From the NCBI GenBank assembly GCA_965662235.1, contig CBFIGY010000010.1:18403-82402 (forward strand): a stretch of DNA of 64,000 nt. Reading direction: 5' to 3'. Positions 1 to 64,000 of the stretch are shown here, piece by piece (within the stretch, counting starts at the first letter, position 1; each line of letters opens with the position of its first letter). The position numbers were made by a program, and so were the translations under genes. The notes below the pieces were generated by a model, which was not told the DNA's origin, made no database searches, and worked only from the letters and a program-made list of their open reading frames with translations. The stretch is from an uncultured bacterium (GTDB lineage: Bacteria > SAR324 > NAC60-12).

Positions 1-1
1 G

Positions 2-478
2 CTGCTCGACAACGGAGGGAGTTCCATGTGGGCGCACGTGCACACCGTGCAGCGCCTGTTTGCCAAGATGAAGCGCCGGTTTCCACAGGACCTGCGGTGC
101 TACTACTTTCACAACGCCATCTACTCCCAGGTCTACGAAGACGCCTCTCGTCGCAAACCGGTGCCGCTGAAGAAACTGCTGGAGCAGAGTCCGGACTACC
201 GTGTCTTTGTGATCGGTGATGCCTACATGGCTGCGCATGAGCTGCTGGCTCCGTTCGGGGCCATTGAGTACCGTGAAGAGAGTCCGGTGCCCAGCGTGAC
301 GCAGCTGGAATCGATCCGTGAGCACTTCCCTTACCTGTGCTGGCTGAACCCGACGCCTCAGCCGTTCTGGGCTCGGACGGTGGCACCGTTCATTCAGAAG
401 GTCATGCCCATGTATCCCCTCACGGTCCGGGGACTGACTGAGGCGATTCAGGTCTTTAACCGGACCAAACACTTCTGA
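2..478 (+). CDS. VWA/CoxE-like domain protein, 3' part (starts before the window)
   Basis: Frame is open from base 2 (LLDNGGSSM, MIDAS-like); YYFHN, VIGDAYM and WLNP motifs typical of MoxR-associated VWA proteins. Confidence 0.7.
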   Translation: MLDNGGSSMWAHVHTVQRLFAKMKRRFPQDLRCYYFHNAIYSQVYEDASRRKPVPLKKLLEQSPDYRVFVIGDAYMAAHELLAPFGAIEYREESPVPSVTQLESIREHFPYLCWLNPTPQPFWARTVAPFIQKVMPMYPLTVRGLTEAIQVFNRTKHF

Positions 479-594
479 GGATTCGGGAGGGCGCCTGATG
501 GCCGGGCGGGAAAAAGCTTGCGCTCCTGAAGGGCCTGAGGGATAACACTGCCTAATCCGCTGATGAACTGATTGCAACTCCTCGGGAGGCTCGT

Positions 595-1035
595 ATGAAC
601 TGGAAAACAGGTGTGGTGCTGCTGACCCTAGTGGGAATGAGCGGTGTGGCGGGCGCTGAGACCCGGGACGATCAAATTTCGCTGATGGCCAAACGGCTGG
701 CCAAGAGCCTCTCCATGAAGGACCCCACGGCGCGTTGGGAAGGCCACACGGCCTCAACGGACTCGGGCGCAGCTCCGCAGCTGGAGGCCATGCCTCCGGT
801 GGGAAGTGGAGTGCCGGTGAACCCGGCTCTGGGAGGCACGCCTCCGTACCGGAACGTCCCTCTGGCAGAAGAGGAGCGGAGCCGGATGGCTCGGAACCTG
901 GCTAAGGAACTGACCTGGGGCGGCCGAGCGCAGCGGGCAGATGTGAAGTATGCGCCTCCGAAGACTCCTGCGGGCAGCAAAATCTATCCGGAAGACCGGA
1001 TGCCTAAGGGCAGCGTCGAGCCCTCGTTTCAGTAA
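595..1035 (+). CDS. Hypothetical secreted protein
   Basis: GGGAGG RBS; signal peptide ending AGA-E; two similar helices SLMAKRLAKSL and SRMARNLAKEL. Confidence 0.6.
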   Translation: MNWKTGVVLLTLVGMSGVAGAETRDDQISLMAKRLAKSLSMKDPTARWEGHTASTDSGAAPQLEAMPPVGSGVPVNPALGGTPPYRNVPLAEEERSRMARNLAKELTWGGRAQRADVKYAPPKTPAGSKIYPEDRMPKGSVEPSFQ

Positions 1036-1042
1036 CTGCCGG

Positions 1043-1741
1043 TCACACGCGCTCGGGTTCCACTTCCACCAGCTTGCCGGCTTCCACCCGCAGAATCGTC
1101 TTGGCCAGAGAGAGGATCTCTGTGCTGTGGGTGGCGATGAGCATGGTGGTTCCAAATTCCTCTGCCAATTCCCGCAACAGTTCCAGCACTTCCTCTCCGG
1201 TCCGTCCGTCCAGGTTTCCAGTGGGCTCGTCTGCCAGCAACAGGGCTGGCTGATGAATCAGGGCCCGGGCGATGGCGACCCGTTGCTGCTCGCCGCCTGA
1301 CAGCCGGTCTGGAAAGCTCTGCCCTCGGGTTCCCAGGCCGAGCCGTTTCAGCAGGTCCTGTGCCTGAGTGCCCTTGCGGAGGCCGTTCAGCTCCAGTGGA
1401 AGCTCCAGGTTTTCTGCAACCGTTAGGGTGGGGATGAGGTTGAAGGACTGAAAGACAAAGCCCATGCGCTTGCGGCGAAACAGCGTCCGCTCTCGCTCGC
1501 TCAGGTGATTGAGGCACTGCCCGTCCACCCACACCTCTCCGGCGTCCGGAAGGTCGATGCCGGCAATGAGGTTGAGCAGCGTGGACTTCCCGGAGCCGCT
1601 CTTTCCCAGCAGCGCGCACGTGTGACCCGGGGCTAGGCTGAGGTCCACCCCGTCGAGGACCTGATGCATGACCGGACCTTCGTGGTAGGCCTTGCGGAGC
1701 TGACGGAGCTGGAGAAACGCGGAGGGCGCAGGAGCGTTCAT
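1043..1741 (-). CDS. ABC transporter ATP-binding protein (LolD/MacB-like)
   Basis: Walker [35 protein letters not shown]; start moved to MNAPAPSAF. Confidence 0.9.
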
Positions 1742-1875
1742 GACGGTTTCAAAGAAGCGGGAATTCAAAGGTCTGGATTGCGTTACCTGAAAAGCATTGT
1801 GCGGGAGGTGCTTCGGAATGCAACCGGAAAATGGAGAGGGGGTCGGAGGCTCCGTGGAACCTCCGGAGGAGGGAG

Positions 1876-2064
1876 TCAATAGAGATCGGCTTCCTGAGTC
1901 TCAGTCATCTCCAAAATTTCATCCGAGATCAGAAAATCCATCCCCAGCACTGGTTCCCCAGCGACGCGGTCGATTCGCTGAATCGTGCCACCTTGCTCCA
2001 GGTACCGGGCCATGGCTTCGCTGATGTCATCTTGGGTGATCTCCGTATTCATAGGGCGATTCAT
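1876..2064 (-). CDS. Small acidic hypothetical protein
   Basis: 62 aa with YLEQGGTIQRI motif; CAGGAG upstream (start may be the ATG at 2052); preceded by a sigma54-like promoter. Confidence 0.6.
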   Translation of the reverse strand: MNRPMNTEITQDDISEAMARYLEQGGTIQRIDRVAGEPVLGMDFLISDEILEMTETQEADLY

Positions 2065-2123
2065 CTCCTGAGGGTTATTGATTTGGGTCAGTCGGGAACA
2101 GCGGGTCCCGCTACCCTGCCCAC

Positions 2124-2139
2124 AGCAAATGATGGGCCA
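2124..2139 (-). promoter_or_regulatory. Putative sigma54 (-24/-12) promoter
   Basis: Minus strand TGGCCCATCATTTGCT has exact GG-N10-GC spacing. Confidence 0.6.
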
Positions 2140-2325
2140 CGCCCAACCGGTAATCTCCTTGATCTTTGGTCACAGGGCCGCTATCAAGGACCGCTGTGGG
2201 TGTGCCAGCGTGGCTGAATCACTCAGAGCCCAACCCAGGAGCATCCGGCTCCTTTAATTGAACCCGGAAGGTGGCTCCAGAAGCACCCTCTGCATCTGCC
2301 AGCCGGGCCTGAGTCAAGAGTACCC

Positions 2326-3336
2326 ATGAGTGTCGGGAAGTTAACTGGACCCAAGAAAGCGGCCATCCTGCTCCTTGCTTTGGGAGAAGAGGGGGCATCA
2401 GAGGTCATGAAGAACCTAGATGAGTCTGAGATCCAGCAGGTGGGGTATTACATGACCCGCTTCTCAGACATTGAACCGGAGGAGCTGGACATTGTCCTCG
2501 AGGAGTTCTACCGAAACTCCGTGCTGCAGGAAGAGGGCGCCCACGTCAACGCGACCCCAGATTTTGTCAAGAACGCCTTGGTCAAAGCGCTGGGCGCCGA
2601 CAAGGCCAAGGAGCTGGAAGGCAACCTGCGTTCAGGACACGAAGAGGGCGGGCTGGATGCCCTGCGCTACGTGGACCCGATCATGATCTCCAACTACGTC
2701 CGGGGCGAGCACCCGCAGACGATTGCGCTGATCATCTCGTACCTGACGAATGTGGATCAGGCGGCCACTGTTCTGCGCTCCCTTCCAGAGAACGTTCAGG
2801 CGGATGTGATGTACCGGATGGCCGTCATTGACAGCATTCCGCCCGGGGTGGTTTCTGAAATGAACGAAGTCCTTTATGAAGAAATGAAAGCGGCAGGCAG
2901 CATGGTGACAAAAGTAGGCGGCGTGGCCCCTGTGGCGGAAATCCTCAACGCGGTGGACAAGTCCACAGAAACCCGAATCCTAGCCACCATTGAAGAGTCG
3001 AATCCGGACCTCGCGGAATCCATCCGGGAGCTGATGTTCACCTTCGAGGACCTGAGCCTGATCGACTCCAAGCAGATGCAGACAGTCCTCAAGGACGTGG
3101 ATCAGGCCGACATGGTGCTGGCACTGAAGACGGCCAGCGATTCCATCCGGGAGCTGATCTTCAGCTCCATGTCGTCTCGTGCAGCAGAGATGGTCCGAGA
3201 CGACCTAGAAAACCTAGGCCCCGTCAAGGTCTCAGACGTAGAAGGGGCTCAGCAGAAGATCATCAAGGTGGTGAAGAAGCTCGAAGAAGAGGGCAAGATC
3301 GTCATCGCCGGTGGCGGGGGCTCCGAAGTCGTCTAG
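2326..3336 (+). CDS. fliG: Flagellar motor switch protein FliG
   Basis: KAAILLLALG, EHPQTIALI, MFTFEDL and MSSRAAEMVRDDL motifs. Confidence 0.95.
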   Translation: MSVGKLTGPKKAAILLLALGEEGASEVMKNLDESEIQQVGYYMTRFSDIEPEELDIVLEEFYRNSVLQEEGAHVNATPDFVKNALVKALGADKAKELEGNLRSGHEEGGLDALRYVDPIMISNYVRGEHPQTIALIISYLTNVDQAATVLRSLPENVQADVMYRMAVIDSIPPGVVSEMNEVLYEEMKAAGSMVTKVGGVAPVAEILNAVDKSTETRILATIEESNPDLAESIRELMFTFEDLSLIDSKQMQTVLKDVDQADMVLALKTASDSIRELIFSSMSSRAAEMVRDDLENLGPVKVSDVEGAQQKIIKVVKKLEEEGKIVIAGGGGSEVV

Positions 3337-3404
3337 CCCCATCGCCCGCAAACGGGGCCGCTCCGAGGCCCCTTCCTTCCTCCTCTCCCCAACCTCAGAC
3401 TGAA

Positions 3405-4238
3405 ATGCGAACCTTTTTGGACAAGATGCGGGACCTCAAGCTGGAAGAGGTCGCGACCCGGAGCCAACACACGTCAGCAGCCGAGCTGCAGGCGCAGCTT
3501 CCCGACCTTCCGGCCCGGGCTTCCTTTGCTGAAGCCGTGCGGCGTGCGCCGAGCCAGCGGATCTCTTTGATCACTGAGGTGAAGGCCAAGGCACCCGGCC
3601 GAGAAAATGTTGCCTCCCTGGACCTCCAGGCGGTGCTTCAGGACTATGAGGCCGGAGGCACTCAGGCGATTTCGGTCCTGACCGACGGGCACTACTTTGG
3701 CGGAGCCTTGGAGACGCTGGAGCAGGCGGCTCAGGCTACCGCCCTGCCGTTGCTGCACAAGGAGTTCATTGTGCACCCGTATCAGCTGCTGGAAGGGCGG
3801 GTCCGGGGTGCCAGCGCTGCGCTCATCCTGGCCTACTACTTCAGCGCTTCCGAACTGCAGGACCTCGTGGCGCAGGCTGAGGAGTGGGGGCTAGACGCAG
3901 TGGTGGAGTGCTCCTTGGAGTCGGAATTGCCCCGAACCCTAGAGGTGGCGCCGCGGGTGCTGATGATCAACAACCGCCCCATTGCCTCGCTTCCAGAGAA
4001 TCCGAAACAGACCTACCACCTGGGGTCCGTTGAGACGACCCCGAACTGGTGGCACCAGTTTCCGGAGCTTCGGGCATGGAAGTCGCAACCCAATGCTACT
4101 TTGGTTAGTGCCAGCTGCATTGGTGCCGCAGCAGACCTCCAGCAGTTGGAGGCCATTCCCTGTGATGCCGCCCTCATCGGCAACTCTGTGATGAGTGCTC
4201 CGGACCGGGTTCAGTTCCTTCAGGCGCTCCGCAGCTGA
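3405..4238 (+). CDS. trpC: Indole-3-glycerol phosphate synthase-like protein (divergent)
   Basis: ITEVK, AISVLTD, LHKEFI, INNR and LIGNSVM correspond to IGPS motifs; SESGI appears as SASCI. Confidence 0.7.
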   Translation: MRTFLDKMRDLKLEEVATRSQHTSAAELQAQLPDLPARASFAEAVRRAPSQRISLITEVKAKAPGRENVASLDLQAVLQDYEAGGTQAISVLTDGHYFGGALETLEQAAQATALPLLHKEFIVHPYQLLEGRVRGASAALILAYYFSASELQDLVAQAEEWGLDAVVECSLESELPRTLEVAPRVLMINNRPIASLPENPKQTYHLGSVETTPNWWHQFPELRAWKSQPNATLVSASCIGAAADLQQLEAIPCDAALIGNSVMSAPDRVQFLQALRS

Positions 4239-4297
4239 CCACCAACCTCTGTGTGTCCTGATTCTTTTGTCCTTTTCTTTCAAGCAGTTGGTCCTTC

Positions 4298-4750
4298 ATG
4301 AGCCTCAATTCTCCTTCTACATTGAACATCTTGGTGGTGGATGATGACGAAAACATTCGGATGGTCCTGCAGCGGGCCCTGACGAAGCTCGGTTACCACG
4401 TCAGCACCGCTCGGAGTGCCGAAGAGGCGCTGAACACGCTCCAGCGCAGCTTCTTCCATGTGGTGATTACCGACTTGATGATGGAGGAAATGACCGGGGT
4501 GGAGCTGATGCAGCAGATCAAGGAGATGAACTCCTTGATGCAGATCTACGTCATGACCGCTCACTCCACGCTTCCCAGTGTCATTCAGTGCATGCGGGGA
4601 GGCGCGTACGACTACTTTGAGAAGCCGCTTCAGATTGAGGATGTGGCCAAGTCTCTGGGAGAAGCCGCGCGCCGGGCGGAACGCTGGAGCACGCTTTACA
4701 AGCGGTATGCGGCCAAGCTTCCGACGGCAGAGGCGGATACGGAGGGGTAA
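4298..4750 (+). CDS. Response regulator (receiver domain with short tail)
   Basis: ILVVDDD, VITDLMM, MTAH, GAYDYFEKP. Confidence 0.9.
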   Translation: MSLNSPSTLNILVVDDDENIRMVLQRALTKLGYHVSTARSAEEALNTLQRSFFHVVITDLMMEEMTGVELMQQIKEMNSLMQIYVMTAHSTLPSVIQCMRGGAYDYFEKPLQIEDVAKSLGEAARRAERWSTLYKRYAAKLPTAEADTEG

Positions 4751-5800
4751 TCAGTAGGTGCGGCGGACGACGTATTCAGCCAGGTCGGCCAGTGTCTGTC
4801 GGGTGCTGGCGTCCGGAAGGTCGGTCAGCTGCGCCTGAGCGTCCCGGACGTACTGTTGGGCGGTTTCCAGCGTGTGCTCAATGGAGCCTGTGTTGCGCAT
4901 CATCGCGGCCACTTGGCTGATCTCGGCAGGCCCAATGTGTTCCAGAGCCAAAATGGCTTCCACCTGCTGCCGGTCCGCTTGGCTGCTGTGCTCGAGTAGG
5001 TGACTGAGGGGCAGGGTGATCTTTCGCTCCTGCAGATCGGTGCCAATGGCCTTCCCAATGTTCAACTCTTCTGAATAATCCAACGCATCATCCACCATCT
5101 GAAAGGCCATGCCGAGGTTGATGCCGTACTCGTAGAGCGCCGCGGCCTGAGCGTCGGAGGCCTGATTGAGAAGCGCCCCCATGCGGGTGGCGGCTCCAAA
5201 CAGGCTGGCGGTCTTGTTGTGAATGATCTGCAGGTACTGGCTGAGGTCCCGCTGCTGGTACCCGCGCGTCAGCTGGAGCAGCTCCCCCCGGGCCATCAGC
5301 GTCGTGGTCTCAGACATCAACCGCAGCACCTCCGTGTTGCGGAGGCTGGTGAGCATCCGGAACGACAGGGCGAGGAGGTAGTCACCCACCAGCACACTCG
5401 CTTCATTCCCCCAAATGGTTCGGGCTGCCTGCCGGGACCGGCGCGTCTCGGCACCATCCACCACGTCGTCATGCAGCAGCGTCGCCGTGTGCAGAAACTC
5501 CACCACTTGGGCGGCCTTAAGGATGCGCCCATCAACTGGACCAAACCCCTTCGCGCCTAATAGAACCAGGGCCGGACGGAGGCGCTTGCCTCCGGACTGG
5601 AGGATGTGCTCGGCCACCTGGGTCAGGAGTGTCAGGTCGGTCTGCGCGTTTTGCAGAATCAACGTCTCCAGCCCCTTCAGGTCGGCTTCAACGTGACCAA
5701 ATAAGGAATCTGCTGCAGGCGACGGCGAGGCAGGAGTCGCTTCCGGTTTTTTAGGCACCGTCTGCGGCTCAGCAGGAGGTGGAGATTCAGGAGAAAGCAA
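4751..5800 (-). CDS. ispB: Polyprenyl (octaprenyl-type) diphosphate synthase
   Basis: GGKRLRP, LLHDDVVD, KTASLF, FQMVDDALD; exact start uncertain. Confidence 0.88.
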   Translation of the reverse strand: MLSPESPPPAEPQTVPKKPEATPASPSPAADSLFGHVEADLKGLETLILQNAQTDLTLLTQVAEHILQSGGKRLRPALVLLGAKGFGPVDGRILKAAQVVEFLHTATLLHDDVVDGAETRRSRQAARTIWGNEASVLVGDYLLALSFRMLTSLRNTEVLRLMSETTTLMARGELLQLTRGYQQRDLSQYLQIIHNKTASLFGAATRMGALLNQASDAQAAALYEYGINLGMAFQMVDDALDYSEELNIGKAIGTDLQERKITLPLSHLLEHSSQADRQQVEAILALEHIGPAEISQVAAMMRNTGSIEHTLETAQQYVRDAQAQLTDLPDASTRQTLADLAEYVVRRTY

Positions 5801-5941
5801 GAGAATGCCTGCAACAAGTGGGATCGGTCTTGAACAACACCTAGAAACACTGGCAGAATCCTAACAGATCAACTGGGTAGCGCCAAGCTTTTCATCAGGA
5901 CCCATCCGGTCCTTAAACTCCATGCATGACGGTGCTGGTTC

Positions 5942-7684
5942 ATGAGTTCCTATCACCCCGCAGTTGAGCACCTCCAGGAAGCTGGACGGGTCTCTGTGGC
6001 TCAACTGAAGCCCCTGCACGAACAGCTGGTGGCGTACCGACAGCGTCCGGACGCCCTCAAGGAAGTCCTCCTCAAGCACAAGGTTGTGACGGAAGACGAC
6101 TTCCAAGAAGCTCTGGCGTCTTACTACGACCTAGAGTTCCGGGCGTCACTGGAGGACGTTCCGATTGACCCTGAGCTGTCGCAACGCATTCCCATCCGTT
6201 ATGCCAAACGTTTCAACTGCATGCCGATGCGGCAGCAGGAAGAGGTGCTTGAGGTGGTCACCGACGACCCACGGCGGCTGGAGGCCCTGGAAGAGCTAGC
6301 CCGGGAGTTTGGATGCCGGGTTCAGCCGGTGCTGTCGTCCCGTCAGGCGGTTCTGGATTTCATCAACCGCTCCTACGATCAGGCGACAGGCTTCAGCGAA
6401 GAGGCCGTGGGCGACCTTGATTCAGAGGAGCGCATTGAGGGCATCTCCGGAATTGAGGAGCCCGAGGACCTGTTGGATGCGACCGATGAGGAGCCCGTCA
6501 AGCGTTTGGTGAACTCGCTGCTGTGGCAGGCAGTCCGTGATGGCGTCAGCGACGTTCACATCGACCCCACCCCGAAGGAAACGCAGATCCGGTACCGCAT
6601 TGATGGCGTGCTGCACGCCGTGACGCGGGTGCCCCGGGCGGCGCACATCACGGTGGTGAACCGCATCAAGGTCATGTCCCGCCTCGATATTGCGCAGAAG
6701 GGCATTCCGCAGGACGGGCAGACCATGATCGTCATTGCCGGCAAGAAGATCGACATCCGGGTGTCCACGGTGCCCACGGTTTATGGGGAGAAGGTGGTGA
6801 TGCGGCTGCTGCAGCGCAGCGAGAAGCTGCTGAGTCTTCCAGAATTGGGAATGTCTAAGCGCCTGCTGGAACCTTACCGCAAGATGGTCCACTCGCACGG
6901 AGGCATTGTGCTGGTGACCGGACCAACTGGAAGCGGAAAGACAACCACGCTCTATGCCTCTCTTTCCGAAATTGACCACACTGCCCGCAACGTCATCACC
7001 ATTGAGGAGCCGGTGGAGTACAAAATGCCGGGGTACAGCCAGATTGAGGTCAACCCCCGGATTGGCCTGACCTTCGCGAGTGCCCTCCGGTCGGTGCTGC
7101 GTCAGGACCCAGATGTGGTGATGGTGGGGGAGATGCGAGACACGGAGACCGCGCAGATTGCCATTCAAGCGGCCCTCACAGGGCACCTCGTCTTCAGTAC
7201 CGTCCACACCAACAATGCTCCTGCGACGATCACCCGCCTCATTGACATGGGCGTTGAGCCGTTTCTGGTGTCTTCGACGATCATTGGGGTCCTGGCGCAG
7301 CGGTTGGTGCGGCGGATCTGTCCGGACTGCAAGGAGTCGTATGAACCCCATCCGGAGCAGTTGCGTGAGCTGCGCATTCCCCCGGAGGTTCTGCAGAAGG
7401 CGGGTGGCGTGCTCTACCGTGGTGCCGGATGTGAGGCGTGCCGGCAGACCGGGTATCGGGGGCGCATTGGCATCCATGAGCTGCTCCCCATGTCCGACTC
7501 CGTCAAGCAGGTCATCCTCGGCACCAGTGACTCCACCAGCATCCGGCGTCAGGCCATCAAGGAGAACATGATCACCCTTCGGCGCGATGGCATTTACAAG
7601 GTCCTCCTGGGCGTGACCACGGCTGAAGAGGTCCTGGCCATCACCACTGAAGAAGCCGCGGCTTCTCTGCCTGAACCCTCCTGA
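5942..7684 (+). CDS. gspE: Type II secretion / type IV pilus assembly ATPase (GspE/PilB family)
   Basis: SDVHIDP, GPTGSGKTT, LRQDPDVVMVGEMRD, CPDC...CEAC zinc motif. Confidence 0.88.
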   Translation: MSSYHPAVEHLQEAGRVSVAQLKPLHEQLVAYRQRPDALKEVLLKHKVVTEDDFQEALASYYDLEFRASLEDVPIDPELSQRIPIRYAKRFNCMPMRQQEEVLEVVTDDPRRLEALEELAREFGCRVQPVLSSRQAVLDFINRSYDQATGFSEEAVGDLDSEERIEGISGIEEPEDLLDATDEEPVKRLVNSLLWQAVRDGVSDVHIDPTPKETQIRYRIDGVLHAVTRVPRAAHITVVNRIKVMSRLDIAQKGIPQDGQTMIVIAGKKIDIRVSTVPTVYGEKVVMRLLQRSEKLLSLPELGMSKRLLEPYRKMVHSHGGIVLVTGPTGSGKTTTLYASLSEIDHTARNVITIEEPVEYKMPGYSQIEVNPRIGLTFASALRSVLRQDPDVVMVGEMRDTETAQIAIQAALTGHLVFSTVHTNNAPATITRLIDMGVEPFLVSSTIIGVLAQRLVRRICPDCKESYEPHPEQLRELRIPPEVLQKAGGVLYRGAGCEACRQTGYRGRIGIHELLPMSDSVKQVILGTSDSTSIRRQAIKENMITLRRDGIYKVLLGVTTAEEVLAITTEEAAASLPEPS

Positions 7685-7696
7685 GCTCAACCCCTT

Positions 7697-9625
7697 TTGA
7701 CTGCACCCCATCACCTGGTTATTGGAACCAGCGGTCACATTGATCACGGAAAGACGACCCTCGTCAAGGCGTTGACCGGTGTGGATGCCGACCGCTTTGA
7801 AGAGGAGAAGCGCCGGGGCATCACCATCGATCTCGGATTTGCGCACACGACAGATGCGGCAGGCAACACCCTGGCGCTTGTTGATGTGCCGGGGCATGAG
7901 CGCTTTGTGCACAACATGCTGGCAGGCGTTTCAGGACTGGACGCGGTGCTGCTCGTGGTCGCCGCCGATGAGGGCGTGATGCCACAAACCCGGGAGCACT
8001 TGGCCATCTGTGACCTCCTGGGCGTCAGCCAAGGGATCGTGGTCCTCACTCGGATTGACCGTCTGGAGGATCCGGAGCTGGCCGACCTCTGCGCCGAGGA
8101 AGTGCAGGAGCTGGTGCAGGGAACGTTTCTGGAGGCGGCGCCGGTGTTGCCGGTTTCGTCGGTGACCGGAGAGGGGATTCCGGAACTCAAGCAGGCTCTC
8201 TGGAACCTGCACCCCCGTACCCTAGCAGAAGCTCAGGAACGTCCGTTCCGGCTTGCGGTGGACCGCTCCTTTTCGGTGAAGGGCTTTGGCACTGTGGTGA
8301 CCGGGACCGTTTGGTCAGGCCGGACCCGTTTGGAGGAAACGCTGGTGCAGTACCCGCAGGGAAGCCGGGTCCGCATCCGGGGGTTGCAGTCTCATGGGAC
8401 GCAGCAGGAGCAGGTGGTGGCAGGCCAGCGGGCCGCCATCAATCTTGGAGGCGTGCATCACGAAGCCATTCACCGTGGCGATCAGCTGGCGCCTCCGGAG
8501 TCGCTGCTGAACAGCTTCATGCTCAATGTGGAGCTGCGGGTGCTGGCAGATGCGCCTTCGGCTCTGGGACAGCGTCAGCGGGTTCGGGTGCATCTTGGCA
8601 CTCAGGAACTGCTGGGACGCCTCATCCTTCTGGAAGGCGAGACGCTGCTTCCAGGAGCATCCGGGCTGTGTCAGCTGCGTTTAGAGCAGCCCACCAGCAC
8701 CCGTTTTGGAGACCGCTTCATCATCCGGAGCTACTCCCCCAGCCGAACGCTGGGAGGTGGGCAGGTGCTGGATCCGGCGCCCGTGAAGTCCCGGCGTGTG
8801 ATGCACGAACTCGCTCAGCGCCTCCGTGTGCTGCAGGGCCCTGATGAGTCAGGACGCGTGGAGGAAACGGTGTACCTGCAGGCCCTCCGGGGGGTGCGGC
8901 AGGAGGAGCTGGCCGTGCGGTCGGGGCTTTCGGGAAAGCGAGCCGACAAGGTGCTGCAAGCCCTGCAGAGCAAGCAGCGCCTGCTTTGCCTAGACGCTAC
9001 TGAGCGACGGTGGTGGCACATGGATCACCTGCGGCGCCTGGGGCAGTACGTCCGACGCTTGGTTCAGGAACACCATGAGCGCTTTCCAGACCGAGAAGGC
9101 CTCACGCGCTCGGAGCTGGCCGGGAAGCTGGGACCCGTGTTTTCTCAGGAGTCTCAGGTGGAGGCCCTGCTGAAGGTGCTGGTCCGAGAAGCGGTGCTGG
9201 TGAAGCGCGAGCAGGCTTATGCGCATCCGGACCACCAGCCTGAGGTTGCCGAGTCGCAGACAGAACTGCTGGAACGCTGCCTGACCCTGCTGCGAGCCGG
9301 AGGCGCCCAGCCTATGCGGCAGAGCCACCTGCTTGAGCAGCTTGGGCTTGAGGAAAAGGCCGGCGTTGCGTTGCTGAAGTCAGCGTCGCACCACAAGCAC
9401 CTGATCCGGGTGGCTGAAGACCTGTTTTATCCTCCGGAAACGTTGGCTGCCCTAGAGGCGCAGATGCGGGGACACTTTCAGCACCAAGAGACCCTGACTG
9501 TGATCGAATTTAAAGAAATGACCGGGATTTCTCGAAAGCACGCGGTAGAGTTGCTAGAATACTGGGATCGTCAACGCCTGACGATCCGACGCGAAAATCA
9601 TCGCGTTGCAGGATCGCTGGACTAA
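7697..9625 (+). CDS. selB: Selenocysteine-specific translation elongation factor SelB
   Basis: GTSGHIDHGKT, RGITIDLGFA, DVPGHERF; C-terminal winged-helix region SRKHAVELLEYWD. Confidence 0.96.
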   Translation: MTAPHHLVIGTSGHIDHGKTTLVKALTGVDADRFEEEKRRGITIDLGFAHTTDAAGNTLALVDVPGHERFVHNMLAGVSGLDAVLLVVAADEGVMPQTREHLAICDLLGVSQGIVVLTRIDRLEDPELADLCAEEVQELVQGTFLEAAPVLPVSSVTGEGIPELKQALWNLHPRTLAEAQERPFRLAVDRSFSVKGFGTVVTGTVWSGRTRLEETLVQYPQGSRVRIRGLQSHGTQQEQVVAGQRAAINLGGVHHEAIHRGDQLAPPESLLNSFMLNVELRVLADAPSALGQRQRVRVHLGTQELLGRLILLEGETLLPGASGLCQLRLEQPTSTRFGDRFIIRSYSPSRTLGGGQVLDPAPVKSRRVMHELAQRLRVLQGPDESGRVEETVYLQALRGVRQEELAVRSGLSGKRADKVLQALQSKQRLLCLDATERRWWHMDHLRRLGQYVRRLVQEHHERFPDREGLTRSELAGKLGPVFSQESQVEALLKVLVREAVLVKREQAYAHPDHQPEVAESQTELLERCLTLLRAGGAQPMRQSHLLEQLGLEEKAGVALLKSASHHKHLIRVAEDLFYPPETLAALEAQMRGHFQHQETLTVIEFKEMTGISRKHAVELLEYWDRQRLTIRRENHRVAGSLD

Positions 9626-9646
9626 CGTTTCTGTTCTCAAGGAGTC

Positions 9647-9796
9647 ATGAAATTTCTTGCCCCTCAGTCTCGATTTGTCCTCAAGACCTTCTTCAAGCGA
9701 AACTACGACGCGCTCTCTGATGCTGCGCAGACCACGACCAACCGGGTGATGCTGGTGGCCGACGTGGCGATCGTCTACGCCCTCTTCTTCCTCTAA
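9647..9796 (+). CDS. Small 49-aa putative membrane protein (not in ORF track)
   Basis: AAGGAG RBS then ATG; MKFLAPQSRFVLKTFFKRNYDALSDAAQTTTNRVMLVADVAIVYALFFL*; fills the gap between selB and the next gene. Confidence 0.6.
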   Translation: MKFLAPQSRFVLKTFFKRNYDALSDAAQTTTNRVMLVADVAIVYALFFL

Positions 9797-9800
9797 ATTC

Positions 9801-11918
9801 ATGCGTTACTATCTGCTCCTCCCCTCCTTGCTGTGTGCGGGAGGAGTATGGGCTCAGAGCCTGATTCAGGATCCTCAGTGGCTGCAGGAGCAGCTTCCGG
9901 AAGTGGCAGAAGCTGAGGTGGTGCTCCAGCTTCCGGCTCGTCCGGTGCCATCGAAACGCATCAGCAGTCGGCTGGAGGAGTTTCTGGTGGAGCAGCCCAC
10001 GCTTGCGCAGAAGCTCCTGCAAACGGCCGCGACGGATCCGGAGCAGGCTTGGTTGGAGTACCAGGAAGTCCGCTCGCAGCTTGGGCGCCCGGAAGCGCTG
10101 GGGCTGGCGGCTCAGATTCAGCTCAGCCGGGAGCAGTGGGCGGCAGCAGCTGGAGCGGCCCGGGACTTCCTGGAACGCTTCCCGGAGCACTCCAGTGCGC
10201 CCTCGGTGTACTGGATCCTCAACCGTGCCCGCTTTGAACAAAAAGAACCGCTGGACACGAGTCCATACTGGCTGGAACGCGCCATGACCTCTCTGCCAGC
10301 ACCGCCTCGGCTGGACCTGTGGGAGATGCTTGCGACCCAGGCCCGCCAGCAGGATCGGCTGCTGGACGCACTGGAGTACGACCTTCAGGCGTTGCAGGAC
10401 CCTGGGCAGCCTGATCCGCCTGCCTTTGCCGAGTCCGTCTTTGAGCGGATGCAGGAGCTGGACAGCACGGCTGAGTTGAACCAGCTGGCGGATGCGCATC
10501 CGGACCTGGCTCTGCTGCGTCAGAAGCTCCCGGAGATCTACATCAAGCTGCTCATGCGGCAAGGGGAATACGGTCGAGCGGCGCTGCTGGTGAACCAGCT
10601 GCTCCCACGCCTGCAGCAGTCCAATCTGGTGGAACAGGTGGAGGCCCTGCAGTTTCTGCAGCGACGCATTCAGGCCGCGCAGCAGATGCAACCGCAGCGC
10701 ATTGGCGTCATTTTGCCCATCACCAGCAGCAGCGCCTTGGTGTCACGACTGACGCAGCAGACCCTGACGGGGCTGCGCCTGGCGTTGAAGGTCGCTCCGG
10801 AGCCGGCTCCCGACAATGCTTCTGGGCGTCCTGTGGTTTCGGAAACGGCAAGGGGCGCTTTTCCCTCGGTGCTTCCGCTGGAGGCTCGGCTTCCGCTTCA
10901 GGAGCCGCAGTGGGAGCTGGTCATCCGAGACTCCGGGCTGAATCCAGAGCAAACGCGTCGGGTTTTTGCGGAATTGGTGGAGGAAGAGCACGTTTCCGCC
11001 GTCATTGGTCCGCTGACGCGTCGAACGTCTGAAGCGGCTGCTGAAGAGGCGCAGCGTTGGCAGGTGCCGCTCATTTCTCTCTCGCTCACCTCCAGCATTG
11101 CCGAGCTGGGAGATTACGTCTTCCGGAACAACCTCAGCTGGCAGCAGGAAATCCGCGATCTCCTGCGTTACGCGTGGGACTACCAGCAGGTCCGGAAGGT
11201 CGCGGTGCTGTACACCAATGAGCGGGAAGGTCGGGAGAAGGCAAAGCTCTTCTTGGAAGAAGCCGCCCAGGTGGGCATTGAGGTGGTGGCAGTGGAGCAG
11301 TACCTGTCGCAGCAGGCGAGCTACGTCCACGAATTTGAAGCGGTAACCGGAATGCTGACAGCGACTTCCGAGCGAGATGAACAGGCGCTGGCGGAGCTCC
11401 GGGAGAAGCGTGAGCCGCACCTGAACTTTGACGCGGTCTTTGTGGCGGCCGGAAGCCGAGGGTTGGCTGACCTAAAGGTCCTGCTGCCGTACATTTCCGT
11501 GTATGAGCTGGACCGTTTGCTGGTGTTGGGAGACAGCGGCTGGAGCGACCAAGCCCTGCTGTTTGCGCAAGGACGGGAGCGGCTCCGGCGCTTGGTGCTG
11601 GTGGACAGCTTCTTTGCGCAGAGCCCAAGACCCGAGGTGCAGGCGTTTGTGGAAGCACATGAGCGGATGATGCTGGGTGCTCCCAGCTACCAAGGGCCGT
11701 CTAACTATGTGGCGTATGCCTACGACACGCTGCTGCTGCTCAAGCAGCTCCTCCGGAACCCGCGGAACCACTCCCACCGAGAGCTACGGGAAGCACTGCT
11801 GCAGCTCAAGGGATTTCAGGGAGCCACGGGGCGGATTCACTTTGATGAGCAGGGGGAGATTCAGCGAGAGATGCAGCTGCTGACCATCCGGAACGGGCGC
11901 TTCCGGCCCATTCCGTAA
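9801..11918 (+). CDS. LpoA-like protein: helical/TPR N-terminus plus type-1 periplasmic-binding C-domain
   Basis: Signal peptide; RIGVILP, VIGPL, AYAYD and FQGATGRIHFD motifs of LpoA/LivJ-like domains. Confidence 0.72.
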   Translation: MRYYLLLPSLLCAGGVWAQSLIQDPQWLQEQLPEVAEAEVVLQLPARPVPSKRISSRLEEFLVEQPTLAQKLLQTAATDPEQAWLEYQEVRSQLGRPEALGLAAQIQLSREQWAAAAGAARDFLERFPEHSSAPSVYWILNRARFEQKEPLDTSPYWLERAMTSLPAPPRLDLWEMLATQARQQDRLLDALEYDLQALQDPGQPDPPAFAESVFERMQELDSTAELNQLADAHPDLALLRQKLPEIYIKLLMRQGEYGRAALLVNQLLPRLQQSNLVEQVEALQFLQRRIQAAQQMQPQRIGVILPITSSSALVSRLTQQTLTGLRLALKVAPEPAPDNASGRPVVSETARGAFPSVLPLEARLPLQEPQWELVIRDSGLNPEQTRRVFAELVEEEHVSAVIGPLTRRTSEAAAEEAQRWQVPLISLSLTSSIAELGDYVFRNNLSWQQEIRDLLRYAWDYQQVRKVAVLYTNEREGREKAKLFLEEAAQVGIEVVAVEQYLSQQASYVHEFEAVTGMLTATSERDEQALAELREKREPHLNFDAVFVAAGSRGLADLKVLLPYISVYELDRLLVLGDSGWSDQALLFAQGRERLRRLVLVDSFFAQSPRPEVQAFVEAHERMMLGAPSYQGPSNYVAYAYDTLLLLKQLLRNPRNHSHRELREALLQLKGFQGATGRIHFDEQGEIQREMQLLTIRNGRFRPIP

Positions 11919-11925
11919 CGAGCGG

Positions 11926-12408
11926 TCACACGTTCAAAGCTGACTCAGCAATGACGATGCCGTCTTCATCGGCATACAGCCAGTCTCCCGGAGACACCGG
12001 GACGCCGGCCAGTGCAAGATCGACATCTTCCTCGCCGCGGTCCAGCTTGATGCTCTTGCGAGGATTGGTGTCCAGAGCCCACACGCCAATGGGCATGGTT
12101 GCGATCTCTGCGCTGTCCCGGATGCATCCCTGCACCACAATGCCCGACCAGCCATTGTCGACTCCCAGCTGCGCCAGGTTGTCTCCCAGCAACGCGCACC
12201 GCATGGAGCCGGCGCCATCCACCACCAGCACCCGTCCCTTTCCGGGCTGTTCCAGCTGCCTGCGGACCAGCGAATTGTCTTCAAAAACACGCAACGTCTT
12301 GACCAGGCCATGGGCCTTGGTGTGGCCACCGTAGCTGCGGAAACCGGGTTCAGTGACCCGGAGGTCTTCACCAAATTGATCATAAAGATCGGCTGTCTTG
12401 ATACTCAT
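11926..12408 (-). CDS. rraA: RraA family protein (RNase E regulator / HMG aldolase-like)
   Basis: TADLYD, FEDNSLV, VLVVDG, ALLGD, GCIRD, YADEDG. Confidence 0.92.
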   Translation of the reverse strand: MSIKTADLYDQFGEDLRVTEPGFRSYGGHTKAHGLVKTLRVFEDNSLVRRQLEQPGKGRVLVVDGAGSMRCALLGDNLAQLGVDNGWSGIVVQGCIRDSAEIATMPIGVWALDTNPRKSIKLDRGEEDVDLALAGVPVSPGDWLYADEDGIVIAESALNV

Positions 12409-12452
12409 GGGGGGCTTTCTGAGAAAGGTTCCGGAGTCGCTGCGAAAAGCAC

Positions 12453-12481
12453 TTGACTCCCTGACGGGGAGGCTCTATTTT
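12453..12481 (+). promoter_or_regulatory. Putative sigma70 promoter of rpsU
   Basis: TTGACT-N17-TATTTT. Confidence 0.6.
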
Positions 12482-12535
12482 AATTGATTTGCGTGACGAA
12501 AAGCCACTGAAGATTCAACCCGAATAAGATCCTCC

Positions 12536-12754
12536 ATGCCGATTACCATTGAAGTCCGGGACGGAAACCTCTCCAAGTCGATGATGCAGCTCAAGCGAAC
12601 CTTGATTCGAGAAGGGCTGTTTAAGGAAATCAAGAAGCGTAAGTTTTACGTGAAGCCGTCAGTGGCGAAGCGCCTCAAGCGGGAAAACGCGGAAAAGCAA
12701 CGCAACAAGGACATCAAGCGCGAGATTCGCGCCGCCCTGAAAGCGGACTTCTGA
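12536..12754 (+). CDS. rpsU: 30S ribosomal protein S21
   Basis: 72 aa, basic; EIKKRKFYVKPS motif. Confidence 0.9.
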   Translation: MPITIEVRDGNLSKSMMQLKRTLIREGLFKEIKKRKFYVKPSVAKRLKRENAEKQRNKDIKREIRAALKADF

Positions 12755-12760
12755 GCAAGC

Positions 12761-12779
12761 GGGGGAGGGCCTCTCCCCC
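12761..12779. terminator. GC hairpin between convergent rpsU and selenoprotein genes
   Basis: GGGGGAG...CTCCCCC inverted repeat; no clear U-tract. Confidence 0.45.
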
Positions 12780-12785
12780 ACGGCT

Positions 12786-13004
12786 TCATTCCTTGAGGAG
12801 CTGAACGACCTCTCCGGGCTCCGGGAACCGTCCCTGCTGGTGTTTCGAGAACACCACCCTTCCTTCGTCTTTCACTTCAAACGCCCCCTTCGCACCAGGA
12901 ATCAGTTCGGTTTCCACACCGAAGGTTTCCTGAATTTCTGCGGCCAAACTGGTCGCACGCGGCAGGTAGCTTCACATCACACAGTATTCAATGCTGAGCT
13001 TCAT
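12786..13004 (-). CDS. SelW/SelT/Rdx-family selenoprotein (CxxU), 72 aa, UGA recoded
   Basis: MKLSIEYCVM-U-SYLPRATSLAAEIQETFGVETELIPGAKGAFEVKDEGRVVFSKHQQGRFPEPGEVVQLLKE; in-frame TGA at 12974-12972; AAGGAG RBS; TGATG overlap with the upstream gene. Confidence 0.92.
12939..12957 (-). promoter_or_regulatory. Putative bacterial SECIS hairpin
   Basis: UGCGACCA-GUU-UGGCCGCA stem (one A-C mismatch); loop G lies 23 nt after the UGA. Confidence 0.7.
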
Positions 13005-13741
13005 CAGGCTCTCTCCTTTAAGGATTCAGGGATAGGATCGGCCGGAACGTCCCGCAACAGGCGTGCGGTGACCGCATCCGACTTCCGGGAAAACAAGGGA
13101 CCACGGGGCTGCCGAACCGGGTTGGATCGGCGCAGTCGCGACGGCTGAGAGCGGGGGCTCCAGCGCTGCGGAAGCGACTCCAGCCACGTCCCCAGCGGGA
13201 GTGGCAGAAAGAGGATGGGGCTGAGGCGCATCAGGCACCACAGACCCACCAGCGCCACGCCGGTGAGGCTGACCCAGGGCATGGGGCTGTTCACAATCCA
13301 CTCCCGTCCAATCTGACCGAGGTAGCCTTCCTGCCAGTGGAAGTTGATCGCTAGGGAACGGGCGGTTCCGAACATTCCATGCAGCATACTGGTGGAGGCC
13401 ACCAGCAGAATCGTCAAGATGAGGCGGCTGTGCAGAAAGCTGTACTGCCGCGGCTCCAGCAGCAGCTTCCGGGACCGAGGCAGGCGCCACAGCAGCCAGC
13501 CGAGCAGAAAAGCCGACGTTCCAAACCACTCCAGCAGCGTCCCTGCGAACAGCGCTCCCACAATGCCCAACCAGTTGTGAATACCGTCTACCGGAGAGGC
13601 TTGGTGAAAGAGGGTTGGGTCCTGAAAGTGAGCACTGAACAGACTCATTGCCAGAAACAGTCCCCAAAGCCAATGTCCCCAGCGGCGTGGAACCGGCGGC
13701 GCTTCAGCGAGGGGGCCGTGATGAATGGAAGTGGGGTACAT
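13004..13741 (-). CDS. Stand-alone FtsK 4TM-like membrane protein
   Basis: DP...NWLGIVGA...WFG pattern of the FtsK N-terminal membrane region; no ATPase domain. Confidence 0.65.
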   Translation of the reverse strand: MYPTSIHHGPLAEAPPVPRRWGHWLWGLFLAMSLFSAHFQDPTLFHQASPVDGIHNWLGIVGALFAGTLLEWFGTSAFLLGWLLWRLPRSRKLLLEPRQYSFLHSRLILTILLVASTSMLHGMFGTARSLAINFHWQEGYLGQIGREWIVNSPMPWVSLTGVALVGLWCLMRLSPILFLPLPLGTWLESLPQRWSPRSQPSRLRRSNPVRQPRGPLFSRKSDAVTARLLRDVPADPIPESLKERA

Positions 13742-13743
13742 CG

Positions 13744-14244
13744 TCAGGAGTTGGAACGGGTGACAGCAGCCGTGACCACTTGCGCCACTGAGGGCAGCAC
13801 ATACGTTTCAATGCTTTCTCCCAGAAACGCGAGCTCCCGGACCAGCGAGGAGCTGATCTGGAACCGTTCTGGGCGTCCGAACAGGCAGAAGGTTTCAATT
13901 TCTGGAACAATGACCGCGTTTCCCAACGCCTGCTGCTGCTCCGGGTGAAAGTCGTCCACGCTCCGGAGACCCTTGACAATGGCGCACGCCTGCTTGCTCT
14001 GAGCATACCGAACCGTGGCGCCGGTGAACGAGTCAACGGTGACGTTTTCCAGCTGGTAGTGGTCAACGTAGGCCTGCATCATTTCCACACGTTCCTGCTG
14101 GGTGAACAGGTAGGCCTTGGTCGGATTTACCGCGGCGGCCCAGAAGACGTGGTCAAACTGCCGGGAGGCCCGGATCAGGATGTCCGCGTGTCCGAAGGTG
14201 GGCGGATTGGAGCTGATGGGATAGACCGCGATGTGGGAGGCCAT
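13744..14244 (-). CDS. coaD: Phosphopantetheine adenylyltransferase
   Basis: IAVYP..NPPTFGH, NPTK, KGLRSVDDF, ISSSLVRE. Confidence 0.9.
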   Translation of the reverse strand: MASHIAVYPISSNPPTFGHADILIRASRQFDHVFWAAAVNPTKAYLFTQQERVEMMQAYVDHYQLENVTVDSFTGATVRYAQSKQACAIVKGLRSVDDFHPEQQQALGNAVIVPEIETFCLFGRPERFQISSSLVRELAFLGESIETYVLPSVAQVVTAAVTRSNS

Positions 14245-14247
14245 GAG

Positions 14248-17004
14248 TCAAGACGATTGGGTTCGCGCCTGCTGCACCAAGTTGTGCAGGGTGGTGAGTG
14301 CTTGGAGTGGGGTCATTTGGTCGGGATCCAAGGACTTTAGGGTTTCCAGCCACTCGGGAGTCTCTGCAAACAGAGAGAGCTGTGCCGAAGCGGAAGCCGC
14401 AGCCGACCGAGTCCAGTCCGGTGCCGGCTCCTCGACCTGGGCCGGGCTCCGAGGGGGCAACGGCTGGGCGAGCTCAGGGAGACGGTGTCCCATGGAAGAC
14501 GCCTCCAGCTCCTGCATGACTTGCAGGGCGCGTTCCACAACCGGAGTCGGAATGCCTGCTAGGCGAGCAACCTGAACACCGTAGCTCTTGTTGGCCTCGC
14601 CAGCAACAATCTTCCGGACGAAGACGATTTCCTCTCCGTGTTCCTCGACGACAACGCTGAAGTTGGCCACTCCCTCAAGTTCCTCCGCTAGGGCGTTCAG
14701 CTCATGGTAGTGGGTCGCACAGAGCGTCAGGGCCCCGAGTTCATGAAGGTACTCCGCAATCGACCAAGCCAGGCTGATGCCATCGAAGGTGCTGGTCCCG
14801 CGGCCAATCTCGTCAAGTACGACCAGGCTCTGGGAAGTGGCTTGGTGCAAGATGGCGGCGGCTTCGTTCATTTCCACGAGAAAGGTGCTTTGGCCTTGAC
14901 TGAGGTTATCTGAGGCGCCAACCCGCGTAAAGATCCGATCCACCAAAACCAACTCGGCCTCCTCGGCGGCCACAAAGGATCCGGCCTGGGCCATCAGCAC
15001 ATTGAGCGCGATCTGCCGCATGAAGGTGCTCTTGCCGGCCATGTTCGGACCTGTCAGCAGCATGAGGCGGCATCCGGAGGCCTCCAGCGCAATGTCGTTG
15101 GGCACAAAGGGTTCTCCCAGGCGGATGCTCTCAATGACGGGGTGCCGGGAGTGCCGCAGGCGGATGCTCCCCGGAGCCCCCAGCGGCTTCAGCTGCGGCC
15201 GGACGTACCGGTTCTGTTCAGCAACATGAGCAAGCCCTGCCAGAACATCGGTCTCAGCCACCAGCTGGGCAGCCTGTTGGATGCGGGCGGTTTCCGCAAT
15301 CATCCGGGACTTAAGCTCCTGAAACAGCTCCTGTTCCAAGCGACCAATGCGCTCTTCAGCGGTGAGGATTTTTTCCTCAAACTCCTTGAGCTCCGGAGTG
15401 ATGTAACGCTCTGCATTGACCAGCGTCTGCTTGCGGATGTAGTGCTCAGGAACGGCGTCCTTGTGAGCGTTGCTGACCTCCAGGTAGTAGCCAAAGACCT
15501 TGTTGTAGCTGATCTTCAGGGAGCTGATGCCGGTGGTGTCACGTTCTCGCTGCAGTACCCGGTTGAGGAACTCCTTGGAGTTGCGGGAAATTTCCCGGAG
15601 CTCATCCAGTTCCTCTGAAACCCCCTCTGCCATGTAGCCTCCCTCAGAAAGCCGGTGGGCAGGATGCTCTAGCAACTGTGTCTCTAGCAGCTCCAACAGA
15701 TCCGTCAGCGGGTCGAACTCGGTCCCAATCGCCTGAAGCCGTGAGGCTTCAAGACGCTGGTAGAAGACGGGAAGCTGCTGCAGGGGCTCCAGCGACTCCC
15801 GGAGGCCAACAAGGTCTGGAATGCCTGCAACAGGCAGGCTGAGGCGTCCGATGAGCCGGGGCAGGTCCTGGACCGTCTTGAGCAGGTTGCGCAGCTCTTC
15901 TCGGAGGAGGAACTGACGGGAGAACTCTTCCACGGCGTCGTGGCGTTCAGCGATGGACGATGCCTGCAGCAGCGGACGTCGCAGCCAGTGCCGCAGGAGG
16001 CGGGCGCCCATGGGGGTAACGGTCTGGTCGAGGACGTGAAAGAGCGTGTGCCGTTTTTGTCCAGATTGGGCCTCAAACAGCTCGAGGTTCCGGAGGGTGG
16101 TCTCATCAAGGAGCATGGCCTGCTCCACCGCATGCAGCCGAATCGACGTCAGGTGCGTGAGGTCGCACATCTGCGTGTCCTCAAGGTAGCGCAGAACGGC
16201 TCCTGCGGCCCGGAGGCCATGGGGAAAGTCCTCAATGCCAAAACCGGCCAGGTTGAGCGTCTTGAAGTGCCGGCACAGGTTGCGATGCGCGGCTTCTTCG
16301 TCGAAGTGATAGGGGTCAATGAGCTGGCAGCGGCCCGGGCTGGCTTCCGGACTGGACGAGGCCTCTGCAAGGTGAGGCGACACCTGGTCCAGCAGCTGAG
16401 CGAGGCGCTGTGTGAGGGCTTCCAAAAATTCCGACTCTGCGGTGGAGCGACTCTGCGGCAGCAGGATCTCCTGAGGGTCCAACTGAACGAGGAAGTCATA
16501 AAATCGGGGCAACTGGCTGAGCGCAAACTCACACAGCTCATACTCCCCGGTGGAGACGTCCGCAAAGGCGACTCCGAGCTTCTGGGCCTTGAGGTCAACC
16601 GCAGCCGCAAGGAGGTAGTTGTTGCGGTCTGGGTCAATGAGCTGAGGCGACACCGTTGTGCCAGGGGTGACAATCCGGACGACCTCTCGGTTGACGATCT
16701 TGCCGGTGGCCTGGGCAGGGTCCTCGGTCTGATCGCAGATGGCCACCTTGTAGCCTGCTGCAGTCAGCTTGTTGAGGTACTGCTCATAGGCCCGCACCGG
16801 GACCCCGCACATGGGCAATGCGCCTTCCTTCTTCTTGTCCCGAGACGTCAGGGCAATCTGCAGCACCCGTGCGCCAATCACCGCGTCTTCCCCAAACATC
16901 TCAAAGAAGTCCCCCATCCGGAAGAAGAGGATCTTGTCCGGATGCTGACGCTTGGCGTCTTGGAACTGACGCATCATCGGCGTCTCAGTGGGCGGTGCGC
17001 TCAT
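14248..17004 (-). CDS. mutS: DNA mismatch repair protein MutS
   Basis: TPMMRQ, FRMGDFFE, TGPNMAGKST, DEIGRGTST, SYGVQVARLAG. Confidence 0.97.
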   Translation of the reverse strand: MSAPPTETPMMRQFQDAKRQHPDKILFFRMGDFFEMFGEDAVIGARVLQIALTSRDKKKEGALPMCGVPVRAYEQYLNKLTAAGYKVAICDQTEDPAQATGKIVNREVVRIVTPGTTVSPQLIDPDRNNYLLAAAVDLKAQKLGVAFADVSTGEYELCEFALSQLPRFYDFLVQLDPQEILLPQSRSTAESEFLEALTQRLAQLLDQVSPHLAEASSSPEASPGRCQLIDPYHFDEEAAHRNLCRHFKTLNLAGFGIEDFPHGLRAAGAVLRYLEDTQMCDLTHLTSIRLHAVEQAMLLDETTLRNLELFEAQSGQKRHTLFHVLDQTVTPMGARLLRHWLRRPLLQASSIAERHDAVEEFSRQFLLREELRNLLKTVQDLPRLIGRLSLPVAGIPDLVGLRESLEPLQQLPVFYQRLEASRLQAIGTEFDPLTDLLELLETQLLEHPAHRLSEGGYMAEGVSEELDELREISRNSKEFLNRVLQRERDTTGISSLKISYNKVFGYYLEVSNAHKDAVPEHYIRKQTLVNAERYITPELKEFEEKILTAEERIGRLEQELFQELKSRMIAETARIQQAAQLVAETDVLAGLAHVAEQNRYVRPQLKPLGAPGSIRLRHSRHPVIESIRLGEPFVPNDIALEASGCRLMLLTGPNMAGKSTFMRQIALNVLMAQAGSFVAAEEAELVLVDRIFTRVGASDNLSQGQSTFLVEMNEAAAILHQATSQSLVVLDEIGRGTSTFDGISLAWSIAEYLHELGALTLCATHYHELNALAEELEGVANFSVVVEEHGEEIVFVRKIVAGEANKSYGVQVARLAGIPTPVVERALQVMQELEASSMGHRLPELAQPLPPRSPAQVEEPAPDWTRSAAASASAQLSLFAETPEWLETLKSLDPDQMTPLQALTTLHNLVQQARTQSS

Positions 17005-17158
17005 TGGGTTCGGATCGAGAGTGGGGTACGTGACATCAGCAAGCCCCTAGCTTAGGTGACTCCACACAACACTCAAGCCCTTCCCCTGCTCCGAATGGAG
17101 ACAGAGAAACGCCTGCTGCAAGCAGGTGAAGGACGCCGTATTTCGTCCGGAGCGTCGC

Positions 17159-17230
17159 TTGACATTTATTAAAAACAGGGCCATAAATTTACCACGTCTT
17201 TACATATCTATATGATATATTTGTTATTAT
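17159..17230 (+). promoter_or_regulatory. AT-rich promoter region
   Basis: Perfect TTGACA at 17159 followed by an AT-rich tract; -10 element ambiguous. Confidence 0.45.
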
Positions 17231-17252
17231 CCATGGAGAATTTTTTCGCGAT

Positions 17253-18161
17253 TTGCCATTGCTAAAGCCGTTTCTATTAAAATCATTTTCCTTACTGGTG
17301 TTGGTGCTCATTCAGCCCGTTCTACCGCAGGCGGCCTGTTACTTCATCCCGGCAGCCCCGGAGGTAGAGCAGTTGGCTCAACTGGAGCAGTGGGGGCGCT
17401 CCTTGCTCAATGAGTTTGTGGCACCCATCAAACCGTTGCCCAGCGCGGGCATTTCTAACCGGGAACTGGAGACGGAGTGTCACTTCGACGTTCGGTTGGA
17501 CCCGTCTTCCCCAATGTCTCTGTCGCTGGTTGCCCGCAACGCTCCAGTGGGCATTGACGGAGTGGAGGAGCTGAGCGCCTTCAATCCCGCCAACGTGGAG
17601 CAGGCGCTGCTGCGGATCATTTGGAACGCGAACCCGGAACAGCAGGAACCGATCTGTCGCAAGTACGCGGAGCGGCTTCGGCAGCAGTGTGGCGGCACCC
17701 GACCGATTCAGGTGCTTTCGGTGCTGCGGCAGCCTGAGCTTCAGGAGGCAGAAAGCGTGGTCTGGGGGGAGTTGGAGGCACTGGCTCCACGAGTCAAGGG
17801 GGTGACGGTGGTTTCAGAACGGATTCGCCTGCAAGCAGAGGAGCCCTGGGAAGCGAAGCTCAATCCACAAACGGAGGGGGTGATTCTCTTTGAGCTAGAG
17901 GGAGACCGCCTGAAGCAGCCTTCCTCGATGTGGGCCGGCTTTGTGGACATTCAGGTCGAGCTCAGCCTCTGGCGCAAGCAGGAGGCGACCTGGCAGAACG
18001 TGGGCGCCTTTGCTTCAGACCCGCAACGCATGCCGATCCGGAAGTGGAGCGAGCGAGACTCAGCTTGGGAAAAGCACTTTGGAAAAGCCGCAAAGAAGCT
18101 CATCAGCAAGTGGGATGAGCGGAGTTTACTAGAAACCTTTCAACGCCTAACTGCCCCATGA
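17253..18161 (+). CDS. Hypothetical exported protein
   Basis: TTG start, N-terminal hydrophobic signal, four Cys; ATGA overlap with the next gene. Confidence 0.65.
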   Translation: MPLLKPFLLKSFSLLVLVLIQPVLPQAACYFIPAAPEVEQLAQLEQWGRSLLNEFVAPIKPLPSAGISNRELETECHFDVRLDPSSPMSLSLVARNAPVGIDGVEELSAFNPANVEQALLRIIWNANPEQQEPICRKYAERLRQQCGGTRPIQVLSVLRQPELQEAESVVWGELEALAPRVKGVTVVSERIRLQAEEPWEAKLNPQTEGVILFELEGDRLKQPSSMWAGFVDIQVELSLWRKQEATWQNVGAFASDPQRMPIRKWSERDSAWEKHFGKAAKKLISKWDERSLLETFQRLTAP

Positions 18162-18625
18162 AGTTCCTCATGCCCCTGTTGCTCCTTCTGCTCAGTCTGC
18201 CCCTGCAGGCGGCAGAGGTTCCAAACTTCTGGATCCGGAACCTGGAAGGAGAGCGTTTTGACACGCGCAACCTACAGGGACGTCCCTTTGTGGCGAGCTT
18301 CTTTTTTGTCGCCTGTGTCCCCTGTCGGAAGGAAATTCCGGAGCTGCATGCCTTCATGACCAAGGAGCACCCGGACGTGCCTCTGCTGTTCATTAACCCC
18401 ATCAAGGAGGACAGCGAAGCAGACATTGCTCGCTTCGCCGAGACCCTAGGAGTTCCCAAGTCTTACTTTTACCGAGACAGCTTCAGTGCCGTCAGCCGAA
18501 AGTTCTTCAGCCGGGAGAAGATCGGCTTCCCCACGATCATCGGCGGGCAGAACGGCCAGCAGCTGTTTCGTTTCCCGGGCCTTCCTGAGGGCGCCCTGGC
18601 CACCATCCGCAAGGAACTAAAATGA
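18158..18625 (+). CDS. TlpA/ResA-like thioredoxin-fold protein
   Basis: Signal peptide; CVPCRKEIP active site; GFPT cis-Pro loop. Confidence 0.85.
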   Translation: MKFLMPLLLLLLSLPLQAAEVPNFWIRNLEGERFDTRNLQGRPFVASFFFVACVPCRKEIPELHAFMTKEHPDVPLLFINPIKEDSEADIARFAETLGVPKSYFYRDSFSAVSRKFFSREKIGFPTIIGGQNGQQLFRFPGLPEGALATIRKELK

Positions 18626-19782
18626 AGAAGCTTATCATCGTGCTGGGCCTCTGGCTCCTTCCACTGGGAGTATGGGCTCAGAAGCCTCCGGCGGGTTTGG
18701 CCCCCATGGGCGCTTTGGGGGATTTCTCTGAAATGGAGAAGACCATCCTGTTCAACTCGTTGCAGGAGTACCTTTCGACCCATTACGCCCTTGCCTCTCA
18801 GAAGGCTTTTGAACAGGCTCAGGATGCTGCGTTTGAGGAACTCGATTATGAGGAATGCACAGAGGATCAGTGCTTTGCGGTCATTCAACAGATTCTGCAG
18901 GTGGATAACCTGTTCCTCTTCAATGTTACCCGAGAGGGCACTTTTACGCAGCTTTCGCTGACGGCTGTGAACCTCGACAGCGAGCGACTGGTCCGGACGG
19001 CCGTGTGTGACCAGTGTGGCATTGGCGAGTTGAACGCCCAAGTGGAGGGCATGGTGCTCAAAATTGTGGAAGCAACTCAACCCGCCTCAGTTGCTGCCAG
19101 TGAATCCGTAGCGCCTGCAGGAACCCGGACGGATGCTGCGGCAGGAACCCCGGAGCCAGCGTCACCACCGGAGCCGGAACCTGTTGCTGAAAAACCCTCC
19201 TCCGCGCCGGAGCCTGTGGTACAGGCAGATCAACCCGCCTCAGTTGCCGCCAGTGAATCCGTAGCGCCTGCAGGAACCCAGACGGATGCTGCGGCAGGGA
19301 CACCGGAGCCAGCGTCACCACCGGAACCTGTTGCTGAAAAACCCTCCCCTATGCCGGAGCCTGTGGTACAGGCAGAGCCGGAGCCCGAACCAGAGGTCCG
19401 TACGTCTCAATCGTCGGGCTCCAATTGGATCTGGCACGCTGTAACCTTGGGCGTTACAGGAGTCGCGATGCTACAGGCAAAGAGTGCCGCAGATGATTAC
19501 AACACCCTCTCCAGCCGCAATAAAGAACTCGCCAGCCTCTATGCCAGCAACCCAAGTGCGAGCTACAGCGCCGAGTACACTAGCAACCAAAGCGAAATGA
19601 AGTCTCTCAAGTCTTCTGCAGAAACGTATGACCTGATCACTTACATCGGCTTGGGCGTGGAGGTGTACCTGTTGCTCTTTACCGGTTCTGGAGACGAGAC
19701 CGCCTATCAGCCCAATTCGCGACCCATGCGGGTCCTCGCGACCAACGATTCCTTCAAGGTGAGATTCCAATGGCAGTTTTAA
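18622..19782 (+). CDS. Exported hypothetical protein with Pro/Ala/Glu repeat linker
   Basis: Signal peptide; Cys-containing N-domain (ECTEDQC, CDQC); two hydrophobic segments; C-terminal VRFQWQF. Confidence 0.75.
   Translation: MKKLIIVLGLWLLPLGVWAQKPPAGLAPMGALGDFSEMEKTILFNSLQEYLSTHYALASQKAFEQAQDAAFEELDYEECTEDQCFAVIQQILQVDNLFLFNVTREGTFTQLSLTAVNLDSERLVRTAVCDQCGIGELNAQVEGMVLKIVEATQPASVAASESVAPAGTRTDAAAGTPEPASPPEPEPVAEKPSSAPEPVVQADQPASVAASESVAPAGTQTDAAAGTPEPASPPEPVAEKPSPMPEPVVQAEPEPEPEVRTSQSSGSNWIWHAVTLGVTGVAMLQAKSAADDYNTLSSRNKELASLYASNPSASYSAEYTSNQSEMKSLKSSAETYDLITYIGLGVEVYLLLFTGSGDETAYQPNSRPMRVLATNDSFKVRFQWQF
19078..19377 (+). repeat. Intragenic tandem duplication (153 bp + 147 bp)
   Basis: Units start CAACCCGCCTCAGTTGC at 19078 and 19231; near-identical with a 6-bp indel. 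Confidence 0.95.
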
Positions 19783-20291
19783 AAACCAGCGCCCTTCTGC
19801 TGAGCAGCCTCCTTTTCTTGGGGTGCGGATCTCAAACCCTTGAGGATGAAGGATTGGAGAGCAAGACGATCGAAGAAGCGGCCTCCACAAGTACTGGAAG
19901 CACAGGTTCGGGGGGTACAAGCAGTACGGAGTTTACTGTAGTAAGTACAACGCCTGCAGATGGCGCAACCAACGTTTCTACCAACACTCAGATCTCTCTG
20001 ACTTTCAGTGATGATCTGGGCCTCTATGGTGCAGGAACCTCCACGACATGTTCTGAGCAGGTCTTTCAACTTTCTACAGATAATTTTTCTAGCTGTATTG
20101 GTTGGGACTACAGCAGTGGGTATTTTTATACAGTGAATGGTTCAACCATTACTCTGGAGACTCCAACATTGAGTGCCAGCACCACTTACCAGTTGAAGGT
20201 TGTGCCATCTGCGAGCAGTGGGCAATTGACACTGACATCCCTAAGCAGCATCCCAGTTACTTCCTCCACAATCTCTTTCACCACTCAGTAG
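19770..20291 (+). CDS. Ser/Thr-rich lipoprotein with bacterial Ig-like (Big_5/SbsA-type) domain
   Basis: Lipobox FLGC; VVSTTPADGATNV..ISLTFSD and LSASTTYQLKV motifs; lower GC than flanks. Confidence 0.75.
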   Translation: MAVLKTSALLLSSLLFLGCGSQTLEDEGLESKTIEEAASTSTGSTGSGGTSSTEFTVVSTTPADGATNVSTNTQISLTFSDDLGLYGAGTSTTCSEQVFQLSTDNFSSCIGWDYSSGYFYTVNGSTITLETPTLSASTTYQLKVVPSASSGQLTLTSLSSIPVTSSTISFTTQ

Positions 20292-20403
20292 TTCCTGCAT
20301 CGTGCCGTTTTCGTAGCATTGCGGCAAAAGGGTGGCTATGCTGCCGGAGGGTGGGGGGCCATCAAGGTGGCGCCCCTTGTTCAGCACTCAGCAGAGCCTA
20401 CTC

Positions 20404-21261
20404 ATGCCTCCTCTCTACCAACGGCTGGTTTCCTCAGACTCCTCGCTGGTGGTGTACGACAACCCCGGCCCGCGCTTTGATGGGGTCTATCACTACCATC
20501 CTGAGTTTGAGCTGAGCCTCATCTGCAACACCAAGGGCCTGGCGGCTGTGGGAGAGAACATCCACCCCATCTCGCCTGGGGACATGATCCTGATGGGCCC
20601 GAACATTCCACATTACTGGAACAACGATGGGATGGAGCTGGAGGGAGCGCCGTCTCGGATCATGCTGGTGTTCAAGTTCACCGAACACTTTCTGGGGAAG
20701 GGGTTTCTTGAGCTTCCGGAGAGCCGCAAGCTGAACGAGTTTCTGCGCAAGGCAGCACAGGGCATCCGTTTTCTGGAGCCCGTCAGCAGTCGGGTACGGG
20801 AGCTGATGCTGGAGATTGAGGGCATTCCACCGGGGCTGCTGCGGCTTTCCCGGTTTCTGGAGCTGCTGAGCCTGGTCACCGAAACCGAGCAGCTGGAGAC
20901 GCTTTCGGGGCATCCGACGGGGTTTCGGGGAAATGCGGTGCAAAACGAGCGCATTGACCAGGTTTACAAGTACGTGATGAAGCACAATGCCGAGTCCATC
21001 TCCCTGACGGAGGTTGCCGAGCACATCCACATGAGTCCGGAGGCGTTCTGCCGTTTCTTCAAACGGAGCACGGGCAACACCCTCAATGAGTTCATTCAGA
21101 AAACCCGGATTGCCCGGATCTGCCACGAGTTGATGGAGAGCGAGGCTGGCATCACGGACATTGCTTACGAGCACGGGTTCAACAACCTCTCCAACTTCAA
21201 CCGTCAGTTCCGCAAGCACATGAACCTGACCCCGCGAGAGTACCGCAAGCTCTTTCAGTAG
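20404..21261 (+). CDS. AraC family transcriptional regulator (cupin sensor)
   Basis: YHYHPEFEL, GPNIPH, FCRFFK, GFNNLSNFNRQF, TPREYR. Confidence 0.93.
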   Translation: MPPLYQRLVSSDSSLVVYDNPGPRFDGVYHYHPEFELSLICNTKGLAAVGENIHPISPGDMILMGPNIPHYWNNDGMELEGAPSRIMLVFKFTEHFLGKGFLELPESRKLNEFLRKAAQGIRFLEPVSSRVRELMLEIEGIPPGLLRLSRFLELLSLVTETEQLETLSGHPTGFRGNAVQNERIDQVYKYVMKHNAESISLTEVAEHIHMSPEAFCRFFKRSTGNTLNEFIQKTRIARICHELMESEAGITDIAYEHGFNNLSNFNRQFRKHMNLTPREYRKLFQ

Positions 21262-21330
21262 CCCCTTTTGTGTGCTGAGCCGTCACAGATGAAAGCGACT
21301 GAACGGGGCCCCGCCCCTTGGGGCTGAAGT

Positions 21331-21391
21331 CAAAATAGTATCAATTTTGGCTAAGTCAGGCATAGTCTCCTCCCCCACTCTCACGTATAAC
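21331..21391 (+). promoter_or_regulatory. Putative AraC-activated promoter of the nan operon
   Basis: Imperfect direct repeats CAAAATAGTATC (21331) and TAAGTCAGGCAT (21352), 21 bp apart; TATAAC at 21386. Confidence 0.45.
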
Positions 21392-21628
21392 ATCCTCCAC
21401 TCTTGCCAAACCACTTGGCAATGAGCTTCCAGGGAAGCCGACCGGGGCTTTTATTTCCTCGAAAGTCCGATGCTTTCTGGCTTCCTCTGACTTTGGACTC
21501 CCTTGGTGTTCCGGGAGCGTGCGCGGATTCCGTCCCACTCCCGGAACAGTACCTCTGGCCGAGCGACCTCTTTTTGTGCGTCGTTTGACCTCTTCAGGCG
21601 TCCAGCCCTCATCCGTCACCAGGCACTT

Positions 21629-22528
21629 ATGACGAACACCACGCAGGATCGGGGAGCGTTTCACGGGATCTACATTCCCATGATCACTCCTTTTCTCAGG
21701 CAGGACGAATCCTTGGATTTGGCTGCAACGGAGGCTCTGATTGAATTCTTGATTGCCCATAACGTTCATGGCCTTTACGTGGGGGGGAGCACGGGGGAGG
21801 CGTTCGCGCAGTCGACAGACGAGCGAGCGACCTTCCTCCGTCATGTTGCCTCTGTGGCCAAGGGGCGGCTCCGGCTGGTGGCGCATGTGGGCAGCCTGGC
21901 CACAAGAGATGCCCTGCACCTTGCAGAGGTGGCGGCTGCCAGCGGGTATGAGGCTACCTCGTCGGTGCCTCCGTACTACTACGCCTTTTCCCGGGAAGAG
22001 GTGCTGGGCTACTACGAGGAGTTGGCTTCGGCCACCTCGCTTCCGCTGCTCATTTACAACATTCCCGGAAATGCGCGGTTTCGCTTTTCGCTTGAGGACC
22101 TGAGCCGCTTGCTGCAGCACCCGTCCATCGTTGGGGTCAAACACACCGAGACGGACTTCTTCATCATCGAGCGCCTCAAGGCGCGGCATCCTGAGGCCAT
22201 TGTGTTCAATGGTCCGGATGAGATGCTCATTGCCGGACTGACGATGGGGTGCGATGGCGGAATCGGAAGCACCTATAACGTCATTCCAGAGACCTACGTC
22301 CGCCTCTATGAAAGCTTCCGTCGCGGCGACTGGCACCGAGCAATTGTGCTCCAACAAGAAGCCAATGCGCTCACGGAGCTTCTGCTGCAGGTGGGCCTGT
22401 ACAATGGCCTCCGGCACCTGCTCCGGCGACGAGGCGTGGACACCGGCGTCAGTCGACGTCCCTTTGCGCCGTTGACGGCAGAGGGAGCAGCGAAGCTGGA
22501 TTCCTTTTATGAACAGCACCTTTCATGA
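21629..22528 (+). CDS. nanA: N-acetylneuraminate lyase (DapA family)
   Basis: YVGGSTGE, IYNIP, GVKHT (Schiff-base Lys), DGGIGSTYN; AGE epimerase in the same cluster. Confidence 0.85.
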   Translation: MTNTTQDRGAFHGIYIPMITPFLRQDESLDLAATEALIEFLIAHNVHGLYVGGSTGEAFAQSTDERATFLRHVASVAKGRLRLVAHVGSLATRDALHLAEVAAASGYEATSSVPPYYYAFSREEVLGYYEELASATSLPLLIYNIPGNARFRFSLEDLSRLLQHPSIVGVKHTETDFFIIERLKARHPEAIVFNGPDEMLIAGLTMGCDGGIGSTYNVIPETYVRLYESFRRGDWHRAIVLQQEANALTELLLQVGLYNGLRHLLRRRGVDTGVSRRPFAPLTAEGAAKLDSFYEQHLS

Positions 22529-22556
22529 GCCAGGCGGATTCGCCAATGGCGCCTTA

Positions 22557-22585
22557 GACCCGGTGCTGGGCACTGGGTCGGTTTT
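22557..22585 (+). terminator. Stem-loop after nanA
   Basis: GACCCGGTGC-TGG-GCACTGGGTC then GGTTTT. Confidence 0.5.
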
Positions 22586-22712
22586 GTCAATCCTTGAACC
22601 CTGAGGAGGAATTATGAAGCTCCCATTGCTTAACCGCATTGGAAACAGCGGGCTAAGCTTGGCACAGGTAATCCCGAATCTCACTCATCTCTTCACCCCT
22701 ACGGAGAAACCC

Positions 22713-24329
22713 ATGAAGGCCTTCAAAGTCCTCGCACTTGCGTCGCTGCTGGTGTTCCAGTCCGTATCGCTCTGGGCCGCCAGCCCCAACAGCAACCAGC
22801 TTTCAGATGTCCGTGTGCGTCAGGCGATTGCCTACGCCATCGACATGGACACCATCGTGGAGACCCTCTTTGAGGGCATGGCCATTGCGGCAGACAGCTC
22901 CATCCCCAACGGCTCCTTCAAGGCTCCGGGACTGCCCCGTTACACGTATGATCCGGACAAGGCCCGTCAGCTGCTCAAGGAAGCCAACTGGGACTCCAGC
23001 CGGGTGCTGGACGTGGTGTATTACTATGGTGACCAGACGACGGCTGACCTGATGGCAGCAATCCAGGCCTACCTGGCAGATGTGGGCGTCCAGATGACCT
23101 TCCGCAAGCTGGAAGGCGACGTGGGTGCTCAGCTGCGGACGCTTCCGGAAGACCCGGTCAATGGCCCTGCGGCAATCACGTGGGACCTGGGCTACGGAGC
23201 CAAGGCGGCGTTGGCCCTGCAGGAGTACTACAACAATTATGAGACCGGCAAGAACGCCAACACTCCCGGATCGCCTGAGCTGGACCAGCTGGTGGCTGCC
23301 ATCAACAGCACCGCAGATGTGGAGAAGCAGCGAGCGGCCTTCTTTGCCATTGAGCGGTATGAGATGGAAAACCTCTTTGTGCTGCCCCTGTACTACCAGC
23401 AGATGTTCATCTATGAGAGCAAGCGGCTCAACCGCAACGGTGGACTCTACGGAAACGCTCAGTACAACTACGACTGGAACATCGTGGACTGGACCGTCAC
23501 CCCAGATGCCAATGGCAAGCAGGTGCTGCGGACCAATACCGGCCCCGTCGAGTTCTTTGAGCACTCCTGGTTCAACCCGGGACTGTACATCTACACGAAG
23601 GTGCTCTTTGACCGCCTGATCACGGCCGACGGCTCTTTGGCACCGTCGAATCCGCAGATGGCGAAGTACTACAACCTGAGTGACGATGGCAAGACCCTGA
23701 CCGTACAGCTCATGGACGGCCTCACCTGGCACGACGGCACTCCGATCACCGCTGAGGAGATCAAGTGGAACGTTGAGTTTGCCAGCAAGGTTCCGGTGAT
23801 TCACCCCATCTTCAAGCAGACCTTCTCTTCCTTGAAGGGCGCTCAGGCCTTCACCGACGGTGCGGCCTCGGAGATTGCCGGCATCACCACCCAAGGCAAC
23901 ACCCTCACCTTCAGCTTTGAGACGCTGGACCCGAACGTGCTGCTGACGTTCTCGCAGTGGGCGCCGCTGCCCCGCAAGCACATCGGCAACGCGGATCCGC
24001 TGAAGTTCCAGCAGCACCCCTTCTGGCAGAATCCGATTGGCTCCGGTCCGTTCCGGGTCAAGGAAGTGCAGATGAACGACTACCTCGTGATGGTGCCGTT
24101 TGAGGGCTACCACGGAGGACGGGCCAAGCTGGATGAGATTGTGGCGTACCCCAGTGGCGACAACGATCCGAATGTGGTCAAGAACGCTGCTGCTGGTCAG
24201 CTCGACTACGGGTTCACCAAGAACGTCTCAGACGTCCAGTCGCTTCAGGCCATGGACCACATGCGGGTGACCCCAGTGGACATTCCGTATACCCGTGTGC
24301 TTTGGATCAACAAATTCCCGAAGCAATAG
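22713..24329 (+). CDS. Family-5 (DppA/OppA-type) ABC substrate-binding protein, circularly permuted
   Basis: Signal peptide; DVRVRQAIAYAID block occurs before the SDDGKT..WHDG and PIGSGPF blocks; an alternative upstream ATG at 22614 also has an RBS. Confidence 0.85.
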   Translation: MKAFKVLALASLLVFQSVSLWAASPNSNQLSDVRVRQAIAYAIDMDTIVETLFEGMAIAADSSIPNGSFKAPGLPRYTYDPDKARQLLKEANWDSSRVLDVVYYYGDQTTADLMAAIQAYLADVGVQMTFRKLEGDVGAQLRTLPEDPVNGPAAITWDLGYGAKAALALQEYYNNYETGKNANTPGSPELDQLVAAINSTADVEKQRAAFFAIERYEMENLFVLPLYYQQMFIYESKRLNRNGGLYGNAQYNYDWNIVDWTVTPDANGKQVLRTNTGPVEFFEHSWFNPGLYIYTKVLFDRLITADGSLAPSNPQMAKYYNLSDDGKTLTVQLMDGLTWHDGTPITAEEIKWNVEFASKVPVIHPIFKQTFSSLKGAQAFTDGAASEIAGITTQGNTLTFSFETLDPNVLLTFSQWAPLPRKHIGNADPLKFQQHPFWQNPIGSGPFRVKEVQMNDYLVMVPFEGYHGGRAKLDEIVAYPSGDNDPNVVKNAAAGQLDYGFTKNVSDVQSLQAMDHMRVTPVDIPYTRVLWINKFPKQ

Positions 24330-24412
24330 AGTAACCTGAAGGCTTCCTCCTCTCCTCCTGCTCTCTCCGGAAAGGGGAGGCGGAGGCCTCTTCCCTGTTG
24401 TTGCGCTGGAGA

Positions 24413-25372
24413 ATGTACGCTTACTTTGTCAGACGGCTGCTGTTTCTGATCCCAATGCTGCTGGTCATCAGCTTCTTCATCTACTTGGGAATGGAGCTGA
24501 CGCCGGGAGACATTGTCTCCTACATGATCAGTCCGGAGCTGATCGCAGAGATCAGTCCAGAGGAGCTGGCCGCGATGCGTCAGGCCCTGGGGCTGGATGC
24601 ACCGTTCATGATCCGGTACCTGCACTGGCTAGGAGGCGTTCTGCAGGGCGATTTTGGCTACAGCCTAGCCAGTGGCGTTCCGATCAAGGACATTGTGTTT
24701 GATCGCCTTCCTGCGACCCTAGAGCTTTCAGCGGTTGCCCTTCTGTTTTCCACCCTGTTCGGCTGCATTCTGGGAACACTCAGTGCCCTCAACCGGGGCT
24801 CTGCAAGCGACAATGCCCTGACCGTGTTCGGCATGCTGGGGGTGTCCATTCCTGAATTCATCTTTGGGCTGTCGGCAATTGTCTTGTTTGCGCTGGAACT
24901 GAACTGGCTTCCCGTGGGCGGACGCCTGATGCCCGGTTACGAGACCTTCTGGGACCGTCTTCCGCACCTAGTGCTACCGGCGCTGGTGCTTTCCTTGACC
25001 ATGACCGCTGGGGTGATGCGGTACTCGCGTTCCAGCATGCTGGATGCAATGAACCGAGAGTTCATCAAGACCGCCCGGAGCAAGGGCCTTCCGGAGTGGC
25101 GGGTCAACTTTCTGCACGGCTTTCGGGTGGCTCTGACGCCAGTGGTGGTGCTGATCGGTTTTCGGCTGCCGTTGCTGATCGGGGGCACCGTGATTGTCGA
25201 GCAGGTGTTTCAGTGGCCTGGAGTTGGGGAACAGTTTGTCATTGCCGTTCGGGCGCAGAACTACCCTCTGATCATGATGATCGCGTTTTTGTCGGTCACC
25301 GCAGTGCTGCTGGCGAGCTTCCTCATCGACCTGCTGACTGCCCTGCTCGATCCTCGTGTCCAGCTGGAGTAG
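24413..25372 (+). CDS. ABC permease (DppB/OppB-like)
   Basis: GDFGYSL, RLPATLEL, TARSKGL, LLDPRV. Confidence 0.93.
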   Translation: MYAYFVRRLLFLIPMLLVISFFIYLGMELTPGDIVSYMISPELIAEISPEELAAMRQALGLDAPFMIRYLHWLGGVLQGDFGYSLASGVPIKDIVFDRLPATLELSAVALLFSTLFGCILGTLSALNRGSASDNALTVFGMLGVSIPEFIFGLSAIVLFALELNWLPVGGRLMPGYETFWDRLPHLVLPALVLSLTMTAGVMRYSRSSMLDAMNREFIKTARSKGLPEWRVNFLHGFRVALTPVVVLIGFRLPLLIGGTVIVEQVFQWPGVGEQFVIAVRAQNYPLIMMIAFLSVTAVLLASFLIDLLTALLDPRVQLE

Positions 25373-25376
25373 CTCC

Positions 25377-26309
25377 ATGAATGCCAACGTGCCCCCTTCC
25401 AAGACACGGCTGGATCGGCAGTTTGACCGCATCCGGGAACGTGAAGAGCAGGGAACCTTTCGTCCAGGCGTGCAGAACCGGGTTCTGCGCAAGCTGCTGT
25501 CCAACAAGCTGGCTCTGGTAGGAGGGTGCTTTGTGCTCCTGACCCTGTTCTCTTCCCTCTTTGCCCCTCTGCTGACTCGGCATGACCCCCTCAAGGTGGA
25601 CCTGCGTGCTCGGCTCCAGCCTCCTTCCGTGGAGCACGTTCTGGGAACGGACAAGATTGGTCGGGACATTTTTTCCCGCCTCATTCACGGGGGGCGGATT
25701 TCCATTTTGGTGGGGCTTGGAAGTGCCTTGGGCGCCGCGTTTATCGGAGTCTCCATTGGCGTCTATGCTGGGTATCGGGGCAACTGGCTCGATGGCCTCT
25801 TCTTGCGACTTTCCGAAATCGTCACGGCCTTTCCGCAGATCATCCTAGTGCTGATCCTGGTTTCAATTGTGGGACAGGGGTTGGAGAACCTGATTGTCAT
25901 CTTTGTCCTCACAGGGTGGGGACCGATGTACCGGATGATGCGCGCTCAGGTGCTGTCCTTGCGCGAGGAGGAGTACGTCCAGGCCCTGCAGGCGTTCGGA
26001 CTGGGCAACGCGACCATCTGCTACAAGCACATCCTCCCCAATGCGCTGGGGCCCATCATGGTCAACATCACTCTGACAACTGCCATGTTCATTCTGCAAG
26101 AAGCCGGGTTGAGCTTCTTGGGGCTGGGGGTGCCGTTGCAGATTCCAACCTGGGGAAACCTGCTCAATGTGGCGCAGGACCTCCGTATTTTGCAGAACTA
26201 CTGGTGGGTGTGGCTCCCGTCTGCAGTGATGATCTCCCTGTTTGTCCTGGCCATCAATTTTGTGGGAGACGGCCTCCGGGACTCCACTGATCCGAGCTTG
26301 CAGGGGTAG
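25377..26309 (+). CDS. ABC permease (DppC/OppC-like)
   Basis: LGTDKIGRD, HILPN, LSFLGLG, NFVGDGLRD. Confidence 0.93.
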   Translation: MNANVPPSKTRLDRQFDRIREREEQGTFRPGVQNRVLRKLLSNKLALVGGCFVLLTLFSSLFAPLLTRHDPLKVDLRARLQPPSVEHVLGTDKIGRDIFSRLIHGGRISILVGLGSALGAAFIGVSIGVYAGYRGNWLDGLFLRLSEIVTAFPQIILVLILVSIVGQGLENLIVIFVLTGWGPMYRMMRAQVLSLREEEYVQALQAFGLGNATICYKHILPNALGPIMVNITLTTAMFILQEAGLSFLGLGVPLQIPTWGNLLNVAQDLRILQNYWWVWLPSAVMISLFVLAINFVGDGLRDSTDPSLQG

Positions 26310-26318
26310 GAAAACGTG

Positions 26319-27323
26319 ATGTCGCAGGAAACCATTCTCAGTGTCCGGAACCTGAAGACCTACTTCTACACGAACAACCGCTGCAACAAGGCGGTGAACG
26401 GGGTTTCGTTTGAGGTCAAGAAGGGCAAAACGCTCTGCATCGTCGGGGAAAGTGGCTGTGGCAAAAGCGTCACTGCCGCGACCATCATGCAACTGCTGCC
26501 CAAGCTCTCACGGATTGAAGAGGGGGAAATCATCTACCACAGCGAGTCCGGAGACCTTCGCCTAGACCAGCTGGAGCGCAACGGCAAGCAGATGCGCGCG
26601 CTCCGGGGGGCGGACCTGGCCATGATCTTTCAGGACCCGATGACCGCCTTCAATCCGGTTTACACCATCGGTTGGCAGATTGGAGAAAACCTGAAGTACC
26701 ACACGGACCTGCGCGCGCAGGAGGTTCGCCAGCGGACGGTGGAGTTGCTCCGCGAGATGGGCATTCCGCTTCCGGAACAGCGGGCGTCTGAGTACCCTCA
26801 CCAGTTCTCCGGGGGCATGCGGCAACGGGCGATGATTGCCATGGCGATGGCCTGCAATCCCAAGTTGCTGATTGCCGACGAACCCACCACGGCTCTGGAC
26901 GTGACCATTCAGGCGCAGATCTTTGACCTGATGGCACAGCTCAAGGCAGAGCACAACACCGCCATCATGCTGATCACACACGATATGGGCGTGGTGGCTG
27001 AACTGGCAGATGAGGTAGCCGTTATGTACATGGGGCACATCGTGGAGAGTGGAACCGTGGAGGACGTGCTCCGGACTCCGGCCCACCCCTACACCAAGGC
27101 CCTGCTCAACTCGATTCCGGTGCTGGGACGGGGGAAGCAGCAGGACATTGAACCCATCCGAGGGGCGACCCCGGATCCTTACAATCGCCCGCCCGGGTGC
27201 CAGTTTCAGCCCCGGTGCGACTTTGCCAGCGACCGCTGTGGCGTGATGCCAGACGAGCGCTCCCTCAGCCCAACCCATGCCGTCCGCTGCTGGCACTCTG
27301 AGCAGGTCCTTCGTCATGTCTGA
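26319..27323 (+). CDS. ABC ATP-binding protein (DppD/OppD-like)
   Basis: [25 protein letters not shown]-terminal Cys domain. Confidence 0.93.
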
Positions 27324-28365
27324 GTCCTCCGTCATCCTCCAATTAAAGGGCGTAAAGACGCACTTTCCGGTCCGGAAGGGAGTCTTCAAACGGGTGGTGG
27401 GCCACGTCAAGGCGGTGGATGGCGTGGACCTGGAGGTGTACCGCGGCGAGACGCTGGGGCTGGTGGGAGAAAGCGGTTGCGGCAAGACCACCTTGGGAAA
27501 GTCCATCCTGCAACTCGTCCATGCCACAGAAGGAGAGATCCTTTACCACGATCAGGAGCGCACGCACAACCTCCGTCAGTTGAACAAGGAAGAGCTGAAG
27601 TCCATCCGGAAGAAGCTGCAGATCGTCTTTCAGGATCCTCATTCGTCGCTCAACCCGGCACTGACGGTGTTCGATTCCCTGCAGGATCCGCTCAAGGCCT
27701 ATGGCGTCCGGTCCCGGGCAGAGCGGCGCCAGATCATTGGAGACCTGCTGGAGGCGGTCAACATGCGCCGCGAGCAGATGGACAATTACCCGCACGAATT
27801 TTCCGGAGGCCAGCGGCAGCGCATTGGCATTGCCCGGGCGCTGTGCATTGGGCCGGAGCTGATCGTCTGCGATGAAGCGGTCAGTGCGCTGGATGTGTCC
27901 ATTCAGGCGCAGGTGCTGAAGCTCCTCAAGCAGCTCAAGGACGAACGGAACCTGACGTACCTGTTCATCACCCATGACCTGAGCGTGGTCGAGTACATCA
28001 GTGACCGGGTGGCGGTGATGTACCTTGGGAAAATTGTGGAGCTGGCCAACAGCGAGGAGCTGTATGCCAACGCACTGCATCCGTACACGCAGGCGCTGCT
28101 CTCTGCGATTCCGGTAGCCGACCTGGACCGGAAGTCCCACCGGACGCCGCTGGAAGGCGATGTTCCGAGTCCGGTGGATCCTCCATCTGGGTGCCCGTTC
28201 CACCCTCGCTGTCCTCAGCGTCAGGAAAATTGCCAGACCATGGTTCCGCCGCTGAAGAAGTACCGGATCAATGGCAAGGACCACTTTGCCGCCTGTCACT
28301 ACGCTGAAACCTTTGCGCGCGCTCCCCTTGAGGAAGCGCCGGCACCGCGCTCCGGAACACCGTGA
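27316..28365 (+). CDS. ABC ATP-binding protein (DppF/OppF-like)
   Basis: GESGCGKT, FSGGQRQR, DEAVSALD, GCPFHPRC. Confidence 0.93.
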   Translation: MSESSVILQLKGVKTHFPVRKGVFKRVVGHVKAVDGVDLEVYRGETLGLVGESGCGKTTLGKSILQLVHATEGEILYHDQERTHNLRQLNKEELKSIRKKLQIVFQDPHSSLNPALTVFDSLQDPLKAYGVRSRAERRQIIGDLLEAVNMRREQMDNYPHEFSGGQRQRIGIARALCIGPELIVCDEAVSALDVSIQAQVLKLLKQLKDERNLTYLFITHDLSVVEYISDRVAVMYLGKIVELANSEELYANALHPYTQALLSAIPVADLDRKSHRTPLEGDVPSPVDPPSGCPFHPRCPQRQENCQTMVPPLKKYRINGKDHFAACHYAETFARAPLEEAPAPRSGTP

Positions 28366-29600
28366 GCCACTTGGCCTCCCCTTCTTCCGAGACTCCCATG
28401 TCCCTCAGTCCCCAGTTGTTGAGTGCCTCAGGCAGAGATGCCCTGAAGCAGCTCTACCGAGACGGCTTGCTGCACGATACCCTGCCCTTTTGGCTGAAGC
28501 ACAGCGTTGACCGTGAATTCGGAGGCTTCACCATCTGCCTGGGCCAGGACGGAACCGTCATTGACACCGACAAGGGAATCTGGACGCAGGGACGATTCAC
28601 GTGGTTGCTGGCGACGCTTTATGCCGAGGTGGAGCCCAACCCCGAGTGGCTGGCCTTGGCCAAGCACGGCATCGACTTCCTCCGACGTTACGGCTTTGAC
28701 GACGATGGACGGATGTTCTTTTCGGTCACGCAGGAGGGGCGGCCTCTGCGGAAGCGCCGTTACGTGTTTTCAGAAGCCTTTGCTGTTGCCGCATTGGCCG
28801 CGTATGCCCGTGCGTCCGGAGAGGCGCAGGCAAAGGAAGAAGCCCTGGCGGTGTTCCGGCTCATGCAGCGGTGCCTTTCGGAACCGGGGCTGCTGCCACC
28901 AAAAATGATTCCGGGAACGCGGGACACCAAGGGACTGGCGGTGCCGATGATTCAAATCGTCACGGCTCAGATCCTCCGTGAGGTCCTCGATGATCCGGAA
29001 GAGTGCAACCAGGTCATCGACCGCGCCATTGCCGAAATTCGGCAGGACTTCATGAAGCCGGAGTTCAAGGCGGTGCTGGAGACGGTTTCCACCTCCGGCG
29101 CCTTCTTGGATCACTTTGAGGGACGGATGCTGTGTCCGGGACACGCAATTGAAGCCGCGTGGTTCATCCTCAAGGAATCGGCCTACCGCAACGGCGATGC
29201 GGCGTTGCAGGAGCTGGGACTGACGATTCTCGACTGGATGCTCGAGTGGGGCTGGGATCAGGAATACGGAGGGGTGCTCTACTACCGCGACGTCAAGGGG
29301 TTGCCGGTGCAGGAGTACTGGCAGGACATGAAGTTCTGGTGGCCACACAACGAGGCGATCATTGCCACCCTGCTCGCCTACACGCTGACCCAGGATGAAA
29401 AGTATGCCTGGTGGCACAAACTGGTCCACGACTGGGCCTATGCGCACTTTCCGGATCGGGAGCACGGCGAGTGGTTTGGCTACCTGCACCGTGATGGACG
29501 CCTCTCTGTGCCGCTCAAGGGGAACTTCTGGAAGGGGCCCTTTCACCTGCCCCGGATGCAGCTGGAGTGCTGGAAGAACCTAGAGGCCTTTACCCGATGA
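28362..29600 (+). CDS. N-acylglucosamine 2-epimerase (AGE family)
   Basis: DKGIWTQGR, PGHAIEAAWF, KFWWPHNE, WFGYLHRDG, WKGPFHLPR; start may be the ATG at 28398. Confidence 0.92.
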   Translation: MSHLASPSSETPMSLSPQLLSASGRDALKQLYRDGLLHDTLPFWLKHSVDREFGGFTICLGQDGTVIDTDKGIWTQGRFTWLLATLYAEVEPNPEWLALAKHGIDFLRRYGFDDDGRMFFSVTQEGRPLRKRRYVFSEAFAVAALAAYARASGEAQAKEEALAVFRLMQRCLSEPGLLPPKMIPGTRDTKGLAVPMIQIVTAQILREVLDDPEECNQVIDRAIAEIRQDFMKPEFKAVLETVSTSGAFLDHFEGRMLCPGHAIEAAWFILKESAYRNGDAALQELGLTILDWMLEWGWDQEYGGVLYYRDVKGLPVQEYWQDMKFWWPHNEAIIATLLAYTLTQDEKYAWWHKLVHDWAYAHFPDREHGEWFGYLHRDGRLSVPLKGNFWKGPFHLPRMQLECWKNLEAFTR

Positions 29601-29636
29601 CCGAGCCGCAGGGCGTGGCGGGTCAAGTCGCTTGAC

Positions 29637-30056
29637 CTAACGGGCGATCCGGCGGATGCCGGCCTGGCACCCGAGCTTGAGGAAAGGGGTGTTGCGCGGG
29701 TCCTGCGGGTCGAGGTACAGGCCCTGAGCGCTGGGGTGCTGTTCAAAGTTGTCCACATCGCTGTCCTGCCAGTTGCAGAGCACCTCCGCGCTCCGGACCA
29801 CTTCTCGACGGGTGCAGCGCAGCGTCTTCCCAGCGATCATCATCCACCCAGTGGAGTCCTGCCAGCTGTTTTCAATGACACAGGCCCATCCCTGTCCCTC
29901 AAAAACGGGCCCGTCTTCCACAATCCGGAGGACCTCTTTGGGGCCGTAAACGCCCTCACGGTAGAACTCAAGCTGCCACTCGAAGTAGCTTTGGGCCTGC
30001 ACCGGCAGCCCCAGCAGCAGCCCCACTCCGAGCAAGCCCCCTTGCAGTGCCTTCAT
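29637..30056 (-). CDS. Hypothetical exported protein
   Basis: Signal peptide ending VQA-Q; four Cys; 4-bp overlap with the upstream kinase gene. Confidence 0.65.
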   Translation of the reverse strand: MKALQGGLLGVGLLLGLPVQAQSYFEWQLEFYREGVYGPKEVLRIVEDGPVFEGQGWACVIENSWQDSTGWMMIAGKTLRCTRREVVRSAEVLCNWQDSDVDNFEQHPSAQGLYLDPQDPRNTPFLKLGCQAGIRRIAR

Positions 30057-31573
30057 CCGTTCATCCCTTCCTGCAGGAACATCGCTGCCAGGTCAAAGGG
30101 ACTGAGCCGGATGTCATGCTGCTTGAGAAGGCCTCCGACGGAAATCAACACCCGCGCAACGAGGACAAAGTGGTCGGGAATCGTGACCTCGGCTTCCTTC
30201 ATGACCTGCAGGTACCGGCGCAACCGAGTGAGCTGGGCGGGCTCCTGAGGGGCTTCCGTGAACAGCAACCGCTCCGCTTTTTCCGGATTGGGGACTCCGA
30301 AGCCGGCCTTCAGTAGGAGCTCGACAAATCCGTCCTGTTGCCGATTCAGTAGGGCCACCAGAACATTCCGGTAGGCCTCCGCCTGCTCTGCTGCGAGGGT
30401 GCCCACGGCGCCAAAATCGAGCAGCGCCAGCTGACCCTGCGGCGTCACAAAGAAGTTCCCGGGGTGCGGGTCGGCGTGGAACAAACCGGTCAGGAAGATC
30501 TGCCGGACAAAGCTGCGCGTGAGGGTCCGCAGCAGCGGATCTGCAGCACTGGGGACGTCCTCCAGAAACCGCCGGATGGGTTGCCCTTCCACAAAACTCA
30601 TCACCAGCGTCCGTCGCGACAGCAGGTCCGGAACCAGGCTGGGGAAGGTCCAATCCACCTGCGGGTAGTGCTGATGGAACCGCTTGAGGTTCTCAGCCTC
30701 ATGCAGGTAGTCGAGTTCCAGAAGGATGCTCCCCGAAAGCTCCCGGAGCACCTGCTCCAGGTCCACGCCTTCAAACTGATTCCCGAACAGCTTGGCGGCC
30801 AACTCGAAAAACTGCAGGTCTGCCCGGACGCGCTCATCGGCTTCCGGCAGCTGAACCTTCAGGGCCACTGGGGTGCCGTCTGCGAGCGTGGCGCGATGCA
30901 CCTGCGCAATGGACGCGGTGGCCAGTGGCGTGGGGTCGATGTGCTGAAAGGCCTCTGGCCAGCGGGTGTGAAGCTCCTCGTTCAGGACCTGCTGGATGGA
31001 CGCCCACGGCGCCGGAGGCGCCTGATCCTGCAACTCAGCTAGGCGCTCCCGGTAGGCCACAGGAACCCAGTCCCCCTGGGTGCTGAGGAATTGCGCAGCC
31101 TTGACCCAGGCACCGCCCTGACGGCGGCAGAGCTGAACAAGCTCCTCAGCCTGTGTTTGGTGGAGGGCTTCCGTTTTGGCCGCATGCTCCTCAGCCGTCC
31201 GGAAGCGCTGGGCCTGCTCGTTGAACTGGCTCCGGACCAGCATCCCAGAGAGCGTTTGGATGGCATCGCGGTACCGATCGCCCAGACGGAGCAGCTGAGT
31301 CAGCTTGAGCCACTCCTCAGAGTAGCTGTTTTGCAGCGCAACGGCGTCCTGTCGAATCTGGTCCGGATCCTCCCACCAGTCCCGAGTTTTGCGGACCAGC
31401 TGGCTCTGGACCTCGTCTGCGCGCCGCAGGGCTTCTTCGGGAAGCGCCCGGAGCCGTTCGTTCCAGCGGTCCCAGTCGCCGCCCAACGGGGTGTCCTTGA
31501 GCAGCTGATTCAAGGGGCCAGACTGTTCTTCAAGCCACTTGCGCGGATCTCCAAGAATCTTGTTCCAGTCCAT
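30053..31573 (-). CDS. AarF/ABC1/UbiB family atypical kinase
   Basis: KAAQFLS, ATASIAQVH, ALKVQ, FHADPHPGN, LLDFG. Confidence 0.92.
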   Translation of the reverse strand: MDWNKILGDPRKWLEEQSGPLNQLLKDTPLGGDWDRWNERLRALPEEALRRADEVQSQLVRKTRDWWEDPDQIRQDAVALQNSYSEEWLKLTQLLRLGDRYRDAIQTLSGMLVRSQFNEQAQRFRTAEEHAAKTEALHQTQAEELVQLCRRQGGAWVKAAQFLSTQGDWVPVAYRERLAELQDQAPPAPWASIQQVLNEELHTRWPEAFQHIDPTPLATASIAQVHRATLADGTPVALKVQLPEADERVRADLQFFELAAKLFGNQFEGVDLEQVLRELSGSILLELDYLHEAENLKRFHQHYPQVDWTFPSLVPDLLSRRTLVMSFVEGQPIRRFLEDVPSAADPLLRTLTRSFVRQIFLTGLFHADPHPGNFFVTPQGQLALLDFGAVGTLAAEQAEAYRNVLVALLNRQQDGFVELLLKAGFGVPNPEKAERLLFTEAPQEPAQLTRLRRYLQVMKEAEVTIPDHFVLVARVLISVGGLLKQHDIRLSPFDLAAMFLQEGMNG

Positions 31574-31703
31574 GACACTTCTGCAAAGGGGGCCTGTGTT
31601 CAGGAGGCCCAGGGTTCTGAAAAAGGGGAGGTTTCTCAGGAGAAACCACTGAGGGCAGGTTAGCGATTCTTGCTCAAAGAAGCCATCGGAACCGGAGAGC
31701 GAC

Positions 31704-33698
31704 TCAGGCGGCTTCTGAGGTGAGCAGGAAGGGCGGAGCCTGAAAGGCTGCAGCGAGCCGTTCGGGAGTGCCAAAGAGGAAGAGCTGGTCTCCGGCGGCT
31801 AGGGTGGTTTCGGGTTCCACCTCCGGGAGCACCGCGCCCTGGCGCTGAATGGCCAGCACGGTCAGTCCAAAGTGCCGACGCAGGTCCAGTTGAAACAGGC
31901 TCTGACCGGCCAGAGGAGAAGCATCGGGAATGAGGTAAGTGGAAACCTCCAGCGCCGAAAGCTGTGCGGTCAAGAGGGCCTGAGTTTCATGGTGCCGGAG
32001 GAGGCCATACTGGTCCTTTCGCAACTCAGCAATGCAGTGCTCGACCTCCGGTCGGGGGGCAAGGAACCCGGCCATCACCCTCCGGAAGATCTCCAGTGAG
32101 GTTTCAAACTCCTCGGGGATGACCTCGTTGGCGCCCAGTGCCGACAGCGCCGGAATTTCAGCAACGTACCGTGTCCGGACGATGAGGTGCACCGCCGGGT
32201 TGAGGGCTCGGACCTGCTCGGTGATGCGCCGCACGGCTGCCGGCACCGCAATGACCACCACAACGGTCCGGGCGTGCTGCACCTGAGCACGCTCCAGCAC
32301 GGCCTTCCGGGAGGCATCTCCATAGAGGATGGGCACTCCGGACGCACGTTCTCGGCGGACGGTCTCCGGGTTGGCTTCAATGACCGCGTAGGGCACCCCC
32401 AAGCGGGTGGCGGCGCGGGCCACGTTCTGGCCATTCAGTCCGTAGCCGATGATGACCAGGTGATCGCTCTGCTCCGGGCCACTCAGGGTTTCTTCCGGAG
32501 ACAGGCCCGCCCATCCCAGTCGCAGGCGCAGGGGCCACGGCGCCCGCAGAACGCCTTCTGCCATCCGGGTACTGTGTGGCAGGAGCAGAGACGCAAGGAT
32601 CATCGACAGCACCGTCACGGTGAGTACGCCTTGTCCCAGCGTGTCGTCCCGGATCCCTGCGGACGCCGCGGCCCGGTCGAGCAGAAAGGCAAACTCGCCA
32701 ATCTGCGCAGTCAGCAGCCCGACCTTTACGGAAACAGAGAGGTCAGCACCGGTGAACCAGGTGGCGAGGCCGCCCAGCACCGCTTTGCCAAGAAACAGAG
32801 CTGCCGTCGCCCCAAGCACCCACGGAAGGTACTCCCAGACAAAGCCCGGGTCGAGCAGCATGCCCACAGAGATGAAGAAGAAACTCGTGAAAACGTCCCG
32901 GGACGGGAGGATGTGCTCAAGGGCGTCATGACTGAATTCGGACTCTGCGACCATCACTCCTGCCAGAAAAGCACCCAACGCCAGTGAGAAACCGGCCCAC
33001 GCCGTCAGCCACGCAATTCCCAAACAGAGGCCGATGACGGTCAGTGGAAACAGTTCGGGAACCTTGCTGGCAACCACCTGATGCAGAAGCCGTGGCAGCA
33101 GCACCCGAGCCCCGAAGGCGATGCCGGCAAGGAGTCCTGCGAGCGCCAGTCCGATCCAGAGCCAGTTCACCGATTCGCCTGACCCTCCTGCAAGGAGCGG
33201 AACAATCAGGAGCATCAGCACCGCTGCAACGTCTTGAAAGACGAGGACTCCAAGGGTGGCGCGTCCGTGAGAGGTCTCCAGTTCCGCCTGGTCCTGAAGC
33301 GCCTTGAGGACCAACGCCGTGGAGCTCAGGGCAAAGGCGGCGCCGAGAAACAGTGCTGCAGACCCGCTGAGTCCCCAGCCTGTGGCCACTGTTGCGGTGA
33401 CGGCAAACACAAGCCCCACCTGGAGGGCGCCGGTGCCCAGCATCCAGCGCTTCAGCTCCACCAAACGGGCAAAGGAAAACTCGAGACCAATGCTGAAGAG
33501 GAGCAGGACGACGCCAAACTCGGCAAGCATCTCCACCTCGTGGGCATAGGAGATCCAACCGAGCCCGTCCGGACCGGCGACCACCCCAGTGGCAAGGAGT
33601 CCGACCGCGGGAGGTAGTCCAATCCGGTGGAACACCAGGACCACGACCACAGCGAGCCCCAGCAGGACAATCAGGTCTTGCAGAAAAGCGAGGTTCAT
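31704..33698 (-). CDS. CPA2 cation:proton antiporter with TrkA-N/TrkA-C domains (KefC/YbaL-like)
   Basis: LLFSIGLE, LVFQDVA, GYGLNG, YGDAS, C-terminal RCK_C domain. Confidence 0.9.
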   Translation of the reverse strand: MNLAFLQDLIVLLGLAVVVVLVFHRIGLPPAVGLLATGVVAGPDGLGWISYAHEVEMLAEFGVVLLLFSIGLEFSFARLVELKRWMLGTGALQVGLVFAVTATVATGWGLSGSAALFLGAAFALSSTALVLKALQDQAELETSHGRATLGVLVFQDVAAVLMLLIVPLLAGGSGESVNWLWIGLALAGLLAGIAFGARVLLPRLLHQVVASKVPELFPLTVIGLCLGIAWLTAWAGFSLALGAFLAGVMVAESEFSHDALEHILPSRDVFTSFFFISVGMLLDPGFVWEYLPWVLGATAALFLGKAVLGGLATWFTGADLSVSVKVGLLTAQIGEFAFLLDRAAASAGIRDDTLGQGVLTVTVLSMILASLLLPHSTRMAEGVLRAPWPLRLRLGWAGLSPEETLSGPEQSDHLVIIGYGLNGQNVARAATRLGVPYAVIEANPETVRRERASGVPILYGDASRKAVLERAQVQHARTVVVVIAVPAAVRRITEQVRALNPAVHLIVRTRYVAEIPALSALGANEVIPEEFETSLEIFRRVMAGFLAPRPEVEHCIAELRKDQYGLLRHHETQALLTAQLSALEVSTYLIPDASPLAGQSLFQLDLRRHFGLTVLAIQRQGAVLPEVEPETTLAAGDQLFLFGTPERLAAAFQAPPFLLTSEAA

Positions 33699-33739
33699 GA
33701 CGGTTGGGAGTCAGAGCAAGCAGGTCAGGGCCAAGCGCA

Positions 33740-35110
33740 TCAGGCTGGTTTGGGACTGAGCAAGTTGGGTAGGGTCCGGATGCGGATCCAGAGCATCGCT
33801 CCTCCGCCAGAGACCGCGTTGCCGACAGCCATGCCCAAGAAGATGCCCAGCAGGCCCATCAATTCGGAACCCAGCCACGCCAGCGGCAGAATGAGCAAGA
33901 AGAGTCGGACGAGGTTGATCATTGAGGACTGCATGGGCAGGTGCAGGCCGTTGCAGGCGGAACTGGCCAGCAGAGACATTCCGAAGAAGCCGTAACTGAT
34001 GGGAACCGTCCAGAGGTACAGTCGGGTCAGGGACTGGACGGATTCCGCGTTGCTGAACAGAGACGCAATCGGGAAGGCGCCGGCCGCCAGAATGAGAAAG
34101 GCTCCAGCACCCCAGATGAGGGAGAAGCGGGCGCTGAATCCGAGCGATTCCTCAATCCGTTTGGGCTGTCGGGCGCCCATGTTTTGTCCGACAAAGGGGG
34201 TGAGCACCGACGAGAGGGCCATGATGCCAAGGATGGCAAGGGACTCGAGGCGCGTTCCCACTCCAAAGGCGGCCACGGAGTCAGGGCCATAGCTGGAGAC
34301 CATGCGGGTGAGGGCCGCGTTGGAGAGCGGGTTCAGCATGTTGGTCAGCGCCGCCGGAGTCGCAATGAAGAGGATGGGCTTCCAGGATTCCCAGACCAGC
34401 GCCGGTCGGGGCAGGCTGAACTCGAGCATCTTTTCTCGTTTTCCCAGCACCCAGAGTCCGGCAAACATGGCAAAGAAGTAGGCAATCACTGTGGCAAGCG
34501 CTGCTCCCCGGACCCCCATCTCAGGGAAGGGGCCGATGCCAAAAATCAGAAACGGGTCCAGGATGGCGTTCACTAGGGCGACGACCATCATCACCCGGCT
34601 TGGGGTTCGGCTGTCTCCGGTGGCGCGGATGGCACTGTTTCCCACCATGGGCAGCGCCAGCAACGGTACCCCGAGGTACCAGATGGTCATGTAATCCTCA
34701 ATGATGACCTGCAGGTCGGCAGACGCCCCAAGCGCGGTGAAGACCGGCTCGAGCGTGAAGAGTCCCAGCAGCGAAAAGAGGGACATGACGACAAAGGTCA
34801 GGTAAAGGCTGTGCGTGGTGAGGCGCTGCACCCGAACCTGATCTCCCTGCCCAATGGCCCGGGCCACCACGGAAGACGTGCCAATGCCAATGCCAAACGC
34901 CATGCTCATGACCGTGAACACGACCGGAAAGGTGAAGCTGATGGCCGCCAGCTCCTGCACCCCCAACTGCCCAATGTAGAGGGTGTCAATGATGTTGATG
35001 AGCATGATGGACACCAGCCCCATGATCATGGGGAGGGTGAGGCGAAACAGGGTGGGGCCCACGGGTCCTTCCAGCATGCGATTGGAATCAGAAAAGGATT
35101 TTGGTTTCAT
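33740..35110 (-). CDS. MATE family efflux transporter
   Basis: DTLYIGQLG, RATGDSRTP, NAILDPFLIFG, GVRGAALAT. Confidence 0.92.
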   Translation of the reverse strand: MKPKSFSDSNRMLEGPVGPTLFRLTLPMIMGLVSIMLINIIDTLYIGQLGVQELAAISFTFPVVFTVMSMAFGIGIGTSSVVARAIGQGDQVRVQRLTTHSLYLTFVVMSLFSLLGLFTLEPVFTALGASADLQVIIEDYMTIWYLGVPLLALPMVGNSAIRATGDSRTPSRVMMVVALVNAILDPFLIFGIGPFPEMGVRGAALATVIAYFFAMFAGLWVLGKREKMLEFSLPRPALVWESWKPILFIATPAALTNMLNPLSNAALTRMVSSYGPDSVAAFGVGTRLESLAILGIMALSSVLTPFVGQNMGARQPKRIEESLGFSARFSLIWGAGAFLILAAGAFPIASLFSNAESVQSLTRLYLWTVPISYGFFGMSLLASSACNGLHLPMQSSMINLVRLFLLILPLAWLGSELMGLLGIFLGMAVGNAVSGGGAMLWIRIRTLPNLLSPKPA

Positions 35111-35114
35111 AGGC

Positions 35115-36041
35115 TTACCAAAGAAACAAATGAACGACACGGGGCTGCCCCGCCAGGTCTTTGTGAAAGACTGGGGGCTGCCAGGCCGGGTGATCGGCAG
35201 CCAGCTGAGTCAACGCAGGTTGCTGGTCGTTGCCGATTTCCAGAAGCATCTCGCCTCCTGGGGCCAGGCAGGAAGGGACCTCGGCGAGCAGCCGACGGTA
35301 GAGGTCCAGCCCATCTTCTCCTCCATCAAGCGCCAACCGAGGCTCGTGCTGGGCCACTTCCGGTTGCAGGGTGGGGAGGACGTCCCGCGCGATGTAAGGA
35401 GGGTTGGCGACCCAAAAATGAAAGGGGCCGTGTTCAGGCAGCAGCGTCAAGGCGTCGCCCCTGAGAAAGGTGAGGGTGTTGTTCCGGGGGGAACCAAGGG
35501 CCGCATGCCGCTCGCGGTTGCGCTCTGCCAGAGCATGCGCGTCCGGACTCAGCTCAGCGCTGATGAGGTCTAGATCTTGTAGCTCAGAGGCAAGGGCCAG
35601 GGGAATGGCTCCGGAGCCTGTTCCCAGCTCGGCGATGCGGCAACGGACGCCAGGCGCTCCGTGCTGCCACTTCCGGATGCGCGTGACCGCTTGCTCCACC
35701 AGCGTCTCGGTGTCTGGGCGAGGAATGAGGACTGCCGGACTGACTTCGAGAGGAAGCGACCAGAACTCCTGCTCCCCCAGCAGGTAGGCCGCAGGCCAAC
35801 CGGAAGCACGCTGGCGGACCAGCTGCCGAAAGGGGGCACGTTCTGCTTCATCCAGCGGCCGGTCCTTCTGCAGGTACAGCTCCAGCCGTGACAGCTTCAG
35901 GGCATGGGCAAGCAGCAACTCGGCGTCCAGTCGTGCTGAAGGAATGCCCTTTTCGGAAAAAAAACGCTGGGTCCAACCGAGCAGGGCTTCGATGGTCCAC
36001 AGGTCTGGATGGAGCGAGGGGTTGACGGAGTCGGCAGGCAC
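35115..36041 (-). CDS. prmC: Release factor glutamine methyltransferase
   Basis: RLDAELLL, VLIPRPDTE, GTGSGAI, NPPY, ALDGGEDGL; start approximate. Confidence 0.93.
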   Translation of the reverse strand: MPADSVNPSLHPDLWTIEALLGWTQRFFSEKGIPSARLDAELLLAHALKLSRLELYLQKDRPLDEAERAPFRQLVRQRASGWPAAYLLGEQEFWSLPLEVSPAVLIPRPDTETLVEQAVTRIRKWQHGAPGVRCRIAELGTGSGAIPLALASELQDLDLISAELSPDAHALAERNRERHAALGSPRNNTLTFLRGDALTLLPEHGPFHFWVANPPYIARDVLPTLQPEVAQHEPRLALDGGEDGLDLYRRLLAEVPSCLAPGGEMLLEIGNDQQPALTQLAADHPAWQPPVFHKDLAGQPRVVHLFLW

Positions 36042-36293
36042 ACGCGTCAAGGAGTAAGGGGGTTGAGCGTTGGAGCAAAAAAGCCCCTTTTCGGAGGCAG
36101 GCCTCCGCACCCAAGCGTTTGGTGACAGCCTCCGGACCCGGAGGTGAGTGGGTGCTTCTGGCACCGTTTCCCGGCTCAGGACGCGAAACGACTTGTGATG
36201 CTTTTGGAAGAACAAACAATTAATGATAGAAATGAACCCGTTTATTGTCTAGGCGGATTCCCCCGCGCAACACACTGTTACAGGAGGCACTTG

Positions 36294-37142
36294 ATGTACA
36301 CGACTTACATTCCCGCTGAAGAAGTCGCTTCACAACTGGAAAATCCGGACTGGGTTCTGCTGGACTGCCGGTTCTCGCTGGATGCTCCAGAACTGAAGGA
36401 ACAGGACTATCAGCAGTCGCACCTCCCGGGCGCCCGGTACGTTCACCTGGAACGCGACCTGTCTGGCGACATTCAGCTGGGAAAAACGGGCCGGCACCCG
36501 CTGCCCACCTTTGAGGACCTGGTGACCCGACTGGGCAGCTGGGGGATCGGACCCGGCGTGCAGGTGGTCGCGTATGACGATGCCAACGGCGCGTATGCCG
36601 CACGTTTGTGGTGGATTTTGCGGTGGCTCGGACACGACGCGGTCGCCGTTCTGGATGGTGGCTGGAACGCGTGGAACGCTGCTGGCCTGCCGGTTTCGGA
36701 CGCGCTGCCCCACACAACGCCTCGGGAGTTTGAGCTCAATCCGCGTCACACCTGGCTGCTCAATGCCCATGAGGTGGACGCCCTCCGGGAGCGTCCGGAT
36801 GTGGTGCTGATTGATGCGCGCTCCGGAGACCGCTTCCGTGGAGAGAATGAACCAATTGACCCAGTGGCCGGCCACATTCCGGGAGCGATCTCTGTGCCGT
36901 GTTCGGAAAACCTGGGTCCGGATGGGTGTGCCAAGAGCACAGAAGCCCTGTGTGAGCGCTTTGAAGCGGTCCTGAAGGGACGTCCTCCGGAGCGGCTCAT
37001 CAGTTACTGTGGGTCCGGCGTGACCGCGTGCCTGAACCTGCTGGCGCTCAAGCATGCTGGACTGGGAGACGGACGCCTGTATGGTGGCTCCTGGAGCGAC
37101 TGGATCACGGATCCGGACCGTCCCATTGCGACGGGTCCCTGA
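36294..37142 (+). CDS. sseA: Tandem-rhodanese sulfurtransferase (SseA/3-MST type)
   Basis: GRHPLP, LDGG, GHIPGA, active site CGSGVTA, YGGSWSDW; AGGAGG RBS. Confidence 0.88.
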   Translation: MYTTYIPAEEVASQLENPDWVLLDCRFSLDAPELKEQDYQQSHLPGARYVHLERDLSGDIQLGKTGRHPLPTFEDLVTRLGSWGIGPGVQVVAYDDANGAYAARLWWILRWLGHDAVAVLDGGWNAWNAAGLPVSDALPHTTPREFELNPRHTWLLNAHEVDALRERPDVVLIDARSGDRFRGENEPIDPVAGHIPGAISVPCSENLGPDGCAKSTEALCERFEAVLKGRPPERLISYCGSGVTACLNLLALKHAGLGDGRLYGGSWSDWITDPDRPIATGP

Positions 37143-37156
37143 GAGACGCTGAGGTC

Positions 37157-37843
37157 ATGACCCCACTCCGGAAGCAACCGTGGTTTCGGGCGCTGAAGAT
37201 GCGTGTTGGCGCCGCCGGGTTCACTCAACTGCTGCGTGCGACGGGCTGGACGTCCCGGGTGCGGCGGGAGAACGAGCAGGCACTCCAAGCGGCGTTGACG
37301 CAGCATGGAACCTTTCTGCTAGCAACCTGGCACGAAAACATCTACTTCAGCACCTGGATGCTCCGGGACCTAGGACTGACGGCGCTCATCAGTAGTTCTC
37401 GTGATGGAGAGGCGATTTACCAAGTGATGCAACACTTCAACTTCAAGGCGGTCCGGGGGTCGTCCACCCGTGGCGGAATGCTGGCCCTCCGGGAGCTGCT
37501 GGAGGCGTTGAAGCGTCAGGAGCCCGTGGCCGTGACCCCAGATGGTCCCACGGGACCGCTGCACCAGGTTCAGCCCGGCATTGTTCTGCTGGCGAAGAAA
37601 ACCGGCCTGCCGATTCTGCCATGGCACTACGAAGTCCGGGACGCGTGGCGGTTGAAGAGCTGGGACTCGCACAAGGTCCCGAAGCCCTTTACGTCCGGAG
37701 TGGGACGCTTTGGAAACGCATTTTATGTGGATGCACAGACGCCTGGCGCTCGGCTGGAACAGGTGGCCCAGGAACTGGAGGCGGCGATGAAAGAGAACGT
37801 GCAGGAGGTGCAGCGACTGGTGGAAGGGGGCGGAGCGACCTGA
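37157..37843 (+). CDS. Lysophospholipid acyltransferase family (DUF374) protein
   Basis: WH, ISSSRDGE, VRGSSTRGG, TPDGPTGP, SWD..PKPF. Confidence 0.85.
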   Translation: MTPLRKQPWFRALKMRVGAAGFTQLLRATGWTSRVRRENEQALQAALTQHGTFLLATWHENIYFSTWMLRDLGLTALISSSRDGEAIYQVMQHFNFKAVRGSSTRGGMLALRELLEALKRQEPVAVTPDGPTGPLHQVQPGIVLLAKKTGLPILPWHYEVRDAWRLKSWDSHKVPKPFTSGVGRFGNAFYVDAQTPGARLEQVAQELEAAMKENVQEVQRLVEGGGAT

Positions 37844-37861
37844 AGCCGCTCCGGTGCAGGT

Positions 37862-38809
37862 TCAGAGCTGGTCGTTGTAAGCCTTGATGGCGCTGCTCTT
37901 CATTTCCTCTAGGTAGAGCCGGGAGTAGATTTCGATCAGGAACGGCCGCAGGTCATTGACGTCTTCGTCATCGGCGTACTCCTGAAAGAATTGCTCATAC
38001 ACGTCCATGGCGCCCACGAGGATGCCGTAGTCAGTGAGCAGGTTGGCGTAGAGGAATCCGGAAGAGTCCATCGACTGGGCCTGCTCCGACTGCTGCTTGA
38101 GTTCGTTGAGGCGTTTGGAGGTAAGGCCCTTCAGGCGGGACTCACGGGTGGTGTAGACCACTTCGGTGCCGTCGAGCACCTCAACGAAGTAGCGGACGTT
38201 GTCTGCTGGAGGCTCAATGGTGGCCCGAATCAGAGGGGCATCGGTGGCAGGGATTTCATAGGTGTTCAGGTCTTCCCACTCACGGGTCTTGCGGTTCTTC
38301 TCGCCGATGCGGACCCGGTAGCTGTACTGAGGACCCACGTTTTCCCAGACAAGATCCGGGAAGTCACCTGTGATCACCACGTTCCCCGCCTTGAGCTGAA
38401 TGCCCGGCTTCTTGGCCGACCGTCGAACCGTGGTGTACTTCTGGGTCTTGATGAACTTGTCTCCCAAGCCGGCCACGAGGTCTCCTGCCGCTTGCTGGTT
38501 GCCCAGCTCTCCGGAAACCGCCTGGATGCCTTCGGCAGAAACCTGCGCCACGGTTCCTGCAGGAATGGACGTGGTCTGGTTGGTCGTCTGGTTGATGAAC
38601 GTCACGGAACTATCCGGATTCGTCCGGACCTGATATGAGTCATACATGAAGACGTTGCGTCGAACCTTCTTCCATCGCTTCCCGTCCTTGCTATACTCCA
38701 CCTTTCCTTGAGGCTCCGTCAGCATGCCGATGGGGGTCCTGGCCCAAAGATTGCCTGCTGAAACCAGCAGCAACAGGACGAAGACGATGAACGTTTTTCC
38801 AGTACGCAT
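37862..38809 (-). CDS. Hypothetical exported protein with FecR-like N-terminal beta domain
   Basis: Signal peptide; GKVEY..W...VRT...SSVT pattern; strongly biased codon usage. Confidence 0.6.
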   Translation of the reverse strand: MRTGKTFIVFVLLLLVSAGNLWARTPIGMLTEPQGKVEYSKDGKRWKKVRRNVFMYDSYQVRTNPDSSVTFINQTTNQTTSIPAGTVAQVSAEGIQAVSGELGNQQAAGDLVAGLGDKFIKTQKYTTVRRSAKKPGIQLKAGNVVITGDFPDLVWENVGPQYSYRVRIGEKNRKTREWEDLNTYEIPATDAPLIRATIEPPADNVRYFVEVLDGTEVVYTTRESRLKGLTSKRLNELKQQSEQAQSMDSSGFLYANLLTDYGILVGAMDVYEQFFQEYADDEDVNDLRPFLIEIYSRLYLEEMKSSAIKAYNDQL

Positions 38810-38948
38810 GTAACCTTTACGGATAGGGGTGGTGAACTTCAACAAAGAAGCGCCCTTTCTATCGCATTTTGTAAAAAGAGGCAAACCCGATCCCTTGAGC
38901 GCTGAACAGATGGAAAGGGAGGGCTTGGCCCGATCTGGTGTAAAAGAA

Positions 38949-39410
38949 ATGAAACGATTGTTGATGGTGCTCGTGGGAAGCTGGGTGCTCTGGGGCAGTG
39001 GCGGAGCAGACGTTCGGGCGGAGGCAACGGTCTATGAGAGCCTGAAGCAGGACCTCGTGGGGCTGGATTACCTGCTCCGGAACCTTGAGTTCACCGAGGT
39101 ACAGTGCGATTTGGGAACCTGTGAATTGAGCACCGCAGACCGTTCCTACCAGGTGGTCCTGAGGCGAGCCAGCCCCGTGGAGTACAAGCGGGAGCGCCTG
39201 CTGTACGTGCTTAAGCTCCGGGTCCGTTCACCGCTGATGACGTCGAATCTGCAGGTGGATTACATTCAAGATCCGCCGAGCATCATTGTTGGACGCAATG
39301 GCTGGAGCGAGCCGATTCCCCCATACGAAAAGGTGATGTTCGGCATGGTGGGACGCTGGGTGCCGCTGCTTCAAGGGTGGCTGCGACGTGAGGGCTTGAG
39401 CATTGACTGA
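38949..39410 (+). CDS. Hypothetical exported protein
   Basis: MKRLLMVL signal peptide; fills the gap between genes. Confidence 0.6.
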   Translation: MKRLLMVLVGSWVLWGSGGADVRAEATVYESLKQDLVGLDYLLRNLEFTEVQCDLGTCELSTADRSYQVVLRRASPVEYKRERLLYVLKLRVRSPLMTSNLQVDYIQDPPSIIVGRNGWSEPIPPYEKVMFGMVGRWVPLLQGWLRREGLSID

Positions 39411-39558
39411 GGGCGCAGGCCCGGAAGGGGGGTAGGGCGGTCGAAATGCAAGATCCCCGTACCGCCAACCACAAGAGGCTTCTCCGTGGAGGGAAGGGCG
39501 GCAGCCCGGAGAAAAACCACCGCCCTGAGGTAGGGACGTTGCGTCCCCAAGGAGACCG

Positions 39559-40806
39559 TTAGACGGTTGCTGAACTCTGATACGAGAAGCCACCCGGCAT
39601 CTTCACAAACTCCGGATAGGAGTGCATGCCAAATTCCTTCTCATCAATGCCTTCCAGCTCTTCTTCTTCCGAGACCCGCAGACCCATCGTCGCTTTGATG
39701 ACGCTCCAGACCACGAGGCTGGCGACAAAGGTGAAGATGCCCACCACAACCACTCCCAGCAGCTGTGTGCCGAAGGAGGCGTCTGGTTTGAAGATGCCCA
39801 CAGCAAGTGTGCCCCAAATGCCGTTGACGAGGTGAACCGAAAGGGCTCCAACCGGATCGTCAATCTTCAGCTTGTCAAAGAACGGCACCGCGAAGATCAC
39901 CAGCACCCCACCAATTGCTCCAATCAGCGCAGCGACGCCAGGCGTGGAGTAGTCCGGACCGGCCGTGATGGCCACCAGGCCGGAGAGTGCGCCGTTGAGG
40001 ACCATCGTCAGGTCGATCTTCTTGTACATCACCTGGGTGAGGAGCAGCGCCACAATTGCGCCTGCACACGCGGCCATGTTGGTGTTGACCATCACAGCAG
40101 AGATTGCATCTGCGTCGGCCTTGCTTCCCAGAGCCAGCTGAGACCCCCCGTTGAATCCAAACCAGCCGAACCAGAGGATGAAGGTGCCCAAGGTGGCTAG
40201 TGGCAAGTTGGACGCCGGAATCGGAGCCACACGGCCCTGTGCATCGTATTTGCCCAGTCGCGGCCCCAGAAGCAGCGCGCCTGCAAGAGCGGCCCAGCCT
40301 CCAACGGAGTGCACGATGGTGGAACCTGCGAAATCAGAGAACCCGTCAATTAGGCCACCCAGTGCAGTGCCGCCCCAGGTCCAGTGTCCCTGAATCGGAT
40401 AGATGATGGCAGTCAGGACCAGTGTGAAGGCCATGAACGGCCAGTACTTGATGCGCTCGGCCACGGTTCCAGACACGATGGAGGCCGCAGTGGCGACAAA
40501 CACGACTTGAAAGAAGAAGTCCGACATCAGGCTGTGTCCGTCGGAAGAGGTTCCGGACAGAGCAAATCCGAAGCCCATGAAGCTGTTGCCGTCGCCGTAC
40601 ATGAGGTTGTAGCCCACAAAGTAATAGGCTAAGCAGGCCAGCGCATAGAGCGTGATGTTTTTCGTCAGGATGGCGGTGACGCTCTTACTCCGGACCATTC
40701 CGGCCTCCAGCATCGCAAAGCCTGCGGCCATCCACATCACCAGCGCACCGCTGATCAGAAGCCAGATCGTATCCAGCACATATTTCATCTCTGCTGAGAA
40801 TTCCAT
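39559..40806 (-). CDS. amtB: Ammonium transporter
   Basis: GFAMLEAG, DFAGSTIVH, WFGWFGFNGGS, IDDPVGA..VH. Confidence 0.95.
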   Translation of the reverse strand: MEFSAEMKYVLDTIWLLISGALVMWMAAGFAMLEAGMVRSKSVTAILTKNITLYALACLAYYFVGYNLMYGDGNSFMGFGFALSGTSSDGHSLMSDFFFQVVFVATAASIVSGTVAERIKYWPFMAFTLVLTAIIYPIQGHWTWGGTALGGLIDGFSDFAGSTIVHSVGGWAALAGALLLGPRLGKYDAQGRVAPIPASNLPLATLGTFILWFGWFGFNGGSQLALGSKADADAISAVMVNTNMAACAGAIVALLLTQVMYKKIDLTMVLNGALSGLVAITAGPDYSTPGVAALIGAIGGVLVIFAVPFFDKLKIDDPVGALSVHLVNGIWGTLAVGIFKPDASFGTQLLGVVVVGIFTFVASLVVWSVIKATMGLRVSEEEELEGIDEKEFGMHSYPEFVKMPGGFSYQSSATV

Positions 40807-40868
40807 TGGGTTCTCCGATTGAGGGATTGTTCAACAGAAGCCGAAGCTCCCGGGTCTGCTTTCCCTTC

Positions 40869-40884
40869 AGCAGAGAGCGTGCCT
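40869..40884 (-). promoter_or_regulatory. Putative sigma54 promoter of amtB
   Basis: Minus strand AGGCACGCTCTCTGCT has GG-N10-GC spacing. Confidence 0.7.
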
Positions 40885-40936
40885 GATGAAAATATTTTTT
40901 TAAGTAATTGATTTTGTTATTCTAAAAATTAAGATG

Positions 40937-40962
40937 ACAAATTATTGCCAATAATTTGTGCA
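40937..40962. promoter_or_regulatory. NtrC-like enhancer site / perfect palindrome
   Basis: ACAAATTATTG-C-CAATAATTTGT; overlaps TGCACAAATTATTGGCA (minus strand), which resembles TGCAC-N7-GTGCA. Confidence 0.65.
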
Positions 40963-41139
40963 CGTGTTTTAGTCGATTTTTGAGGCGTTTGCTTGTTTTT
41001 TGGACGAAGGCTTTCTCCGGAGCAGACGGCTGGTCCAGCATTTGGGGACCGGCGGAGCGAGGGCCGCGCCTGAGGTTCACCCCCCAGCGTCTCTCGCCTT
41101 CCGTAACGGGGGATTCCGGATTCAAGGCGGGCTGGATGA

Positions 41140-43554
<2,415 letters not shown>

Positions 43555-43711
43555 AGCGAGGGCGAGGGGGGATTCTTGATTCGATGAGCCCGGTGAAGCT
43601 GATTTTGCGGGCCATTTATGACTGCTTCAACCGCCTGCTCTGCAGGCAGCAACGGAAGTCATCCGAGTTGAACAGGCGTAACTGAAAACCTAAATAAGGA
43701 AACAGAGGACC

Positions 43712-44695
43712 ATGAGAAACGTGAAAGTCGCAGTTACCGGCGCCGCCGGACAAATCGGTTACGCCATGCTCTTCCGCATTGCGTCCGGAGCCGTGTTTGG
43801 CCCCAACACCACCGTTGACCTGCAGCTCCTGGAGCTTGAGGCAGCCCTTCCGGCGCTTGAAGGCGTGAAGATGGAACTGGACGACTGCGCGTTCCCGCTT
43901 TTGAACAAAGTGGTGACCACATCCGATGCAAACGTGGCCTTCAAGGACACGGACTGGGTTCTGCTCGTGGGCGCTGCGCCTCGGAAGGCCGGCATGGAGC
44001 GCAACGACCTGCTCCGCATCAACGGCGGCATTTTCGTGGGTCAGGGCCAAGCGATCAACGAAAGCGCAGGAGACGACGTCCGCATCCTCGTGGTCGGCAA
44101 TCCCTGCAACACCAACTGCCTCATTGCCATGAACAATGCCCCCCGGATTCCTCGGGACCGCTGGTTTGCCATGACGGCGTTGGACGAAAACCGGGCCAAG
44201 ACTCAGCTGGCTCAGAAGGCCGGCGTTGCGGTGAAGGACGTCACCAACCTGACCATCTGGGGCAACCACAGCGCCACTCAGTATCCGGACTTCTTCAATG
44301 CGAAGATTGGCGGAACCCCGGCGCCAGAGGTGATCAGCGACCATGAGTGGCTCAAGGGCGACTTCATTTCCACCGTACAGCAACGCGGTGCCGCCATCAT
44401 CAAGGCCCGCGGCGCGTCCTCTGCTGCTTCGGCCGCCAATGCGGCTCTGGATACCGTGATGCGCATGGAAAATCCCACTGCGGCGGGCGACTGGTTCAGC
44501 ACCGGGGTTCCCAGCGATGGCAGCTATGGCATTCCGGAAGGACTGATCTTCAGCTATCCGCTGGTCAGTAAGGGAGGAAGTCAGTGGGAGATCGTCCAAG
44601 ACGTTCCCGTCAACGACTTTGCTCAGGAAAAAATCAACGCGACCCAAGCCGAGTTGGAAGGGGAGCGTGAAGCCGTTAAAGACATGCTAGGGTAA
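43712..44695 (+). CDS. mdh: Malate dehydrogenase
   Basis: [36 protein letters not shown]. Confidence 0.96.
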
Positions 44696-44701
44696 AGCTT
44701 C

Positions 44702-45877
44702 ATGAAAATTCACGAATATCAAGCGAAGCAGGTTCTGGCTCAGTACGGAGTCACCATTCCCCGAGGAAAGGTCGCTCAGACCCCTGAAGAGGCGGTTGCC
44801 GCTGCTCAGGAATTGGGCACCGAGGTGTGTGTCGTCAAGGCCCAGATCCATGCAGGTGGCCGCGGAAAAGGCGGTGGGGTGAAGGTCTCAAAGGGACTGG
44901 ATGCGGTTCGAGAGAACGCCGAACAGATCATCGGCATGCAGCTGGTCACGCACCAAACCGGTCCGGCAGGGCAGAAGGTCAAGCAGGTCCTGGTTGAAGA
45001 GGGCATGGACATTGTGAAGGAGCTCTACTGCTCCGTGCTCGTGGACCGCGGGCAGCAACGGGTGGTCATCCTCGCCTCCACGGAGGGAGGAATGGACATT
45101 GAAGAGGTTGCAGCAAAGACGCCGGAGAAGATCCTCAAGGTGTTTGTGGACCCGACCATTGGTCTGCGCCCGTTCCAGACGATGGAGCTGGCGTATGGCT
45201 TGGAGATTGACAAGATCAATCCAAAGCTGATTCGTCCGGCAGCGGCCCTGTTTCAGTCCCTCTATGATGCCTTTGTCGCAGAAGACTGCTCCTTGGTGGA
45301 GATCAATCCGCTTGTGCTCACAGGAGACGGACGGGTGATTGCTCTGGATTCCAAAGTCACCTTTGATGACAATGCCCTCTTCCGGCACAAAGCAACCCTG
45401 GAGTTGCGGGATCCGGATGAAGAGGATCCTCTGGAAATCGAGGCAGCAGAGTCCAACCTCAACTACATCAAACTAGATGGCACCATTGGCTGCATGGTCA
45501 ACGGAGCCGGACTGGCGATGGGGACGATGGACATCATCAAGGCTTATGGCGGTGAGCCCGCCAACTTCCTGGACGTCGGAGGCACGGCGACTCAGGAGAC
45601 GGTGGAGAAGGCCTTCAAGATCATCACGAGTGATGCCAACGTGAAGTGCATCCTCATCAATATCTTCGGAGGCATTGTCCGGTGCGACATGGTTGCGGCT
45701 GGAGTCATTGCCGCCATCAAGAACGTCAACCTGCAGATCCCTGTGGTGGTCCGTCTCGAAGGCACCAACGCCGAAGAAGCCCACACCCTGGTGGCTGAAT
45801 CAGGACTGGGAGATAAGCTGCAAATGGCAGACGGCCTCAAGGACGCAGCTCAGAAAGCGGTGGCTGCGGTCGCTTAA
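44702..45877 (+). CDS. sucC: Succinyl-CoA ligase beta subunit
   Basis: [37 protein letters not shown]. Confidence 0.95.
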
Positions 45878-45918
45878 GCCGCACAGAATCCCTTTCAGGT
45901 TCGCTCTTTTTCCGGTAT

Positions 45919-45952
45919 CCTGCTTCTGATGTTTTTGTGTTTCAGAAGCAGG
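45919..45952 (+). terminator. Long stem-loop between sucC and the tRNA
   Basis: CCTGCTTCTGA...TCAGAAGCAGG, 11-bp arms. Confidence 0.5.
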
Positions 45953-45962
45953 CCCTCCTTCA

Positions 45963-46038
<76 letters not shown>

Positions 46039-46256
46039 AAACTTCCCCTTCATTCCTTCATCGACTGAGATCCCGAAGAAGCGATTGCTTCACGGAACCC
46101 CTTCCTCCTGATTCCGAAGGCTCAGGCCACGGCTTCTTGTGGCACAACAAGCTCTAGGACCTCGCCATGAGTGCGGACACGCCGGAAAACAGCTGACGGA
46201 GGGGAGGAGACTGCTGGCCCAAGGCGTTCCTGAGGCAAGCAGCCGGTCTGTGGGCG

Positions 46257-46547
46257 TCAGTTGCGCTCGGTCAACCAGACGATTCGGGGGTCACCACTCA
46301 GGAAGGGACCCAAGACGTCCATGAGTCCGGTGTCGAGGCGCCACTGAAAGTACTTTGCCTGATGCTCCCGGGTTTCCCATTCCTCATACAGCCACAGGAA
46401 GCCGTCATCGTCTTCCGGAACCCACACGTCCACTTTCTGGTTGCCGTCATAAGCGCGGGTGTCTGGAAGTGCGGAGTTGACGACGTCAATGAACGCTTCT
46501 CGCTTCTCGGGAATGACGGGGAACATCAGAATCATCTTTTCTGCCAT
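46257..46547 (-). CDS. ABM (antibiotic biosynthesis monooxygenase) family protein
   Basis: AGGAGG RBS; LPDTRAYDG and LYEEWETREH motifs. Confidence 0.82.
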   Translation of the reverse strand: MAEKMILMFPVIPEKREAFIDVVNSALPDTRAYDGNQKVDVWVPEDDDGFLWLYEEWETREHQAKYFQWRLDTGLMDVLGPFLSGDPRIVWLTERN

Positions 46548-46758
46548 AAGCCTCCTGATTTGTTTAAAAAATTTGCATTGAGCCGCAGGGCGACGCAACA
46601 GAGGGGCCTAGCGTATCAGGCGTCCTTGCCAAGTCAATAGCGAGTTGGGGCGATCGCGCGTTGGCAGTGCCTGAGCAGGAGAAACGGTCAGCTGCCGCGA
46701 AGAGGAAAAGAGTGCCCGGAGGGGGCGCACGTGCCACCAGTAAGCATGGAGGAAGTGA

Positions 46759-46798
46759 CTCCTAGGCCGGTTCTGAGGACCAGGCTCCGACCTAGGAG
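46759..46798 (-). terminator. Hairpin downstream of ccp
   Basis: CTCCTAGG...CCTAGGAG inverted repeat. Confidence 0.4.
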
Positions 46799-46812
46799 CA
46801 ACTGAGGAAGGA

Positions 46813-47802
46813 TCAGTCGAAGGGGTGTGGCCGCGGGGTCGCGTTGGTGGAAGGGGGCAAAATCGGAAGCTTAAAGTCAGGTTGCTTGCCGGTCAGCGTT
46901 TTGAGAAAGGCGACAATCTGCGCATTCTCTTCTGCGTTGAAGCGCCTTCCCAGCTGCAGGCGCCCCATGAGGTCCACGGCCTCTTCCAGGGTCCACACGG
47001 CGCCATCGTGAAAGTAGGGATACGTCAGTTCCACATTCCGGAGCGTGGGAACCTTGAAGCGGAAGCGATCGGCATCCTTTCCCGTCAGCCCAGCCACTCC
47101 TTCAGAGGGGTTGGACGTCTGGTAGGGCTCAATGAGCCCCATCTTCTGAAACGAGGCTCCTCCCACAGCAGGGCCATTGTGGCAGGCCACGCATCCGCTG
47201 GTTTTGAAAAGCTCATAGCCCGCCCGTTCAAAGTCCGTCAGGGCCTTCTTGTCTCCAAGCAGCCACTTGTCAAAGGGAGCATCTGGCGTCACCAGGGTTT
47301 CTTCAAAGGCGGCAATGGCGTCGGTGACCTGAGCAATGGTGATGGCTTCCGATCCAAAGGCCTGGTGGAAGCGTGTCTGGTACTCGGGAATGGAGCGCAG
47401 GACATCAACGGCAAGGGCGTGGGTGAAGGCCATCTCGCCAGGGTTGGCAATGGGCCCTCCCGCCTGTTCCTGCAGGTCCCGGGCACGCCCGTCCCAGAAC
47501 TGCGCTAGGTTCATGCTGGAGTTCAGAACCGTCGGCGCGTTGATAGGGCCTTGGGACCAGTTGTGGCCAATGGAGGTCTGGAGGTTGTCGGTTCCGCCGA
47601 GGCTGAGGTTGTGGCAGGAGTTGCAGGAGATGAAGCCTGACTGAGAAAGACGGGGGTCAAAGTACAGCATCTTGCCCAGCTCGACCAAGCGGATGTCACG
47701 AGGGAGGGGCTTGACGAGGGGCTGAATGGGTTCTTGGGCCTGAAGAGCAGGCGCCAGGGGCAACGCCAGGAACGCTGCCACCAGAAAGTGACGTAAACGC
47801 AT
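46813..47802 (-). CDS. ccp: Di-heme cytochrome c peroxidase
   Basis: Signal peptide; CNSCH and CVACH heme motifs; QFWDGRA; KVPTLRN..LTYPYFHDG. Confidence 0.94.
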   Translation of the reverse strand: MRLRHFLVAAFLALPLAPALQAQEPIQPLVKPLPRDIRLVELGKMLYFDPRLSQSGFISCNSCHNLSLGGTDNLQTSIGHNWSQGPINAPTVLNSSMNLAQFWDGRARDLQEQAGGPIANPGEMAFTHALAVDVLRSIPEYQTRFHQAFGSEAITIAQVTDAIAAFEETLVTPDAPFDKWLLGDKKALTDFERAGYELFKTSGCVACHNGPAVGGASFQKMGLIEPYQTSNPSEGVAGLTGKDADRFRFKVPTLRNVELTYPYFHDGAVWTLEEAVDLMGRLQLGRRFNAEENAQIVAFLKTLTGKQPDFKLPILPPSTNATPRPHPFD

Positions 47803-48052
47803 ACGGTCTCATGGAGGAGAAGAAAGGCAAAAACGCGGGTACCTTCCAGTATGACGGACGCTCCCTTTATGGAAATCCGTAGATCTACCCAATATAATCC
47901 CCAGAAAAATACCCAGTCCGGATGGAGAAAAAGAGGAAGAAAGGGGAACGGCGGAGGAGTCAGGAAGGAGAGAGACCCACCCACCGAGACCGGTACTGCG
48001 GCAGGCGCAAGGGGCTCTGTGCAGAGCACCCTCGCTTTTTCAAAGGAGGGAA

Positions 48053-48091
48053 GAAAAGTATGACCGCCTTCAAGGGAAGACAAGCATAAAA
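48053..48091 (+). repeat. 39-bp direct repeat, copy 1
   Basis: GAAAAGTATGACCGCCTTCAAGGGAAGACAAGCATAAAA. Confidence 0.9.
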
Positions 48092-48124
48092 TGTTGCCCT
48101 GACCTCCTTCAGGACTTCAAAGAA

Positions 48125-48646
48125 CTAGCTGGCGCTTGAGGAAAAAACACAACTCTCTTCCAAGGAAGGATTGTTCTTGATGAGGGCTGAAATGTCATTC
48201 AAGAACTGTTTTGAGTCATTTGGTTCTAGGGCTGCCTCATGGAACAAGTCTTGATATTGATCTTGCATTGCAGCAGCTAAAAGAGTCCCATCTTGGCATC
48301 CATGGAGGGAGGCTAGGGTTCCAATATGAGTTTCCTTTCCTCCAATGCCTTGAGAGGCTTCTTCTCGCAAATAGTCGTAACTTCCTGCCACAAAAATCTC
48401 TTTCTCTGCTTCTAAGAAAGCAAGAAATCCATCACAACCTGATGTTGAACTTGTTGTTGCGGCAGTATATGTAGGAGATGAGAAAAACCAGTTGATACCT
48501 GCTTTACTAAGTTTTTCTACCGTACCACTGCCGCTACCAACGACTTCTCCACCAGGTCCACACTGCATAAAGCCAAACGCATTAGTTCCCATGAACAAAA
48601 ATGCGCCAAGCAATAGTGTCGTGTATTTGATCATTTTTCTTGTCAT
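48125..48646 (-). CDS. DUF3015-like exported protein
   Basis: CGPG, TTSSTSGC, EASQG, TLASLHGC; GAGGT RBS; AT-rich. Confidence 0.75.
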   Translation of the reverse strand: MTRKMIKYTTLLLGAFLFMGTNAFGFMQCGPGGEVVGSGSGTVEKLSKAGINWFFSSPTYTAATTSSTSGCDGFLAFLEAEKEIFVAGSYDYLREEASQGIGGKETHIGTLASLHGCQDGTLLAAAMQDQYQDLFHEAALEPNDSKQFLNDISALIKNNPSLEESCVFSSSAS

Positions 48647-48925
48647 AACCACCTCTTTACATAGAATTTGGCTTCGTTAGATCGATACAAAAGGGTAACT
48701 GTTCAGCACCCCTTTATGCCGGTTAAATAGTGATGTTTAATGATAAAATAAAAAACTGCCTTCATTCAGAAAGCATTGAGTATTTATAAAATCATTAAAA
48801 ATCATTAAGTTAGATGAGGGCCACATCAATTCATTCGCAAATACTCCCATAATGAATAGTTAACGAAAAAGAGCATATCCTAGAAGCTTTCAGGATACAC
48901 CCAATAAGAAATGGCTGAAGAAGAC

Positions 48926-49461
48926 AAGGGTTGCCGCATCAAGCAGCCTCCCTCATCTTGCTCTCTAGTTGGGTCAGCCCCCCATAGAGAGAGCTTAAAC
49001 CACCTATTCATGAATACATGACCATCCACTGGGGTAGCAATTTTGCCTCACGCTACTCCAGCCGCCGTTCACTCTCAAGGTATATTAGAAAAAAATATCG
49101 AGTAACTGCTCAGCATCCTCTTCCCTGCTCTCTGAGGAGGGTGTGCTCAAGAAAAAGGGTGATCTGCCAGGACAATCGCATTAAAACCAAATTGCACTTT
49201 GGAACCGATACGCTGGTTGAAATTGAGTTTTGGGCCAAGGAAAAACAGGACTGGCCGCCGCCGCACCTCCGTCTTCCTCACCGGATTCCTTCGCACAAGA
49301 CCGTGGGGCGCCTTTTGAACCAGATGGACCCGTAAGAGTTCATTGCCTCCTTTCAACGCTGGGTCCGTGGTCAACTTCCTCAGTTGGCCGACATGGTTGC
49401 GAGTGATCGCTACCGGGCTCAACTCATTGGGGCGAAAGCATAACTTCACGCAATTGCCCTG
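48926..49461 (+). mobile_element. Degraded, internally deleted ISAs1-family element
   Basis: EKQDW...LPHRIPSHKTVGRLLNQMDP*EFIASFQRWV matches the ISAs1 (H-repeat) GIPSHDT motif; ends AAGGGTTGCCGCATC and GCAATTGCCCTG resemble CAGGG termini. Confidence 0.75.
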
Positions 49462-49539
49462 ATCATCAACTCAGAAGGGCACCACCAGAGTTTGGTGAAA
49501 AATAACAGCTGAGACCCCGAGCTAGGCCCCATCTGCGAG

Positions 49540-49578
49540 GAAAAGTATGACAACCTTCAAGGGAAGACAAGCATAAAA
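49540..49578 (+). repeat. 39-bp direct repeat, copy 2
   Basis: GAAAAGTATGACAACCTTCAAGGGAAGACAAGCATAAAA; 37/39 identical to copy 1. Confidence 0.9.
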
Positions 49579-49600
49579 ACTCGTATGCCCGCATTTCTCC

Positions 49601-51616
49601 TCAAAAGTACCAGTGCATAGCCAACCGGGCTTCGGTGCCAATCCAGTGCTCCAACTCCAGCCGGAGGTCGCTCTGAGACGTGAGGGTCCAGCGCTGGTGA
49701 AGCTGAACGCGCTCGCTTGAAAACGTGGGGCCACTGAAGTCCTGAAAGTGAGCAGCCTCCAGCCGAACTTGCCACGCACGTGAAGTTGATAGGGTCACCC
49801 CCAGATGCGGGGCAGTGCCCCAGGTCGTGGCGCTCCAAGAGTCCCGAGGTGCCTGCCCAAAGAGGTCGACAAACGCGAAGACCTTCCCGGAGTCACCGAG
49901 CGCTTCAACAAAGCCTGCCCCGGCTTGAAGGCGAAACACACGGCAGGCCGCAGGCGAAAGGAATGGGGAGGGCCCTGAGTCGTTTTCTGCCTGTTCCAAC
50001 GCGTCTCCCCAGGGCTGTTCTGGATCCTTCAGGCAGCCGAGGTCGCGACGTTCCCAACCCGACCGGATTCGCCAGTTCCAGCGAGAGGCCATTGGGAGTC
50101 CAGAAGGAGGAACGCTCAGCTTCTCAACGCGGAAGAGCTCAAGCTGCGTGAGGCTCACCTCTCCGTCATTGATACGAATCCGGGTGTCGAGTGTGGTCAA
50201 CTCTGCATCGGGTAGGTGCCCTGTGGCATCACCCAGCGCGTCCCGATACGAACTCCAGATGCCCAGCTCCAGCGCGGCGCCGGAGGCTTCATTTCCGATG
50301 GCAGCAACCCGGATGCGGGTGGGAGGCGTTCCCTGTGTCGGCGGCAGCAGAGGGTTCAGGTCTTCCGGAAGCCCCATTGGAGGCAACTGGCTCCGTCGGA
50401 GGAGCACGGTTTGCCGCAGCGTTTTCTGTTCCTCAGACAGCTCGCCGTCCTTGCTGTACTGCTGCCAGTCGATGAAGGCGTCCAGCACCCGCGCCTGGGT
50501 GACCTCCGGAAGCGCCTGCAGCTCCGGATCGTCCGGGCGAGCGCGACCCTCTGCGAGGCGGTTGAGCCAGTCCTTGCCGGTGTCGTCAAGCAGCGCGGCT
50601 CGTTGCTGAAGGCGTCGCTGGCGCGACGGAATCAGCGTGGGCTCGCCCAGCAGTGAACCTCCAGCCTCCGCCTCTAGGCTCTGGGTCTTGAAAACCACAT
50701 CCACCGGAATCACCCAGAGGGCGCCAGGGGTGTTGATCCGTGTCTCATCCGTCCAAGCGTGCTCAAGCAGCTCCGCCTGACGGTAGGCGCAGTTGTCGAG
50801 AAAGAAGTAGTAGCGGAAGCTGATGTTCTGAAGAAGTTCCCAGGTGTGCCGGGTGATGCGTTCTCGCTGCTCCCGGGTCAGCCGTAGGGGGTACTCCCAG
50901 AGGTCCCGCAGTTCGTTTTCGCCATAGACGTGGTTGAAGTTGTAAAAGCGCTCATCAGAGAACATCGCGCTGTAGCCGCCGAACAGGCCTCGGAAGACGT
51001 ACTCCAGCGGGTGGTCATCCGGATTGGTAATGGCCCCAAAGTTGAGGGTGGGGCTGAGAAGCGAATGCCCAAACCACTGATTCCCCGAGTTGAATTTGAT
51101 CAGCAGGTGACCGTAGAGCGACGCCGGATTGTCCAGGTAGGCCGAGACAAAGACCAGGCTCATGTCCTGAGCTTCCGGGAGGTTGGACCAGCGTTCAAAG
51201 AGGGGGCAGGTCCCCTCCGGAAGTTCCGGAAGCGCCAGGTGCGTTTTCAGCCAGTGGTACCGCCCGACGAAGCGGCACCGGGGGTGCGCGTTCGGGTCCT
51301 CTCCAACCGGAGAAAAGAATCCGGAGAGGGTTGCGTCCAGCTCAGCCTGGGGGTTCGTTTGTCCCTCTGGACTCAGGAAAAAGTGCGGCGTGATGACGTC
51401 GCTTTCAGAGGCCCACTGTCCCACCGACTCCCCGGGGGAGTAAAAGTGCAGCAGCTTGAGCCAGTAGGGGTGCTCGGCAAGTCCTAGGGAGCGGGCCTGT
51501 TGCTGAAGCTCCGCCACTGGAGGGACAGAGCGGGCGGATTCGACCGCCAGGGAGGCCACAGGCAAGGCCAGGAGGCCCATGAGCAGTGCCGAACAAAGAC
51601 AGATGAAGGATCGCAC
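49601..51616 (-). CDS. DUF4105 (Lnb N-terminal-like) domain outer-membrane protein
   Basis: WLKLLH, PASLYGH, ENELRDLWEY, YYFFLDNCA; beta-barrel-like C-terminus ending WYF. Confidence 0.82.
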   Translation of the reverse strand: MRSFICLCSALLMGLLALPVASLAVESARSVPPVAELQQQARSLGLAEHPYWLKLLHFYSPGESVGQWASESDVITPHFFLSPEGQTNPQAELDATLSGFFSPVGEDPNAHPRCRFVGRYHWLKTHLALPELPEGTCPLFERWSNLPEAQDMSLVFVSAYLDNPASLYGHLLIKFNSGNQWFGHSLLSPTLNFGAITNPDDHPLEYVFRGLFGGYSAMFSDERFYNFNHVYGENELRDLWEYPLRLTREQRERITRHTWELLQNISFRYYFFLDNCAYRQAELLEHAWTDETRINTPGALWVIPVDVVFKTQSLEAEAGGSLLGEPTLIPSRQRRLQQRAALLDDTGKDWLNRLAEGRARPDDPELQALPEVTQARVLDAFIDWQQYSKDGELSEEQKTLRQTVLLRRSQLPPMGLPEDLNPLLPPTQGTPPTRIRVAAIGNEASGAALELGIWSSYRDALGDATGHLPDAELTTLDTRIRINDGEVSLTQLELFRVEKLSVPPSGLPMASRWNWRIRSGWERRDLGCLKDPEQPWGDALEQAENDSGPSPFLSPAACRVFRLQAGAGFVEALGDSGKVFAFVDLFGQAPRDSWSATTWGTAPHLGVTLSTSRAWQVRLEAAHFQDFSGPTFSSERVQLHQRWTLTSQSDLRLELEHWIGTEARLAMHWYF

Positions 51617-51815
51617 GGTCGCGAGGCTTGGAAGAGGTTAAGGGTTTCCACTTGAAGAAGCGGCCTTACCATAGCGATCCTCAGCCTCCACCTCAAGCCC
51701 TGAAGTGGAGCCTGCGCCTGATCCCGGAACGGTCACGATCTTCCAGATGGCTCGCTCGGTCCAAAGCGCTCCTCCGGAAGCAGACCCTCACGGGGGCAGG
51801 CTCCACTAGGTAGGG

Positions 51816-53042
51816 TCAACGGGTCAAGGAACTCTTCCAGCCGGGTTCATGGTCCACGTGGATTCGAGGCACGGAGCCTCCAGCACTGACCCGCGGGGGC
51901 GTCAGGCGAGCGGAGCTCTTGCGGTGCTGACTCAGTTGGTCCATCTGAATGCTGGCGTTGCCCTGAGTGGCTTCATAAAAATTATAGTAGTACGCAGTGC
52001 CGTCATCTCCACTGAGGCTGAACCAGTCCAAGGTATCTTCCACTTCCTGCAGCTGCGCGTCTGTGGGCAAGGCTGACCCAATGAGAACCGCAATGGCCCG
52101 GAACTCTGTTTGAGAGTTGGGGTAGGCTGGTGAGCGTGATCCACCCAAAGCGGCCTCTAGGTTGTCCTTTGTGTATTCGGTGAGGGTTGTTGCTGTGAAT
52201 TTCCCCACGCGCAATTCTGCGAGCGCGGCATCGTAGCCCGAGCTGATGGTTCCTAATCCAGAGAAGACGGTGAAGTTGTCGACATCGGAAAGAGGAATCA
52301 GCCCCATCAGGTACAGCTCTAGGTTGGAGTAGGGGAGCCCATTACCCCCGTTGGCGTTGGGTCCAAAGCCAGCCTCACCCGCGAACTTCCCTTGATACTG
52401 GTCGTTGCCTAGGTCCACAAATTCATCAAATCCTCCCAGCTGCCCTCCGACGCTGGAAAACCCCCAGTGCGAACCATTGCCTGCCCCGTAAGGCTCCTCA
52501 ACCCAATTGTTGCTGGCATCGGGGCTCAAGCTGAAGGTGTTGATCCCATGGTTGGCCCAGTTGTGGGAAATTTCATGAAGCGATGGGCCAGACTTGAGGT
52601 AGCGGCGTGCTGCCAACCACAGGAGAGAACGCAGGGTCCCGGATGCGCCGTAGCTGGAAGTGTAATCGTACGTGGAACTTCCAATGCCAGAAACGTCATT
52701 CCGGAGGGTCTGATTGATACCATAGGCACTGGTGGAATCCTTCTCGGCCTCGTTCACAATCAGGAAAATGAAGTCAAAGTCGTCTTCCATGACGGAGTAC
52801 AGCTCCTGGGTCAGACCCTGAACAGTTGCACTGGCTGGAAAGCCTTGCTTCCACTCAGCATAGTCAGTCGCTGAAACCTGGGCAAAGACCACCTTGTCCG
52901 ACTCTGAGAGGTAGAGGCGGTCAGAGAGAGGGGTCATGGTGGCACTGGCAGGGGTCTCTCCGGACTCATCTTTCTCACTACAGGCAACTGTAAGGAAAAC
53001 CGTTAAGGCAATCAGCGAGGAAAAGCGGAGCAAGGCATTCAT
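51816..53042 (-). CDS. Lipoprotein, putative zinc metallopeptidase
   Basis: Lipobox LTVAC; DDFDFIF, HEISH, SHWG, LELYLMG. Confidence 0.7.
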   Translation of the reverse strand: MNALLRFSSLIALTVFLTVACSEKDESGETPASATMTPLSDRLYLSESDKVVFAQVSATDYAEWKQGFPASATVQGLTQELYSVMEDDFDFIFLIVNEAEKDSTSAYGINQTLRNDVSGIGSSTYDYTSSYGASGTLRSLLWLAARRYLKSGPSLHEISHNWANHGINTFSLSPDASNNWVEEPYGAGNGSHWGFSSVGGQLGGFDEFVDLGNDQYQGKFAGEAGFGPNANGGNGLPYSNLELYLMGLIPLSDVDNFTVFSGLGTISSGYDAALAELRVGKFTATTLTEYTKDNLEAALGGSRSPAYPNSQTEFRAIAVLIGSALPTDAQLQEVEDTLDWFSLSGDDGTAYYYNFYEATQGNASIQMDQLSQHRKSSARLTPPRVSAGGSVPRIHVDHEPGWKSSLTR

Positions 53043-53068
53043 GGGAATCCGTTCACGTCTGAGGTGAA

Positions 53069-53093
53069 GCGACCTGAAACACCATCAGGTCGC
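53069..53093 (-). terminator. Hairpin between the two lipoprotein genes
   Basis: GCGACCTGA-N7-TCAGGTCGC. Confidence 0.5.
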
Positions 53094-53175
53094 AACAGAA
53101 GGTGCGAGGGGGCTCAATCAGGCACTGAAGGACAGGTGCCATCCCGACCCCACCCCCTAAGAGGTAGGGCTCAGC

Positions 53176-53748
53176 TCATTGGCCTTGGATAAGGTACGTT
53201 GAGTTGTCTGAAGAGCTGGCAGTGGTTTTGAGATCGGTTAACGCCAACGCCTTGTACCCGGTGCCGAGGACGTCATCGACCGCGTAAGCGTACACCTGAC
53301 AAGTGGTGCAGGGAGCGGAGGCGGTTCCAGTCATTGCGCTGGCACTAAAGACGATGAGCGTATGCTCCTGCTGGGCTGTCGAAATCCCACCAAGGGGGTC
53401 AATGGCATAAGTCGTTGAGGTGTTATCAGTGACCACCTGAACGTTGCTCAGGGTCAGTTCAGTTTTTTGAGTTAGATCCGTAGTAGTGCATTGGGCATCG
53501 TTAGCGGGAGCCGAGAGATAGCTTCCTCCACCGCTGGCATCGAAGCTGATGGTGATAGAGACGTTATCCTTGCATGTTGCGTACGTATAATCGTAGAGCT
53601 GTACCCCACTGACACTGATGGTTTCTGTCGCTGGCGTGGTTGCCGCAGCCGGGTCATCGCTCTCGTCAGTGCTGGAGCAGGCAGAGAGCAGGCCAACGGC
53701 TAGGAAGGCGGTGAGGGCGGTTCGAGCGAAGGGAAATCGATTAATCAT
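53176..53748 (-). CDS. Thr/Ser-rich lipoprotein
   Basis: AAGGA RBS; lipobox LSAC; four further Cys. Confidence 0.72.
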   Translation of the reverse strand: MINRFPFARTALTAFLAVGLLSACSSTDESDDPAAATTPATETISVSGVQLYDYTYATCKDNVSITISFDASGGGSYLSAPANDAQCTTTDLTQKTELTLSNVQVVTDNTSTTYAIDPLGGISTAQQEHTLIVFSASAMTGTASAPCTTCQVYAYAVDDVLGTGYKALALTDLKTTASSSDNSTYLIQGQ

Positions 53749-53922
53749 AGCGGTGTCCTTACTTGAAAGGGAACGGTGCAACGAGACGCGGGCTGAACTC
53801 ATTGAGTAAGGCGTCATCATAGGAGGGGCTTCCGCAATCGCAACGGAAGCGTGTGGACGATTTGTGGATGGTTTGTGGGTGAATCCGTGCTTTTTTTAAG
53901 TAAAATCAATTTTTTAGGAAAA

Positions 53923-56694
53923 TCAGCCAAGCCCCTCAAGGAGGGCGCGGTAGCGTTGCTGCAGGGTGTGCCTGTCGTGGTGATCAGCAGGAAGGTGCTG
54001 CTTCACAAAGTACAGGGTTTGGAGCAGCTTGTGCCACTTGGGGTGCTGCGGGAGCTTCTTCAGGTTCAGGTAGCGGTCTAGCTGACGAGTCCGGAAGACA
54101 CCGCGGCTTTCCAGGTGGACGCTCCACAGGCCGCTTTGTTCCGCCAGCTCACGCTTTCCCAGACCGGTGTGGGTCTGCCACAGCATCAGGGCAAGGTTCA
54201 GGGCGTCCACAGCAGACTCGCGGAAGGAGGGTTCCTGGGCCCGTTGAGTGTCCCGGAGGTTCCCCAACGCTTGGTGGAACGTGAGGTCTGTGCTCTCGGA
54301 AGGCTCAGGAGGAGGGTCAGCAGGGGAGGGAAGGTGCAGGCGCAGACGGGCCGCCAGCTCAGCTGGATCCACAGGCTTGACGAGGTAGTCATTGGCGCCG
54401 CAACGGAACCCCTTGCTGACGTCATCCAGCTGTCCACGGGCGGTGAGGAGGAGAATGGGGAGGCGTTCTGCTGAGAATTGCTCCCGGATGCGCCGACAGA
54501 CCTCATATCCGTCCATCTCGGGCATCATCACATCCAGGAGGATGAGGTCAAACGAGTGCTGCTGCAGCTGTTCCAGGGCTTCTGGACCAGAAGCAACGAG
54601 GGTGAGTTCGAACTGCTGGAGACACAGCAGCTGCCTCAGCGATTCTAGGTTAATGGGGTCATCGTCCACGAGCAGCACTGAGGCACGTGCGCCTTCCATC
54701 GGTTCCGGCTCCGGGAACCAAGGCGCCAACGTGGGTTCCTGGAGCACGGGAAACGGTCCTTCCGGCGCCTCTGTGGCCACGGGCAGGTGGATCTGGAAGG
54801 TGGTCCCGACTCCCACTTGTGAGAGGACCGTCAGGGTGCCTCCCATGGATTCTGCAAGCTGGCGACTGAGGTACAGCCCAAGCCCGGTTCCGATGCCTTC
54901 AAAGGGGGTGAAGCACCGCTCCTGCTGCTCTAGGCTCATGCCCGGACCGGTGTCGGCAACCTGGATGCAGAGGCGTGTTCCCTCCACTTCGCTGGAGAGG
55001 TGAATGACCCCTTCCTTCACAAACTTGACGGCGTTCCCAAGCAGGTTGAGGAGCAATTGCTGCAACCGCAGGGGATCCGCAAGGACAGGAACCGGAGGGT
55101 TCGCAAAGTCCGTGAGCAGCTCGATGGGGCGCCCCCGGAGGCGAACCTCAATCAAGGGCAAGGTCTCTGCAGCAACAGATTCCAGGTAAAGGGCTTCCGG
55201 ATGGAGCCGAAGCCGGCCTTCTTGCAGCGCTGCGGCATCAAGCAGGTCGTCCACCATGGCCGAAAGGCGTCGTGTGCTGAGGATGATCAGTTCCAGTGTC
55301 TGCCGCGACGGAGAGGACGCTTGTTCCTGGAGGGCATTGGCCAGCCCAAGGATTCCCTGCAGGGGGGTCCGGAGCTCATGAGAGGTGTTGGCCAGAATGG
55401 AGTCCTTGAGCTGGTCCAGCCGCTTCAGTTCGGCAATCAGCTGCAGCTGAGCCTGTTCCTTTTCAATGCGCAGCACACGGGTGCGTTCCGCAAGGGCGTA
55501 GGCGTAAAACAGCACCTGCAGGGTGAAGCCCAGGGGAAAGATGTTGTCGCGGATCCATGCATTTTCCCAGACGCCCTGCAAGCTGAGGACTTCCATGATT
55601 CCGGTCACAAAGGAGGTCACCTGACCAATGAACGCCAAGCGGACGTCCCAGCTGTGCAGGCGCCGGCTGGCGCCAACGAGGAAGGAGAGCGTCATCACGG
55701 CGTTGGGCAGCGGAGCGATGAGGATGAAGACCATCACATGGTGCAGGTACTCCACCGGGAAGAAGGCGCCTGCGGCCCAGTAAACCATGGGGATCAGGCT
55801 GGCAAGGTACCACTTGGTGAGGTGCGGCTGATGCTCCCGGACCCGCAGGAAGGTGTACATGAACAGCGAGTGGAAGACGACAATGGCCTGCGAAAAAAAG
55901 AGCGTGAAGCGGGGGCTGAAGATGGCGGTATCGGGAAGAAACTCCAGAATGACCCGGTCCCGGAAGGTGAGGAAGCCAGTAAGGGCGATGAGGGTGGCCA
56001 CGTATCCCAGCAGCTCCAGGTCCCTCAGGACCAGGAGGTAAGACAGGTGATAGACCGCCATGACCAGCATCACGCCGAGCACCAAGGCGTAGAGGAGGAT
56101 CAGGTTCTTGTCTCGGCCTCCAAACGCCTGAGGCTCCCAGAGCGTGACCGGCATGGAGAGGGGCTCGAGGGCCGTTACCCGGAGGTAGAAGGTGGTGGCT
56201 GCCTGAGGAGCCAAGGTGACGGGAAAGACGGCATAGGCGCTGGGATACGGACGTTCGTTCAACGGAGTAGCGTCCGTGAGGGACTGCTCGGTGAGAGCGC
56301 CATCCGGATGCAGCTGGTACAGGTGAACGGTGTGGTTGCGGGTGGAGCCAACTTCCAGCAACCGCTTCAGGGGCTGGGCTCTCGCATGATGCACCGTCAC
56401 TCGTGCCCACCAGGCGGACTCCGTGGGCGGGAAGTTGGGAACCGAGGTGGTGCTGGGGGTGAACCGGCCGGCCCACGGTTCCTGACGCACGTCCTTCAGG
56501 GTGAGCTTCCGAGTAGGATCCTCTAAGAGTTCCAGGTGGATGCCAAGGGGCATCGGCTCCTGAGTGACCTCTAGGGGCTGACCGCTCAAGAGGTCGGCAG
56601 ACAACAACAGGAGGCCTGCCAGGATCCACCGGATTCCTGCAAGCAGCGGGTCGTACCTCGGCTGGCAGCGACACAAGTTTGAGTGGAAGACCAT
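53923..56694 (-). CDS. Hybrid sensor kinase: 7TM-DISM sensor, HisKA/HATPase, receiver, ChiS-like C-terminal domain
   Basis: LEDPTRKLTL/WWARV (DISMED2); multiple TM helices; SHELRTPL; NAVKF; DVMMPEMDG; SGLWSV..RTRQLDRYL tail; start approximate. Confidence 0.85.
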   Translation of the reverse strand: MVFHSNLCRCQPRYDPLLAGIRWILAGLLLLSADLLSGQPLEVTQEPMPLGIHLELLEDPTRKLTLKDVRQEPWAGRFTPSTTSVPNFPPTESAWWARVTVHHARAQPLKRLLEVGSTRNHTVHLYQLHPDGALTEQSLTDATPLNERPYPSAYAVFPVTLAPQAATTFYLRVTALEPLSMPVTLWEPQAFGGRDKNLILLYALVLGVMLVMAVYHLSYLLVLRDLELLGYVATLIALTGFLTFRDRVILEFLPDTAIFSPRFTLFFSQAIVVFHSLFMYTFLRVREHQPHLTKWYLASLIPMVYWAAGAFFPVEYLHHVMVFILIAPLPNAVMTLSFLVGASRRLHSWDVRLAFIGQVTSFVTGIMEVLSLQGVWENAWIRDNIFPLGFTLQVLFYAYALAERTRVLRIEKEQAQLQLIAELKRLDQLKDSILANTSHELRTPLQGILGLANALQEQASSPSRQTLELIILSTRRLSAMVDDLLDAAALQEGRLRLHPEALYLESVAAETLPLIEVRLRGRPIELLTDFANPPVPVLADPLRLQQLLLNLLGNAVKFVKEGVIHLSSEVEGTRLCIQVADTGPGMSLEQQERCFTPFEGIGTGLGLYLSRQLAESMGGTLTVLSQVGVGTTFQIHLPVATEAPEGPFPVLQEPTLAPWFPEPEPMEGARASVLLVDDDPINLESLRQLLCLQQFELTLVASGPEALEQLQQHSFDLILLDVMMPEMDGYEVCRRIREQFSAERLPILLLTARGQLDDVSKGFRCGANDYLVKPVDPAELAARLRLHLPSPADPPPEPSESTDLTFHQALGNLRDTQRAQEPSFRESAVDALNLALMLWQTHTGLGKRELAEQSGLWSVHLESRGVFRTRQLDRYLNLKKLPQHPKWHKLLQTLYFVKQHLPADHHDRHTLQQRYRALLEGLG

Positions 56695-56925
56695 GTGGTT
56701 TCTTCCGAAAACACCTCTTAAGTTTGTAGCGGGTGAAGAGTGATTCTTTTTTAGGCGGTGTCTGGGAAAGGTTCAAGTGCAAGATGCTCTTTTTTAACCA
56801 CCGGCCGCTGACCTCTGTGAGGAACCCGGGTGTACTTTGGACTGCAACTGCCCCCAGATCAACGTTACGCTAACCCAAACTGCCTGAGCCCACCGCCAGG
56901 CTGAACCCTGAACCCATGAGGACGA

Positions 56926-57783
56926 ATGAATCTGATTGAAGCCCGAGGCCTCAGCCAACGCTATGGGGCCAAGGTCGTGCTTCAGAACCTAGACTTTACC
57001 CTTCCTTCCGGACAGGTCCTGGGCCTGATTGGTCCAAACGGTGCCGGAAAGACGACCCTGATTCAGTCACTGCTGGGCCTGAGCGCCTGTGAGGGAACGG
57101 TGCAGGTGCTGGGGCAGGATCCCCTGCGTCAGCGGGCGCAGCTGCTGCAGGAGGTGGCGTATGTTGCCGATGTGGCGGTCATGCCCCGTTGGATGCGGCT
57201 GGAGCAATCTGTGCGCTACCTCACCGCGGTGCACCCCCGCTTCTCGGAAGAGAAGGCCCGGACCCTGCTGGAACAAAACAACCTGCCCCTGCAGGCTCGG
57301 GTCAAGGAGCTCTCGAAGGGAATGCTGGCGCAGCTGCACCTTTCGCTGGTGCTGGCCATTGACGCCCGTCTCTACATCCTTGATGAGCCAACCCTGGGGC
57401 TGGATGCGGTGGTCCGCAAGCGCTTCTACCAAGACCTTGTGGCCGCGGGCTATGGTCCTGAAAAAAGCATTCTCATCACCTCTCACCAGATTGAAGAGGT
57501 GGAGCCGATTCTGACCCACACCGCGTTTCTGAGTGACGGAAAGCTGCTCCTGCAGGAGTCGCTGGACGACCTCCGTCAGCGCTACCTGAGCCTGGAGGTG
57601 GCCCCGGAACACCTGGAAGCCGCTCAGGGCCTGAAGCCCCTTTACACGCAAAAACTGACGGAACGGACGCTGCTGCTCTTCGATGGCGGTGATCCGGAAG
57701 CGCTGGCGCCGTATGGATCGGTCCGTCAAGCCGACCTGGCGACCATCTTTGTCGCGACCCTTGAACAACAGAGGCAGGGATGA
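56926..57783 (+). CDS. ABC-2 type transporter ATP-binding protein
   Basis: GPNGAGKTT, LSKGM, LDEPTLGLD. Confidence 0.9.
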   Translation: MNLIEARGLSQRYGAKVVLQNLDFTLPSGQVLGLIGPNGAGKTTLIQSLLGLSACEGTVQVLGQDPLRQRAQLLQEVAYVADVAVMPRWMRLEQSVRYLTAVHPRFSEEKARTLLEQNNLPLQARVKELSKGMLAQLHLSLVLAIDARLYILDEPTLGLDAVVRKRFYQDLVAAGYGPEKSILITSHQIEEVEPILTHTAFLSDGKLLLQESLDDLRQRYLSLEVAPEHLEAAQGLKPLYTQKLTERTLLLFDGGDPEALAPYGSVRQADLATIFVATLEQQRQG

Positions 57784-58709
57784 ATCTGACTTTTTGGAAA
57801 ATGCTCCTGCTCCGGGAGTTTTGGGAACACCGTAACTCGACCGTGGTGACGCCGGTGGTGCTGGCCGGGGTGTGGTTTCTGCTGGTCAGCGGACTGCTCC
57901 TTTCTGGACTCTCCAATGCGCTGGAGGTCAACGGGCAGACCCTGGACCTGCAGCGGCTGCAGAACGAGCTAGGAGCTGAAGGCCTCAGCCAGCTTCAGGA
58001 AGCCGGGCACAGCCTGGTGAGCCTGTGGTACTGGCCCTTCTTTTTGGTAGGAACCCTGGTTCAGCTGCTGTACCTGCTGGCCTGTCTCTATGATGAGCGC
58101 AAGGACCGTTCGGTGATCTTCTGGCGCTCGCTCCCGGTTTCAGACCTGCAGACGCTGCTGGCGAAGCTGCTGTTTGGAGTCTTGGTGATTCCGTTGCTCT
58201 ATGTGCTGGCCTTTCTGGTCTCCCTGACGCTCACGCTGGCCATTTGCATTCCCACAACGTCTTTGACGAGTGACCTGCCCTGGGGCTGGTTGCTGGAGTC
58301 CACCCAGCTGTTTCAGTACGTGGGCGAGCTGTGGTTTTCGATTCCGCTGTTTGCGATCTGGCTGGTGCCGCTTGCCTGTTGGTTGCTGCTGGCATCCATG
58401 GTGGCAGGCAAGCTTCCGCTGCTGTGGGCGGTGCTTCCGTGGGTCGGGCTGGGTCTGCTGGAAGGCGCGCTCTCCAACCTGAGCCAGGTGCCCCGCTGGT
58501 TGGTGGACCTCTCTGGAGCCATCAGTCACTACTACAGCTTCAGCAGCCGCTATGGAGATCCCAACACGATCAACCTCATCTGGACTCCGCTGGAACTGTT
58601 CCGAGTTGACTTCTGGACCGACTACCGGCACCTGGTGGCCTGGACGATTGGGGCGGTGCTGTTTGGGGCAGTGCTGCTGCTGAGGCGCTATCGCGGACAG
58701 GCGCTTTAG
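57780..58709 (+). CDS. ABC-2 type permease
   Basis: REFWEHR, LYDERKDRSVIFWRSLPVSD; about six TM helices; ATGA overlap. Confidence 0.85.
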   Translation: MNLTFWKMLLLREFWEHRNSTVVTPVVLAGVWFLLVSGLLLSGLSNALEVNGQTLDLQRLQNELGAEGLSQLQEAGHSLVSLWYWPFFLVGTLVQLLYLLACLYDERKDRSVIFWRSLPVSDLQTLLAKLLFGVLVIPLLYVLAFLVSLTLTLAICIPTTSLTSDLPWGWLLESTQLFQYVGELWFSIPLFAIWLVPLACWLLLASMVAGKLPLLWAVLPWVGLGLLEGALSNLSQVPRWLVDLSGAISHYYSFSSRYGDPNTINLIWTPLELFRVDFWTDYRHLVAWTIGAVLFGAVLLLRRYRGQAL

Positions 58710-58767
58710 TCGGTCTTCCTGCTAGAACCCGCAGGCCGGCTTTCTGAACGTTACCGCAAGGTGGGTT

Positions 58768-59163
58768 TCAGGGGCTCGGCCGCAGGAGCCAGATGCCCAG
58801 TCCGCAGGCGAGCAGGGAGAGGATCAGGTTGGAGCTGATATTGAGAAGGGCCCGTCCCCATGCCCCGTCGAGGGCGAGGAGCCAGGTTTCCAGACTGAAG
58901 GTTGAGAACGTGGTGAAGGCGCCCATGAAGCCAGTGGTCAGCAGCAGCTGAACCTCCGGACGCAGCTCCAAGCGCTCTCGAAAGGTCAGGGCCAGGGCCC
59001 CGAGTAGAAAGGATCCTAAAACGTTGACCAGCAGCGTGCCATAAGGCAGGAAGCTCCCCAACCACTGATTGACGGCCCGCGTGGCCAGGTACCGGGAAGT
59101 GGCGCCACAGGCTCCTCCCAAAGCCACGGCCAGCAGAGGACTCCACCCAGGAAACAGCCCCAT
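58768..59163 (-). CDS. crcB: Fluoride efflux channel CrcB/Fluc
   Basis: GGACGATSRY, PYGTLLVN, TGFMGAFTTFSTF. Confidence 0.93.
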   Translation of the reverse strand: MGLFPGWSPLLAVALGGACGATSRYLATRAVNQWLGSFLPYGTLLVNVLGSFLLGALALTFRERLELRPEVQLLLTTGFMGAFTTFSTFSLETWLLALDGAWGRALLNISSNLILSLLACGLGIWLLRPSP

Positions 59164-59165
59164 GG

Positions 59166-60626
59166 CTAGGCCTCCACGGATTCAATGCGGGTCGGATCCA
59201 GCGGCAGGAACACCTTGAAGGTGGTCCCGCCTCCGTTGCGACTTTCTACCGAGATGTGCCCGCGGTGCTGCTTGATGAGTGCGTGGGTAATCGAGAGGCC
59301 CAGTCCGGTTCCCTTTCCGGCAGGCTTGGTGGTGAAGAACGACTCGAAGATCTTCTCCTGCATCTCAGCAGGAATGCCGGTTCCGGTATCCTGCACCTGC
59401 ACCCAGACCCCGTTTTCTCCAGACTGCGTCCGCAGCGTGATGACCTTCTCTGACCGGTGCTCCATGGCGTCCCGGGCGTTGTTGATGAGGTTGGTGAACA
59501 CCTGTTCCAGCTGAATCTCATTGCAACGGATTTCCGGAAGATCCGGAGCCAGCTCCAGTTCCAGCGAGACACCGTCCTTCCGGAGCTGGGGTCCGACCAT
59601 CAGCAGGGTGTTGTCGAGGATGGTGTTGATGGCATGCCGGTTGAGGGGCTCGTTTTCGCTCCGGCGGCTGTAGTTGCGGATGTGGTTGATGATGGCGGTG
59701 CAGCGGTCCACCATCTGCTCAATGGAGCTCAGTTTGGGGGCCGGGTCAAACTTCTGAGGATTGGTGGAATACGTCATCTTCAGCAGCTCCGCGTTCATGC
59801 GGATGGCTCCCAGCGGGGTCTTGATCTCATGGGCAATGCCTGAGGCAAGCTCGCCAATGGCAGAGAGCTTGGCAGACTGCACCAGCATGCTCTGGGCGTT
59901 CCGGAGCTCATCGTACGCCCGGCGGAGGTCGTCTTCTGTCGCCTTTTGCTGCACCTGAAGCTGCTGCAGCTCCTGGGTCATTTTGTTGAAGGCCACAGCC
60001 GTTTGCTGAAACTCGTCCTTGCCGGAAACCGGGATGCGGTGATTCCAGTCTCCTGCAGCAATGCGACCAGAGGCTTCCTGAAGCTTCAGCAGGTTCCGGG
60101 TGAGGTAGATGCCAAACAGCAGGGAAAGCATGGCCGAGAGGAACAGCTCCAGCGCCGCAATCAGGAGCGTCTCCTGCCGGGCGTTGGCCAGCACCGCTTC
60201 AATCTCCTGTGTGGAGAACCCAAGCTCTACCCGGACAATGGTGCGTCCACTTTCCTGCAGCTCAGCCGAGGTGTCAAAGACGCTGTCGGTGATGGCATCC
60301 ATCCCAGCATCCGCCTGAAAGGGCCGGCTGAGCAGTGTGGCATCGCCTCCTTCCGCCAGCACCTGCCCTCCTCCAATCACCCGGGCATAAACGAGTCCGC
60401 GGTTCTGCAGAACGTCCTCCACAAAGCTCTCCAGGGACGCGAGGTCATACGAGAGAGCGGCATCCTTGGTCATGCTCGCAAAGAGCTGGGCGGCGGTGTG
60501 ACTGGAGCGGATCAGCTCCTGCTCATGAGAGGTCTTGAGCGAACTGAGGCTGCTCCAGATCAGAATCGTCAGGGCCACCGACTCAATGAGGGCGATGCCG
60601 AGGATGGTCTTCAGGCGAAAGGACAA
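59166..60626 (-). CDS. Membrane sensor histidine kinase (HAMP, NtrB-like HisKA)
   Basis: Two TM segments; AHEIKTPL; NLINNARDA; FFTTK..GKGTGLGL. Confidence 0.9.
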   Translation of the reverse strand: MSFRLKTILGIALIESVALTILIWSSLSSLKTSHEQELIRSSHTAAQLFASMTKDAALSYDLASLESFVEDVLQNRGLVYARVIGGGQVLAEGGDATLLSRPFQADAGMDAITDSVFDTSAELQESGRTIVRVELGFSTQEIEAVLANARQETLLIAALELFLSAMLSLLFGIYLTRNLLKLQEASGRIAAGDWNHRIPVSGKDEFQQTAVAFNKMTQELQQLQVQQKATEDDLRRAYDELRNAQSMLVQSAKLSAIGELASGIAHEIKTPLGAIRMNAELLKMTYSTNPQKFDPAPKLSSIEQMVDRCTAIINHIRNYSRRSENEPLNRHAINTILDNTLLMVGPQLRKDGVSLELELAPDLPEIRCNEIQLEQVFTNLINNARDAMEHRSEKVITLRTQSGENGVWVQVQDTGTGIPAEMQEKIFESFFTTKPAGKGTGLGLSITHALIKQHRGHISVESRNGGGTTFKVFLPLDPTRIESVEA

Positions 60627-60645
60627 GTGGCGTCAGGCGCTGAGG

Positions 60646-61470
60646 TTACTTCAGGTACTTGTCAAGCAGGGTGATGTTCAGGCTCCGGATGTCATCCCAC
60701 TGTGCGTCTTCAGCAGTTTCTAGGCCATTCTTGAAGCCGAGGGCATCCAGCAGTGGGCGCCCCTCCGGGTTCTGGTGCATGGCGATCATGGCCGCTTGCA
60801 ACCGTTGCACATCGGCAGCAGCCATTCCGGGACGAGACGCAAAGGCGTGGGGGGTGTACTTGCGGGTCTCCCACAGCACCCGGAGCTGGGACTGCACCTC
60901 GGCGGGCATGTTCCGGAAGGTCCGGTAGATGCCTCCTCCGGCGGGAAACAGACCCTTGGCCACCGCCTTGTAAACGGAGTCATGAGAGGAAACGTACTGC
61001 GGGGTGAAGTCAATGCCCATCTGCGTCAGGTTGGCGCGGGGCAGCACGCTGGCCGCAAAGGCGCCCGGCGACGGAAAAGCCAAGGTGCTGCCGGTCAAGG
61101 CGTCAAGGCTCTGTACCTCTGAGTCCTGACGGACCACAATCAATCCGGTGATGGACTTGTTCTTCTCCTTGGCAAACGCCTGGTACCCCGGTTTTTCAGA
61201 GAACACCACATAGTGGTAGGGGTTCATGTAGGCAAGGTCATACTCCTGTGCAAACACTCGGTCTTCAAAGGTGGGAATGTCCTTGGCGGTCTGAAACTGA
61301 AGCTTGAGCCCCGTTTGCTGCTCCAGGTACTGGAGGATGGGGATCCAGACCTTTGCCAGTTCGCTTGCAGATTGCTGGGGGACGATGCCCACGCGGTAGG
61401 GGTGGTTGTCAGCGAAGAGGGGGGCGCCGAGCAGCCAGAGGCTTCCCAGCAACAGGAACCATTTTTTCAT
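60646..61470 (-). CDS. PhnD/PtxB-like periplasmic binding protein
   Basis: GIVPQQS, YMNPYHY, AFPSPGAFAA, SHDSVY; signal peptide. Confidence 0.85.
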   Translation of the reverse strand: MKKWFLLLGSLWLLGAPLFADNHPYRVGIVPQQSASELAKVWIPILQYLEQQTGLKLQFQTAKDIPTFEDRVFAQEYDLAYMNPYHYVVFSEKPGYQAFAKEKNKSITGLIVVRQDSEVQSLDALTGSTLAFPSPGAFAASVLPRANLTQMGIDFTPQYVSSHDSVYKAVAKGLFPAGGGIYRTFRNMPAEVQSQLRVLWETRKYTPHAFASRPGMAAADVQRLQAAMIAMHQNPEGRPLLDALGFKNGLETAEDAQWDDIRSLNITLLDKYLK

Positions 61471-61630
61471 TGTGGAAATTCGGAAGTAGCGTTGTGTGCC
61501 GCGTGAAGAAAAAGGCTCCAGCCAGGAGAGCAACGCCTTTCTTCGGCGTAAGGATAAAAGCGTTTATTCTGATGCGTTTTTTCCAAAGAAACAAGAAAAC
61601 ACGCTTCTGCATCCTGCGTTGGGTCAGGGG

Positions 61631-63157
61631 TTACTCGGCAAGGGTCAGGGAGGCCTTCAGCTGGGCGCGTCTCCGCAGCCACAGACTGGGGCGGTACCGA
61701 GGGTCCTGAGTGCAGGCATGCAACGCCTCCAGCAGGTTCAGCAGGTTCGCAGGGCCCAGCTGATCTCCCCAGCCAAGCGGCCCTAGAGGATACCCGAGAC
61801 CCCGTTGGACGGCAAGGTCGATGTCCTCTGGTGTGGCAATGCGTTGCTGAGCGAGTTCGCAGGCGGTGTTGATGACAGCAGCCAGAATACGGGGGCCAAC
61901 AAAGCCGGGGCTGTCTCGAATGAAGACCACTTCGCGTTCGGGAGTGGTGAATGCTGCTTCCGCCCGGGCGCGAAAAGTGGGATCAAGGAGGGGGTTCCCC
62001 ATCAGGGTGCAGCACGTGTCCAGAGGCAGAAGGGTTTCCACAGCAACGGTTTGAGCTGGGTTCAGGCCTTCGTCCAGCAATGCGGTCGTGGCATCCCAGC
62101 CCAGAGGGGTGATCAGGCACAGCGCCTCCGGAGTCGGATCTGAGAGACAGGTCACGCCGGCGGCTTCCAGAGCCTCCTGCACGCGGCTCGCCCGTTCCGG
62201 ATTCCGGGGACTCACCCACACGGGTCCCACTTCCGGGAGCGTTGCCGGGCGTGGAAAGGTTCGGGTGTCCGGAAGCTGCTGCTGGCCGTTTTCATAGGTG
62301 TAGAAGCCGGCGTGTGTTTTCCGTCCGAGGAGTCCGGCAGCGTGCCGGCGGGCCAGTTGCGGGGTGGGACGGAAGCGGGGCTCATGAAAGAACTGCTCGT
62401 AGATCTGCACCATCACCGGATGGGAAACATCGAGGCCGGTCAGGTCCAGCAGCTCACAGGGGCCCATCCGGAATCCGGCTCGCTTCCGCATGATGCGGTC
62501 GATCTCGTGCGGCAACGCGACGCCTTCCTGCAGAATCCGGAGGCCTTCGGTGGTGAGCCCACGGCCGGCATGGTTGATGAGGAATCCCGGAGAGTCCTCC
62601 ACCTGCACCGGCGTATGCCCAAAGCTCCGGGCGAATGCCTTGAGCGGCTCAAGCACTTCCGGAGCGGTCCGCTGTCCGCCAATGACTTCGACCACCTTCA
62701 TCAGGGGCACCGGATTGAAAAAATGATACCCGGCCACCCGTTCCGGACGGCGGCATCCGGCAGCAATCTGGGTGACTGACAGGGAGCTGGTGTTTGTGGC
62801 AAGGACACAGGTGTCGGAGACAAGGGCTTCCAGCTGCGCAAAGAGCTGCTGCTTGACCGCTAGGTCCTCGACAATGGCCTCGACGATGAGGTCACAGTCC
62901 TTCAACGCCTCTAGGTCCGGAGCGGGCTGCAGGCCTTCTAGGGTACGGGCGGCGGCTTCGACCGTGAGGCGTCCCTTTTCGACGGCGCGTTTGAGCATCT
63001 GCTCAATGAAGTCCCGGGCTTCTGCAACCTGTGGCGCGTGAGTGTCAAAGAGCAGGACCGTGGCACCGGCTTGGGCCATCACCTGGGCAATGCCACGTCC
63101 CATGGCTCCGGCACCAATGAGGCCGACTCGGGAAAAAGGAAGAGGGGGAACCGTCAT
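61631..63157 (-). CDS. paaH: 3-hydroxyacyl-CoA dehydrogenase (duplicated PaaH type)
   Basis: GAGAMGRG, NTSSLS, HFFNP, repeated C-terminal domain. Confidence 0.82.
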   Translation of the reverse strand: MTVPPLPFSRVGLIGAGAMGRGIAQVMAQAGATVLLFDTHAPQVAEARDFIEQMLKRAVEKGRLTVEAAARTLEGLQPAPDLEALKDCDLIVEAIVEDLAVKQQLFAQLEALVSDTCVLATNTSSLSVTQIAAGCRRPERVAGYHFFNPVPLMKVVEVIGGQRTAPEVLEPLKAFARSFGHTPVQVEDSPGFLINHAGRGLTTEGLRILQEGVALPHEIDRIMRKRAGFRMGPCELLDLTGLDVSHPVMVQIYEQFFHEPRFRPTPQLARRHAAGLLGRKTHAGFYTYENGQQQLPDTRTFPRPATLPEVGPVWVSPRNPERASRVQEALEAAGVTCLSDPTPEALCLITPLGWDATTALLDEGLNPAQTVAVETLLPLDTCCTLMGNPLLDPTFRARAEAAFTTPEREVVFIRDSPGFVGPRILAAVINTACELAQQRIATPEDIDLAVQRGLGYPLGPLGWGDQLGPANLLNLLEALHACTQDPRYRPSLWLRRRAQLKASLTLAE

Positions 63158-63175
63158 GGGAGCTTCCAGCACGGG

Positions 63176-64000
63176 TTAACGCCAGTAACGCAGCTTGCGC
63201 AGCACCTTGGCATCCGCGATATAGGGGTTGGGGAAATCGGCTGGTGCCGGAAAGGGAGCGCTGATGGGAAGCGTCTGCACCTTGCGGTTCCAGACTTCAA
63301 TCATCAGGGTTTCCAGGTTGAGGACATCGGCCATGTTGTAGGCAAGCAGGGTATCCAGAATCTTTGGATCCTGGGTTCGCTTGTACTTCTGCCAGAGGAG
63401 CACTGCGGTGTAGCCATCTACCTCTTCCAAGGCGTCTCCCCGCTGCACTCCCAGCTGGCGTTCAATCGACTTGAGCCCCCCCTTGTAGCCCAGCTGCTTG
63501 AGCGGGTACCGCAGGTCGATGTGGGCGTGGTCGAGGGGAATGCCAAAGAAGTTCCGGAGGACGGGCAGGTCAAAGGTCTTGCCGTTGAAGGTCACCAGCA
63601 GGTCAAACGCTTCAATGTCCCGGGCAAATTCGTGAAGGTTCTCTCCGTTGATGTAGGCCTTGGCCTGCTTCCCGTTGAAGACACAGACGGTGGTCACCTC
63701 TGCATTAGAGCCGAGCCCGGTGGTTTCAATGTCGAGGTACGCCACATTTTCGTGGAGGGAACCGAAGAGGCGCCACGATTCAGCGCTGGGAAGGTGCTCC
63801 CAGAAGAAACGGGTGTTGTGCGTCGTCCAGGCGTCGTGGCTCTGCTGCGACCAGGTCCGGACGGTTTCGCTGAGGGTGGTGCCAAAGGGAAGCGCCTCGG
63901 CGCTGAGAACGGCTTCGTGGCTGAGCAGTCCGGACTTCCAGAGGGCGACCTCGCGTTGTGGGCTGATGCCCGGAATGTGAATGAAGGTGTGTTCCAGCAT
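63176..64000 (-). CDS. RNase H-like (YprB/RNase_H_2) 3'-5' exonuclease domain protein
   Basis: N-terminal HhH-like HIPGI; LDIETTG, TFNGKTFD, GGLKSIE, YNMADV; ATG at the window edge. Confidence 0.85.
   Translation of the reverse strand: MLEHTFIHIPGISPQREVALWKSGLLSHEAVLSAEALPFGTTLSETVRTWSQQSHDAWTTHNTRFFWEHLPSAESWRLFGSLHENVAYLDIETTGLGSNAEVTTVCVFNGKQAKAYINGENLHEFARDIEAFDLLVTFNGKTFDLPVLRNFFGIPLDHAHIDLRYPLKQLGYKGGLKSIERQLGVQRGDALEEVDGYTAVLLWQKYKRTQDPKILDTLLAYNMADVLNLETLMIEVWNRKVQTLPISAPFPAPADFPNPYIADAKVLRKLRYWR

Follow-up and report, generated by a model that had tools for sequence, protein, structure and literature searches.

The window, meaning the whole stretch of 64,000 nucleotides analysed here and numbered from its first letter, carries on its minus strand a short SelW-like gene whose reading frame contains a TGA (Table 1). 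The gene is the last in a tightly packed minus-strand string that begins with mutS and continues with a cytidylyltransferase-like gene and a membrane-protein ORF of the FtsK_4TM type. The TGA stop of this last ORF shares one base with the ATG of the SelW-like gene, and the four genes together look like one operon. On the other side lies the convergent rpsU. The GC-rich inverted repeat between the two convergent genes has no T-run on either strand, and a terminator scan made no call there. At the upstream end of the string, mutS and the cytidylyltransferase-like gene are set 2–3 nt apart, and the 4TM and SelW-like genes follow directly.

Table 1. Features at and around the SelW-like gene, given in window positions; minus-strand features are written from their 5′ end
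Feature	Position	Strand	Remarks
mutS, 918 aa	17004..14248	-	all five MutS domains; first of the packed string
cytidylyltransferase-like gene, 166 aa	14244..13744	-	profile match
membrane-protein ORF, 245 aa	13741..13004	-	FtsK_4TM only (PF13491, 47.2 bits); no translocase motor
Shine-Dalgarno-like AAGGAG	13018..13013	-	8 nt spacer to the ATG
SelW-like (Rdx family) selenoprotein gene	13004..12786	-	72 codons and TGA stop; from sequence and TGA=U translation
start codon ATG	13004..13002	-	nine sense codons follow, then TGA
C-x-x-U redox motif, codons 8–11 (TGT GTG ATG TGA)	12983..12972	-	residues C8-V-M-U11
in-frame TGA, codon 11	12974..12972	-	selenocysteine reading; open frame continues beyond
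bacterial SECIS hairpin, 7-pair stem	12957..12939	-	15–33 nt after the UGA; from folding and alignment covariation
hairpin loop AGUUU	12950..12946	-	invariant loop G at 12949
true stop TGA	12788..12786	-	ends the 72-residue frame
GC-rich inverted repeat, 7+7 bases, loop of 5	12779..12761	-	between the convergent SelW-like gene and rpsU
rpsU	12536..12754	+	convergent with the SelW-like gene
selB, selenocysteine-specific elongation factor	7697..9625	+	TIGR00475, 377.6 bits (cut-off 242.25)

Translated with TGA as selenocysteine (U), the frame gives a product of 72 residues with the motifs IEYC-x-x-U, G-x-FEV, VFSK and RFPE. An earlier note on this DNA, made from the letters alone, had described a minus-strand ATG followed by an in-frame TGA and an open frame, a preceding AAGGAG ribosome-binding site and these four motifs, and we find every one of them where it placed them. 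Many of the 30 homologues introduced below likewise have a GGAG-like motif ahead of their start codon, as judged by inspection of the 20 nt upstream rather than by counting. The gene was said to be absent from the ORF track, and this is so: the plain ORF listing contains, in the same frame, only a 53-aa TTG-started fragment (12786..12947), and the full SelW-like gene is therefore missing from it.

The read-through protein is a SelW-like member of the Rdx, or SelT/SelW/SelH, family. A search of the TGA=U translation with the Pfam Rdx model (PF10262), which the note had proposed as a check, matched residues 3–71 at 75.6 bits against a cut-off of 22.6 (E 3.5e-21). The NCBIfam equivalog NF041051, ‘SelT/SelW/SelH family (seleno)protein’, scores 95.2 bits (cut-off 88), and TIGR02174 scores 61.1 bits (cut-off 34.2). 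Because the Rdx match spans the TGA it is not a chance match; a stop codon in a stretch that is not a gene would preclude it. Seven solved Rdx proteins (3dex, 2fa8, 2ljk, 2ojl, 2oka, 2p0g and 2obk) are likewise matched by sequence, with E values from 2.5e-11 to 5.2e-6, and in the two alignments inspected, those with 3dex and 2fa8, residue 11 falls opposite the second Cys in the CxxC motif.

The predicted structure agrees with this assignment. An AlphaFold model built on a 30-sequence alignment (mean pLDDT 88.9) has a strand at residues 3–8, a helix at residues 14–28, three more strands and C-terminal helices, and it places C-x-x-U between the first strand and the helix. The solved Cys-form proteins, 2fa8 (Agrobacterium Atu0228), 3dex (Streptomyces SAV_2001), 2oka, 2ojl, 2obk and 2p0g, superpose on the model with TMq 0.90–0.93 and rmsd 1.0–1.1 Å. 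Their CxxC aligns with the C-x-x-U found here, although they carry Cys in place of Sec and their chains are longer (about 100–108 residues vs 72). MIEN1 (2ljk, TMq 0.77) and mouse SelW (2npb, TMq 0.65, with 22% identity in the structural alignment) belong to the same Rdx fold family, whose mammalian members have C-x-x-U or C-x-x-C. Ordinary thioredoxins match the predicted fold weakly in a structure search. The model thus points to a thioredoxin-like fold that matches the solved members of the family.

The in-frame TGA is conserved among relatives. Within the same genus, family and order (41 genomes, the window's own included), 32 genomes contain a match, and all 33 match rows hold exactly one TGA. 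Thirty of these loci were fetched for a check of its position, the three weakest match rows giving no locus, and in 30 of 30 the TGA is the codon directly after C-x-x. The 30 homologous proteins are 46–92% identical to the protein of the window, and 13 positions are invariant in all of them: M1, I5, Y7, C8, U11, P15, A17, L34, G40, F42, S53, F60 and P61. These residues lie on either side of the TGA, both sides of which are thus under protein-level constraint. The true stops vary among the 30 loci (16 TGA, 10 TAG and 4 TAA), and codon 11 is constant. In the phylum, 68 of 88 genomes have an Rdx match, and 70 of 70 match rows contain one TGA; here the position is verified for the 30 loci, and the other rows state that one TGA lies inside the match.

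Cysteine forms of the protein occur in other lineages. We sought them by a pattern scan using one genome per species and recovered eight Cys-form homologues which, going by their record titles, come from Gemmatimonadales, Nitrospirota, Thermodesulfovibrionales, Verrucomicrobiales and Caulobacteraceae. Their identity to the query is 44–50% in seven cases and 30% in the eighth. In all eight, the codon equivalent to codon 11 is TGC. No Cys form is found among the Rdx matches of the 88 phylum genomes searched. The earlier note had held that its reading would fall if homologues lacked C or U at codon 11; those examined carry one or the other, encoded by TGA in 30 of 30 relatives and by TGC in eight of eight Cys forms. 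As judged by comparison of sequences, the in-frame UGA has Cys as its counterpart in homologues, and orthologues conserve both the UGA and the coding sequence to either side of it.

These data bear on the possibility that the locus is a pseudogene, that is, an Rdx gene whose Cys codon (TGT or TGC) mutated to TGA and which is now dead. A single base change would convert either codon to TGA, and TGC-encoded Cys forms do exist in other lineages. Against this, all 30 relatives examined have the TGA at one and the same codon, even at 46% identity, and the reading frame before and after it is open and conserved; each of the 70 phylum matches also holds a single TGA. No accumulated frameshifts or stops are seen in the 30 loci. 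Moreover, two other studies yielded DNA contigs that span the gene and have the same TGA; within the gene they differ from the window at just two positions, 12849 and 12921, in each case by a third-position TTC>TTT change, so that the strain variants are synonymous. The covarying hairpin and the complete selenocysteine machinery described below also speak against a pseudogene, and we give this explanation scarcely any weight.

A second possibility is that the UGA ends a 10-codon leader and that the real protein is shorter and starts downstream, for example at the TTG of the 53-aa ORF (12947), as public gene calls have it. Eleven close relatives were returned from a large protein collection. 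They are 43–65 residues long and cover 60–82% of the query, and their sources name several of them SelT/SelW/SelH or selenoprotein W-related. All 11 are N-terminally short calls, and two of them match, by eye, proteins of same-genus relatives cut to 43 and 53 aa. Together with the plain ORF listing, which gives only the 53-aa ORF, these calls favor a short product. Nevertheless, the called starts vary in position from relative to relative, as gene-caller artefacts would. All 30 homologues conserve residues 1–10, among them the invariant I5, Y7 and C8; the ATG at 13004 has a ribosome-binding site in front of it; and both the profile match and the predicted fold require strand 1 (residues 3–8). 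A short product is therefore hardly credible. The short database entries instead bear out the earlier suggestion that standard gene callers overlook a 72-aa CxxU protein. Among the 11 relatives returned, the lineage's gene is on record only as 43–65-residue fragments without C-x-x-U; the full-length reading corrects this annotation, and selenoproteome counts that draw on such gene calls miss the gene.

Downstream of the UGA, within the coding region, the mRNA can form a short hairpin of the bacterial SECIS type. The seven stem pairs in the window are U-A, G-C, C-G, G-C, an A·C mismatch, C-G and C-G. Counted from the last base of the TGA, the loop G is 23 nt away, exactly as the note had it. 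In an ungapped alignment of the 30 genes (alignment A1; TGA in columns 7–9), columns 24–30 pair with columns 36–42 across a 5-nt loop in which the G of column 32 and the T of column 35 are invariant; the loop G is mostly followed by U, giving GU. The hairpin 3′ of the UGA, which the note had proposed from the window's sequence, is conserved among relatives with compensatory changes: 89.5% of the 210 cells (30 genes by seven pairs) are standard pairs, and four of the seven pairs have changed on both sides, in 37 cells. The pair that is mismatched in the window is unpaired in 14 of the 30 sequences.

Several controls support this register. Sliding the 3′ partner by 1–3 columns lowers the paired fraction to 21–54%, and RNAalifold independently recovers the same helix. 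In 500 shuffles the observed percentage of paired cells, covariation score, number of double-change cells and number of further pair types are never reached, and the observed count of pairs with changes on both sides is reached in 96; since the relatives are kin, this control makes the result look more significant than it is. The outermost pair, which links two third-codon positions, occurs in four forms (CG in 7 genes, GC in 6, UA in 6 and AU in 5), variation at sites where protein constraint hardly explains the pairing. By folding energy, the hairpin of the window is no stabler than shuffled sequences (z -0.14, 85/200 as good; z -0.50, 55/200); such a comparison says little about a hairpin of 19 nt, and curated models are not defined by it. 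As energy fails to separate the hairpin from shuffles, we rely on covariation instead. A search of the window against Rfam at gathering thresholds returned only a tRNA and matched no bacterial SECIS model, of which Rfam may have none.

The Cys forms pair less well in the same register (28 of 56 cells, 50%, n=8). One of them, a Gemmatimonadales Cys form with TGC at codon 11 (L053:601-819), keeps six of the seven pairs of the SECIS register, and the hairpin is thus not strictly confined to UGA genes. This hairpin may reflect a recent Sec-to-Cys conversion or may be an effect of Ala-rich, GC-rich codons.

The source genome (75 contigs, 96.9% complete) encodes the full set of selenocysteine genes. 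A tRNA-Sec gene (selC) is detected by Rfam RF01852 at 65.2 bits (cut-off 47) and is called tRNA-SeC with anticodon tca by ARAGORN. In a profile search of the genome, selA and selD score 522.7 and 359.7 bits, both above their curated cut-offs. The note had placed selB roughly 3 kb from the SelW-like gene, and it lies about 3.2 kb from the end of that gene; its product has the Pfam domains GTP_EFTU, Beta-barrel_SelB, SelB-wing_2 and SelB-wing_3. The absence of selA, selC or selD had been named as a second finding that would overturn the selenocysteine reading, and all three are present, along with selB.

The selD gene is itself a selenoprotein gene. It lies outside the window (L017:1468-1575, on contig C32 of the source genome, G000) and contains one in-frame TGA, at codon 21, in the context T-C-G-U-A-A-K. 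Selenophosphate synthetases have their catalytic Cys or Sec at this place. An 8-pair hairpin with a GGUC loop follows the TGA (z -3.0; one of 200 shuffles folds as well).

Near-cognate or suppressor decoding might also read through the UGA and insert a different residue there, Cys or Trp. The identity of the residue inserted at UGA-11 is deduced rather than observed, and under selenium shortage some systems have been reported to insert other residues at Sec codons. Yet among true stops in the window TGA occurs most often: it terminates 23 of 39 long non-overlapping ORFs, and the SelW-like gene as well. A dedicated tRNA-Sec, SelA, SelB and SelD are all encoded, and a conserved SelB-type hairpin sits at the right distance from the UGA. 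Insertion of another residue is accordingly very improbable. Global reassignment of TGA was also considered and rejected, as TGA is the usual stop among these same 39 ORFs.

We hold with high confidence that the minus-strand frame is a functional gene encoding a 72-residue SelW-like Rdx protein with selenocysteine at residue 11. What supports it is membership of the family, the conserved UGA, the pairing of Cys with Sec among homologues, the covarying hairpin and the machinery encoded in the genome. The interpretation offered in the earlier note, that the UGA is read as selenocysteine in an Rdx/SelW protein, is thereby upheld. Selenium insertion itself, SelB binding, redox chemistry and a physiological substrate are what we infer for the protein. 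The C-terminal winged-helix domains of SelB would bind the mRNA hairpin at 12957..12939, with its G in a small apical loop, and SelB would bring Sec-tRNA(Sec), charged through the SelA and SelD encoded in the genome, to a ribosome at UGA-11, allowing translation to proceed past the UGA. The product would have a thioredoxin-like fold of minimal size, in which C8-x-x-U11 lies where strand 1 ends and helix 1 begins. To our knowledge, a biochemical function has been established for no bacterial SelW-like protein. The protein of the window would most likely be a thiol-dependent oxidoreductase in which C8 and U11 cycle between a selenolate/thiol and a selenenylsulfide form. A redox role of SelW-like proteins has likewise been deduced from the CXXU motif in PMC1088965.

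The bacterial family to which the SelW-like gene belongs is abundant and has long been known, and the gene is an ordinary member of it; recovering it is an annotation fix and adds no new system. Knowledge of bacterial SelW-like C-x-x-U selenoproteins goes back to about 2005. In Sargasso Sea data, SelW-like proteins with the CXXU motif are described as the most abundant selenoprotein family, with 48 genes (PMC1088965). PMC1794560 lists SelW-like proteins for many bacteria, with few or no Cys homologues in Sec-using organisms, which agrees with the TGA in 70 of 70 phylum matches here. The present protein shares with the bacterial SelW-like CXXU proteins (TIGR02174, NF041051, PF10262) its length class, its N-terminal C-x-x-U, its profiles and a coding-region SECIS hairpin with a G in a small apical loop. 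It does not differ from them in kind, the one distinction being how this lineage's copies are recorded, as N-terminally short calls among the 11 relatives returned. The E. coli fdhF-type SECIS is likewise a hairpin just after the UGA, inside the frame, with an apical-loop G, and it is served by a winged-helix SelB; the stem sequence differs, and the loop G here lies 23 nt after the UGA. Eukaryotic SelW has its SECIS in the 3′ untranslated region and uses a different insertion machinery.

What the locus adds is a clean comparative case of a coding-region SECIS stem whose covariation extends to synonymous sites, together with a phylum that yielded no Cys form in the 88 genomes searched. The tidy covariation and the apparent lack of Cys forms in the phylum are the only points likely to surprise selenoprotein specialists, and the understanding of selenocysteine insertion and of SelW-like function is unchanged by the finding.

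The genes around SelW-like homologues vary. In a survey of 101 neighbouring ORFs of at least 90 aa from the 30 loci (E ≤ 1e-5), no neighbour family is common to all 30 loci, and gene context thus gives no firm functional clue. HD-domain proteins are found at 12 loci, cytidylyltransferase-like proteins at seven, PspA at six and FtsK_4TM proteins at five, the window's own included. Less frequent are S21, at four loci, and pyridine-nucleotide disulphide oxidoreductases, at three; the S21 count is too low because S21 is shorter than the 90-aa limit. We also considered whether the SelW-like protein of the phylum is an obligate selenoprotein that serves, in the sub-clade of the window, as a soluble redox partner of the upstream FtsK-4TM-like protein. 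This is unlikely; if true, it would supply the first defined partner for a bacterial SelW-like protein.

A Pyr_redox_2 domain is encoded in the flank of the SelW-like gene at three loci (L030, L032 and L042), and at L030 the dimerisation domain is matched as well. Such a flanking pyridine-nucleotide disulphide oxidoreductase could be the reductase for the SelW-like protein. Contigs of two RNA libraries (X16 and X17), compared with 12500..14300, cover only about 12500-12750, the region of rpsU, and are neutral on transcription of the SelW-like gene. Upstream of rpsU, on the plus strand, a sigma-70-like promoter match spans 12453-12481, with TTGACT and TATTTT separated by a 17-nt spacer.

Follow-up and report, generated by a model that had tools for sequence, protein, structure and literature searches.

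The window analysed here, a stretch of 64,000 nucleotides, encodes a substrate-binding protein of family 5 (DppA/OppA-type, cluster C) that has undergone natural circular permutation, as confirmed at the level of sequence by comparison with collinear relatives. Taken as a whole, we consider it probable, if not strongly so, that this protein is the permuted binding component of a sialic-acid ABC importer and that the permutation arose in a sialic-linked clade. The gene lies in a cluster that the initial annotation had described as sialic-acid-type, and profile matches bore out that description for an AraC-type regulator, an N-acetylneuraminate lyase, the binding protein, two permeases, two ATPases and an N-acylglucosamine 2-epimerase (Table 1).

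Table 1. Coordinates of the binding-protein gene, its segments and the neighbouring genes in the window
Feature	Position	Strand	Evidence and remarks
AraC-family regulator	20332..21261	+	Pfam HTH_18 2.1e-22, HTH_AraC, AraC_binding
NanA, N-acetylneuraminate lyase	21503..22528	+	Pfam DHDPS 2.1e-72; NCBIfam NF003164 equivalog, 307.5 bits (cut-off 281)
Permuted family-5 ABC substrate-binding protein	22713..24329	+	538 aa (P0001); alternative start ATG 22614
Putative Sec signal peptide	22713..22778	+	Residues 1-22, ...SLWA/AS; read off the sequence; AF2 pLDDT low over residues 1-26
C-half-like segment	22800..23498	+	Residues 30-262; P0123 333-566; DppA/NikA chain ~260-480
New linker TPDANGKQ, old C-terminus to old N-terminus	23499..23522	+	Residues 263-270, between the two HSPs
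N-half-like segment	23508..24320	+	Residues 266-536; P0123 52-324; Pfam SBP_bac_5 profile positions 4-207 (N-terminal part of the profile) on residues 314-533
DppB-type permease	24398..25372	+	Pfam BPD_transp_1 5.2e-36, BPD_transp_1_N
DppC-type permease	25356..26309	+	Pfam BPD_transp_1 6.5e-31, OppC_N
DppD-type ATPase	26316..27323	+	Pfam ABC_tran 2e-26, oligo_HPY 2.5e-21
DppF-type ATPase	27277..28365	+	Pfam ABC_tran 6.2e-32, oligo_HPY 1.6e-19
AGE, N-acylglucosamine 2-epimerase family, probable ManNAc to GlcNAc epimerase	28362..29600	+	Pfam GlcNAc_2-epim 1.1e-45

The landmarks on which a swapped order had been proposed were present in the protein, namely LSDVRVRQAIAYAID...YDPDKARQLL (residues 30-88) and YDWNIVDWTV (residues 253-262) in the first half, the linker PDANGKQ (residues 264-270, nt 23502-23522), the motifs LFDRLITADG, SDDGKT, WHDGTP and PIGSGPF from residue 298 onwards, and the terminus VLWINKFPKQ. 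SBP_bac_5 (PF00496) matched at 197.6 bits (Pfam gathering cut-off 32.4, E = 4.5e-58) in two stretches of reversed order, and the NCBIfam models likewise gave two swapped stretches. The proposed circular permutation held in BLASTP comparison with the collinear protein P0123, which yielded no single collinear alignment and instead two swapped HSPs (HSP 1, q266-536 = s52-324, 49% identity, E = 2e-90; HSP 2, q30-262 = s333-566, 51% identity, E = 1e-74). The two HSPs left out nothing but residues 263-265 and the signal region, with no loss and no duplication. Among 43 homologues, G268 of the linker was invariant and D265 almost so.

Comparison with solved structures gave the same picture, with query residues 26-240 corresponding to about 260-480 of DppA/NikA, residues 256-533 corresponding to about 16-260, and Listeria CtaP Lmo0135 (5ISU) as the best solved chain (E = 2.3e-25). 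Given the rotated chain order, every solved chain aligns as two swapped pieces; a search of the PDB with just the junction segment returned chance matches only, and no solved chain spans the junction. The AF2 model had a mean pLDDT of 91.3 and a pTM of 0.86, with a well-ordered junction (pLDDT 89-96 over residues 251-280). Foldseek searches with this model placed cluster-C binding proteins in all top positions, and their limited extent (231-308 columns, about half the length) and low TM scores (0.30-0.39) are what a sequential aligner would be expected to give for a permutant, while a search of the ESM Atlas returned generic SBP_bac_5 clusters only. After the signal peptide, the chain opens at the helix D.RVRQA, normally the start of the C-terminal half, runs to the normal C-terminus, enters the usual N-terminal strand by way of the 8-residue linker, and ends in the loop immediately before its own starting point. 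Both segments are intact and thus the same three-domain clamp should form, a prediction based on homology and the confident model.

The full open reading frame of the binding protein (22614..24329, + strand) is single and uninterrupted. The Shine-Dalgarno sequence GAGGAGG at ATG 22614 is stronger than that at 22713, but we favour the start at 22713 (MKAFKVLAL...) on the basis of the 538-aa homologues and the position of the predicted signal peptide.

Phylogenetic analysis placed all permuted proteins together with three collinear metagenome proteins, P0123, P0127 and P0128, in one clade with 100/100 support. These collinear sisters have the normal N-to-C order and a lipoprotein signal, unlike the window protein, and P0123 is 49-51% identical to it in both halves. 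The permutation therefore appears to have arisen within a sialic-linked clade of collinear proteins, and the approximately 50% identity of the two forms within one subfamily makes the event recent and traceable. Its probable route would be a fusion or duplication after which the outer halves were lost; a search for duplication intermediates among longer proteins of the close family found none, its four weak matches all being unrelated fusions, which counts as weak evidence. Natural circular permutation is known in other binding proteins, and the OpuAC/ProX (glycine betaine) proteins, the molybdate binders and CysB are described by Lo and Lyu (2008; PMC2395249), in its accessible text, as rotated two-lobed ABC binding proteins that retain the ligand pocket. 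All of these differ from the present case in belonging to another structural cluster and in having been found by structure only, at <24% identity.

It is possible, but in our view doubtful, that the permutation occurred twice, or once with reversion, within the sialic-linked clade. In the maximum-likelihood trees, the collinear P0128 fell with group B of the permuted proteins (P0125, P0129 and P0149; SH-aLRT 97, and 94/93 in a second tree), a single change was recovered in none of 200 bootstrap trees, and the linker comprises 8 residues in group A versus 5 in group B. However, the AU test left monophyly of the permuted proteins unrejected (p = 0.126, delta lnL = 9.9), the cut lies in the same loop in both (between NKFP... 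and ...PLSDVRVRQ), and the starred branches force only one change.

The genomic context of these groups bears on what the permutation signifies. Among the permuted proteins, NanA-like genes lie at the group B loci L091 and L092 as well as at group A loci, and the P0123-like loci of the collinear sister (L081-L083) adjoin YhcH/DUF386 and an RpiR regulator, with no NanA-like gene found within 8 kb. YhcH/DUF386 and RpiR regulators are typical companions in nan clusters. This distribution implies that the permutation may mark a subgroup and not define function, and that the association with sialic acid may have come before the permutation. Accordingly, the earlier suggestion that the permutation marks a class of nonulosonic or amino-sugar importers is supported by gene neighbourhood as far as the substrate is concerned, but is weakened as a statement about the permutation itself by a link that may predate it.

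From the gene neighbourhood, the five-component Dpp/Opp-type importer most likely takes up sialic or related nonulosonic acids. The two permease and two ATPase genes lie directly downstream of the binding protein, an arrangement kept in related loci. In the pathway that we propose, the binding protein would capture free Neu5Ac or a related nonulosonic acid in the periplasm and hand it to the two permeases, with the two ATPases powering the step. Cytoplasmic NanA would then cleave the sugar into pyruvate and ManNAc, the latter to be converted to GlcNAc by the AGE-family epimerase. The NanA frame opens at TTG 21503, and its true start is probably an internal Met near 21629. Judging from its position, the AraC gene likely regulates the cluster, and the same gene stands upstream of the cluster in a 95%-identical locus (L001); a promoter and terminator scan of positions 20000-30200 gave counts not above those of shuffles.

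A survey of homologue neighbourhoods for nanA and AGE, as the initial annotation had suggested, showed that 68 of the 80 related loci have a NanA-like gene no more than 8 kb away, and 4 an AGE gene. Among loci with full flanks, 51 of 55 had a NanA-like gene; it was not found in 12 of the 80, four of which (L005, L006, L007 and L010) had full flanks. Further companions among the 80 loci were NanE (28), ROK (30), GntR/FCD (45), NanM (3) and YhcH (2), with Pfam matches for NanE and ROK in L040, for NanM in L044 of Thalassovita autumnalis CECT 5118, and for GDSL, AGE and YhcH in L036. About 22 of the 80 loci derive from near-identical SAR11 single-cell genomes, and these neighbourhood counts are therefore not independent.

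Other genes in the same neighbourhoods raise the alternative that the permutation is real but that the ligand is another sugar acid, an amino sugar, a nonulosonic acid in modified form (carrying sulfate, de-N-acetylated or an amino-sugar acid) or something peptide-like, with the nan genes serving a related pathway. We consider this unlikely, if less so for parts of the family, since the class-III aminotransferases present in 34 of 80 loci and the sulfatases in 23 are signs of different or modified substrates there. RraA-like genes occur in 11 of the 80 loci, the SAR324-type locus L006, which lacks a NanA-like gene, has instead an HpcH aldolase, a PhyH dioxygenase, an SDR, an aminotransferase fusion and an RraA-like gene, and L087 contains GFO/IDH/MocA oxidoreductases and two aminotransferases. 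Moreover, the AGE family includes mannose and cellobiose epimerases, to which the window AGE has weaker matches, and its best NCBIfam match (NF052547, 394 bits) is under the cut-off of 600. Against this, NanA exceeded the curated NF003164 equivalog cut-off in all three proteins tested (the window and two related loci), and NanE, ROK kinase, NanM and YhcH specifically accompany the breakdown of Neu5Ac. In addition, no further transporter genes were seen among the scanned neighbours in the window cluster and the related nan loci.

We further compared the sialic-acid importer that we favour with known systems. With the canonical cluster-C proteins (E. coli DppA 1DPP/8Z1Y, NikA, OppA and Listeria CtaP 5ISU), the window protein shares PF00496, homology in both halves, and two permeases and two oligo_HPY ATPases as partners. 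It differs from them in its rotated chain, whose first residue corresponds to about position 272 of mature DppA and whose last falls just short of that point, and in its likely ligand, a sugar acid, whereas theirs is a peptide or metal chelate. In the accessible text of Severi et al. (2021; PMC8461474), SatA of the H. ducreyi SatABCD system (ST3; PDB 5Z99/5YYB/5ZA4) is the only published family-5 sialic-acid binding protein. It resembles the window protein as a family-5 component of an ABC importer in nan clusters, but SatA is collinear, and its match to the window protein is weak and partial (E ~9e-8, 34 bits, query 32-92), far behind DppA, NikA and CtaP. SatC is a permease-ATPase fusion in the table of that paper, whereas the window encodes four separate subunits, and ST3 is described there from Actinobacteria and Pasteurellaceae, whereas the permuted family was encountered chiefly in marine Proteobacteria, Spirochaetes, SAR324 and SAR11. 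Going by the descriptions in the accessible text of that census, the window importer matches none of the eight types of sialic-acid transporter that have been published. In gene content, the window cluster resembles a Brucella ovis cluster (PMC10746171, accessible text). Full-text literature searches turned up no account of either a permuted family-5 protein or the present transporter; members could be hidden in the ST3 trees of PMC8461474 (Figs S5/S6).

As a tentative but serious possibility, these observations may be drawn together as a ninth, unclassified origin of sialic-acid uptake beyond ST1-ST8. On this view, a Dpp-type importer with a permuted binding protein would be common across ocean bacteria, among them SAR11, SAR324 and roseobacters, and would also occur in gut metagenomes; those subgroups that have sulfatases or aminotransferases as neighbours would import modified (e.g., sulfated) nonulosonic acids, and the permutation would have arisen perhaps twice in one subfamily.

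The swapped order is broadly conserved. Module HMMs detected the C-half followed by the N-half in 121 of the 121 closest database proteins (P0001-P0121), and the best 120 matches had 95-100% query cover and 58-100% identity. In the genome collection, relatives were encoded in 196 of 222 pattern matches (196 genome stretches), the listed loci belonging to SAR324, Spirochaetes, Rhodobacteraceae, Hyphomicrobiales, SAR11 single cells and other groups, and the permuted form was mostly marine. Among related genomes, 6 of 41 had the permuted gene. Contigs from three of four public runs, which represent four studies, bridged the junction without joints or indels; contigs of run X5 left 23450-23506 uncovered, which we read as a gap in contig cover only. 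It is thus scarcely credible that the order is an artefact, either an assembly chimera or what breakage has left of a tandem pair of binding-protein genes: tandem fusions of family-5 proteins are known (P0207, 1016 aa, order N-C-N-C) and the source genome is a draft of 75 contigs, but these independent contigs, the open 538-aa frame with its signal peptide, the same order in all close proteins, the complete chromosomes among the listed relative loci, the conserved linker and the confident AF2 model contradict it.

Annotation pipelines label permuted homologues as peptide or nickel binding proteins, a name that is probably wrong as to substrate and that conceals their rearrangement. The permuted protein and its approximately 50%-identical collinear sister, which fall in one clade with strong support, offer an exceptionally clean natural comparison and allow a direct test of how chain rotation affects folding, hinge dynamics and transporter docking. 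Should the ligand be confirmed, the importer would add a sialic-acid transporter family that goes unmentioned in the accessible text of the 2021 census (PMC8461474). Confirmation would also imply that abundant free-living marine lineages (SAR11, SAR324 and Rhodobacteraceae) scavenge sialic or nonulosonic acids, a testable statement on which compounds of marine dissolved organic matter these lineages use.

P0001, the binding protein encoded in the window, is almost certainly a natural circular permutation of a family-5 (SBP_bac_5, DppA/OppA-type) ABC binding protein. The sequence motifs quoted in the initial annotation all lie where it had placed them, and the two swapped hits that it expected from SBP_bac_5 (PF00496) were recovered, with the profile matching two stretches (E 4.5e-58) and its front (positions 4-207 of 368) falling on residues 314-533. 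Likewise, positions ~260-516 of the NCBIfam DppA, NikA, GsiB and CntA models aligned with residues 24-240, and positions ~58-283 of the Opp4A and Opp5A models with residues 297-530. Searching all PDB sequences placed residues 26-240 on chain positions ~260-480 and residues 256-533 on ~16-260 of DppA, NikA and relatives, and gave no collinear alignment to any chain. When 1.84 billion cluster representatives were searched exhaustively, 27,744 relatives of P0001 emerged at E <= 0.001, among the best of which is P0123, a 567-aa metagenome lipoprotein of normal order. BLASTP aligned the two proteins in two segments, 266-536 with P0123 52-324 (49% identity, E 2e-90) and 30-262 with P0123 333-566 (51% identity, E 1e-74), with no segment duplicated and none missing. 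The former C-terminus (...YDWNIVDWTV in P0001, ...DWHIQDWVIG in P0123) runs through TPDANGKQ into what was the first strand (VLRTNTGPVEFFEH in P0001, KVLYTNGGPEEFFE in P0123), and the new termini (mature start ...NSNQLSDVRVRQ, end ...NKFPKQ) fall in the loop NKFPNADGTPAALADYRVRQ of P0123.

We further modelled P0001 with AlphaFold2 using an alignment of 43 homologues (A1), which yielded a mean pLDDT of 91.3 and a pTM of 0.86, with pLDDT 89-96 in the junction region (residues 251-280). The top Foldseek matches in the PDB were all cluster-C proteins (8UPI, a Mesorhizobium peptide binder, CtaP, OppA, MppA, NikZ, DppA and SatA 5Z99), each spanning 231-308 alignment columns at TM 0.30-0.39, a short cover that is expected from a sequential aligner given a permutant. 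Together, the confident model and an identity of 50% to a collinear protein suggest that the whole fold is retained. If domain III of DppA begins at about mature residue 261, as we take it to, the cut in P0001 presumably lies just past the entry of the first hinge strand into domain III, and model strands 223-236 and 517-532 appear to preserve the two long hinge strands. The N-terminus, MKAFKVLALASLLVFQSVSLWA followed by AS, reads by eye as a predicted signal peptide of typical look. The upstream ATG 22614 follows a terminator-like hairpin and a strong Shine-Dalgarno sequence (GAGGAGG, window 22557-22616 region) and would add 33 residues before the signal peptide; the 538-aa homologues make ATG 22713 the more likely start.

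The permuted order is real and conserved. Contigs of public marine and aquatic metagenome runs from four studies were compared over window 22600-24400, and records from three runs (X2, X3 and X6) span the junction (~23499-23522) with no joints and no indels, while the contig cover of a further run (X5) has a gap at 23450-23506. A word-indexed search listed at least 120 proteins with 95-100% query cover, 58-100% identity and lengths of 513-572 aa, and two module HMMs made from A1 to score chain order placed the C-module before the N-module in 121 of 121 proteins (P0001 and its close matches, P0002-P0121). The best 150 representatives at 50% identity comprised 111 collinear, 12 permuted (five of them full-length: P0122, P0124, P0125, P0129 and P0149), one tandem fusion (P0207) and 26 fragments. 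Within the linker, D265 is nearly invariant and G268 invariant in A1. A collection limited to one genome per species gave 222 pattern matches, of which 196 encode relatives, and the 80 loci retained, some on complete chromosomes, represent Deltaproteobacteria/SAR324 MAGs, Spirochaetes, Rhodobacteraceae/Paracoccaceae, Hyphomicrobiales, Oceanospirillales, KSB3 and many SAR11-type single-cell genomes. The host genome, an assembly of 75 contigs (3.47 Mb; 96.9% complete), carries one copy, and a match in 6 of 41 genomes and 2 of 25 genera, its own genome included, indicates a patchy distribution.

To place the permuted proteins, N- and C-modules were aligned separately and the alignments then joined. 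The 93 rows (27 permuted, 66 collinear) comprised every second A1 row and the 71 of 150 representatives with both modules at >= 80% coverage; fragments, P0207 and representatives below that coverage were left out. A quick tree united all 27 permuted rows with the collinear proteins P0123, P0127 and P0128 (SH-aLRT 100), with P0130 as sister, and this clade was recovered at 100/100 in a careful tree of a 33-row subset picked after the first tree was known. Group A (P0001, P0122, P0124 and all close matches) stands apart from group B (P0125, P0129, P0149), which joins collinear P0128 in the ML tree (94/93). The two groups share the same loop cut; their linkers are of eight residues (xPDxxGKx) in A and five (DNTDG, DREDK) in B. 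The ML tree requires three chain-order changes and none of 200 bootstrap trees needs just one; the starred branches force only one, and monophyly of the permuted rows was not rejected by the AU test (p 0.126, delta lnL 9.9). One origin and two are both compatible with the trees.

Circular permutations usually arise from a tandem fusion that later loses its outer halves, the signal peptide being kept by an in-frame deletion, and the P0001 family would have arisen in the same way. P0207 (1016 aa; two complete, closely similar family-5 proteins in N-C-N-C order, ~33% identical to P0001) could be the type of intermediate from which such a permutation is cut; no duplication intermediate was found within the close family, which is weak evidence. 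Separately, P0134 (459 aa) joins ~150 residues unrelated to binding proteins to the mid-part of a P0123-like collinear protein (51% identity to P0001), a likely chimera of contig assembly or gene calling.

The P0001 gene is preceded by genes for an AraC-family regulator and a DHDPS-family protein and followed by two permeases, two oligo_HPY ATPases and a gene of the GlcNAc 2-epimerase family, which shares 4 nt with the last ATPase gene. The DHDPS-family protein scored 307.5 bits on NCBIfam NF003164 (N-acetylneuraminate lyase equivalog; cut-off 281), a cut-off that the NanA-like proteins at L040 and L044 also exceed, and the best model for the epimerase was N-acyl-D-glucosamine 2-epimerase (394 bits, below the cut-off of 600). 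The initial annotation had proposed surveying homologue neighbourhoods for nanA and AGE, and both were found (table below); no further transporter gene occurred among the scanned neighbours of the binding protein.

Features of the window and of loci encoding relatives. Counts refer to 80 related loci (tblastn, E <= 1e-8, coverage >= 50%) and overstate independence because ~22 of these are near-identical SAR11 single-cell genomes.
Feature	Location	Content or occurrence	Method
705-aa protein	window 9801-11915 (+)	Peripla_BP_6 and ANF_receptor confined to C-terminal 400 residues; no Pfam match in N-terminal 300	Pfam
Two ORFs (302, 386 aa)	window 17253-19782 (+)	no Pfam match; on either side of a weak AhpC/TSA-like ORF, with a Big_5-domain ORF next in line, the group just 5' of the AraC gene	Pfam
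Terminator-like hairpin	window 22557-22579	5' of ATG 22614	
Single long ORF	window 22614..24329 (+)	P0001, 538 residues if ATG 22713 is the start	
DUF7354 protein	window 37865-38884 (-)	with Ig-like and C-terminal domains of magnetotaxis protein MtxA	
NanA-like		68/80; 51/55 with full 8-kb flanks	tblastn
GntR/FCD regulator		45/80	tblastn
Class-III aminotransferase		34/80	tblastn
ROK kinase		30/80	tblastn
ManNAc-6-P epimerase NanE		28/80	tblastn
Sulfatase		23/80	tblastn
RraA-like		11/80	tblastn
AGE		4/80	tblastn
NanM		3/80	tblastn
YhcH		2/80	tblastn
SAR11-type locus	L040	ABC genes, DHDPS, NanE, ROK	Pfam
Thalassovita locus	L044	sulfatase, DHDPS, GntR, binding protein, ABC genes, NanM	Pfam
Oceanispirochaeta locus	L036	GntR, binding protein, ABC genes, GDSL esterase, AGE, YhcH; NanA-like match also	Pfam; tblastn for NanA-like
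Related locus	L059	DHDPS, GntR, binding protein, ABC genes, ROK	Pfam
SAR324-type locus	L006:2249-7900, 13586-15887	HpcH aldolase, aldo-keto reductase, PhyH dioxygenase, SDR; also amidohydrolase-aminotransferase fusion, RraA-like gene, FAA hydrolase	
Sulfatases (1-3) and formylglycine-generating enzyme	L014:2059-7122, 13504-16414; L044:3849-6151	flank roseobacter and Hyphomicrobiales nan clusters	
FAD-dependent oxidoreductases (FAD_binding_2 or FAD_oxidored)	L083:13810-15444; L092:4998-6743; L002:14421-16346	adjoin transporter; L083 collinear and L092 permuted group B (metagenome), L002 Spirochaetes MAG	

Judged from these neighbourhoods, the transporter is probably a sialic or nonulosonic-acid importer, which is the best-supported reading, and we regard the whole statement, a permuted binding protein serving such an importer, as fairly likely. 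In the SAR324 host, the imported sugar acid would enter a NanA plus AGE pathway, which we take to be the Bacteroides type; in other carriers it would pass through NanA, NanK and NanE. The sialic link may predate the permutation, because the group B loci L091 and L092 have NanA-like genes (with YhcH in L091 and NanE in L092) and the P0123-like collinear loci L081-L083 adjoin YhcH (with an RpiR regulator in L083); no NanA-like gene lies within 8 kb at L081-L083. However, a uniform sialic ligand is opposed by four loci (L005, L006, L007 and L010) that encode the permuted protein and ABC genes and that gave no NanA-like match by tblastn despite full flanks, L006 having a different enzyme set, and the substrate there could differ. 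In the subgroups with sulfatases or aminotransferases the substrates may be modified ones, which also counts against a single ligand. The sulfatase flanks hint that sulfated sialic acids or sulfated sialoglycans are used, and the FAD-dependent oxidoreductases of three loci may have a modified sialic acid as their substrate.

The proposed importer was compared with known systems. Severi et al. 2021 (PMC8461474) define eight sialic-acid transporter types, with ST3 (SatABCD) given as the sole one built on SBP_bac_5, described from Actinobacteria and Pasteurellaceae and having SatC as a permease-ATPase fusion. In contrast, P0001 matches SatA chains at only E ~9e-8 across 60 residues, and in its transporter the membrane and ATPase subunits are four separate proteins; since it differs on both points, we prefer to class the system as a family-5 lineage of its own, recruited to nan clusters. 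Among ABC binding proteins, Lo and Lyu 2008 (PMC2395249) give glycine-betaine and molybdate binders and CysB as natural circular permutations; those were detected by structure at < 24% identity, whereas P0001 is ~50% identical to collinear P0123. Full-text literature searches turned up no account of a permuted family-5 protein. The Brucella ovis BOV_A0345-A0355 region, reported with GFO/IDH/MocA oxidoreductases, transporter subunits, a DapA/NanA-family gene and a FadR regulator (PMC10746171), resembles L087-type loci in gene content. Overall, the case is notable for its sialic-acid context, wide marine spread and close collinear sister; P0001 and that sister offer a clean natural model for permutation, and the system is a candidate family for sialic-acid uptake, as yet unclassified, among abundant marine bacteria.
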